Positions 1-33,070 of a stretch of DNA of 33,070 nt are shown here, one piece after another. This stretch comes from an uncultured Armatimonadia bacterium. Lineage in GTDB: Bacteria; Armatimonadota; Zipacnadia; Zipacnadales; UBA11051. Where the stretch lies: NCBI GenBank assembly GCA_964433395.1, contig CAYSRY010000003.1, forward strand, positions 303 to 33,372. Direction: 5' to 3'. The translations under genes were made by a program, and so were the position numbers. The notes under the pieces were generated by a model that saw only the letters and a program-made list of their open reading frames with translations, was not told where the DNA came from and did not search any database. The number at the start of each line of letters is the position of its first letter. Position 1 is the stretch's first letter.

Positions 1-96
1 AGCGGCCAACAGACACAGGGGATTGTCCCAGTGCAGGTAAGCCGCTGATAGCGGTACATAGACAACAGGAATAGACACTCACTGTCAAATCTAACT

Positions 97-132
97 GGTC
101 TACGCTTCCATCGAATGGAGGGGGCGTAGACC
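97..132 (+). other. Imperfect GC-rich stem-loop, possibly the terminator of a gene ending at the left window edge
   Basis: GGTCTACGC (97-105) pairs perfectly with GCGTAGACC (124-132). An inner stem TCCAT (107-111) / ATGGA (115-119) closes a CGA loop. No U-tract follows. An open frame runs from the window edge to a TGA at 46-48. Confidence 0.3.
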
Positions 133-278
133 GAAGATAGACGGTAGCGATGCTGTATAACGATTTTCGAATCTGGGCTGGAGAGTGGGGTCGCATTAGC
201 CAGGATGTAAGTACCATTGGCTGCATGATTCAATTGTTGTTGAATTGAGCATTGAGCGACGTCTCGGGAGGCAGACTG

Positions 279-3200
279 ATGAGCTACTCCAACGTGACGC
301 GGCAGACTGGGCTTGCACTCTTCGCCATGATTTTTGTAGTATTGTGTTTTTCGGCGGGTGCATTTGCTGGGATGCAGATTGATCTCGGCAACTGTCGCGA
401 CGAGTTTGTCCAGCAAACCGCTGCAAGGGAACACATCAGCCTTGAAGCTGCAAACAGGCAAATTGCGCGGGTTGAACAATCAACCGGTAGTCGCATACTT
501 GAAGACTATGAGTTGCCCACAGGGGCCGTAGTAGATTATTACCGCGTTGACGGCACTGCAGAAGGACAACCTGTTGACTACAACGGATCGGCCGTTGTTA
601 CCACCCACGGGTCCCCTTTAGGGCAGTCATATATCCGGCAACAGCGCGTTCGCATGCCGCTGATCCAGCGGGTAGCCAAATGGCTCGGGGATATTTTCAC
701 CCCGAGCAATCAGGCAATATTGGTGCCAGTAGGCATGTTGGGAGCGGGGCAGTCGGCGGAGGCAGTAAGCGCGCTGGCTGGAGCGACTGACACGATTCGC
801 ATCGCGGTCATTGGCGCTGAATTTCCTCCCTGGGACGACAAACCCCCAACCGCCAGTGACTACTATCAAAGTTCCAGGACAGCATTTGGTGCGCTGGACA
901 CAACAGTGCGTGAGTATCCAATGTATTGGAACTCCGACACAAACTTTGATACGTCAGTGGGCGCAGGCGATGATACTAGTGGCAGCGAATGGGCGCCCAG
1001 TGAATATGCAGACAGCCCTGGCGGGCCGTTTGTTGGTGGTGCTGCACAAGGCCTGACGGGCCCCTGGAGCGGGACTACCTCCCCGAATAACGCTACTCCT
1101 CCGACGTCCTATTCAGCTGAGAATTCACGGCAGGGTTGGACGTCTTTCAATTTGCGCAACAGTTGGTGGAACAACCTCTTTAATCTCAGCAACTCCAGCT
1201 CCCTTACGAATTACTATTACGCCAATTCGCATGGCTTGAAGCGAATTGAGGGTGATCAGACATCAGTCATCGGCTGGGTGCGCAGTCATCACTACCTGGA
1301 TCGCAATCCCTATGGGATGAGCTATGATTACGTGCGCCAGCCGGGCACCCCACTTATTCGACCTACCACAGCCGAACCGGGGGATGCTGATTTCATAGTT
1401 CGCGCGAGCATTACTCAAGATGCACTCACCATACTGTTTGGGAAAGATGTCGCGCTCAATTCATCGAGTACATCGTCCACAACTCCATGGTATGTGAGCG
1501 CTATAAGTCTGACGGTTGAACAGGCCGTGTCTGATAATGAAAATCCCGGCACGGAACCGATCTGGAACGGAGCGGATACATCGACCACATTCAACCCGGC
1601 AACCGGCCATTTGGTAGATGCACGGGATAATCGACGCCATCAATGGACCAGTGCCGATTGGCATTATGAGTATGACCCTGATACTGATCCAGCAGAGACA
1701 GATGATGAAGAGATCGAACCATTCGCCATCTACACAGGTCAGGACTGGGGAATTCAAGTCACTCTTCGAAACGCCAGTACTGCAGCCGTCGAAGTGTGCA
1801 CATGGCAGCCAGGGGCGACACGTCGAGTAGGCGATACGATTGTATACCAAGGTTTTGTATACGACCTTCCGGCTGCCGCAGGAAATGCCTATCGCCCACA
1901 GAATGGCGGCTGCGCAGCGCTACCGAACACAACATTCCGCGAGGAAGATGTTTTAGCCAAGTCTGTCGCTCAGACTACGGCGTGGCAACAATATGAGAAC
2001 GGGTCAACAACAGGTTCAGTGCCCGATCAGCGCATGTTTGGTCAGGGCGTGACTGGCGCCGATGGCGATGACTATGGTCTAGGCAATCGGCTGAAGACAT
2101 TTGCCTTCTATCACAATTACTACTACCCAGATACAAGCGGCTATCAGCTACTCAGCTTGATGAATGCCAATGGCGCTCGAGATGACATTGGTGGTACTGT
2201 TGAGGGGACACGGGTCGCCCGTGCTTACCCATTCAATCTGAATGGTACTGCAAATGCAAACAGCGGATTTGACCTCGTAACACCTAGTGTCGTTGCCTTG
2301 GGGGCGCCTGCAAATCTCTCTCCTGGCTATGGGCATGATGCCAATGCAATGATGGTAGATGTGAACCGTGCGATGGCCGACCAAGGTATAAACCTTGGAT
2401 CTCTTGGCTACAATGGCGTGATTTATTTGTTCCCGAACGGAGGATCAGCCTCAGACGAGAGTGATCCGGGCATGCGCATGATTCCACGTGGTGGTGGCGG
2501 TGTCGCGCTTCTGCCCGAAAATGCCGGGCTCGGCCTCATAGCACATGAGACCGGTCATGCGTATTATGGATTTATAGATCTGTACGATCGGGACTTCTAT
2601 AATAACTACATGGTTCCACCGGCCGAACGACCGGATCCTCTGCATAAAATGTGTCTTGCCATGGGACCGTACAGTGTCATGGCCCGCGGCGCAAATGGTG
2701 TCCGCGTGGACGCATACACGAAAATCAATGCAGGATGGGCGACGCCCGTCGAAGTCACCGAAGATCGCTTGAACACGGAGATTCCACAGATTGAAGCTGA
2801 TCTGCGTGAGCCGGTTATTCTGAAATTGCCGGCAAACCCCTATGATATTCTGGAGGGCAACGCGCCCAGCACATGGAAAGAATATTTCCTCGTTGAGAAT
2901 CACAATAAAGCAGGATATTTCGGTGATGCAACCCCGCAAGGCCTCTACATCTACCATGTTGACGAACGCGGTGTGAAGTACATCCCGCGGAATCACCCGC
3001 AGGGGCAAGTTCAGGTTGATGAAGAAGCATTGCAGGTCACAATGGTGCAAGCAGACGGCCTGAAGCAGCTTGAAGAACTTGAAGTTGGCGACAGCATAAG
3101 TGCAAGCACTTGGGCGGGAGATCCGTTCCCCGGCACTTACAATATTCGGAAATTTTCCCAGCTTCCACAGCTCATAAGCGCAACAGGTTCCTGGTCAGCA

Positions 3201-6200
3201 ACTAGCGTTACCCATGGTAACACAATGACTGGCCCACTCGGGACCACAATCCTGCAGCCAAACACACAGGTTGACAGCTTCGCTCGCGTAGTTAACATCA
3301 GCGATCCGAGCCCAACCATGACCGCTGATATTTTTGTAAAACCCCGAGAAATTATCGTCACTGATGTTAGCCATGCACCAGGTGACCCGACAAGCGCCCA
3401 CCCGGATTATCCGGGCATCTATGATACACTCGCAGTTGGCTACGATGGCGCCGATGCGCGGCACATTGTGCAGGGCGCTGAGAAACAGGGCGTCCTTGCT
3501 ATCAAATTGGACAACCCCGAATACAATGGCTCAGACTTCAAATATGTATCAACTGATGATGTCGTCATTGACAGCATAAAAGTTCTGGAAAGTGGTACTT
3601 CACAACAGCAGGTTGGCGAACAACATCCAGTCGTTGAGCAAGCTTACCTTTACCTGGAAAGTAACGGGGTCGAGGGCCTGCAGACGACGTCAGGCAGTGC
3701 GGACGCGCGTATTGGAGTTACAACGCTTGGTTCACTTCAGGACGACTTTGGTGATAAAGAAGAATATGCGATATTCCGTAATCTCGGACTGAGTGTGCCA
3801 CTGAATAGCTCACGTATCATATATGTTGCATACGATATTCGGGCAAATGCTCAAATCACACCTGCAGTCACAGTGGGTGCTGAGCTCAGCGACTACACAT
3901 TCATAGTACCCGCAGCACCGGGCGCTGTTCAGGAACGAGCACGTCTAGGTGCGAAGTGGGCATTCGGAAATCACCGCTTCCCAATCGTTGGTACTACGGC
4001 AGTGACAGTCGAACGCCCCGACGAGCTGCAGATCACCGCCAATCCGCCTGCGCCAGGGGCAGGCGTCGTTGCACCATCTGCTATCAAGCAGGGCATGGCA
4101 AATGTTCCGTTGATGCAGATGCGCATGCATTCAACGGACGATGAAGTCATTGTCGGTCGGATCAAAGTTGACGCAACCAGCGGAGCTGGATATGCAGATG
4201 CCCTCGAGGATCTTACCGGCATCAAATTGTGGCTTGATGTAAATAATGATGGTATTGCAGATCCTGGCACTGATGTCCTGTTGTCAGAGGCCAACTTCAT
4301 TGACATGTCACCGAACAATCCGCAGGCATTGCTGCAGCTTGATGATCTGAGTGATCCCGCGCTGCGCACCATTGTTGCGGGCCAGGATGAATACTGGTTG
4401 CTGACGGTTGACGTTGAGCAGGATGCACCAGGAGCTCAGATTGAGCTGCGGATAGAGAACGTAGGGTATATATCACTCATAACAAACCCGAGTCAGCCTG
4501 GTATTGCAGACTCAGTTGATGGCTCAAACTTCCCGCTTGTGAGTGGTACAGGTAACATCATCGCGCGGCCAAATCCGCCGGTTGCTCCGTTCAGTCCGGT
4601 CAATGACGCGCGCATAACCGATCATTCCCCAACGTTTACCTGGGGAGCGGCAACTGATAATGCACCGAATCCGACGCCGCAGGCCGAGCTCCATTATGAA
4701 CTGAAAATCGCAAATGATCCGCTGATGAATAACATCATTTTCGAATTCAGCACGGCCGCGAACCCGGGCGAAACAACATTCTCATTCCCCGACGGCACAG
4801 AGTTGCCAGACCCAGGCGACTCCGATGTAGAGTTTTACTGGGTACTTTATACGGTGGATGGGGATGCCTGCAGTTCAGATGCTACCAATATCATGCACTT
4901 TACCCTTGTTGGTAACCAGGCACCAAATATTCCAATGTCCGGTTTTTGGCCCAACAATGACATAACCATAGATGATAACACTCCAACCTGTGTCTGGAAT
5001 GCCGTCAGCGATCCGGACCCGACTGATGCGCCGGCGAATATCCACTATGTTGTCCAGTTCAGCAACAGTGGATCAACTCCAGCACTGTTCGATGCTGACC
5101 CGGACTACGAATACACCAGTGCAGCTGGCAATGCTTCGGTCACACCGACTGTACCGCTCGCTGATCTCACGAAATGGTATTGGCGCGTGAAGGCCGTCGA
5201 TGACAGCGGTCTCGCATCTGGATGGAGTCCGATCCAGGTTTTCAATGTGGATATTAACAATCAGCCACCAAGCCTCGCAGCACCCATCAGTGAGCCGATG
5301 TTAGCTCCAGTGTATGGGACATTGGCCACATATTATGAATTGCAGATCCAATATACAGATCCCGAAGGCGATGCACCAGGGAATGTCCGAGTCACAATTG
5401 ACATGGGCACTGCTAATGAGCAGACCTTGACAATGGCAGCTGTGGCTCCAGTAACGCCAACTACCAACGATTACAGAAACGGCGTCCGTTACGCAGTGGG
5501 TATCTCCGGAGCTGACCTCGGCTATGGTATGCACAGCTGGGTTTTCTGGACTGATAACGGAGCGCGCCTGCCCAACAACGCCCCAGATACTGGTGCAGGA
5601 CCAGTTGTCGGATCAGCAGCCGCAATCCGCCTCACCGACATCGCATGGGCCAACGTGACCGGCTACGTAGAGACACCGACAGCCAATGTCTACGTCGAGG
5701 TTTCGGACGTAGATGAAAACGCCGACCCTGCGGCTGTAGACAATATTCTTGTGACCCTCTACCAGTCAATTTCCGGGGGTGATCTGGAGAGTGTCACCCT
5801 CGTCGAAACGGGGAACAATACCGGCGTGTTCCGCGGTCAAATTCAACTGCGAGGAATGTCGGGCACCGCATACGACGGTACGCTCAACGTTTCCGGCGGT
5901 CCCGGTATTCAGATCGTTGCCCAATACATCGACAAAGATGATACCGGCAATCCTGGACTTGCAGATAATGCATCGCCGGACGCTCCATTCGTTGTCGCCA
6001 ATGTCACTGATAGTTACGCCCCAGCCGCTGTGACTGATTTCACAGTCCTAAGCGGTGATGAGGGAACATCGGCTATTGCAGATTGGACATGGGATGGTGT
6101 CAATGGCTACGATGAGGCGGCTGAGATTGATGTCGTCGGCTACAGGGTCTACTACGCTACTGCCGACTTCACCAATACGTCAGACGCCGGTGTGCACATG

Positions 6201-6272
6201 TGGACTTCCCTTGTGCCAGCGGGTACTGACACGGGACACGAATTACTGGCTTGCTATCGTGGCCGTCGATGA
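279..6272 (+). CDS. Giant secreted M6 (immune inhibitor A-like) zinc metalloprotease, N-terminal reading-frame segment
   Basis: The ORF runs 252..6272. The best start is ATG 279, preceded by GGGAGG (266-271). The N-terminus has a signal peptide (LALFAMIFVVLCFSAGAFA). The zinc motif HETGH is at 2544-2558, followed by IDLYDRD, matching the M6/InhA HExxH...DxYD pattern. IRIAVIGAEFPPWDD resembles the M6 N-terminal strand. Three tandem FN3/Ig-like modules lie at about 4560-6240. The frame ends in nonsense (GHELLACYRGRR*) in the middle of an FN3-like module. Confidence 0.85.
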   Translation: MSYSNVTRQTGLALFAMIFVVLCFSAGAFAGMQIDLGNCRDEFVQQTAAREHISLEAANRQIARVEQSTGSRILEDYELPTGAVVDYYRVDGTAEGQPVDYNGSAVVTTHGSPLGQSYIRQQRVRMPLIQRVAKWLGDIFTPSNQAILVPVGMLGAGQSAEAVSALAGATDTIRIAVIGAEFPPWDDKPPTASDYYQSSRTAFGALDTTVREYPMYWNSDTNFDTSVGAGDDTSGSEWAPSEYADSPGGPFVGGAAQGLTGPWSGTTSPNNATPPTSYSAENSRQGWTSFNLRNSWWNNLFNLSNSSSLTNYYYANSHGLKRIEGDQTSVIGWVRSHHYLDRNPYGMSYDYVRQPGTPLIRPTTAEPGDADFIVRASITQDALTILFGKDVALNSSSTSSTTPWYVSAISLTVEQAVSDNENPGTEPIWNGADTSTTFNPATGHLVDARDNRRHQWTSADWHYEYDPDTDPAETDDEEIEPFAIYTGQDWGIQVTLRNASTAAVEVCTWQPGATRRVGDTIVYQGFVYDLPAAAGNAYRPQNGGCAALPNTTFREEDVLAKSVAQTTAWQQYENGSTTGSVPDQRMFGQGVTGADGDDYGLGNRLKTFAFYHNYYYPDTSGYQLLSLMNANGARDDIGGTVEGTRVARAYPFNLNGTANANSGFDLVTPSVVALGAPANLSPGYGHDANAMMVDVNRAMADQGINLGSLGYNGVIYLFPNGGSASDESDPGMRMIPRGGGGVALLPENAGLGLIAHETGHAYYGFIDLYDRDFYNNYMVPPAERPDPLHKMCLAMGPYSVMARGANGVRVDAYTKINAGWATPVEVTEDRLNTEIPQIEADLREPVILKLPANPYDILEGNAPSTWKEYFLVENHNKAGYFGDATPQGLYIYHVDERGVKYIPRNHPQGQVQVDEEALQVTMVQADGLKQLEELEVGDSISASTWAGDPFPGTYNIRKFSQLPQLISATGSWSATSVTHGNTMTGPLGTTILQPNTQVDSFARVVNISDPSPTMTADIFVKPREIIVTDVSHAPGDPTSAHPDYPGIYDTLAVGYDGADARHIVQGAEKQGVLAIKLDNPEYNGSDFKYVSTDDVVIDSIKVLESGTSQQQVGEQHPVVEQAYLYLESNGVEGLQTTSGSADARIGVTTLGSLQDDFGDKEEYAIFRNLGLSVPLNSSRIIYVAYDIRANAQITPAVTVGAELSDYTFIVPAAPGAVQERARLGAKWAFGNHRFPIVGTTAVTVERPDELQITANPPAPGAGVVAPSAIKQGMANVPLMQMRMHSTDDEVIVGRIKVDATSGAGYADALEDLTGIKLWLDVNNDGIADPGTDVLLSEANFIDMSPNNPQALLQLDDLSDPALRTIVAGQDEYWLLTVDVEQDAPGAQIELRIENVGYISLITNPSQPGIADSVDGSNFPLVSGTGNIIARPNPPVAPFSPVNDARITDHSPTFTWGAATDNAPNPTPQAELHYELKIANDPLMNNIIFEFSTAANPGETTFSFPDGTELPDPGDSDVEFYWVLYTVDGDACSSDATNIMHFTLVGNQAPNIPMSGFWPNNDITIDDNTPTCVWNAVSDPDPTDAPANIHYVVQFSNSGSTPALFDADPDYEYTSAAGNASVTPTVPLADLTKWYWRVKAVDDSGLASGWSPIQVFNVDINNQPPSLAAPISEPMLAPVYGTLATYYELQIQYTDPEGDAPGNVRVTIDMGTANEQTLTMAAVAPVTPTTNDYRNGVRYAVGISGADLGYGMHSWVFWTDNGARLPNNAPDTGAGPVVGSAAAIRLTDIAWANVTGYVETPTANVYVEVSDVDENADPAAVDNILVTLYQSISGGDLESVTLVETGNNTGVFRGQIQLRGMSGTAYDGTLNVSGGPGIQIVAQYIDKDDTGNPGLADNASPDAPFVVANVTDSYAPAAVTDFTVLSGDEGTSAIADWTWDGVNGYDEAAEIDVVGYRVYYATADFTNTSDAGVHMWTSLVPAGTDTGHELLACYRGRR

Positions 6273-9200
6273 TGCTGGAAATCCAACCGGTCCGGTTGGT
6301 GTGACAACAGTCAATGTCTTCACCAGTGACGGTCAGCCACCTGTGATTTCTAATCTGTTCCCTGCGAATGGAGCAACGGAATTACCGCTTGGTACGAGCA
6401 TTAGCTTCCGCGTCTCAGACATGGGGAGTGGAGTTGATGCCAGTAGTCTGACAGCCAGTGTGAATGGTGTCGACGTGGCGGCAGATTTCGTGACATCAGC
6501 CGTTTCTGGCAACAATATCGTTGACTTCACATATACACCAACCACTCCATTTGCATGGAATGACACAGTCACCGTTGAGATAGGTATCAGTGACGGGGAC
6601 GCAAACGGTCCGACAAACGCAAATTGGAGCTTCAATGTTCTTGCGGATCACGTCAATCCTGAGGTCACTGATCTGTCACCTGCTGATGGTGCGACCAGTG
6701 TCAATGTGGCTAACAGCATATCGTTCCACCTCACTGACGACAAATCTGGCGTCAATCTCGCGATAGATGCTGGATACATCAATCCGGCCAGCAGCAGTGT
6801 CACGGTTTTGTTTAACGGTGTCGACGTGACCGCTGCCGTAGCTGCCCAACAGGTTGACGGTAATCGTGACATTCTCTGTACATATGATCCGCCAACCTCA
6901 CTACTGTACAACAGCACCTATCAAGTGGATGTGACTGTACAAGATGTCGCTGGCAATGCGACACCCGCAGCCACTACAACGTGGACCTTTGACACGCCGA
7001 CCGATTCCACTGGTGTGACAGTCGACCAGTTCACCCCGGCCAGAGACGCAACTAATGTTCCGGTGACCACAACTATCAGCATGCGACTGAATGATGCGCA
7101 GTCTGGTGTGAATGCGGGCACAATCAAGCTCTGGGTGAACGGGAGCGAAGTAACAGGTTCGATCGTCACGAACGTACTTGGGAGTGCAATCGAGGTTGTG
7201 TACGTTCCCACTGCAAACCTCCCGTATGAGACTGACATCTTCGTTCGCGTGTATGCCAAAGATAATGTGGACAACGAGACAGACATGACGTACAAGTTCA
7301 CAACTGAGGCTGCGCCGACATATGTCATCTCCGGCACAATCCGTACCGCACTCGACCAGCCGGTTGCCGGTGCTCTCGTGGAGTGCAGCGATGGACACAG
7401 CACAACTACCGATGGGAATGGCGCGTACTTGATGACCGATGTCTTGGCAGGCACCTACACCGTTACGCCATCCAAGCCACATTGGACATTTGCACCAACC
7501 TCACAGGACGTGACGGCCGGTCCAGAAGATGTTGCAGGTGTGAACTTCACAGGTACTGAGATAACCTATGTCCTCTCCGGCTATATTGTGGATCGTGACG
7601 ACAACGGTGTTGAAGGCGTCCAGGTGTGGTATGGCGAGCAGTACGTGGAGACGGACGCGAATGGCCGTTACGATATCGCAGGTTTGCGCGTAGGTCAGTA
7701 TACGATTACGCCTACTCTGCAATATCATCACTTCGATCCGGTAAATCGTGTGGCTGAAATAGTCGATGCTGACGTGCTCGTCGGAAATATCATTGCAATT
7801 CCCAACACGTTTAGTATATCGGGTACTATTTATGATAGTTCTGGTTCCCGTGTGCAGGGCGTGGAAATAAGCTATGATGACAACGTGGCTATTACAAATG
7901 AAGCGGGGCAATACACACTTAGCAACGTTGCGATCGGCACGCATACCTTAACGGCTTCAAAGCTAGGTTACAGCCTGCTTCCCGCATCGTTGGAAGTCAC
8001 TGTCCCACCAGATGTAACTGGCGCAAATTTCACGGCCTATACCGAGTTGAGCAATTCATTCTCCTCGGGTACAAATCTGATCGGCGTGCCAGGCAATCCA
8101 ATTGACCCGAATCCAGTGACGGTATTTGATACTCTTGACGTCGCGCGTTGGGATCCGGATGCATCGCCTGGAGCGTATACATTGGCAACCACTTCCGCAA
8201 CCACGAATTTCATGCGGGTTCGCCCTGGGGCTGGCTTCTTCGTCCGGTACGCTAACGCCAAAACCCTGCGTTTCGCCGCAGAGAGCACACCGAGTGACAG
8301 AGCTCTCAGTTTTGGTCTTGGCGTTGGGTGGAACATGATTGCCAATCCGTTTACGAATCCGACTAAATTTGCCGACTTCCAACCAACCATTGCTGGTGGT
8401 ATTCAACCATATGCGTTCATCTACAATCCGAGTACCCATAGCTACGAACTGATCTCGGCACGATCCGGCATAAACGTGCAGCGTGACAATATCCAGCCGT
8501 GGGAAGGTGCGTGGGTGATGTGTGCCGCTGGTGGGTGTTCGCTGAGCGTCTCGCCATCCGTTGGCGTCACATCGATCGACAGTAAACCCGAGGCGGCGGA
8601 CATATCCACCGGGTACGTAATCCCAATCATGGCAACGTCCGCAGGGTGCAGCGACACAAGTAGTGTTGCAGGTGTGGTCCCAGGTGGTGTAGACTACGTC
8701 ATACCAAACCCGCCCACTGCACCGGAAACTGTGGACGTATATTTCACAGCAAAAGATGGACAGCGGCTGGCACACGATGTACGAAGCGAAACCACCGGTA
8801 CGGACAATTTTGAGTTCGTGGTGAGTAGCGCAGTTGGTGCTGGAGATGTAACGGTGATGCTTCCGGATCTCAGCAGTGTCCCGGCACAGTATGACGTACT
8901 GCTGACTGATGTGGATGCAGACAAGACGGTGTATGCGCGCACAATGCAGGCCTATACTTATCGCGCAACTGACGCCGTGTCCACACGGCATTTCCGCATC
9001 GACGTCACACCAAGATCGATGGCGAGTCTCACGGTCTCGACCGCTGCAGCCACTCAGCAGGCAGGCGGGGCGGTTATAACGTACAGCGTCTCACAGAGCT
9101 GTAATGTGAACATGACCGTCCGCAATATGGCAGGCCGCGCCATCAAGGTAATCAGCAGTGGCAAACTGGTTGCAGCAGGTGCAAATACAGAGGTATGGAA

Positions 9201-9318
9201 CTTGAGCAACAATGCGGGCGCCAAAGTTCCTGCAGGCTCATATCTGATCCAGATAGAAGCTGTTACAGGCAGTGGCCAACAGGCGAGAGCCTTGACCCGG
9301 TTAGATATAAACCGCTAA
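6055..9318 (+). CDS. C-terminal reading-frame segment of the same giant surface protease (Ig-like repeats, carboxypeptidase-regulatory-like repeats, FlgD-Ig/T9SS-like C-terminal domain)
   Basis: The ORF runs 6055..9318 in the +1 frame relative to 252..6272. The first ~60 codons (MMREHRLLQIGHGMVSMATMRRLRL...) do not look protein-like. Protein-like sequence starts at NYWLAIVAVDDAGNP (6241 onward). Three Big_5/SbsA-Ig-like repeats lie at about 6334-7318 (PPVISNLFPANGAT, NPEVTDLSPADGAT, TVDQFTPARDAT). Three CarboxypepD_reg-like repeats lie at about 7321-8040 (ISGTIRTALDQPVAGA, LSGYIVDRDDNGVEG, ISGTIYDSSGSRVQG). The C-terminal beta-sandwich reads ...VWNLSNNAGAKVPAGSYLIQIEA... Confidence 0.8.
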   Translation: MMREHRLLQIGHGMVSMATMRRLRLMSSATGSTTLLPTSPIRQTPVCTCGLPLCQRVLTRDTNYWLAIVAVDDAGNPTGPVGVTTVNVFTSDGQPPVISNLFPANGATELPLGTSISFRVSDMGSGVDASSLTASVNGVDVAADFVTSAVSGNNIVDFTYTPTTPFAWNDTVTVEIGISDGDANGPTNANWSFNVLADHVNPEVTDLSPADGATSVNVANSISFHLTDDKSGVNLAIDAGYINPASSSVTVLFNGVDVTAAVAAQQVDGNRDILCTYDPPTSLLYNSTYQVDVTVQDVAGNATPAATTTWTFDTPTDSTGVTVDQFTPARDATNVPVTTTISMRLNDAQSGVNAGTIKLWVNGSEVTGSIVTNVLGSAIEVVYVPTANLPYETDIFVRVYAKDNVDNETDMTYKFTTEAAPTYVISGTIRTALDQPVAGALVECSDGHSTTTDGNGAYLMTDVLAGTYTVTPSKPHWTFAPTSQDVTAGPEDVAGVNFTGTEITYVLSGYIVDRDDNGVEGVQVWYGEQYVETDANGRYDIAGLRVGQYTITPTLQYHHFDPVNRVAEIVDADVLVGNIIAIPNTFSISGTIYDSSGSRVQGVEISYDDNVAITNEAGQYTLSNVAIGTHTLTASKLGYSLLPASLEVTVPPDVTGANFTAYTELSNSFSSGTNLIGVPGNPIDPNPVTVFDTLDVARWDPDASPGAYTLATTSATTNFMRVRPGAGFFVRYANAKTLRFAAESTPSDRALSFGLGVGWNMIANPFTNPTKFADFQPTIAGGIQPYAFIYNPSTHSYELISARSGINVQRDNIQPWEGAWVMCAAGGCSLSVSPSVGVTSIDSKPEAADISTGYVIPIMATSAGCSDTSSVAGVVPGGVDYVIPNPPTAPETVDVYFTAKDGQRLAHDVRSETTGTDNFEFVVSSAVGAGDVTVMLPDLSSVPAQYDVLLTDVDADKTVYARTMQAYTYRATDAVSTRHFRIDVTPRSMASLTVSTAAATQQAGGAVITYSVSQSCNVNMTVRNMAGRAIKVISSGKLVAAGANTEVWNLSNNAGAKVPAGSYLIQIEAVTGSGQQARALTRLDINR

Positions 9319-9398
9319 ACGGGACATGCTCTTTTTCTGCCGATCTGGCACAACTGAAGCACATATCGTGAGACCGATTATTGAGGAGTGAATGCAGC

Positions 9399-9815
9399 AT
9401 GGCCAAAAGCAGCCTGTGGAAGCTACTGCTCGCGATGGGGATCATCGCGTTGGCCCTGACCGGCCTTTGCGGCTGTGGCTCGGACGAAACGGGAAATGAT
9501 CCTGATCCCGGCACAATTGCGGGAACTGGGAAGGTCACTGGTGAAGTATTGTATTTTTCAACCAGTGTTGGGCTTGGAGGCGTTGAGATCGAAATCGGTG
9601 GCCAGACAGCTATCACTGACAGCAGTGGTCACTTCGAGGTAATCAACATCCAGCCGGGTGTCAGCCAGCAGGTCATCGTTAGGCCACCCAATTGGCTGGC
9701 GCTGCCTACGTCGGATCCAATCCTTGTGAATGTTTTCGCCGACCAGACAACGGTTCTGAGCGCCCCGATATTGCTGATCGATTCGGGCATCCAGCCGCCT
9801 GGACCGTGGTCCTAA
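9399..9815 (+). CDS. Small lipoprotein with one carboxypeptidase-regulatory-like beta-sandwich domain
   Basis: ATG 9399 lies 10 nt downstream of GAGGAG (9383-9388). The signal peptide and lipobox-like segment read MAKSSLWKLLLAMGIIALALTGLCGCGS. GKVTGEVLYFSTSVGLGGVEIEIGGQTAITDSSGHFEVINIQPG has the CarboxypepD_reg pattern also seen in the giant protein. Confidence 0.7.
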   Translation: MAKSSLWKLLLAMGIIALALTGLCGCGSDETGNDPDPGTIAGTGKVTGEVLYFSTSVGLGGVEIEIGGQTAITDSSGHFEVINIQPGVSQQVIVRPPNWLALPTSDPILVNVFADQTTVLSAPILLIDSGIQPPGPWS

Positions 9816-9885
9816 GATTGCAAGGCGGAGTTGCGAGCATCTCTCGCAGCTCTACTGCATTGCAAATCCCAGATAAATGCAAACT

Positions 9886-9919
9886 GGCGCCGCCTGCGCA
9901 CTGTGCATTGGGCGGCGCC
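9886..9919 (+). terminator. GC-rich hairpin after the lipoprotein gene (weak intrinsic terminator or attenuator)
   Basis: GGCGCCGCC (9886-9894) pairs perfectly with GGCGGCGCC (9911-9919) across a 16-nt loop. It is followed by ACTTTCTGTGG, which is a poor U-tract. Confidence 0.4.
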
Positions 9920-9941
9920 ACTTTCTGTGGCGGGACTGCAA

Positions 9942-11096
9942 ATGAAAAGTAGCTTCTCCTCCGTTTCATTGGTGTTGGCGCTTTTCTACGCGATGGCGCC
10001 GCTGCGCGTGGATGCCACCGATTGGCCGACGCTCAGGCGTGATACCATGCGTTCCGGCATCTCCACTGATACCATCTTCCCCCCCATCCTGAGTGAAACG
10101 TGGTCTGTGCGAATTGGAAGCAGCGTTGATGCTTCACCGGCAGTCACGCAGGGCCGGCTCTATGTAGGAAATGCTGAGGGCGAGGTAATCTGCCTGAACG
10201 TAGCGGATGGGGCCAGCATCTGGCGAACTTCAACGCAGGGTGCCGTCGTGTCGTCACCCGCTGTCTATAATGGCACCGTGTTTGTTGGTTCCGTCGATCG
10301 CTGTCTCTATGCATTCGATGCGCTGAGTGGCAAAATCAGATGGCGTGTGCGTACATGGCTCCCAGTGGTTGCTTCGCCTCTGATATTGAACCGGTGTGTG
10401 TATATTGGCTCAATGGACGGCTCATTCAAATGCGTGAATGCTGCGGATGGAAACATTATCTGGGAGCAGAGCGCAGGGCCCGTCAGTGGTAGTGCGGCGG
10501 GATCAGAAAACGTTGTGTATTACGGGGACGAAGAGGGGAATGTTTTCGCTCGACAGGCTGATGATGGCGAACTCCTGTGGTCGGCGAAAGTTGAAGGTAG
10601 TATTATCCGGGCCCCGGTCGTCACCGAAACGCGCGTCATCTTTGGCGTAATGTCACCTTCGGCGCTGCGGGCGCCGAAAATAGATTATCTCATTGCATAT
10701 GAGCGCAACACTGGTGAAAAGATGTGGGCGCATAACGATCAGCATTCGGTGATGCACACGCCAATCGCTGATGCGGGGAGATTGTATTACGCGACAGTAA
10801 GCGGCTATACGTCGACGAGTACTCTCTTCTGCTGCCAGGTTGACGATGGAAGGCAATTGTGGAAGCGGAGCCTCGCAGGAGTCGCCGATAGTTCCCCCGT
10901 GCTGACTGCCGAATATTTGCTGATGGGTGTAAATGACGGTATATTCCATGTGTATGAAAAATCGGATGGCGCTGAGGTGCACAGTGTGCATGTTGGGGCG
11001 AAGATTTTCTCCACGCCCGCAATTGTGGATGGTGCGGTGTATTTCGGCTCGGGTGATGGTTTGCTGCATTGTCTCCGTTGTTCGGACAAACCCTGA
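9942..11096 (+). CDS. Secreted PQQ-like (BamB-like) beta-propeller repeat protein
   Basis: ATG 9942 gives the signal peptide MKSSFSSVSLVLALFYAMAPLRVDA. Propeller blades recur in the pattern xxVYVGSxDGxLYAxDAxxGxxxW (LYVGNAEGEVICLNVADGASIW, VFVGSVDRCLYAFDALSGKIRW, VYIGSMDGSFKCVNAADGNIIW, VYFGSGDGLLHCL). Confidence 0.8.
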   Translation: MKSSFSSVSLVLALFYAMAPLRVDATDWPTLRRDTMRSGISTDTIFPPILSETWSVRIGSSVDASPAVTQGRLYVGNAEGEVICLNVADGASIWRTSTQGAVVSSPAVYNGTVFVGSVDRCLYAFDALSGKIRWRVRTWLPVVASPLILNRCVYIGSMDGSFKCVNAADGNIIWEQSAGPVSGSAAGSENVVYYGDEEGNVFARQADDGELLWSAKVEGSIIRAPVVTETRVIFGVMSPSALRAPKIDYLIAYERNTGEKMWAHNDQHSVMHTPIADAGRLYYATVSGYTSTSTLFCCQVDDGRQLWKRSLAGVADSSPVLTAEYLLMGVNDGIFHVYEKSDGAEVHSVHVGAKIFSTPAIVDGAVYFGSGDGLLHCLRCSDKP

Positions 11097-11113
11097 AAAC
11101 CGGGATTTTTCAG

Positions 11114-12502
11114 CTATTTCCCAATGCAGAATCGCTCAAAAATGCGATTGATGATCTCCTCTGGCAGGCATTTGCCAATGATCTCGTCCAAGCTATCCAG
11201 CGAAGCTCGCAGGTCGGATGCCACGAATTCAACGGACTGCCCAAGTTCGATCGCTTTAGCCGCATCCGACAGCCCCTTGTCAGCTTGCTGCAATGCCTGC
11301 TCGTGACGGACGTTGGTAACCACAGTCTGGCCGTTGACACTCCCTGCGCCGTTCGACACAGATGATGCAATCATTTGCTCCAAGTCCTGGATGTGTGTGC
11401 CCACCTGTGCTGAGAGCCAGACGACAGGCGCAGACGTGCATGCGGCAACACTATCCGCTGAGGTGCCTGCCGGCAAATCTTCTTTGTTCATTACCACGAT
11501 ACTGCGTGTTGCATCAAGGCCTGCAAGTAGAGCCAGATCATCTGGATGCAGCGGTTGCGAACCATCAACGACAGCGAGCGCCAGATCAGCTCTGGCTATG
11601 GCCTGGCGGCTCCGATTGACGCCTTCAGCTTCGATGACGTCTTGCGTTTCGCGAATCCCAGCTGTATCAGCCAGACGAATGGGCACACCCGCGAGCGTCA
11701 TCTCATCCTCAACCACATCTCGAGTAGTTCCGGGGATGTGTGTAACGATGGCTCGATTGGCTCGCAGGAGTGCGTTCAGCAGGCTTGATTTGCCGACATT
11801 CGGTCTGCCAACAATCGCAACCATTACACCGTCCCTAAGTGAGCGCCCGCGCGCGGCAGTATCAAGAAGACGCGAAATCTGTTCGCGGAGCATCAGAACG
11901 TGGTGGCTTATCTCATCACGGGAGACAAGCTCTATATCGTGTTCGGAAAAGTCTATTGATGCCTCAATCTGAACAAGCAGCGAGATGATATTTTCGCGGA
12001 ATGAGTTCACTTCGTCTGACAGTTGGCCGGAAAGTTGTGAGATGGCTGCGGCCTGGCTTTCCTCAGTCTGTGCGTTAATCTCGTCGGCAACTGCTTCTGC
12101 TTGCGCCAGGTCTATGCGGCCAAAGTAATAGGCCCGTTTGGTGAACTCACCAGGATCCGCAAGCCGCGCACCAGCGTCCAGCATCAGCCGCAAGGCTGTG
12201 CGAACCGGTACGATGCCGCCATGGCAGTTGATTTCCACAACGTCTTGCGTTGTATAGGTGTGGGGAGCGCGCATCACTGTTACAATGACCTCGTCAACCA
12301 CACGTGCGCCGTCAATCAGATGGCCGTAGCAAGTCGTGAACGATCGTAGTTGACAAAGTGCGCGATCGCGTCGCGCGGGTTGAAAATGCTTGTCGACGAT
12401 CGCCAATGCATCCGGACCGCTCAGACGAACGATGCCAATGCCCGCTCGGCCCGGTGGAGTCGAAACCGCCGTAATCGTATCTTCAAAACGAGGTATATCC
12501 AT
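11114..12502 (-). CDS. mnmE: tRNA modification GTPase MnmE (TrmE)
   Basis: The protein starts MDIPRFEDTITAVSTPPGRAGIGIVRLSG at ATG 12502; the longer track ORF is an upstream extension. G-domain motifs are GRPNVGKSSLLN, DTAGIRE and NKED. The C-terminus is the diagnostic FCIGK. Confidence 0.93.
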   Translation of the reverse strand: MDIPRFEDTITAVSTPPGRAGIGIVRLSGPDALAIVDKHFQPARRDRALCQLRSFTTCYGHLIDGARVVDEVIVTVMRAPHTYTTQDVVEINCHGGIVPVRTALRLMLDAGARLADPGEFTKRAYYFGRIDLAQAEAVADEINAQTEESQAAAISQLSGQLSDEVNSFRENIISLLVQIEASIDFSEHDIELVSRDEISHHVLMLREQISRLLDTAARGRSLRDGVMVAIVGRPNVGKSSLLNALLRANRAIVTHIPGTTRDVVEDEMTLAGVPIRLADTAGIRETQDVIEAEGVNRSRQAIARADLALAVVDGSQPLHPDDLALLAGLDATRSIVVMNKEDLPAGTSADSVAACTSAPVVWLSAQVGTHIQDLEQMIASSVSNGAGSVNGQTVVTNVRHEQALQQADKGLSDAAKAIELGQSVEFVASDLRASLDSLDEIIGKCLPEEIINRIFERFCIGK

Positions 12503-12640
12503 ATTTGTATTGTGAGACTTTCCAAAGAGTTTTTCAATATGGAGGAGCAACCAAACGCGTAGATAGGCTGCTGGAGGAAATGACAATTCTGCCTTCGTTT
12601 TATAGCAGACGAATTTCCCGTTCACATTGTTTGGCAGGCC

Positions 12641-13516
12641 TTAAAGGTTGGCCAGAACAATCGCGACTACCGCAATGCCTATCCCTGCCCAGCCAAGGCG
12701 GCCCAGTTTTTCGTCCCAGACGAATGCAGCGAATGCGGTAGCCAGCGATAGAGCTACGGCTGCAAGAACCGGAAAAACCACTGAGGCGAGGAACAGATCA
12801 AGAACGTATAGTATCAGAAAGTTGGAAATCGCATTAGATGCACCGGCAGCAAGGCCCCAGCGAAGCTCGGAAGTGGTCATACCGTGCCGTCGCGTGCACA
12901 TCCAATACACCAAGCATAGCAGCGCAGCGATCGAGAAAAGAGTGGCCAGGTACAGAGGCCGTTCAGCGATGAGCTGCGTTGTTTGGAACCACTTGCCGAC
13001 AAGCAGACAAGCACCATTGAAAATGAACAGCCCAGCGAGTGTGGTGGTGTGCCGTAAGTCGAATTTGGGTGAATCTGCGCCATGATCAAAAGTAAGCATC
13101 GGCAATGCCACAAGCGCCAGTGCAATACCCAAGGTCTTCACCATGCCGGGGGTCTCGCCCCATATGAGCACTGCGCCCAGCAGCGGTACCAGAACAGAAA
13201 GTCTTACTACGGCCATCGAAACAGCAACGCCCTTGAAATTCATGGCTGGCAGTAGTAAGAAGTATGTCGTCACATAGAGACAGCCGCCGATGAGGCCGAT
13301 CTGAACTGCAAGCGAGGCGTAGGAAGTGTGCGATACCGCGGTGAAAACCCAGAAACACAGGGATGCAAATGTGTAGTTCACCACGCCTACAGCCACAGCA
13401 TCATGCCCATGCCTTTGAGCCCCCCGCACGAACAGAGAGAATGCTGTATTGAACAATATTGTCACTGCGAAAAGCAACATCTCAGCAGTCGCCACCGACG
13501 TTTTTGCGGGCGACAA
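12641..13516 (-). CDS. DMT-superfamily (EamA-like) polytopic permease
   Basis: The 291-aa ORF is almost entirely hydrophobic with about 10 predicted TM segments, the length and layout typical of EamA/DMT carriers. The start is uncertain: TTG 13516 or ATG 13480. Confidence 0.6.
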   Translation of the reverse strand: MSPAKTSVATAEMLLFAVTILFNTAFSLFVRGAQRHGHDAVAVGVVNYTFASLCFWVFTAVSHTSYASLAVQIGLIGGCLYVTTYFLLLPAMNFKGVAVSMAVVRLSVLVPLLGAVLIWGETPGMVKTLGIALALVALPMLTFDHGADSPKFDLRHTTTLAGLFIFNGACLLVGKWFQTTQLIAERPLYLATLFSIAALLCLVYWMCTRRHGMTTSELRWGLAAGASNAISNFLILYVLDLFLASVVFPVLAAVALSLATAFAAFVWDEKLGRLGWAGIGIAVVAIVLANL

Positions 13517-13590
13517 CTGCGCCCGAGATGATTGTCTGATGCATTGTGGGAGGACTCTTTACTCTTCCGGCGAATATCCAACTACGCGGC

Positions 13591-13610
13591 GACTATCGCC
13601 GACTATCGCC
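13591..13610. repeat. Perfect tandem duplication of a 10-mer (GACTATCGCC x2, followed by a partial third copy GAC) in the divergent intergenic region
   Basis: Read directly: gactatcgcc gactatcgcc gaca at 13591-13614, between the DMT gene (-) and the Lon-like gene (+). Confidence 0.9.
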
Positions 13611-13651
13611 GACACATCATAACACAGTCCAGGTGAAAGTGGTAAGCATAC

Positions 13652-16111
13652 ATGCGGGAACTCACCCCAAAGCAACTGAGGAAAGAGTGTGCCCTCAGCC
13701 TGTTTGATTTTGAGACTACCGAAGAGCTAAGTGATCTGCGCAATGTCATAGGACAACGCAGAGCGATGGGTGCACTCGAGTTCGCTGCCAATATTGGTAA
13801 TGATGGTTACAATGTATACGTCATGGGGCAGGTCGGGACTGGGCGATCATCAAGTTCGCGCAACTTCCTGGTTGCTCGTGCGAAACAGGAGCCAGTTTCT
13901 GATGACTGGTGCTATGTGTACAATTTTGCTGATCCTCGTGTGCCGAAAGCCGTCAACCTTCCTGCTGGGCATGGCGTCGAATGGCAAGCGACCATGCAGA
14001 AGGTTACTCGCGAATTGCTCAGCCAGGTCATGGGGGCTTTCGAAAGCGATGAGTACAACGAGAAACGCGACGACATTTTGCGCAGTTTTCGCGAAGAGCG
14101 CAATCTCGAACTCCAGGAGTTTGAGCGGGTTGTCGAAGAAGCCGGATTCACCCTCGGGCGTTCGCCGGCTGGCCTCATCGTTGCGCCCGCAGCAAACGGC
14201 GAAGTCATGGATCCGCAGGAATATCGAAAACTGACCGAAGAGCAGCGCAAAGCGCTCGAGGACAAGCGTCAGGAATTGCAGGGAATGCTGGCAGAGATCA
14301 TGCGGCGAGGCCAGCGTGAAGAGAAACTCACTCGCCAGCAGGTGCAGGCGTTGGACCGCGAGATTGCGCGCACTGTCATTGAGCCGCTACTCGAAGAAAT
14401 CCGGGAGAAAAATCGGGACTACGAGGCTGTTCTCAGGCATATTGATGACGTCGAAAATGATCTGCTCGAGAACATCAGCCGTGTCAGGCAGGCCACCGAA
14501 GATGGCGATGGCCAGACGCAGACGCCATTCGGTCCTCAGGGTAGTTCTGCAGGCGCAGTGCCGATGATGGATCGCTATCAGGTGAATGTCCTCATCAACA
14601 ATGCTGAACTTGAGGGCGCACCGGTCATTTTTGAAGCTAATCCCACACTGGAGGGGCTGACTGGTGAAGTCGAGCACCAGACCCAGATGGGAGCGCTCGT
14701 CACTGATTTCACGATGATCAAACCTGGTGCTCTCCACAAAGCCAACGGCGGGTATCTGCTGCTGGAAGTCCATCAGTTGCTCACGCGCCCTTACGCATGG
14801 GACGCGCTCAAACGTGCCATCAAAAATGAGCATATTCGCATTGAGTCGCTTCGCGACCAGTACCGATTCATATCTACAGTCAGTCTCGAGCCGGAACCAA
14901 TTCCATTGCAGGTCAAAGTCGTACTCATCGGCAACCCGATGCTCTATTACCTCCTCTACGAATATGACGAGGATTTCCGTAAGCTTTTCAAAGTCAAAGC
15001 TGATTTCGATAGCCAGGTACCGCGTACCGCCGCGACTTCACGTCAGTATGCCGCACTTGTTGGTGAGATATGCCGCCGTGAAAAACTCGCACATTTCTCG
15101 CCTGAGGCGGTTGCGAAAATCGTTGAGCATGGCAGCCGGCTCGCAGGCGATCAGCGCAAATTGAGCCTCAATTTCTCCACGATCAGCAATCTGGTCAAGG
15201 AATCGGCGTACTGGGCATCTACGGCCAAGCACGAGATCGTCGGTGCCGAGGATGTTGCAGAAGCACTCAGCCAGCAGATCTATCGCTCGAGCCGCATTGA
15301 AGAACGACTGACTGAGATGATTGCCGACGGCACCATCATGGTCGACGTCAAAGGCGAGAAGACGGGGCAGATCAACGGACTTGCAGTCATTCAGCTTGGC
15401 GACTACATGATGGGCAAGCCCAGCCGCCTGACCTGCAGGACATTCCCGGGACGCTCTGGTGTCGTGAATCTGGACCGAGACGCCAAAATGACTGGCAGAA
15501 TCCATGACAAAGGCCTGCTCACTATCACCGGTTTCCTTGGTGAACGTTTCGCCCAGGAAACTCCGCTCTCGCTTTCTGGGCACATATCGTTCGAACAGCT
15601 CTATGAGCAGCTTGATGGCGATTCCGCCTCCTCCACCGAGCTTTACGCGCTCTTGTCCAGTATTGCTGGCGTACCTATCAGGCAGGGCATTGCCGTCACT
15701 GGTTCGGTCAACCAGCTCGGCGAAGTACAAGCCATCGGCGGCGTCAACGCAAAGATCGAAGGATACTATGCAGTTTGCAAGGCCATAGGCCTGACAGGTG
15801 AACAGGGAGTCATAATCCCTGAAGCCAACCGTCCGCACCTCATGCTCAATGACGAGGTCATCAATGCAGTCGAAAGTGGTAAGTTTCACGTCTGGTCAGT
15901 GAAACACATTGACGAGGGAATAGAGATACTGACAGGCATCAAAGCCGGCCGACGTGGCAAATCTGGCCGGTACCCGAAGGGTACCATTAATGCACGTGTC
16001 CAGGCACGACTGGATGAATTTGCAGACACACTGAAGACTTCCGGAAAACCAGAAAACAACAATAGTAAGGCTGAAGAGAGCGGCAAGACAAACAATAACA
16101 AAGAAGAATAG
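13652..16111 (+). CDS. Lon-like serine protease of the LonC type (degenerate AAA+ module with a coiled-coil insertion and a Ser-Lys protease domain)
   Basis: The Walker-A-like motif GQVGTGRS (13826-13849) has Arg where the invariant Lys should be. The Walker B position reads GGYLLLEVHQL and lacks the DE pair. A charged coiled-coil insertion lies at about 14050-14400. The protease domain has GDSAS (15617-15631) and GGVNAKIEG, the Ser-Lys dyad context. Confidence 0.8.
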   Translation: MRELTPKQLRKECALSLFDFETTEELSDLRNVIGQRRAMGALEFAANIGNDGYNVYVMGQVGTGRSSSSRNFLVARAKQEPVSDDWCYVYNFADPRVPKAVNLPAGHGVEWQATMQKVTRELLSQVMGAFESDEYNEKRDDILRSFREERNLELQEFERVVEEAGFTLGRSPAGLIVAPAANGEVMDPQEYRKLTEEQRKALEDKRQELQGMLAEIMRRGQREEKLTRQQVQALDREIARTVIEPLLEEIREKNRDYEAVLRHIDDVENDLLENISRVRQATEDGDGQTQTPFGPQGSSAGAVPMMDRYQVNVLINNAELEGAPVIFEANPTLEGLTGEVEHQTQMGALVTDFTMIKPGALHKANGGYLLLEVHQLLTRPYAWDALKRAIKNEHIRIESLRDQYRFISTVSLEPEPIPLQVKVVLIGNPMLYYLLYEYDEDFRKLFKVKADFDSQVPRTAATSRQYAALVGEICRREKLAHFSPEAVAKIVEHGSRLAGDQRKLSLNFSTISNLVKESAYWASTAKHEIVGAEDVAEALSQQIYRSSRIEERLTEMIADGTIMVDVKGEKTGQINGLAVIQLGDYMMGKPSRLTCRTFPGRSGVVNLDRDAKMTGRIHDKGLLTITGFLGERFAQETPLSLSGHISFEQLYEQLDGDSASSTELYALLSSIAGVPIRQGIAVTGSVNQLGEVQAIGGVNAKIEGYYAVCKAIGLTGEQGVIIPEANRPHLMLNDEVINAVESGKFHVWSVKHIDEGIEILTGIKAGRRGKSGRYPKGTINARVQARLDEFADTLKTSGKPENNNSKAEESGKTNNNKEE

Positions 16112-16135
16112 GTTTGTACCGCTTAGACCTCTGAT

Positions 16136-16165
16136 AGGGGCGGCCTTATGGTACGCCCCTTTTTG
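16136..16165 (+). terminator. Rho-independent terminator after the Lon-like gene
   Basis: AGGGGCG (16136-16142) pairs with CGCCCCT (16154-16160) across an 11-nt loop. It is followed directly by TTTTT (16160-16164). Confidence 0.75.
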
Positions 16166-16202
16166 GACGTGTACGCGATAAACTTGCGATGTAGGTGACA
16201 CT

Positions 16203-17096
16203 ATGGATAGGCCTGAAAAGCCAGTTATTCGCGTTTCTAAGGCTTGGCTGGAGATGCTCAACCGTGTGAAAGACCAGCCAGGTCGTATTGTTATAATCGG
16301 CGCAGCTGACAGTGGCAAAAGTGTGCTTGCCCAATGGCTCCGGACAAAACTACCAGAATGGGGCTCCACCGCTGCAATTGATGGCGACGTCGGACAGTGC
16401 GAATTCGGTCCTCCAGGTGTCGTTACCAACTGGCTTGTTGGCCAACAGATGCGCCATTCATATTTTGTTGGTGACACAACTCCTGTTAGTCGGCCTGCCG
16501 CAGTTCTGAGTGCATTTGCGCGAAGCCTGCGCGACGTCGAAGCCTCCGGCGCCCGTTTCACCGTTATCAACACCACCGGCTATGTCGATGGTGACGGAGC
16601 AGTAGCACTTAAAACTGCCAAAGTTGAGATGCTCGCACCTGCTCACATCATCGTTCTTGGAGATAGTTCTGCTATGCGCAGGCTCCGCAAATGTTGGCAG
16701 GGGTACGAGGATGTCACAGTCACACCGGTTGGCCTAGCCGATAATCTCCGTACCAAGACCGCCGCTGAACGTCGCGAGAACAGGCGTGAACGCTTCGCTG
16801 ATGCCCTGCAGGGAAGCAATATGCGGTGGCTTGCACTGCGTGACATTGCGGTACAGACTATAACCGATGCGCCGCCGATTTCACCCGATGGAGGCCCATT
16901 GCTGGGCTTTGTCGATGAGCACCGTCGTCTTGTCTGTATTGGTATATTGCATGCAATTGACCATAAATCGCGCCGCTTGCTTGTCTACGCACCGGAGATC
17001 GTCGAGAGTGCGACTGGTGTTATTTTCGGAAATCTGTCACTGAATTCCGGTGGTTTCGAGATCGGACGCAGCAGGAGCGAAGGAAAAACACGATGA
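16203..17096 (+). CDS. Clp1/Grc3-family P-loop polynucleotide 5'-hydroxyl kinase-like protein (COG1341-like)
   Basis: Walker A is GAADSGKS (16299-16322). IDGDVGQCEFGPPGVV resembles the Clp1 D-x-D-x-GQ...PG segment. FTVINTTGYVDG resembles the Clp1/Grc3 I-N-T-x-G-W/Y Walker B region. The length (297 aa) matches archaeal-type minimal Clp1. Confidence 0.6.
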   Translation: MDRPEKPVIRVSKAWLEMLNRVKDQPGRIVIIGAADSGKSVLAQWLRTKLPEWGSTAAIDGDVGQCEFGPPGVVTNWLVGQQMRHSYFVGDTTPVSRPAAVLSAFARSLRDVEASGARFTVINTTGYVDGDGAVALKTAKVEMLAPAHIIVLGDSSAMRRLRKCWQGYEDVTVTPVGLADNLRTKTAAERRENRRERFADALQGSNMRWLALRDIAVQTITDAPPISPDGGPLLGFVDEHRRLVCIGILHAIDHKSRRLLVYAPEIVESATGVIFGNLSLNSGGFEIGRSRSEGKTR

Positions 17097-18058
17097 GCAA
17101 ACAGATGATAGCTGAATTGTCGCTCGGCGATGCAGTCTCGAGCACTTTTCTTGTCAATCAGAAAAGCCTTATTGATTTTCGCAACAAGGAAGGGCATTGG
17201 CTGAGCCTGGTATTGGCAGATCGCACTGGCACAATCTCAGGCAGGGCTTGGGACAATGCAACGGCGCTTGACAGTCTTTTCAAGCCTGGTGATGTTGTGG
17301 CCGTTGATGGACGGGTTGAGGAATACCGCGGTAATCTGCAGCTTATCATCAACGACCTGCGGCCGTGTGCCCCGGGCGAGTTCTCGAAAAGCGACTTCAT
17401 GCGCAGTAGCAAGCGGGATTCTGCGGTACTCATCGAAGCCGTTGGTTCTTTCATTGCCATGGTCACCAACCCCTATCTCAAAGCGCTTCTTGAAAGTTTT
17501 TTTGGTGCCCCGCAGTTCATCGAAGATTTCAGCACCGCCCCGGGCGCCAAGGGATTACACCATTCGCATATTGGAGGCCTGCTGGAGCATACAGTCGGAG
17601 TTGTCAAAATCCTGCTGACTGTGAGAGAATGCCATCCAGAACTGGATCTCGATATGCTTATCACGGGTGGCCTCTTACACGACATAGGAAAGCTTCAGGA
17701 ACTCACCGTGGATGTCGGTATTGATTACAGCGATGGTGGCCGACTGCTGGGGCACATTATATACACAGATCGAATGGTCAATGAGGCTATCAATACCATC
17801 AACGGATTCCCACAGGAGCTCGCAGATAGGCTCTGTCATGTGCTTATAAGCCATCATGGACAGAAAGAATACGGCGCACCGGTCGTGCCGATGACGGTCG
17901 AAGCGTGTGCACTGCATTATGCCGACAATCTCGATGCGCACGTGCAGTATTTTCAGCAGGTTGTTGAAGCCGGTGCGGCTTCTGGCAATAGATGGTCGGA
18001 GTATCAGAAGCTGTTTGACAGGTATATCTATATTGGCGACAGAAGAGATTCCCAGTAA
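17093..18058 (+). CDS. YhaM-like OB-fold plus HD-domain phosphohydrolase/3'-5' exoribonuclease
   Basis: The start overlaps the upstream stop (ATGA at 17093-17096). The N-terminal OB fold reads LVLADRTGTISGRAWDNA...GDVVAVDGRVEEYRGNLQLII. HD-domain motifs are HHSHIGGLLEHT, GGLLHDIGK and LISHHG. Confidence 0.8.
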   Translation: MSKQMIAELSLGDAVSSTFLVNQKSLIDFRNKEGHWLSLVLADRTGTISGRAWDNATALDSLFKPGDVVAVDGRVEEYRGNLQLIINDLRPCAPGEFSKSDFMRSSKRDSAVLIEAVGSFIAMVTNPYLKALLESFFGAPQFIEDFSTAPGAKGLHHSHIGGLLEHTVGVVKILLTVRECHPELDLDMLITGGLLHDIGKLQELTVDVGIDYSDGGRLLGHIIYTDRMVNEAINTINGFPQELADRLCHVLISHHGQKEYGAPVVPMTVEACALHYADNLDAHVQYFQQVVEAGAASGNRWSEYQKLFDRYIYIGDRRDSQ

Positions 18059-18111
18059 TCGCAGTAAGGTCAGACATTGGTTGAACCTTCGTTATATAGG
18101 GTGCGTCTACC

Positions 18112-18723
18112 ATGAGTGCAGGGTCCACAACTGGTCTCAGCAGGATTGAGGAGTTTGTCGAGCGTGCTCGTCAGGGCGACGTTGCGGCATTCGAGCACCT
18201 TGTAATCGAGTACAAAACAAAGATCTACAACTACGTCCTCCGCATGCTGGGTGACCATGAGGCGGCCGAGGACGTGGCGCAGGAAGCATTCATCAAAGCG
18301 TACGCCTCAATACGCAGTTTCAGGGGAGCATCGTCTTTCCAGACGTGGCTTTACCGCATTGCAGGCAACCTTGCAATAGACACGATGCGGAGACGAAAGT
18401 ATCGTCAGAACCACGTGTCGCTTGATCAGCCACTTCAGACTGGCGATGGAAGCGTGGAACGTGACGTTGAGGATAGCAGTGCAGGTCCACAGCAGCAGTT
18501 GCGCACTGTAGAACTGCAGAAAGTCGTACAGGATGCCATTCTCCAGCTTTCACCAAAGCTCCGTAATGTGATCATTCTCTATGAGTTGCAGGGGCTCAGC
18601 TATGAGGAGATTTCCGGTATCGTTGGAGCACCGCTCGGCACTGTCAAAAGCAGATTGTTCAATGCCAGAGAACAGCTCAAAAAGTTATTGGCTGATGAAA
18701 TAGACGACGATACAATCGGGTGA
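18112..18723 (+). CDS. ECF-type RNA polymerase sigma-70 family factor
   Basis: Region 2 reads FEHLVIEYKTKIYNYVLRMLGDHEAAEDVAQEAFIKAY. The region 4 HTH reads LSYEEISGIVGAPLGTVKSRLFNAREQLKK. The size is about 200 aa. Confidence 0.9.
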   Translation: MSAGSTTGLSRIEEFVERARQGDVAAFEHLVIEYKTKIYNYVLRMLGDHEAAEDVAQEAFIKAYASIRSFRGASSFQTWLYRIAGNLAIDTMRRRKYRQNHVSLDQPLQTGDGSVERDVEDSSAGPQQQLRTVELQKVVQDAILQLSPKLRNVIILYELQGLSYEEISGIVGAPLGTVKSRLFNAREQLKKLLADEIDDDTIG

Positions 18724-18729
18724 ATTAGG

Positions 18730-19338
18730 ATGAAGTGCAAAGATGTAAGGCGACAACTGGGGCTGGTCAACTTCCGCGCTTGGGACACTGAATCGCTGCC
18801 CCGTGGCATTCAGGAGCACTTGGCCCGCTGCCCCGAATGCCGAAAGTGGCTCCAAAGAACGAAGATGTGCAGTGAGTTTATGCGGTCACAGGGCCATGTT
18901 GAACCATCTGCAACATTTACGCAAAGTGTAATGTCACGTATCGCCGCCGAAAACACCCAGCCGAGCTCTGCCACATGGATTGACCGCGTGAATGGTGCCC
19001 TCCGTCCGCTTGACAGACCCCTCCCCATCTATCAGGTTGCTGCAGCATGTATATTGCTCATTGTTGTGATGGCGGCAGGTGCAGCTCACATAGGTGCGAT
19101 AGACAGTGGACGCCAGCCTGTTGTGAACAGTCGGAGTGTGATCATGGCGAATAGTGCCGCCGCTGGCTCACCAACTATGCCGGGCATGCCGCAACCGGGT
19201 TTTGTCACAACAGGTGGGACAGATTTGTCACAAGGTGCGGCCATTGAAAACCTCGTGTTGCGTCACGAAAATTATGAGATGAGCAAACCGCTGGGACCGG
19301 ACGCTGGCGTACTACTCGTCAGCAGGACGTCTTACTGA
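18730..19338 (+). CDS. Membrane-spanning anti-sigma factor (zf-HC2 type)
   Basis: It lies 6 nt after the sigma gene. The N-terminus has C-x26-H-x3-C-x2-C (MKCKDV...HLARCPECRKWL). There is a single central TM segment (IYQVAAACILLIVVMAAGAA). Confidence 0.75.
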   Translation: MKCKDVRRQLGLVNFRAWDTESLPRGIQEHLARCPECRKWLQRTKMCSEFMRSQGHVEPSATFTQSVMSRIAAENTQPSSATWIDRVNGALRPLDRPLPIYQVAAACILLIVVMAAGAAHIGAIDSGRQPVVNSRSVIMANSAAAGSPTMPGMPQPGFVTTGGTDLSQGAAIENLVLRHENYEMSKPLGPDAGVLLVSRTSY

Positions 19339-19357
19339 TGATATCGGTCTGTTCCAT

Positions 19358-20425
19358 ATGCAGATGGTCAAACGACATGGGTGGATTCAGCTCATGAGCA
19401 TTATCAAAGCGTCGCCGGGCTTTTCCATATGCAGACACAGACATTGTCTGCTGCGAGCCTGCACTATTGCTGCGGCATTCATATTGAGCACTCAATTGCC
19501 TGCAGTTGCCGGAAGCCCACAGGATTGGCTCCGAAGGGTCATCATTAACAAAGGCAACACGAACTGCGCTGGCGAACGTGTGCTCGCGTTCTACCAGGAT
19601 GGCAGACTTACCCGCTCTGTCAAGCAGGTTTTCTCTTTCAAGAAGGGTGGCAAGCAGTACATTGAGACTGTCGCGCCAGAAGCTGAAGAGGGGTCGCTGA
19701 TTGTTTCCAATGGAGTGACGCTCTGGGAATACTCTCCGAAGACCAGACGTGTTGTGAAAAGACGTCTTGAGACCGCTCAGATGCGTGAAAGCAGCAAACG
19801 CAAGTCCGCGTCTCTCATTGCGAGTGGCGTCGACGTCATCAATAATGGAGGGGCCACAATCGCGGGCCGCAAGGTCTTCGTGGCCACATTGAAAAGCAAA
19901 TGTGGGCAGGTTTTGCGCAAATATTGGATTGACGCAGCAACAGGCGTTGAACTGAGATGCGACAAATACCGCGGGGGCAATGAACCATACATGAGCACCC
20001 GCATTACATCAATCAGCTACACCCCCACCTATGTGGCCGGCATGTTCGATTTTACTCCGCCAACGGGTTCATTGGTCACGCAGGCACCCAAACCGCTGCG
20101 GCGTATGTCGCTAAAAAGTGCAGAGAAGCTCGCGGGCTTCACGGCTCGCCAACCAGGATATATCCCGCCTGGCTACGTTTTCGAAGGAGAGAATGTAGCT
20201 GTAACAACATATCAGGGCAAGCTCACTCTCTGGCTTACGTATACTAATGGTCTCGATACCTTCTCACTGTTCCAGACGCGCAGTGGCAGTGGCGAGCAGA
20301 CTTCAAAACCATGCAGGGACAAATGTGCCATACAATGGTGCAGCTACGGCCGCCGCTTCACGCTTGTGGGAAATTTGCCAAAACCGTGTGAACAGGGCCT
20401 TGTGAAGTCTCTGCAGGAACGGTGA
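19358..20425 (+). CDS. Exported LolA/RseB-like (DUF4367-like) protein, third gene of the ECF cluster
   Basis: It has a hydrophobic N-terminus (ACTIAAAFILSTQLPAVAG). Its position after the sigma/anti-sigma pair is typical of this family. The C-terminal LAGFTARQPGYIPPGYVFEG...LTLWLTYTNG resembles DUF4367. The start is uncertain: ATG 19358 or ATG 19394. Confidence 0.5.
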   Translation: MQMVKRHGWIQLMSIIKASPGFSICRHRHCLLRACTIAAAFILSTQLPAVAGSPQDWLRRVIINKGNTNCAGERVLAFYQDGRLTRSVKQVFSFKKGGKQYIETVAPEAEEGSLIVSNGVTLWEYSPKTRRVVKRRLETAQMRESSKRKSASLIASGVDVINNGGATIAGRKVFVATLKSKCGQVLRKYWIDAATGVELRCDKYRGGNEPYMSTRITSISYTPTYVAGMFDFTPPTGSLVTQAPKPLRRMSLKSAEKLAGFTARQPGYIPPGYVFEGENVAVTTYQGKLTLWLTYTNGLDTFSLFQTRSGSGEQTSKPCRDKCAIQWCSYGRRFTLVGNLPKPCEQGLVKSLQER

Positions 20426-20462
20426 CGCCACTCATATGCAAGACGTTTGCCACAGAAATACC

Positions 20463-20497
20463 AGCAGCCGCCCCAATGGGGCGGCTGCTATATTTTT
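20463..20497. terminator. Strong hairpin terminator between convergent genes
   Basis: AGCAGCCGCCCC (20463-20474) pairs perfectly with GGGGCGGCTGCT (20478-20489). It is followed by ATATTTTT on the + strand. The U-tract on the minus strand is weaker. Confidence 0.8.
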
Positions 20498-20525
20498 CAC
20501 CAGAGGAGTTGGGGAGGCCCTTGTC

Positions 20526-21566
20526 CTATGGAGCAAACAACAGGTAGATCCGAATATTGGTTGCTGTCATGCGCATCAGTGCTTCTACAAACTCCTCATC
20601 GTGCGCGTTTTTGATAACAGCGACGAATTCGTCCTGCTGCACTACCGACCACAGAGCAGATTCTGCAGAGATGATCAGAGAAGCGTGATCAGCGATTTGT
20701 GGCATCTCATGAACTTCGTGAATGCCTTCCGACAATTGCGCCACAATGTCGCTGTAGGCGCTTATTGCGGCTGTGCTGTCATTCAGGCGAATGAGCGCAT
20801 AGTCAAGCTGTTGGTCATATGACTCCTCGTACATGACCGTTACGGCATCAACACCAAATTCATATTCAGGAGCGGCGCCATAGTAGTAGACAGGGTTGCC
20901 AATCTGGCGTATACGCATTGGAAGCAGATTAAGCATTGGGGGAAGTCGCCTTGGCACTGGCAGCACTGTCATCAAGTCTGTGGCCACTTGCAGCACCATT
21001 TCTCGCGATGTCGAATTGTCTGCAGGGACCTCCACCTGTGCATAGAATGGCCCGCGCCATACATGTAGTGATTTTCCCGTCCAGTACGCGCGCACCGGAA
21101 CGGTAGAGGCGAGATCGCTATCCCTGTGGCGACGAAGAGTGAATACCCCGTATGCATCCTCCAATGTGCTCATTTTGTGAAAAGTGACATTTAGCGCATC
21201 AGCCATGCCTGCAGCAGCAAAGACAGCATTCACCGACCACTCGTATTGATATTTCAGTAGCTCTTCGGCACCTTGACCTTGCCACTGTGAAACAGTCGTC
21301 TGATTGTACATTACGGGTGCTGAAATAAGTGTTACACCCGGAGAGTGTTCTGGAAGTTTCCTGAAATATTCCATAATGGCATCAGCGTCTGGCCAGATTT
21401 GCCCTTGGCGCAACGGTCGGGTAACTTTGGGCGTTGGCTGAGCAGTGGCAACATCCGCCCACGACAAGCTGCTTGCCAGTGTGATTGCCAGTATGCAAAA
21501 CACCCGTTGCCATTGAAGTTGCGTTGTAGCCATAATCCTTGCCCCTATACCATCATGACCTGCCAT
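20526..21566 (-). CDS. Secreted protein of unknown function
   Basis: The ORF track gives 20526..21656. ATG 21566 is preceded by GGAGAAAG. ATG 21533 is an alternative start. The signal peptide reads QRVFCILAITLASSLSWADVATA. I recognised no catalytic motif. Confidence 0.6.
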   Translation of the reverse strand: MAGHDGIGARIMATTQLQWQRVFCILAITLASSLSWADVATAQPTPKVTRPLRQGQIWPDADAIMEYFRKLPEHSPGVTLISAPVMYNQTTVSQWQGQGAEELLKYQYEWSVNAVFAAAGMADALNVTFHKMSTLEDAYGVFTLRRHRDSDLASTVPVRAYWTGKSLHVWRGPFYAQVEVPADNSTSREMVLQVATDLMTVLPVPRRLPPMLNLLPMRIRQIGNPVYYYGAAPEYEFGVDAVTVMYEESYDQQLDYALIRLNDSTAAISAYSDIVAQLSEGIHEVHEMPQIADHASLIISAESALWSVVQQDEFVAVIKNAHDEEFVEALMRMTATNIRIYLLFAP

Positions 21567-21906
21567 CTGAGACTTTCTCCATAAATCAGGCAGCCACCTG
21601 CAGGAGTGAAATGCCAGGACAGGAAGCTGCGTGCATCCAACCCACAAATCAAACAATAGCTCCCGGTATTGCTTACCTGCGTCAGGCGGAGAAGCATTTC
21701 AACTTCAGGCGGTGGCCTGTACCTTATTGTCGCCGTCTGTTAGAATAAAAAGGCTTGGGACTGCAACACGGAGAATACAATTGCAGCCAGTTGTTCAGTC
21801 AGACCATGAAGTATGCCTCCCGAAGATAATGGTTTCCTGTAATAGAGATATTGCTATGCAAAGAGAAGCGTCAGGTAGTTGACGAGATACAGGAGGAAAG
21901 CATCAC

Positions 21907-22842
21907 ATGGCAGAGAGTTGCGATGCAATAGTGATAGGTGGTGGAGTCGGAGGGTGCACGGCAGCGTTGTATGCCGTACGCTACGGCCTCGATGTTGCAC
22001 TTCTTGAAATGGGCTTGCCGGGCGGTCAGGTCAGCACCACAACTATTATTGAAAATTATCCCGGATTCCCCGAAGGGATCAGCGGTCCGGAACTCGCTCT
22101 GCGTGTCCAGAAACAGGCGCAGAACGCTGGTGTAAAGTTTTTCACCGCTCAGGCCACTGCGATCACCCCTGCCGAAGATGGCAGGTGGTTCGTTGAAACC
22201 GCCAAAGGCACATATGACACCGCCGCAGTCATCATTGCGACTGGCGCATTCCCACGCAGTCTGCGCGTTCCCGGTGAAGCTGAGCTTCGCGGGCATGGAG
22301 TCTCATATTGTGCTACATGCGATGGGTTCTTTTTTCGTGGCAAAACCGTTGCAGTCGTCGGAGGCGGCAATACGGCTATCGAGGAGGCGCTCTATCTTGC
22401 CGACATCACCAGCAAAGTCTTTGTGATCCACAGACGCGATGAACTCAGAGCCGACAAATATATGCAGGATCGACTTTTTGCGCGTGAGAACATCGAAGTC
22501 ATCTGGGACAGTGTTGTAGATTCCATTGAAGGCGACACGGTCGTCACCGGTGCAAATCTGAAGAATACGAAAACCGATGAAGTTTCTCATCTCGCAATTG
22601 ATGGTCTTTTTGTTGCTATCGGCCACATTGCAAAGACCGAGTGGCTGGCTGACCTGCTTGAACTCGACGACAGCTTCATTGTCACGGACGAGCGGATGCA
22701 AACCAGCCGCCAGGGCATCTTTGCATGCGGCGACATTCGCACCACGCCGCTGCGCCAGGTAGCCACAGCCGTCGGCGATGCAGCCATTGCAGCATTCTCA
22801 GCTCACCAGTATGTGAGCCGGTGGAAGGACGCGCACAGGTAA
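21907..22842 (+). CDS. trxB: NADPH-dependent thioredoxin-disulfide reductase
   Basis: The RBS is AGGAGGA upstream of ATG 21907. FAD-binding motif GGGVGG, redox-active CATCDG, NADPH-binding GGGNTAIEEALYL, and the HRRDELRA signature are all present. The protein is 311 aa. Confidence 0.93.
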   Translation: MAESCDAIVIGGGVGGCTAALYAVRYGLDVALLEMGLPGGQVSTTTIIENYPGFPEGISGPELALRVQKQAQNAGVKFFTAQATAITPAEDGRWFVETAKGTYDTAAVIIATGAFPRSLRVPGEAELRGHGVSYCATCDGFFFRGKTVAVVGGGNTAIEEALYLADITSKVFVIHRRDELRADKYMQDRLFARENIEVIWDSVVDSIEGDTVVTGANLKNTKTDEVSHLAIDGLFVAIGHIAKTEWLADLLELDDSFIVTDERMQTSRQGIFACGDIRTTPLRQVATAVGDAAIAAFSAHQYVSRWKDAHR

Positions 22843-22873
22843 GCTACGAATTCTTACAACAAGGCGGAAACAT

Positions 22874-23467
22874 ATGAACGTCAGAACTGGAGAGTGGATA
22901 GCCGAAGGCTGGCAGATCATTTCCCGCGATTTGGGGATGCATCTGCTTGTCGGTTTGATAGCCATTGCAGTCAGCAGCACTGGCGTTGGAAGCCTCGTTT
23001 TGCCTGCACTGGTCTGCGGCCATTTCTACATGATCTTCCGCAAAATGCGGGCTCCCAGTGCGCCGATGGAAATCGGCGATCTTGCCAGGGGTTTCGACGT
23101 TTTCCTTGATGCCTTCGTCGCCAGTCTACTGATTGGCGTATTCATCAGCTTGGGTGTTATCGCCTGTTTCGTCGGCATGTTCATCGTGCAGGGGCTCCTG
23201 ATGTTCACGATGCCATTGATTATCGATCGACGCATGAAATTCTGGGACGCTATCAGCCTCAGCTACGAAACTACCAAGAGCAACTGGTTCGGCGTTGGGT
23301 GGTTCTCATTTGTTTTCGGCCTGCTGTTGGGCGCGATTATGCTGCTGACCTGCGGTGTGGGCGCACTCATTGTTTTCCCGTTTCAGCAGGCTATCATCGC
23401 CGCTGCATACAATGATACATTTGGCATTGCAAGAGTCATAGCCAGCGATCCACTGCCTGGAGCCTGA
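22874..23467 (+). CDS. Polytopic membrane protein of unknown function
   Basis: The 197-aa ORF has 4-5 hydrophobic segments (LLVGLIAIAVSSTGVGSLVLPALV, LLIGVFISLGVIACFVGMFIV, FSFVFGLLLGAIMLLTCGVGALIVF). It starts 31 nt after the trxB stop. Confidence 0.6.
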   Translation: MNVRTGEWIAEGWQIISRDLGMHLLVGLIAIAVSSTGVGSLVLPALVCGHFYMIFRKMRAPSAPMEIGDLARGFDVFLDAFVASLLIGVFISLGVIACFVGMFIVQGLLMFTMPLIIDRRMKFWDAISLSYETTKSNWFGVGWFSFVFGLLLGAIMLLTCGVGALIVFPFQQAIIAAAYNDTFGIARVIASDPLPGA

Positions 23468-23500
23468 AACTTTCGACACATATCGCTCACCACGCACGAA

Positions 23501-23529
23501 AATGGGCACGTCCACTGGACGTGCCCATT
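23501..23529. terminator. Bidirectional terminator formed by a perfect 14-bp palindrome
   Basis: AATGGGCACGTCCA (23501-23514), a central C, then TGGACGTGCCCATT (23516-23529). An A-run lies upstream and a T-run downstream. It sits between the convergent membrane-protein gene (+) and ilvC (-). Confidence 0.8.
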
Positions 23530-23551
23530 TCTGTAACTCAACTGTATGTGA

Positions 23552-24553
23552 CTAATCGTCGTTCAGCCACGGCATCATGGAGCGAAGCTCTTTGCCAACT
23601 TTCTCGATCAGGTGATTGTCGCCCTCATCAAGCAGAGCATTGTAACATGGCCGGCCGGCCATGTTCTCCAGTGTCCATTCTTTGGCGAACGTGCCGTCTT
23701 CGATCTCACGCAAAATTTTTGCCATTTCTTTGCGTGTCTCATCAGTGATGATGCGCGGGCCACGGGTCAGGTCGCCGTAGGTTGCTGTGTCAGAAACGCC
23801 GCGGCGCATACCGATGATGCCCTTGTTGTAAACAAGGTCCATGATGAGCTTCAACTCATGCAGAACCTCAAAATACGCCATCTCGGGGGCGTAGCCGCCA
23901 TCAACGAGCGTGTCGAAACCGGCGAGGATGAGTTCAGCCACGCCACCGCACAGAACGGCCTGCTCACCGAACAGGTCGGTGATGGTTTCTTCCGAGAAGG
24001 TCGTCTCAATCAGACCGGCCTTCGTGCCTTTGATAGCTTTTGCATAGGCCAGACCGTAGTCCTTGGCCTTGCCGGTTGCATCCTGATAGATGGCCAGCAG
24101 GCAGGGAACGCCTGTGTCCGAAACATAGCACTCGCGGACCAGAGCGCCAGGACCCTTCGGGGCGACCATGAAGACGTCAATGAAGTCTGGCGGTGTGATC
24201 TGCTTGTAGTGGATGTTGAAGCCGTGGGAGAAGATCATGCCGTTGCCGGCTTCAAGATTCGGCTCGATTGCCTCTTTGTACACTTTTGCCTGCACATGAT
24301 CCTGAACCAGGATTTGAATCAGGTCGGCTGCTTTTGCGGCTTCTGCGGCGCTGTCATACACGTCCCAGCCATCTTCGACGGCCTTCGCATGGTTCGGCGT
24401 ACCAGGCAGTTCGGACACGATTACGTCGATCCCAGAGTCACGCAGACACAGTGACTGCGCCCGGCCCTGAATACCGTAACCGATGATGGCTACCTTTTTG
24501 CCTTCGAGCATACCAAGATCTGCGTCATTGTCATAATAGATCGTCACAGCCAT
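23552..24553 (-). CDS. ilvC: Ketol-acid reductoisomerase (class I)
   Basis: The protein starts [13 protein letters not shown] at ATG 24553, with AAGGAGG 8 nt upstream. The Rossmann motif is [19 protein letters not shown]. The 333-aa length is typical of class I KARI. Confidence 0.93.
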
Positions 24554-24605
24554 GAGAATGTCCTCCTTCGGAGTATCTGTTCTAAATCGCAAAACAATGC
24601 ACTAT

Positions 24606-24980
24606 TCAATTGTCTTCTTGGCTTGAACGCCGCCGTGGTGCCTCCCACACGCGTGAGTAGAGCAGCCCCAGCGCGATACCAGCAAGAGCGAATATAAAGG
24701 CATTCACTACATACACTGACATCTTATGGAGCCCCACGTTACCCGTTCCCGGATTGTAGCGCACCATATAGTTGTAAAACTTCCACATCACCAGAACGAT
24801 CGGCCCCAGCAGCCCCGCAGCGAGACCGCGTTTCAATGCGTTCGCCATGTCGCCATGCAGACGGCCGGCAATCACGCCCCAGAGCAGCCCGATTACGGGC
24901 GCGACGATGGCTAACGCGATTACCAGTTTATTGACGGTGGCAATATCAACTATCTCATGAAGTTGTGGGTCCAAAGCCAA
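24606..24980 (-). CDS. Small membrane protein with three predicted TM helices, embedded in the ilv operon
   Basis: The 124-aa ORF uses a TTG start. Hydrophobic segments are LVIALAIVAPVIGLLWGVIAG, LAAGLLGPIVLVMW and VYVVNAFIFALAGIALGLLY. It lies 37 nt after the pentapeptide gene and 52 nt before ilvC, on the same strand. Confidence 0.55.
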   Translation of the reverse strand: MALDPQLHEIVDIATVNKLVIALAIVAPVIGLLWGVIAGRLHGDMANALKRGLAAGLLGPIVLVMWKFYNYMVRYNPGTGNVGLHKMSVYVVNAFIFALAGIALGLLYSRVWEAPRRRSSQEDN

Positions 24981-25017
24981 TCACCGACCAACTGCTTTCT
25001 GATGTGTGCTAGCTTTG

Positions 25018-25731
25018 TTAACGTCCGGCATTGCGCATTAATTCCTCGATGTTGACACCGTTTATTGTGAGACCACGGATATTGCAGTTTTCGATGCTCA
25101 CGTTCGACAAGTCGCAGTATCGTATGGTGCTTCGCGCAAAGTCCCCACTCTCGAAACGGCTGTACGAGAAATCTGGGCGCGTAAATTGACTCCCGTTAAA
25201 CTCACAGTAGTCCCAGCGCCCGTATGGAAAATCAGTATATTCCGCTCGCAGATCGCGTATCTCAAGACGGTCAAACTCCCAGTTGCGCCCGGTGCAGTAG
25301 TACATGCGCAGGTCGACGACTTGGGCCGACTCATACGACACGTTATCTATGTCACAGTCCGTCAGCCGGATATCATGCAAATCTACCCGGCTCAGGCGAC
25401 CATCTGAAATGATGCCATCTGTCCACTCCGGATACTGTACGCTCAGTCGAGCTATGCTCGGCTTATATGCTTTGCAGTCTGTAACTTGTATCTGTGAGAA
25501 TGTGCAATCTTTGAACTGTGTCCCTGTGAATGTCGACCGATCATAGAAGCCTTCACGCAAATCGAGTTGCGTGAACTGCGGATTTGTCATCTTCGAACGG
25601 ACGATCACAGGGGCGCAGATCTCCGCATCTTCATAGTACCACTGATCAGCCGCTATCGCATCTGACATACTGAAGCCAACGAATAACATCAGACCAATAG
25701 CATAAATGGTTGCCCTTGGAATTGACACCAT
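25018..25731 (-). CDS. Exported pentapeptide-repeat (quadrilateral beta-helix) protein, embedded in the ilv operon
   Basis: AGGAGG lies 7 nt upstream of ATG 25731. The signal/anchor reads IYAIGLMLFVGFSMSDAIAA. A hydrophobic residue (F/L/I/V) recurs every fifth position over more than 30 consecutive pentads (FTQLD LREGF YDRST FTGTQ FKDCT FSQIQ ... LSNVS IENCN IRGLT INGVN). Confidence 0.75.
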   Translation of the reverse strand: MVSIPRATIYAIGLMLFVGFSMSDAIAADQWYYEDAEICAPVIVRSKMTNPQFTQLDLREGFYDRSTFTGTQFKDCTFSQIQVTDCKAYKPSIARLSVQYPEWTDGIISDGRLSRVDLHDIRLTDCDIDNVSYESAQVVDLRMYYCTGRNWEFDRLEIRDLRAEYTDFPYGRWDYCEFNGSQFTRPDFSYSRFESGDFARSTIRYCDLSNVSIENCNIRGLTINGVNIEELMRNAGR

Positions 25732-25804
25732 GTCGACGCCTCCTGGGTAACAGTCATCGGATTATGCCCGATACCTCTAACCAGTGTGACATCTGCCGTG
25801 ACTG

Positions 25805-26296
25805 TCAGGTTTTGCGCGCTCCACGCGTAAGAACCACCTTACCGGTCCTCACCAGCTCGCCAATGCCATACTCATGGAAGTTCGCGATAAACGCATCGAC
25901 CTTCCCGGAATCGCCTACGCACTGCACGATAAGAGTGCCATCACCGATGTCGATGATATCGCCGCGGAATATGTCGACAAGCGCTGAGACTTCCGCGCGC
26001 TGTGACGGTGAGACGCTGAGTTTGATCAGGCAGAGCTCCCGCTCCACGACTGCATCCTCGGTGTGGTCGATGACCTTCACCACGTCGTGCAGTTTCTCAA
26101 GCTGCTTCCGCACCTGTTCCAGCGGTGTTCCCGAAACATCGACAGAGATGGTCATCCGCGAAAGGCCCGGATTCTCAGTCGTACTGACAGCCAGACTCTC
26201 AATGTTGAAGTCCCGCCGGGCGAAAAGACCGGCAACGCGAGCGAGGACTCTCGGGCGGTTCTTGACTAATGCAGACAATGTTCGTGTAGTTGTCAT
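25805..26296 (-). CDS. ilvN: Acetolactate synthase small (regulatory) subunit
   Basis: The protein starts MTTTRTLSALVKNRPRVLARVAGLFARRDFNIESLAV (ACT domain) at ATG 26296. It lies directly downstream of ilvB. Confidence 0.9.
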   Translation of the reverse strand: MTTTRTLSALVKNRPRVLARVAGLFARRDFNIESLAVSTTENPGLSRMTISVDVSGTPLEQVRKQLEKLHDVVKVIDHTEDAVVERELCLIKLSVSPSQRAEVSALVDIFRGDIIDIGDGTLIVQCVGDSGKVDAFIANFHEYGIGELVRTGKVVLTRGARKT

Positions 26297-26340
26297 ACCA
26301 ATCCCCTCTCCGGCATCCGTATAGAGTTTGCTCGCGGCCA

Positions 26341-28038
26341 TTATTTATCTTCCTCTGGTTGAGACAGCATTATCTCGTCTACGCTCGTCCCCGCTGGGAT
26401 GAACGGGAATACGTTCTCTTCTTTGCTCACCACAAAGTCCATCACAACAGGCCGATCCGTAACCTCAAGCGCTGCTTCGATAGTCTTCACGACATCTTCA
26501 GCACGCTCACAACGCAGACCAACGCCACCGTGGGCTTCCGCAAGTTTCACAAAATCCGGATTCCCGGTCAGATCCACGCCGGACAGACGGTTCTCGAAGA
26601 ACAGTTCCTGCCACTGGCGCACCATGCCCAGATAGCTGTTGTTGAGAATTGCAACTTTGATGGGCAGTTTATGAATCGTTGCCGTCGTCAGCTCCTGCTG
26701 ATTCATCTGAATGCTGCCGTCGCCGGCAATGTCGATGACCAGGTCATCGGGGTTCCCAAATTGCGCGCCTATTGCCGCTGGCAGACCGTAACCCATCGTC
26801 CCAAGACCACCCGAACTCAGGAACCGCCGCGGCTTCTCGAGTTTATAATACTGGGCGGCCCACATCTGATTCTGACCGACTTCAGTCGCTATGATGGCTT
26901 TGCCGCCGGTGATCTCATACAGCTTCTCAACCACATATTGCGGCGCGATGTGCTCTGACGGCGTCGGGTACGAAAGCGAATGCGTTCGGCGCCATTCGTT
27001 CAACTGCTCTTCCCACGGACCGCGCTTCCGAGGCTTGCATTCTGCCACAAGCCGTTTCAAAACAGCCGCTGAATCGGCGCAGATCGGAACATGGGCCTGA
27101 CGCAGTTTGTGCAGCTCGGCTGCGTCAATGTCAATGTGAATGACTTTCGCTTCTGGCGCGAATGTTTTCAGACTTCCGGTGATCCGGTCATCAAAACGTG
27201 CGCCCACAACGATCATCAGATCACAGTTCTGCAGCGCAAGTGATGCGTAGGCCATTCCGTGCATTCCCGGCATGCCCATTGAAAGCTCATGCGTCTCCGG
27301 GAAGATACCCTTGCCCATCATCGTGTGCACGACACCGATGTTGCATTTGGTCGCCAGCGCGAAAACGCCCTGAGCTGCCTCAGGCGACATGGCGCCGCCA
27401 CCCACCATCAGCACTGGACGCTCGGCTTCGGCAATCATCTTCACGGCCTGCGCGATTGCGTCGTCGTCCACAGGCAGCGGCTCCTCATAGCAATCAAGGC
27501 GTTTGATATCCCGATCTGTCCAGCGCACCTCTTCGAGGCTCACATCTTGAGGAACATCCACCAGAACCGGACCAGGCCGACCGTTGCGCGCAAGGTAAAA
27601 TGCCTCACGCATGATATTCATCAGATCGTCAGTATCAGTCACCAGATAGTTGTGTTTCGTGACAGGGATCGTTACACCAGTTGTGTCGGCTTCCTGAAAC
27701 GAGTCCTTGCCGATCAAGCTACGCTTGACCTGACCTGTGATCGCAACCATCGGCACTGAATCCATATATGCCGTAGCCAGCCCGGTCACCAGATTCAGCG
27801 CACCAGGCCCGCTTGTTGCGAGGCACACGCCAACTTTCCCGGTCGAGCGGGCATAACCGTCCGCCGCGTGAGCGCCGCCTTGCTCATGTCGAGGCAGAAT
27901 GTCACGGATCTTCGAGTCATACAGGGCGTCATAGATCGGGATCACCGAACCGCCCGGATAACCGAACATCAGATCTACGTTCTCTTCTTCAAGCACTTTG
28001 AGTATACCCAAAGCGCCTCGGATTGTTTTTTCATTCAT
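26341..28038 (-). CDS. ilvB: Acetolactate synthase large (catalytic) subunit
   Basis: ATG 28038 is preceded by GAGGAGG with an 8-nt spacer. The N-terminal ThDP domain reads FGYPGGSVIPIYDAL...HEQGGAHAADGYAR. The ThDP/Mg motif is GDGSIQMNQQEL...NN. Confidence 0.93.
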   Translation of the reverse strand: MNEKTIRGALGILKVLEEENVDLMFGYPGGSVIPIYDALYDSKIRDILPRHEQGGAHAADGYARSTGKVGVCLATSGPGALNLVTGLATAYMDSVPMVAITGQVKRSLIGKDSFQEADTTGVTIPVTKHNYLVTDTDDLMNIMREAFYLARNGRPGPVLVDVPQDVSLEEVRWTDRDIKRLDCYEEPLPVDDDAIAQAVKMIAEAERPVLMVGGGAMSPEAAQGVFALATKCNIGVVHTMMGKGIFPETHELSMGMPGMHGMAYASLALQNCDLMIVVGARFDDRITGSLKTFAPEAKVIHIDIDAAELHKLRQAHVPICADSAAVLKRLVAECKPRKRGPWEEQLNEWRRTHSLSYPTPSEHIAPQYVVEKLYEITGGKAIIATEVGQNQMWAAQYYKLEKPRRFLSSGGLGTMGYGLPAAIGAQFGNPDDLVIDIAGDGSIQMNQQELTTATIHKLPIKVAILNNSYLGMVRQWQELFFENRLSGVDLTGNPDFVKLAEAHGGVGLRCERAEDVVKTIEAALEVTDRPVVMDFVVSKEENVFPFIPAGTSVDEIMLSQPEEDK

Positions 28039-28098
28039 AACAGGCACCTCCTCAGTCGTTCAATACCTGCGAAAACGGCTGGGGACGGCAGTAGTAGT

Positions 28099-29760
28099 TT
28101 ACTCCATCACCGCACCGGTTGACGCTGACAGCACGTTGCGCGCATAGCGAGACAGCCAGCCGGTTGTCGCTTTCGATTCCGGGGCCTTCCAGGCGGCCCG
28201 GCGTTTCTCAAGCTCTGCGTCGTCTACCAATAACTCCAGCGTGCGCGCATCAAGGTCGACAACGATCTCGTCGCCATCTTCAACCAACGCAAGGTTCCCG
28301 CCTGCAGCCGCTTCGGGAGAAATGTGCCCGATGCACGGTCCACGCGTACCGCCGGAGAATCTGCCGTCCGTCAACAGACCAACGGATTCCTCTTTGCCCA
28401 TACCCGTCAAGGTTGCTGTGGGATTCAACATCTCGCGCATACCGGGACCGCCCTTCGGACCCTCGTAGCGGATGATGACCCATGAACCATCGGCGATCTT
28501 GTCGGCAAGAATTGCCGCCTGCGCCTCTTCCTCGGAATCAAAGCAGATGGCGGTTCCGCGGAAATGGCGCATCTTTTCGGAAACGGCGGACTGCTTAATA
28601 ACCGCACCGTCCGGGCAGAGGTTACCGCGGAGAACGGCTATACCACCTTCTTTCCGATACGCCTGGTCGATCGGACGGATGACGTCGCTATCCGTTACAA
28701 AGCCTTCATCGGCAATTTCCATGATGGTCTTGCCGGTGACGGTAATATTGTCTTCGAGCATCTCCCGGAGCACCGTAAATGCGCCTGCGATGCCGCCGGC
28801 CCAGTCGAAATCTTCCATCATGTACTCCCCGCCGGGGCGCAGATGCGCAATCTGCGGGGTGCTTTTCGATATCTCGTCAAACTCCTCAAGATCGATGTCT
28901 ACCCCGGCCTCGTGCGCAATTGCGGCAAGGTGCAGGCAGGAGTTCGTCGAACCGCCCAGTGCCATGTCCATACGGATTGCGTTACGAAGAGCGGCTTTTG
29001 TCATGATCTGGCGTGCTGTCGTGTCTGACGCAACCAGCTCACAGATCCGGCGACCGCTCTCATACGCAAGACGCTCCTTATTGCCAGAACCAGCAATACC
29101 GGTCCCCACGCCGACCAGACTCATGCCCATGGCCTCGGTGCAGCACGCCATAGTATTGGCTGTATAAAGCCCCTGGCACGAACCTTGCCCGGGACACGCT
29201 TCTGCCTCAAGACAATGAAGCTCTTCCTGTGTGATAACACCGCGCTGAGCCTTGTTGAATGCCTCAAAAGTATCGCGCACCAGCGAAAGGGGACGGCCTT
29301 TAAGACGACCCGAACGCATGGGACCAGCCGTCACGACGATGGCCGGAATGTCCAGTCGGCCCGCTGCCATCAGCATGCCCGGAGTGATCTTGTCACAGTT
29401 GGTCAGAAGTACAAGACCGTCAAAACCGTGCGCGATGGCCATACTTTCAACGGTGTCAGCTATCAGTTCGCGGCTCGGCAGGCTGTAGAACATGCCGGCA
29501 TGGCCCATCGCGACACCGTCGCAGATGGCTGGCGTCCCAAAACTCATCGGCGTCCCGCCGCCTGCGGCGATGCCAAGCTCAACTGAACGCAACAGACGCT
29601 CCATGCCAATGTGCCCCGCTACTATATCGCTGTAGCTGTTGGCGATCCCGATGAAGGGATTGTTGTCAAGCTGGCCCTTGGTATAACCACACGCGTGTAG
29701 CAGTGCGCGCGCGGGAGCACGGCTAATTCCCTGCACTACTGGACCACTGTGCTTTTTCAT
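28099..29760 (-). CDS. ilvD: Dihydroxy-acid dehydratase
   Basis: GGAGG lies upstream of ATG 29760. IlvD/Edd signatures are [28 protein letters not shown] and [12 protein letters not shown]. The protein is 553 aa. Confidence 0.94.
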
Positions 29761-29857
29761 CTTTATGCCTCCATAGCGCTTGGTATTTGCGCAATTGAGA
29801 GTAAACGTTTATTCAAAAGACCGCTTTCGACAGCTGTATCACCAGTTTGCAGATGCG

Positions 29858-29889
29858 AAAAAACCTCCTGTCCACTATGGGACAAGAGG
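29858..29889 (-). terminator. Intrinsic terminator of the T-box leader
   Basis: The minus strand reads CCTCTTGTCC-CATAGT-GGACAGGAGG-TTTTTT, a 10-bp stem with one G-U pair followed by a 6-nt U-tract. Its 5' arm immediately follows the T-box sequence, which allows an alternative antiterminator pairing. Confidence 0.85.
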
Positions 29890-30122
29890 CCTGCTCTTGC
29901 GGTACCACCCAAACTCCCGAGAGGTCACAACGAAACCTCCGGGCTCTCATCTGCGCAATATCGGGCGCACCCGGCCAGGCCTACAGGTACAGTTCAACCT
30001 GGCGGCTCAAGGGCGACATTCCGCAGATCACGGGCACCGTTTCTCACCACATCAACGGCTCTCTCATGCCTCGTGGAGGCTGCGTACTCCTCCCTGTCAA
30101 CGCCATCAGCAATATTCAGATT
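29858..30122 (-). promoter_or_regulatory. T-box riboswitch leader (tRNA-sensing transcription attenuator) controlling the ilvD-ilvB-ilvN-...-ilvC operon
   Basis: The minus strand contains the conserved T-box core GGGTGGTACCGC (+ coordinates 29899-29910). Stem I elements are the GA/K-turn CTGATGG...CTTGAGC, the S-turn GGAGTA...GGAA, the AG bulge GAGAGAGCC, and the distal loop GGTGAGAAACGG. A terminator follows. The supplied ORFs across this region (29749-30296) are overlapping, low-complexity and untranslatable-looking. Confidence 0.8.
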
Positions 30123-30128
30123 TGGTAT

Positions 30129-30157
30129 AGTATAGTACACTGCCTGGCAAGGGTCAA
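30129..30157 (-). promoter_or_regulatory. Sigma70-type promoter of the ilv operon/T-box leader
   Basis: The minus strand reads TTGACC (30157-30152), a 17-nt spacer, then TATACT (30134-30129). The T-box leader begins a few nt downstream. Confidence 0.65.
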
Positions 30158-30187
30158 GAAATTGTCGCTTTTTTTGCCCCACGCAAT

Positions 30188-30205
30188 ACTTATCAGACTT
30201 ATCAG
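30188..30205. repeat. Perfect tandem duplication of a 9-mer (ACTTATCAG x2) in the divergent promoter region
   Basis: Read directly at 30188-30196 and 30197-30205. The first copy overlaps a possible -35 (TTATCA 30190-30195), which lies 16 nt upstream of TATTAT (30212-30217) for the + strand operon. Confidence 0.85.
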
Positions 30206-30297
30206 CCCTTTTATTATTCTGGGCAGGAATGACTTCACTATGGAGCGAATACGCTACATGGAGACGAATCTGTGCTCATGGAAAGGTGGGCAGTAAA

Positions 30298-30813
30298 ATG
30301 TCAGACATCGGCGATCGCATACGCGACGACGAAAATGCGTTCCAGCAACTCGCGGGGGCTATTCCCGGGTTCAAAGGGTATCGCGAAAACGAGATACGGC
30401 GCACTGCAGACAGGCTGGTGCGCGATCATCTCGTCAAGATGCTTGACGAGATCCGTGCCAAGCTCGAAAAAGCCATGCGCGCATCTGGCACCACCAAGTT
30501 GCAGATGACCTCTCAGCTCGGAGCGCTGCAGCGACGGATGACAGCACTCTGCGACCGTGTTGACCATGCAGGGTCCGGCTACACGGGCTTTTTCGATGCC
30601 ATTAAAATTGGTGAAGAAGAGCTTGACCGCATGTATGAGTTTGACGTGTCGCTCAAAAAGAACATTGGCGACATGGACGTGACTGTGGACAAAATCATTA
30701 CGGCAGGCGAAGATTGCCAGGCATCACTCGAAAAGCTTGAAGGCCAGATGGATGAGTTCCGTCAATTGCTCGACAGTCGCGACGATGTCGTCCGAAATAT
30801 TTCAATCGACTGA
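30298..30813 (+). CDS. All-helical/coiled-coil soluble protein of unknown function, first gene of the SPFH operon
   Basis: ATG 30298 is preceded by GAAAGGTGG. The 171-aa protein is charged and helix-prone (LVRDHLVKMLDEIRAKLEKAMRA..., LEKLEGQMDEFRQLLDSRDD). It has no TM segment and no catalytic motif that I recognise. Confidence 0.6.
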   Translation: MSDIGDRIRDDENAFQQLAGAIPGFKGYRENEIRRTADRLVRDHLVKMLDEIRAKLEKAMRASGTTKLQMTSQLGALQRRMTALCDRVDHAGSGYTGFFDAIKIGEEELDRMYEFDVSLKKNIGDMDVTVDKIITAGEDCQASLEKLEGQMDEFRQLLDSRDDVVRNISID

Positions 30814-30885
30814 CCCAGCCTCCCAAAGTCCTGCAGCACCGGGGCGCCGACCAAAGTTATATAGCCTAGCCAGGAGGATGCAGAC

Positions 30886-31884
30886 ATGGCACTCATAGAC
30901 GTTATTGAATGGCGAGACGTTGCTGGCGACGAGATTGTCCACCGCTGGCCGGAATATGGGCCTGGCACTGTCAAACTGGGCGCGCAGCTCACCGTCAGGG
31001 AAAGTCAGGAGGCCGTTTTCTACCGCGACGGCAAAGCACTCGATACATTCAAAGTTGGCCGCCACACTCTCACCACTGCCAACATTCCGTTGCTTCACCG
31101 CCTCATCAATATCCCATTTGGTGGGCAGACGCCATTCCAGGCTGAAGTCTACTTCGTTAACACAAAAACATTCACCGACCTCAAATGGGGTACCGCCTCG
31201 CCGGTCATCTTCCGCGACAGTGAGCTCGACATGGTGCGTCTGCGGGCTTTTGGCGCATACACAATGCGCGTGGCCAATTCCCAGCTTTTCGTCAACGAGG
31301 TCGTAGGCACGCAGCATGCGTACGATACCGAGGCTGTCGGAAGTTGGCTTCGCGATTTCATCGTCGCCCGCTTCAATGATGTGCTGGGCGAGGTCATGGA
31401 GACTGTCCTCGATCTGCCCAAATATTATGATGAAATTGGCGCTGCAATGCGGGCGCGCGTAAGCGAAGATTTCGACAATTACGGTCTCGAACTCATCGAC
31501 TTCCTCATCGAGGCCATCACGCCGCCCGACGCGGTGCTTGAGATGATCGACAAGCGCTCTGGCATGGGTGCGATTGGCGACATGGACCGCTTCATGAAAT
31601 ACCAGACCGCGCAGGCGATCGGTGACATGCCGGGAGCCGAAGGCGGTGGCGGCACAGCCGCGATGGGCATGGGTATGGGTGCTGGCGCCGGCATGGGCGC
31701 TGCGATGATGAGCGCGATGGCACAGGGCATGAACAATGGCCAGCAGCAGGCCCCACCAGCTCCTGCTGCACCTGTCGAAGACGTTGAAACGCGCCTGACC
31801 AAGCTCGCCAGCCTCAAGGAGAAAGGCCTCATCAGCGACGAAGAATTTGCCGCAAAGCGCCAGGCCATTCTCGACGAAATATAG
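30886..31884 (+). CDS. SPFH/band-7 family protein of the YdjI/COG4260 ('virion core protein-like') type, with a Gly/Met-rich linker and a C-terminal SHOCT domain
   Basis: AGGAGG lies upstream of ATG 30886. The N-terminus ALIDVIEWRDVAGDEIVHRWPEYG...LTVRESQEAVFYRDGKALDTFKVGRHTLTTANIPLL is characteristic of this family. A low-complexity GGGGTAAMGMGMGAGAGMGAAMM linker follows. The C-terminal ETRLTKLASLKEKGLISDEEFAAKRQAILDEI matches the SHOCT pattern. Confidence 0.75.
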   Translation: MALIDVIEWRDVAGDEIVHRWPEYGPGTVKLGAQLTVRESQEAVFYRDGKALDTFKVGRHTLTTANIPLLHRLINIPFGGQTPFQAEVYFVNTKTFTDLKWGTASPVIFRDSELDMVRLRAFGAYTMRVANSQLFVNEVVGTQHAYDTEAVGSWLRDFIVARFNDVLGEVMETVLDLPKYYDEIGAAMRARVSEDFDNYGLELIDFLIEAITPPDAVLEMIDKRSGMGAIGDMDRFMKYQTAQAIGDMPGAEGGGGTAAMGMGMGAGAGMGAAMMSAMAQGMNNGQQQAPPAPAAPVEDVETRLTKLASLKEKGLISDEEFAAKRQAILDEI

Positions 31885-31905
31885 CTCCAATTGAGGTGAC
31901 GTGAC

Positions 31906-32472
31906 GTGAAAGTGTTGCTTCTCATCGGCAGTCCGCGAAAAGGTGGAAATACCGATGTTCTCGCCGACGCGTTCGCCGAGGGCGCTGCCGAAATGGGGGC
32001 CGAAGTCGAGAAGATTTATTTCGATGATTGCAATATCCGGCCTGCGCCCGAACTCGGTGATGAGTTTCTCAAACGCGTCGACACTCGCGCCGACGATGAC
32101 TGGCGCAAAGTCGCATATCGCCTGCTTGATGCCGACGTCCTCGTCTGGGGCGCTCCGGTATACTGGCAGGGCGTCCCGGCCCAGATGAAGTGCTTTGCCG
32201 ACCGCTGGTCATGCTACTATGCTGCCAAGTGGCTTAATCAGGGCATGGCCGACAAAATATGGGCGGTCCTGTGCTGCTACGGCCATCCTACGCAGGATGA
32301 AAGCCACTGGGTCACCGAGCCGCTCAAAGCATGGACCAAGCGCTGGCGCGGCACCTACATTGGCGACGTTTGCGTCCAGGTCGCACCCAAGGGGGCTGTC
32401 GCAGACATGCCTGAACACCTCGAAAAAGCCCGGCAACTTGGCCGTGATGCCGCAAAGGCGGCGCTCGCATAG
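31906..32472 (+). CDS. Flavodoxin-like NAD(P)H-dependent FMN reductase family protein
   Basis: GTG 31906 lies 6 nt after GAGGTGA. MKVLLLIGSPRKGGNTDVLADAF is the typical FMN_red/flavodoxin_2 phosphate-binding N-terminus. LVWGAPVYWQGVPAQMKCFADR matches the conserved second motif. Confidence 0.75.
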   Translation: MKVLLLIGSPRKGGNTDVLADAFAEGAAEMGAEVEKIYFDDCNIRPAPELGDEFLKRVDTRADDDWRKVAYRLLDADVLVWGAPVYWQGVPAQMKCFADRWSCYYAAKWLNQGMADKIWAVLCCYGHPTQDESHWVTEPLKAWTKRWRGTYIGDVCVQVAPKGAVADMPEHLEKARQLGRDAAKAALA

Positions 32473-32492
32473 CATCATGCGATAATGCACAG

Positions 32493-32532
32493 AAGGCGCA
32501 CCGGAGATTGCCTCAAAGGTTGCGCCTTTTTT
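32493..32532 (+). terminator. Rho-independent terminator of the SPFH operon
   Basis: AAGGCGCA (32493-32500) pairs with TGCGCCTT (32521-32528). The U-tract TTTTTT runs 32527-32532. Confidence 0.7.
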
Positions 32533-32585
32533 CGTGCGTATATCACCATTATGACTCAAAAATGTAACAGAAGGGGCGTGATCTG

Positions 32586-33070
32586 ATGAGGACAGTATTG
32601 CGAATCACGCTGTTCATTACAATGGTGGGGTTACTTATGCCTGGTTGTGCGCAGCCATATCAAGTTCAGCATCCTGTCATGACACAAGCACCGTTTACCG
32701 TCATCACAACGTCAGATCCCGACAGTCTCTACGCGCGCCACAAAGACGAGTTCGCCAAAGGTCCCGAGGCACTTGCCGCAACCTATCAGGAGGGGGGCCG
32801 CTTCAACGCCGCAAATCGCTCCTACTACGCCCTCCTCACCGATGCTGTCCGTATCTGCAAGGCCAATGGCAACAAGCAGTGCCGCGACAGTGCCGAGGCC
32901 ATGCTCCGCGCTGCTGTCAAGCCATATTACGACATGTCCGAACGCGAGCTGCGCGCTCAGAACGACACCGAGGGCGCCTTCAACGATGCCAATCTCTACA
33001 TGAAAGAGTTCGCGTACGATTTCGCCCTTCTTTATCATCTGACCGGCGACAAACACGCCGCCACGCAGGC
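32586..33070 (+). CDS. Lipoprotein of unknown function, 3'-truncated by the window edge (not in the supplied ORF track)
   Basis: ATG 32586 lies 9 nt after AAGGGG. I translated it by hand as MRTVLRITLFITMVGLLMPGCAQPYQ..., a signal peptide with a lipobox Cys. The frame stays open to position 33070, and third codon positions are GC-rich as in neighbouring genes. Confidence 0.6.
   Translation, partial: MRTVLRITLFITMVGLLMPGCAQPYQVQHPVMTQAPFTVITTSDPDSLYARHKDEFAKGPEALAATYQEGGRFNAANRSYYALLTDAVRICKANGNKQCRDSAEAMLRAAVKPYYDMSERELRAQNDTEGAFNDANLYMKEFAYDFALLYHLTGDKHAATQ

Follow-up and report, generated by a model that had tools for sequence, protein, structure and literature searches.

Two open reading frames (ORFs), 252..6272 and 6055..9318, overlap in the window, a DNA stretch of 33,070 nt from an uncultured Armatimonadota bacterium, and raise the question of whether the locus holds two genes, a recoding site or a single broken gene. 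As judged from the sequence, the two ORFs together make up one gene of this bacterium, which encodes a giant exported protein. Rather than a recoding site, the locus is probably a recently formed pseudogene or truncation allele. The interruption, as read from the MAG consensus, is probably a real inactivating or truncating deletion in one exported-protease gene of ~3,020 aa.

Reading frames and domain composition

Both ORFs were located on the + strand, in frames 0 and +1, respectively, with an overlap of 218 nt, as described in the initial annotation. The first ORF had 2006 codons when counted from the first TTG, and the second had 1087 codons. The gene start, which had been placed at 252, was moved to ATG 279, the true start of the first ORF, which was preceded by GGGAGG at 266-271 and from which the NCBI and Logan gene calls both opened with MSYSN (Table 1). 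Frame 0 terminated with ...VVGYRVYYATADFTNTSDAGVHMWTSLVPAGTDTGHELLACYRGRR and a stop codon, and the frame +1 translation ran ...CQRVLTRDTNYWLAIVAVDDAGNPTGPVGV... The tail of ORF 1 consisted of 14 out-of-frame residues (DTGHELLACYRGRR, 6228-6269) followed by TGA 6270. The NCBI annotation listed two proteins, P0004 (1,997 aa) and P0016 (1035 aa, start TTG 6211). By inspection, no GGAGG-like element was present 5' of GTG 6055 or TTG 6211, and no signal peptide was found in ORF 2, which began partway through an FN3 module.

Table 1. Features of the split gene and their positions in the window
Feature	Position	Strand	Basis or remark
Shine-Dalgarno-like GGGAGG	266..271	+	7 nt 5' of ATG 279; read off the sequence
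ORF 1, 1997 aa, N-terminal two thirds of the giant protein	279..6272	+	Gene calls, profile match, alignment to the intact allele
FN3 module bearing the lesion	6012..6342	+	First part in frame 0, last part in frame +1; Pfam fn3
Chance 5' extension of ORF 2, 57 codons open in frame +1	6055..6225	+	No SD, no signal peptide
Non-synonymous pair V/I 6147 and D/N 6165	6147..6165	+	78 and 60 nt 5' of the deletion, respectively
Deletion junction, between T6224 and A6225	6224..6228	+	Pairwise DNA alignment, blastn parsing
Frame +1 continuation, residues 1991-3020 of the intact protein	6226..9318	+	Alignment to the intact allele

ORF 1 was composed of a Sec-type signal peptide, an M6-like HExxH metalloprotease core (HETGH...DLYD), and several FN3/Ig-like modules. 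The frame +1 part contained the end of the FN3 module, three Big_5 and three CarboxypepD_reg matches, ~330 aa without a family match, and a C-terminal FlgD_ig-like domain. The TIGR03296 (M6) profile matched ORF 1 with 54.5 bits against a curated cut-off of 110.8, and only profile positions 162-286, in its C-terminal half, were aligned. The HExGH...G..DLYD motif was invariant across the giant-protease family, and no solved structure in the PDB was matched by the ORF 1 sequence. Within the searches made, the family was confined to Armatimonadota-type MAGs; in the literature, general Armatimonadota papers were found, and none on this family.

The orthologues were 2,193-4,116 aa long, and the junction region was in a single frame in 14 of 14 orthologous loci from Armatimonadia, Zipacnadia, and WS1 MAGs, none of which showed a split at the junction. 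The alignment with orthologues that the initial annotation had proposed as a check gave one uninterrupted ORF and not two separate proteins. Since the two open frames each exceeded 1,000 codons and jointly matched single proteins of 3,000-4,100 aa, the arrangement was far beyond chance. The C-terminal module of ~670 aa was kept in every full-length orthologue and was conserved in dozens of Armatimonadota proteins, which suggests that export or anchoring probably depends on it.

An intact allele and the 23-nt deletion

The Logan contig SRR27370453_933 (64,820 bp, run SRR27370453) was 99.1-99.3% identical in DNA sequence to the window across 26.6 kb, with 99.3% identity for window positions 1-19815. 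In this sister strain, the gene was a single ORF of 3,020 codons (P0015, L001:858-9920), which bore out the earlier proposal of one gene of about 3,000 codons split inside an FN3 module. P0015 clustered with the window's own ORF at 90% identity, and its uninterrupted 3,020 aa read ...VPAGTQSVEITGLTRDTNYWLAIV... across the junction. When compared with residues 1-1983 of the intact allele, ORF 1 showed 3 amino-acid differences. The gene as a whole differed by 28 synonymous and 5 non-synonymous substitutions; 14 synonymous and 2 non-synonymous differences and zero stop codons fell in the frame +1 part.

Pairwise DNA alignment and blastn showed that 23 nt of the intact allele (ACTCAGAGCGTCGAGATAACAGG) were absent from the window between 6224 and 6225. 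The placement was ambiguous over a 3-nt ACT microhomology (6225-6227), so that the break could lie as far as between 6227 and 6228. As 23 nt is 2 mod 3, the loss removed seven codons (QSVEITG) and shifted the frame by +1. The frame switch had been expected within 6225-6243, of which the left edge proved to be the right location, and had been ascribed to a single +1 change or 1-nt indel; such an indel, which would give for example GH-D/N-YW, was rejected in view of the 23 missing nucleotides. In addition, frame +1 had been regarded as gibberish until 6240, whereas meaningful sequence (LTRDTNYW) was read from 6226. A 7-nt tandem duplication (GACACGG/GACACGA) was considered as the source of the +1 shift and rejected, as GACACG-G-GACACG was also present in the intact allele.

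A total of 13 indels separated the window from the sister strain in 26.6 kb. The 12 others were 1-3 nt long and all intergenic, which indicates that neither assembly was indel-prone and leaves the 23-nt loss as the sole indel in coding DNA. No direct repeats of at least 6 nt flanked the deleted segment in the intact allele; the collapse of a direct repeat by a k-mer assembler was therefore not a ready explanation and was rejected.

The V/I 6147 and D/N 6165 substitutions were the only ones within 1014-6866 (5.8 kb); clustered within 80 nt of the deletion, they could mark a poor-quality patch. The window's own genome (3.67 Mb, 484 contigs, 93.3% complete) contained only one copy of the gene. 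It is a fragmented MAG, and such a consensus can hold a minority variant or a local mis-assembly. A search of genome and metagenome contigs for other carriers of either allele (GTGCCAGCGGGTN{0,23}ACTGACACGGGACACG) gave 0 matches, with the window's near records possibly hidden there, and these contigs yielded no further, independent copy of the deleted allele. Exact-product look-ups gave matches for a 138-aa lipoprotein and another protein encoded at the locus, and no match for P0004 and three other window proteins.

Damage to the FN3 module

The module that carries the deletion was compared with its intact counterpart. The intact module (L001:6591-6944) matched Pfam fn3 (PF00041) with 26.0 bits (cut-off 25), and its AF2 model had a pLDDT of 82.5, with tandem FN3 structures as the top Foldseek matches. 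The window's version failed where the intact module passed both the Pfam gathering threshold and the FN3 fold: the read-through across both frames scored 15.0 bits, and the frame-0 piece alone gave no fn3 match, as anticipated by the view that this piece is incomplete without the +1 continuation. The lost QSVEITG was one whole β-strand (strand 135-139 of the AF2 FN3 model) and aligned with the conserved strand QTYTVTGL. Frame +1 had been thought to supply the expected end of the module; this part of the description was given up, as the read-through module was one strand short. Even a ribosomal shift into frame +1 would leave the domain unrestored, given the lost strand and the drop in score (26.0 bits intact, 15.0 bits read through).

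Proposed course of events and alternative explanations

In the preferred explanation, a real deletion of 23 nt between 6224 and 6225 would have taken seven codons and moved the frame by +1. Replication slippage or microhomology-mediated end joining would be the expected cause of a deletion bounded only by ACT. Translation from ATG 279 would then stop at TGA 6270 after the 14 aberrant residues, and the predicted product of 1,997 aa would retain the signal peptide and the putative catalytic core and lose ~1,030 residues at its C-terminus. Most likely, the 1,030 codons that follow would not be translated, as they lack start and export signals of their own. The fully open downstream frame and the mostly synonymous substitutions point to a recent event. 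Of the causes named in the initial annotation, recent inactivation by mutation and faulty assembly are the likely ones.

An artefact of assembly, consensus or binning is possible, if rather unlikely. In this case, the gene would be intact in the organism, and the gap would come from local mis-assembly, from a patch of low coverage, or from the assembler's choice of a rare or chimeric path through the reads. The MAG is in 484 contigs, the deleted allele was met only once, and the only two substitutions in 5.8 kb lie next to the deletion; the zero decay of the downstream frame fits no real inactivation as well as a very recent one. However, the coding DNA was otherwise free of indels relative to the sister strain, no repeat of at least 6 nt was available for collapse, and a loss of 23 nt is atypical of short-read or homopolymer error. 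In addition, De Bruijn assemblers output only k-mers that are found in the reads. The deletion is probably present in the cells and not in the assembly only.

If the deletion is real, its functional consequence would be inactivation or truncation. A functional short allele, in which the 1,997-aa product would still be an active secreted protease, is an improbable sub-case of the real deletion and shares part of its probability. ORF 1 retains the SD, the start codon, the signal peptide, and the invariant HExGH...G..DLYD motif, whereas the protein would end in a broken FN3 module with aberrant residues and would lack the C-terminal module that no full-length orthologue has given up. It is still less likely, and seems doubtful, that the deletion is a real polymorphism under selection, in which one strain lost or truncated the 3,020-aa surface protease and its 99.3%-identical sister keeps it. 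If so, the strain could benefit by evading a phage or predator that recognises the surface protein, or by 'cheating', with the extracellular protease as the public good.

Programmed +1 ribosomal frameshifting, or another form of recoding that joins both frames, is effectively excluded. The bare overlap of two long frames and the intact downstream frame would suit it, but the gene was in one frame in the 99.3%-identical strain and in all orthologues, and the frame change was made by a deletion that took a β-strand, so that the shifted product would still be defective. Furthermore, 6225-6243 contained no slippery or hungry-codon motif, no in-frame stop, and no upstream SD-like stimulator; the absence of a homopolymer and of a slippery heptamer at the switch had been recorded before, and inspection of ACTGACACGGGACACGAATTACTGG revealed no shift-prone element. 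The earlier judgement that programmed frameshifting was the less likely cause was thereby upheld. Two genuine genes translated separately, a protease and an independent β-sandwich protein, have next to no likelihood in spite of the two NCBI entries, as GTG 6055 and TTG 6211 lack an SD, ORF 2 lacks a signal peptide though all its domains are of extracytoplasmic types and starts inside the FN3 module, and the orthologues are unsplit.

For annotation, the NCBI proteins of 1,997 and 1,035 aa should be merged into a single disrupted gene, which does not belong among recoding candidates. An apparent 'frameshift' in raw sequence can conceal a larger deletion, and here the anatomy of the lesion was settled by a near-identical independent assembly, with no need for reads. 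The intact allele of 3,020 aa is the form to be used in studies of these giant Armatimonadota proteases, an uncharacterised family.

Comparison with known systems

The locus resembles +1 frameshift sites of the prfB/RF2 type in its overlapping frames with the downstream frame at +1. Unlike that type, it has neither a conserved shift site nor an SD placed upstream of an in-frame stop or hungry codon, the orthologues of the giant protease are unshifted, and the shifted product would be short of a structural strand. It is well matched to the bacterial pseudogenes or truncation alleles that arise by short microhomology-flanked deletions, in which an out-of-frame deletion interrupts a conserved ORF, a near-identical strain carries the intact allele, the downstream frame is open, and the second piece has no start signals. 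When compared with these, the present case is special only in its size of 3,020 codons and in its evidence, which comes from a MAG consensus. The encoded protease is similar to the M6 metallopeptidases (immune inhibitor A/InhA-like, TIGR03296) in its HExxH zinc site followed by G..DLYD. It differs from them in the addition of more than 12 β-sandwich modules and is ~4 times longer.

Gene structure and start signals

The two long overlapping ORFs in different frames that the initial annotation had described were recovered with the same coordinates and an overlap of 218 nt. The frame 0 translation ended in ...GYRVYYATADFTNTSDAGVHMWTSLVPAGTDTGHELLACYRGRR*, and the frame +1 reading was ...CQRVLTRDTNYWLAIVAVDDAGNPTGPVGV.... 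The true start of ORF 1 was ATG 279, with a GGGAGG ahead of it. ORF 1 contained an HETGH motif within a match to an M6 metalloprotease profile (TIGR03296), which was partial and, at 54.5 bits, below the cut-off, and a PDB sequence search with ORF 1 gave no match. ORF 2 carried three Big_5 and three CarboxypepD_reg domains, followed at the C terminus by an FlgD_ig-like domain. Its start fell within a domain, neither a Shine–Dalgarno sequence nor a signal peptide was found for it, and its expression as a functional protein is unlikely.

Features of the split protease gene and related proteins
Feature	Position	Strand	Frame	Product	Source or remark
ORF 1	252..6272	+	0		
ORF 2	6055..9318	+	+1		
GGGAGG	266-271	+			precedes true start of ORF 1
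P0004 (ORF 1)				1,997 aa	NCBI
P0016 (ORF 2 as annotated)	start TTG 6211			1,035 aa	NCBI
P0015 (intact allele)				3,020 aa	Logan assembly

Comparison with the intact allele

The 90%-identity cluster of ORF 1 contained three members, P0004, P0016, and P0015, the last of which read ...VPAGTQSVEITGLTRDTNYWLAIVAVDD... at the site. The DNA of P0015 was recovered through an exact match to the neighbouring 138-aa lipoprotein, on contig SRR27370453_933 (64,820 bp; locus L001, with the remaining part, L080, from a second look-up). When the window was aligned with this DNA, exactly 23 nt, ACTCAGAGCGTCGAGATAACAGG, were missing between T6224 and A6225. Therefore, the lesion was not the 1-nt indel proposed initially, and was instead a 23-nt deletion that removed seven codons and shifted the frame, the +1 relation arising because 23 = 2 mod 3. 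A 7-nt tandem duplication (GACACGG/GACACGA) was rejected as the cause, since the same repeat was present in the intact allele.

The triplet ACT was located at both edges of the deleted segment (GGtACT / GGACT), and the two triplets may have mediated loss of the 23 nt, by replication slippage or through microhomology-mediated joining. Translation from ATG 279 would run into 14 aberrant residues and end at TGA 6270, giving a 1,997-aa product that would still have its signal peptide and catalytic core. About 1,030 residues would be lost from it, namely those of the Big_5 and CarboxypepD_reg modules plus the C-terminal domain.

Origin of the deletion

The 26.6 kb common to the window and the Logan contig shared 99.1-99.3% identity, with about 250 substitutions and 13 indels. 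Twelve of these indels were 1-3 nt long and all intergenic (window 62-256, 20478-20516, and 21688-21777), and the 23-nt deletion was the sole indel in coding sequence; both assemblies were therefore otherwise clean of coding indels. No repeat of at least 6 nt was found flanking the deleted segment, so that a k-mer assembler had nothing to collapse across. We regard the deletion as probably real. An origin of the gap in the assembly rather than in the organism, which the clean coding DNA and the missing collapse route argue against, is the less likely reading, although the source genome was a 484-contig MAG (93.3% complete), no second instance of the deleted allele was found in genome and metagenome contig collections, and the only substitutions in 1014-6866 were two non-synonymous ones (6147 and 6165) lying 60-78 nt upstream of the deletion. 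Between the gene and the intact allele, 28 substitutions were synonymous and five non-synonymous, and no stop codon was found in the 1,030 downstream codons. The inactivation, if real, would be very recent.

The substitutions at 6147 and 6165 were G/A differences (V/I and D/N; 78 and 60 nt upstream, respectively), and the pair may stem from a single mutational event, from an imported patch, or from low sequence quality there. Divergence from the sister strain was strongly mosaic: window 1-1013 and 19000-24000 contrasted with 1014-6146, which had no substitution, and the kb-bins of kb 0 and kb 19-21 each had about 28-34. This mosaic suggests recombination between strains. Ahead of the protease gene, the intergenic DNA at 62-256 differed from the sister strain by seven small indels and many substitutions, and was far more variable than the gene itself.

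Loss of a β-strand from the FN3 module

The deleted residues, QSVEITG, were aligned with the conserved strand (Q/K)T(Y/L)T(V/I)xGL of orthologous modules. An AlphaFold2 model of intact-allele residues 1851-2150, calculated from 13 sequences translated from retrieved loci, had a mean pLDDT of 82.5, exceeding 90 near the deletion site, and its top PDB matches were tandem FN3 domains. In this model, the deleted residues (134-140) were located on a β-strand (135-139) flanked by strands 123-130 and 146-155. The intact module scored 26.0 bits against Pfam fn3 (cut-off 25), whereas the window read through the deletion scored only 15.0 bits. The frame 0 piece alone gave no fn3 match and thus was not a complete module, and frame +1 did not supply the expected end of the module as first supposed. 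Thus, even if ribosomes shifted by +1 here, the module produced would lack a core strand. Programmed frameshifting, already judged less likely in the initial annotation, failed all three tests: the two-frame arrangement was not conserved in the sister strain or orthologues, the site had no shift motif, and the shifted product was incomplete by the fn3 scores and the model.

Orthologues across the junction

The two frames were joined with a four-letter codon solely as a search query (P0003), and residues 1780-2300 were compared with a large protein collection. These residues were 93-100% covered by single proteins of 3,295, 3,454, 3,372, 4,116, 3,030, and 3,223 aa at 32-45% identity; therefore, the orthologues continue uninterrupted across the junction. 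In a full-length alignment, conservation was collinear over the whole protein, signal peptide and final residue included (35-52% identity). In a GTDB genome scan, the family was found in MAGs named Armatimonadia, Candidatus Zipacnadia, candidate division WS1, and Armatimonadota. A 300-aa junction-centred query gave one tblastn segment in one frame, within a long open frame, in all 14 loci containing the homologous region, and these loci and the 3,020-aa allele bore out the proposal that the ORFs are halves of one gene. Two genuine separate genes were rejected, as the orthologues were unsplit and start signals were absent for ORF 2.

In the orthologous MAG loci L010, L018, L005, and L021, the open frame at the junction region began well inside the protein-matching stretch (11091 vs a match start of 3001 in L010). 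These late starts could represent other frame breaks in giant MAG genes or matches into tandem paralogues.

C-terminal block and neighbouring gene

The C-terminal block (residues ~2350-3020; window 7300-9318) contained three CarboxypepD_reg domains, about 330 aa without a Pfam match, and the FlgD_ig-like tail. It was common to dozens of other Armatimonadota proteins, and many loci matched this block only; it is therefore probably required for export or surface attachment. The matching proteins, otherwise dissimilar, came from Fimbriimonadales, Chthonomonadales, Abditibacteriales, and WS1 (23-30% identity), and the block may serve throughout the phylum as a surface-anchoring or secretion module. 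A second giant gene lay immediately upstream of window position 1 (L001:1-623) and ended about 230 nt ahead of the protease gene start; its 2,180-aa product contained both CarboxypepD_reg and FlgD_ig domains. The locus therefore comprises tandem paralogous giant surface proteins with a common C-terminal module.

The frame split itself brings nothing new: a member of an uncharacterised family of giant M6-like proteases has either been disrupted by an ordinary frameshift or been misassembled. In practice, the annotation needs correcting, and studies of the family can draw on an intact allele of 3,020 aa.

Follow-up and report, generated by a model that had tools for sequence, protein, structure and literature searches.

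A rare bacterial Clp1 is tied to a specific, predicted nuclease in a conserved and tightly spaced operon of Armatimonadota, and this linkage, which none of the papers searched describes, is what appears new here, both protein families being already known. The operon is a two-gene chromosomal locus (ORF A and ORF B) of an uncultured Armatimonadota bacterium, the nearest named relative of which is a Candidatus Zipacnadia genome, and it lies within a stretch of 33,070 nucleotides referred to below as the window. ORF A is a predicted polynucleotide 5'-OH kinase of the Clp1 family and ORF B is a predicted metal-dependent 3'-5' exonuclease of the YhaM family. The catalytic residues of both are conserved, and the two genes share an old and tight linkage within one clade. 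We propose, giving the idea about an even chance, that the pair serves in housekeeping processing or clearance of 5'-OH nucleic-acid fragments, most probably RNA.

Gene layout and protein families

Both genes are on the plus strand, ORF A (297 aa) at 16203..17096 and ORF B (321 aa) at 17093..18058, and at 17093..17096 an ATGA holds both the stop codon of ORF A and the start codon of ORF B, all as the first-pass annotation of this DNA had placed them. A purine-rich, Shine-Dalgarno-like stretch, AGGAGCGAAGGA, is situated within ORF A, 10–21 nt 5' of the overlap. Overlaps of the ATGA type are common among bacterial operon genes and unremarkable taken alone; this one supports the probable co-transcription of ORF A and ORF B. 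As judged from these sequence features the two genes form an operon, with predicted translational coupling in the source genome.

The unit appears to be bounded on both sides. To the left, 3' of a LonC-like gene, there is a terminator-like hairpin (16137..16164, plus strand) of the form GGGGCGGCC-UUAU-GGUACGCCCC followed by a U5 tract, with a predicted folding energy of −22.2 kcal/mol and z = −2.7 against shuffled sequences, and this putative terminator marks the 5' boundary. A consensus scan for terminators missed the hairpin, probably because its stem carries a bulged base. To the right, an ECF-type promoter-like element, TGAAC-N17-CGTCTA (18082..18109, plus strand), ends 2 nt short of a sigma-factor gene's start codon and marks the likely 3' boundary, as context that is outside the module. 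A motif of this type fills the spacer between YhaM and the sigma gene in 14/14 distinct spacers recovered, and the site before the sigma gene is the sole intergenic match to GAAC-N15–19-CGTC in the window. We considered whether Clp1 and YhaM belong to the ECF sigma regulon and rejected this, as the ECF-type motif is absent upstream of Clp1; inspection by eye of the upstream regions of 14 loci gave no obvious shared promoter motif 5' of Clp1. The neighbouring genes in the window, as assigned by Pfam, include MnmE, LonC, the ECF sigma module and ilv genes. GC3 is 0.49 in ORF A and 0.55–0.60 in neighbouring genes; this gap is too small to interpret, and recent horizontal transfer of Clp1 was set aside as a candidate for that reason.

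ORF A matches the Pfam family CLP1_P (PF16575) with 86 bits (E 3.7e-24; gathering cut-off 26.6 bits) over profile positions 1–183 of 188, and it matches no other Pfam family. Its AlphaFold model (pLDDT 89.7, pTM 0.88) was compared with the PDB by Foldseek, and the best 22 matches are all to Clp1, Grc3 or NOL9 (E 2.9e-17 to 8.5e-8, TMq no higher than 0.70), with C. elegans Clp1 (4oi0; E 2.9e-17, TMq 0.69) the best among them. The next fold class, that of the SRP and GPN GTPases, is reached only at E ~1e-3. We therefore reject, on the sole Pfam match and the PDB ranking, the possibility that ORF A is some other P-loop NTPase such as MobB, ArgK or a GTPase, and the family assignment first made from the letters of the sequence holds. 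The protein consists of a PNK domain followed by a small, beta-rich C-terminal domain. The N-terminal domain of eukaryotic Clp1, Grc3 and NOL9 is absent, and in the model about 25 residues, forming one helix, precede the P-loop strand. ORF A is thus a short, bacterial-type Clp1 as described in PMC6777427.

The motifs defined for the family in PMC6777427 can be located in ORF A, all on the plus strand. The Walker A motif or P-loop, GAADSGKS (aa 33–40; 16299..16322), fits GxxxxGK[S/T], and its G33, G38 and K39 are invariant across 37 homologues. Walker B, DGDVGQ (aa 60–65; 16380..16397), fits [D/E]hhQ as D62-V-G-Q65, with D60, D62, G64 and Q65 invariant across the same number, and a PPG segment is at aa 70–72. 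The Clasp motif, INTTGY (aa 122–127; 16566..16583), corresponds to [T/S/L]xGW with Tyr in place of Trp; T124, T125, G126 and Y127 are invariant in a close clade of nine members, so that the aromatic residue is Tyr in 9/9 close homologues and W in the consensus of the wider family. For the Lid motif, RxxxxR, there is a match at R189-R-E-N-R-R194 (within AERRENRRERF; 16767..16784), where the close clade shows no variation at R190 or R194 and the 37 homologues none at R194. The first-pass annotation had recognised GAADSGKS, DGDVGQ, PPG and INTTGY as the family's signature, and all are present, although it took INTTGY for the Walker B region; under the published definitions that segment is the Clasp, and Walker B resides in DGDVGQ. 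The catalytic motifs are invariant among homologues at 32–51% identity, which points to selection for an active kinase. Beyond its clade, the identity of ORF A to anything among the matches listed is about 30% or less.

Clp1 proteins are seldom found in bacteria, with the family present in 0.9% of the bacterial species with complete genomes surveyed in PMC6777427. The one bacterial precedent that we found for Clp1 kinase activity is Ts-Clp1 of Thermus scotoductus, an RNA-preferring 5'-OH kinase in vitro, which together with Ph-Clp1 of Pyrococcus horikoshii represents prokaryotic polynucleotide kinases of the type predicted for ORF A (PMC6777427). ORF A differs from the published motif definition in the Tyr of its Clasp, and it belongs to a conserved operon with YhaM. 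The main text of PMC6777427 mentions neither operons, neighbouring genes nor Armatimonadetes.

ORF B contains an OB-fold domain at aa 31–90 (17183..17362, plus strand; PF01336, E 2e-10), seen also in the structure alignment, and an HD domain at aa 164–282 (17582..17938, plus strand; PF01966, E 1.6e-10). It matches the NCBIfam YhaM equivalog NF010007 with E 1e-49, and as the 169 bits of this match are under the cut-off of 460, ORF B is to be regarded as a member of the YhaM family and not as a proven functional equivalent. Close relatives are named 'YhaM family protein' by NCBI. Solved YhaM structures are matched at E 5e-41 (9h3f, aligned across residues 12–292) and E 1e-38 (9o7t), and identity to the S. 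aureus and B. subtilis proteins is 30–31% over nearly the full length. The OB-plus-HD, YhaM-type character first suggested for this gene is thereby borne out, and the family matches of both ORFs are much stronger than chance would yield.

The predicted exonuclease activity of ORF B is consistent with its residues. Each of the six metal ligands that PMC12107432 lists for B. subtilis YhaM (H163, H193-D194, H250-H251 and D274) has a counterpart in ORF B (H166, H196-D197, H254-H255 and D278), and these counterparts are invariant across 11 orthologues. In the OB fold, W53 and Y78 of ORF B correspond to W51 and Y76 of the B. subtilis protein, in which exchange of Y76 weakens the binding of ssDNA (PMC12107432). 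ORF B has in common with the YhaM proteins of B. subtilis, S. aureus and Streptococcus pyogenes its domain architecture, length, six ligands and OB aromatics, and is set apart from these Firmicutes proteins by its different phylum and by its score beneath the equivalog cut-off.

Linkage of Clp1 and YhaM among relatives

Adjacency of the two genes is seen in about 15 distinct related loci, from Armatimonadota or from sources labelled candidate division WS1, and thus extends well outside this one genome. The loci were gathered by an alignment-based scan of metagenome contigs together with contig look-ups from the Clp1 and the YhaM sides; a single-protein scan of genome contigs gave two loci. Clp1 is directly 5' of YhaM in every recovered locus that has a Clp1 identity to the window copy of 34% or more and enough downstream DNA, and within paired loci its identity to that copy goes down to 34%. 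In 18 of the 20 loci recovered, the distance from Clp1 to YhaM falls between −19 and +30 nt.

One reading of this arrangement is that there is no functional coupling, the two proteins being independent housekeeping enzymes whose gene order is inherited in a slowly rearranging region and whose short spacing reflects compact operon packing. We doubt this while taking it seriously, as the comparison of loci speaks on both sides. The gene upstream of the pair is of at least four kinds, namely a LonC-like protease, a KaiC-family ATPase, a glycosidase-type gene and an unannotated gene of 158 aa that itself has an AIR-synthase-like gene on its upstream side, and the pair remains intact through at least four such changes, down to 34–38% Clp1 identity, with the overlap or a gap no longer than 30 nt retained in the large majority of loci. 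Moreover, the sole insertion found between the two genes is another phosphoryl-transfer enzyme, a histidine phosphatase at locus L066, where gaps of 11 and 24 nt pack kinase, phosphatase and nuclease tightly in a row. Against these observations, the LonC-like gene is likewise kept upstream of the pair in many loci, and YhaM is persistently beside ECF sigma, anti-sigma and RseB-like genes, including in lineages where it has no adjacent Clp1. Because YhaM is equally syntenic with these sigma genes, and a conserved promoter-like element serves the latter by themselves, synteny alone is no proof of shared function. Also in favour of independence, CLP1_P is not fused to OB or HD domains in any of the matches listed for either protein.

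The absence of an adjacent Clp1 is characteristic of a derived Armatimonadota clade that has kept an orthologous YhaM. In a YhaM tree rooted on the Firmicutes proteins this clade is monophyletic (100/100 bootstraps) and nested among Clp1-linked lineages (99/100), from which we conclude that the linkage is probably ancestral in the larger clade. The existence of such orthologues, which again agrees with independence, implies that YhaM needs no Clp1 nearby. YhaM proteins of the derived clade carry a disordered C-terminal tail with a conserved tip, G-x-L-F-D.

The more distant Clp1 genes examined, bacterial and archaeal, lack an OB/HD neighbour and are flanked by unrelated genes, as would also be expected were there no coupling. 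The pairing is therefore confined to a single Armatimonadota and WS1-labelled assemblage and is not general for bacterial Clp1. The first-pass annotation had called for a wider survey of the neighbourhoods of bacterial Clp1 genes, with linkage to OB-HD proteins and to RtcB or other ligases in mind; the first of these linkages is conserved in one clade, but distant Clp1 genes are unlinked, and neither RtcB nor another ligase accompanies the pair in the window or in the gene tables read for related loci. It had also been aware of no characterised bacterial Clp1-YhaM pair, and in the literature searched, with the RNA-repair survey of Burroughs and Aravind (2016) outside its scope, we likewise find no paper naming both proteins.

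Possible roles of the pair

Fragments with 5'-OH ends are the products of metal-independent cleavage. In the role that we propose, the ORF A kinase would convert the 5'-OH of such fragments to a 5'-phosphate, which would let 5'-phosphate-dependent decay or maturation enzymes act, and the ORF B exonuclease would trim or degrade the same fragments from the 3' side. As a 5' kinase makes no substrate ready for a 3'-5' exonuclease, the two activities would run in parallel and not in sequence. This proposal is supported by the tightness of the pair where the upstream gene varies, and by the housekeeping setting. It is gene linkage that points to cooperation between ORF A and ORF B, which may have common substrates or bind one another; the substrate would be RNA rather than DNA, and the purpose decay or maturation rather than ligation.

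A more intimate arrangement can be envisaged, in which the Clp1-type kinase docks on a YhaM hexamer to form a holoenzyme that couples 5'-phosphorylation with 3'-5' trimming and serves a defined RNA maturation or fragment clearance. We think this unlikely. Such a holoenzyme would be a counterpart in function of Grc3-Las1 or of Clp1-containing complexes, and might remove pre-rRNA or tRNA spacers after cleavage that leaves a 5'-OH, or act on fragments with 5'-OH and 2',3'-cyclic-phosphate ends; in the derived clade lacking an adjacent Clp1, the YhaM tail with its G-x-L-F-D tip would recruit a replacement partner. Grc3-Las1 (NOL9-LAS1L) and Clp1-TSEN do likewise join a Clp1-family kinase to a nuclease, and the fold of ORF A matches the structures of these kinases. 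The analogy, which had been drawn from the sequence at the outset, is nevertheless a loose one. Las1, which is of HEPN type, and TSEN are endonucleases that create the 5'-OH for the kinase, whereas ORF B is a predicted HD-type 3'-5' exonuclease, and ORF A lacks the extended N- and C-terminal regions that Grc3 and NOL9 use for partner binding. By Pfam there is no HEPN or TSEN-like gene in the window.

The preference for RNA over DNA in our proposal also has to be weighed, as B. subtilis YhaM has recently been reported to be a 3'-deoxyribonuclease that processes ssDNA in transformation (PMC12107432) and the substrate of ORF B could accordingly be DNA. The kinase would then act on 5'-OH DNA and YhaM would resect or clean 3' ssDNA, either in break repair or on incoming ssDNA. 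In keeping with this, the B. subtilis protein is described as LexA-regulated and degrades ssDNA 3' overhangs, its loss strongly impairs the cells in taking up plasmid and genomic DNA, and the tyrosine needed there for ssDNA binding is conserved in ORF B along with the tryptophan (PMC12107432); the Clp1 enzymes of archaea and Thermus phosphorylate 5'-OH ends of DNA as well, though RNA is the better substrate (PMC6777427). However, the characterised enzymes of the Clp1 family favour RNA (PMC6777427), Firmicutes YhaM acts on RNA 3' ends too, and genes for DNA repair, recombination or competence are absent from the window and from the gene tables read for related loci. On balance DNA end processing seems to us an improbable function.

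A third alternative is that the two genes provide the healing step of a heal-and-seal RNA repair pathway, in which the kinase would supply the 5'-phosphate, the HD domain would remove 2',3'-cyclic or 3'-phosphates, and a ligase encoded elsewhere would seal the break, for instance where a ribotoxin has damaged the RNA. A bacterial precedent is the HD-Pnk of Runella slithyformis, which has a T4-Pnk-type kinase and an HD domain that is not known to carry an OB fold, whereas the kinase here is of the Clp1 type and its partner is an OB/HD protein of the YhaM type. As described in PMC6097658, which cites Munir and Shuman (2017), HD-Pnk is a single polypeptide in which an HD phosphoesterase is fused to a 5'-OH kinase, and thus resembles the pair in its activities, but it is encoded beside a ligase and Tpt1; here there are two proteins and no ligase. 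The phosphatase gene inserted into the pair at L066 would also fit a healing function, as would a distant Clp1 of Eremiobacterota that adjoins an RlaP nucleotidyltransferase, from a family that takes its name from a link with RNA ligases (PMC12776372). In the Pnkp-Hen1 and Pnkp1-Rnl-Hen1 cassettes, a 5' kinase is similarly combined with an activity that modifies the 3' end of broken RNA. Such cassettes rely on a T4-type kinase and a calcineurin-like phosphatase, together with a ligase domain or gene and with Hen1, a methyltransferase, and the Clp1-YhaM locus has none of these components.

Several further observations make a healing function very unlikely. Pfam detects neither an RNA ligase nor RtcB in the 33-kb window, and the gene tables read for related loci list neither of them, whereas in the known repair cassettes the ligase is encoded alongside the healing enzymes (PMC6097658). 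ORF B, as a predicted YhaM orthologue with an OB fold, would moreover be expected to destroy the 3' fragment as an exonuclease and not to heal it, and we found no evidence that YhaM hydrolyses cyclic or 3'-phosphates.

Least probable of all, and strongly disfavoured, is a cassette for anti-phage defence or counter-defence. HD nucleases and P-loop NTPases are frequent in defence systems, and PADLOC gives weak matches to the pair (E 2.6e-4 to 5e-3), including Csx3 at E 2.6e-4 over 25 P-loop residues and Cas3/Cas10 HD at E ~1e-3. These matches are short, however, and span generic P-loop and HD motifs only. The setting is one of vertically inherited housekeeping genes with no adjacent defence or mobile-element genes, neither the window nor the gene tables read for related loci contain a toxin or defence gene, and tblastn gave no plasmid or phage homologue. 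Together with the lack of a neighbouring ligase, these results weaken the readings of ribotoxin repair and of defence, both of which the first-pass annotation had entertained, and leave housekeeping end-processing or decay as most likely when set against a heal-and-seal or defence cassette.

Clp1-family kinases are central to tRNA splicing, mRNA 3'-end formation and rRNA processing in eukaryotes. For their bacterial relatives enzyme activity has been demonstrated, and to our knowledge no biological role is known, so that the Clp1-YhaM locus provides a testable lead on what these kinases do in bacteria. Should the two proteins not cooperate, the locus would still be a well-documented case of a rare kinase, vertically inherited, in a poorly studied phylum. 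If they do cooperate, the pairing of a kinase with a nuclease to deal with 5'-OH ends of RNA would not have been invented by eukaryotes, and a new route of RNA turnover would be added to those of bacteria.

The two gene products

As the first-pass annotation had it, ORF A (16203–17096, + strand, 297 aa) and ORF B (17093–18058, + strand, 321 aa) are both present on the same strand, the stop codon of the former overlapping the start codon of the latter in ATGA (17093–17096). The four motifs quoted for ORF A are also found, namely the Walker A sequence GAADSGKS (aa 33–40), DGDVGQ (aa 60–65), PPG (aa 70–72) and INTTGY (aa 122–127). The last of these had been taken for Walker B, but by the definitions of PMC6777427 (Walker B, [D/E]hhQ; Clasp, [T/S/L]xGW) it is the Clasp motif with Trp changed to Tyr, and Walker B is D62-V-G-Q65, contained within DGDVGQ. 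A Lid motif spans R189 to R194.

The assignment of ORF A to the Clp1 family stands: CLP1_P (PF16575) is the sole Pfam family that matches it (86 bits, E 3.7e-24), and the best 22 PDB matches to an AlphaFold model built from 37 homologues (pLDDT 89.7, pTM 0.88) are all Clp1, Grc3 or NOL9, with C. elegans Clp1 at the top (4oi0; E 2.9e-17, TMq 0.69). Other P-loop NTPases do not fit better, as SRP-type and GPN GTPases match only at E ~1e-3, behind all of these. The structural match takes in the kinase domain along with a small C-terminal domain, and ORF A lacks the eukaryotic N-terminal domain, as does the short bacterial Clp1 type of Saito et al. (PMC6777427). As judged from the homologous sequences, conservation of the catalytic motifs points to selection that keeps the enzyme active. 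Few sequences belong to the close clade: of 1633 representatives found at E 1e-3 or better in 1.84 billion proteins, roughly 780 reach E 1e-10 and only 9 reach E 1e-30. The GC3 of the Clp1 gene in the window is 0.49, below the 0.55–0.60 of neighbouring genes, and Clp1 is diverging faster across loci (34–52% identity) than YhaM (46–68%) or the Lon-like protease LonC encoded upstream (53–72%).

ORF B is likewise of the proposed YhaM OB/HD type. It matches the OB fold (PF01336) and HD domain (PF01966) families of Pfam and the NCBIfam YhaM model (E 1e-49; at 169 bits, under the equivalog cut-off of 460), and is 30–31% identical to solved YhaM structures (9h3f, E 5e-41; 9o7t, E 1e-38). The six metal ligands seen by cryo-EM in B. 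subtilis YhaM (H163, H193, D194, H250, H251 and D274; PMC12107432) are all kept, as H166, H196, D197, H254, H255 and D278, and the OB residues W51 and Y76 of that protein correspond to W53 and Y78; all eight positions are invariant among eleven YhaM orthologues. The YhaM family is much commoner and better conserved than the Clp1 kinase: a search with ORF B gave 6156 matches, the best 120 clusters of which are 54–68% identical and, where the source states the organism, come from Armatimonadota or candidate division WS1.

Genomic setting and limits of the probable transcription unit

Among named relatives, a Candidatus Zipacnadia (Armatimonadota) genome comes closest to the window, which is an unremarkable stretch of chromosome. 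Upstream of Clp1 it encodes MnmE, an EamA-type transporter and, next to Clp1, the LonC-like protease. YhaM follows Clp1, and after it come the genes for an ECF sigma factor, an anti-sigma factor and a LolA/RseB-like protein, and further along DUF6599, a thioredoxin-reductase-like gene and then ilvC, ilvN, ilvB and ilvD. The repair or defence system suggested in the first-pass annotation finds no support here, as the window holds no ligase, RtcB, toxin or defence gene, PADLOC gave short motif-level matches only, and tblastn with ORF A against 72,556 plasmids and 50,697 phage records gave zero matches. In such surroundings we consider a role of the pair in defence very improbable.

A terminator-like hairpin with a U tract (16137–16164; −22.2 kcal/mol, z −2.7) lies 3' of LonC. 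An ECF-type promoter-like element (18082–18109) lies before the sigma gene, and the corresponding sequence TGAAC-N16/17-CGTCTA precedes the sigma start codon by 2–5 nt in 14 of 14 distinct YhaM/sigma spacers obtained (window, L001–L002, L010–L020 and L054–L067, these being loci of relatives). This spacing suggests a self-regulated sigma transcript that would be leaderless or nearly so. No ECF-type element was found upstream of Clp1 in the window. The simplest reading is that Clp1 and YhaM form a bicistron, with the LonC terminator as its 5' limit and the promoter of the sigma gene as its 3' limit, and they are probably co-transcribed.

Several other features of the window may be recorded. The LonC-type gene (13652–16111; LonC_helical, AAA_32, LonB lid and Lon_C domains), with its own terminator-like hairpin, is upstream of Clp1 in most related loci, not all. 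A two-way terminator-like hairpin (20463–20489; 12–13 pairs, of which 10 are G-C, and T-rich runs on either strand) separates the LolA/RseB-like gene (+) from the convergent DUF6599 gene (−) and closes the sigma/anti-sigma/RseB-like unit. On the − strand a T-box leader (29875–30109; Rfam RF00230, 116 bits, E 2.9e-25) is upstream of ilvD (28099–29760), the head of an ilvD-ilvB-ilvN-ilvC cluster; the window has no tRNA gene. Two very large ORFs (252–9318; 2006 aa and 1087 aa) with Ig-like, Big_5 and CarboxypepD_reg domains probably encode cell-surface proteins, and the overlap of about 200 nt in their coordinates is probably due to an upstream GTG being taken as the start of the second.

Conservation of the adjacency

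The adjacency is not confined to this genome, although it is confined to one clade. By tblastn, YhaM is immediately downstream in every recovered locus that has a Clp1 at least 34% identical to that of the window and enough downstream DNA (L001–L003, L010–L018 and L020), and when approached from the YhaM orthologues P0051, P0045 and P0074, Clp1 is again just upstream, which gives about 15 distinct loci in total. Between the Clp1 stop and the YhaM start there are −19 to +30 nt in 18 of the 20 loci recovered; the other two have 149 and 193 nt. The gene upstream of Clp1 varies: it is mostly LonC; L017 and L062 have a KaiC-family ATPase there, L003 has a glycosidase-type gene and L066 has others. 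The prediction that a short-type YhaM has Clp1 upstream was put to one test, P0126, and Clp1 was present, with a 207-aa histidine-phosphatase gene (PF00300; L066 3353–3976, also in L067) between the two, flanked by gaps of 11 and 24 nt, to give a row of kinase, phosphatase and nuclease. The inserted phosphatase is of a generic PhoE/CobC/PspA-like type and was seen in one lineage; the NCBIfam models it fits best are those for alpha-ribazole phosphatase, PspA and the acid-phosphatase half of an RNase H fusion protein.

Distant Clp1 genes, outside the clade, have neighbours unrelated to YhaM. In apparently archaeal loci, which their neighbours make look Thaumarchaeota-like, these are RadA/KaiC-like and methyltransferase genes; in a proteobacterial-looking locus they are SurE, PCMT and Hsp33, and elsewhere they are argC, argJ and ABC-transporter genes or an iron alcohol dehydrogenase. 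In Candidatus Eremiobacteraeota (L004) a Clp1 homologue (5001–5948, 30% identity) lies by a divergent RlaP nucleotidyltransferase gene (PF10127; 4007–4906, −). As the RlaP family takes its name from an association with RNA ligases (PMC12776372), a different bacterial Clp1 may here sit in an RNA-repair context. The KaiC-family ATPase gene (PF06745) directly upstream of Clp1 in L062 (2229–3074) and L017 (upstream of 3980) has its stop codon a few bases ahead of the Clp1 GTG start. A RadA/KaiC-like ATPase also neighbours the divergent Clp1 in the apparently archaeal L005–L007, but the bacterial and archaeal ATPases are barely alike (BLASTP E 0.014) and the shared neighbour may be coincidence.

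At the loci of the YhaM orthologues P0135 and P0151 the upstream Clp1 and LonC are both absent, and sigma, anti-sigma and RseB-like genes are still downstream. A neighbour-joining tree of YhaM was calculated from 322 columns, with the B. subtilis and S. aureus sequences as root. In it the forms that lack an adjacent Clp1 are monophyletic in 100 of 100 bootstraps and nested inside the Clp1-linked lineages in 99 of 100 replicates, or 50 of 100 when the basal L018 is left out. Because of this nesting we propose that the linkage is probably ancestral to the Armatimonadota/WS1-labelled assemblage and was lost once.

The longer orthologues (P0135, P0151, P0111, P0123, P0148, P0109 and P0153) form a monophyletic group. 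They have a C-terminal tail, about 40 aa long and rich in Pro, Glu, Gln and Ala, whose tip is a conserved G-x-L-F-D-x; no such tail is present in the Clp1-linked orthologues. In the two whose context was examined, P0135 (L060) and P0151 (L064), Clp1 is not adjacent. The tail looks like a putative partner-binding peptide acquired on loss of the Clp1 neighbour.

Possible roles of the pair

To the extent that sequence can establish it, the Clp1–YhaM pair is old and tightly packed, sits in a housekeeping setting and has its catalytic residues intact in both products. The Clp1 enzymes of bacteria and archaea act as kinases on 5'-OH ends, with RNA preferred (PMC6777427), and YhaM takes nucleotides off 3' ends, both in RNA and in single-stranded DNA (for the latter, PMC12107432). 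A plausible explanation, which we infer with moderate confidence, is that the two cooperate in end processing, of RNA sooner than of DNA. The pair would handle fragments with 5'-OH ends, the products of metal-independent cleavage; the kinase would prepare the 5' end for decay or maturation enzymes that depend on a 5'-phosphate, and YhaM would act from the 3' side. The activity of YhaM on single-stranded DNA would also fit processing of DNA ends by the pair, but given the preference of Clp1 enzymes for RNA this seems unlikely.

Cooperative end processing has its weaknesses, in that the kinase and exonuclease activities are parallel, not sequential, that YhaM of the sister clade has no adjacent Clp1, and that gene order around YhaM is generally conserved, extending even to a sigma gene preceded by a promoter-like element of its own. 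Independent enzymes whose adjacency is an inherited gene order would account for the last two of these features, and less readily for the tight packing of the pair; we regard this as possible, though doubtful.

The sole likeness to Grc3-Las1 and Clp1-TSEN is a Clp1-type kinase joined to a nuclease, as the partner in those systems is an endonuclease that makes the 5'-OH end, whereas here it is an exonuclease. Runella HD-Pnk also joins an HD enzyme to a 5' kinase, but the window pair has another kinase family, an OB/HD exonuclease, two separate proteins and no ligase. That the pair is the healing half of a heal-and-seal pathway with its ligase encoded elsewhere, for which this likeness would speak and these differences would not, appears quite improbable. 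The gene pair noticed at first is confirmed and its interpretation supported in part, namely without the repair and defence readings.

Clp1 proteins are known from bacteria but rare there, and a single one has an in vitro characterisation (PMC6777427); the main text of that paper mentions neither operons, neighbouring genes nor Armatimonadetes. In the literature searched, bacterial Clp1 is discussed only by that group and no paper has YhaM and Clp1 together, although an earlier mention in the RNA-repair survey of Burroughs and Aravind (2016) is possible. Each protein belongs to a known family and the Clp1–YhaM operon itself is lineage-specific; it is of moderate interest as an entry point to the question of what bacterial Clp1 kinases do biologically.
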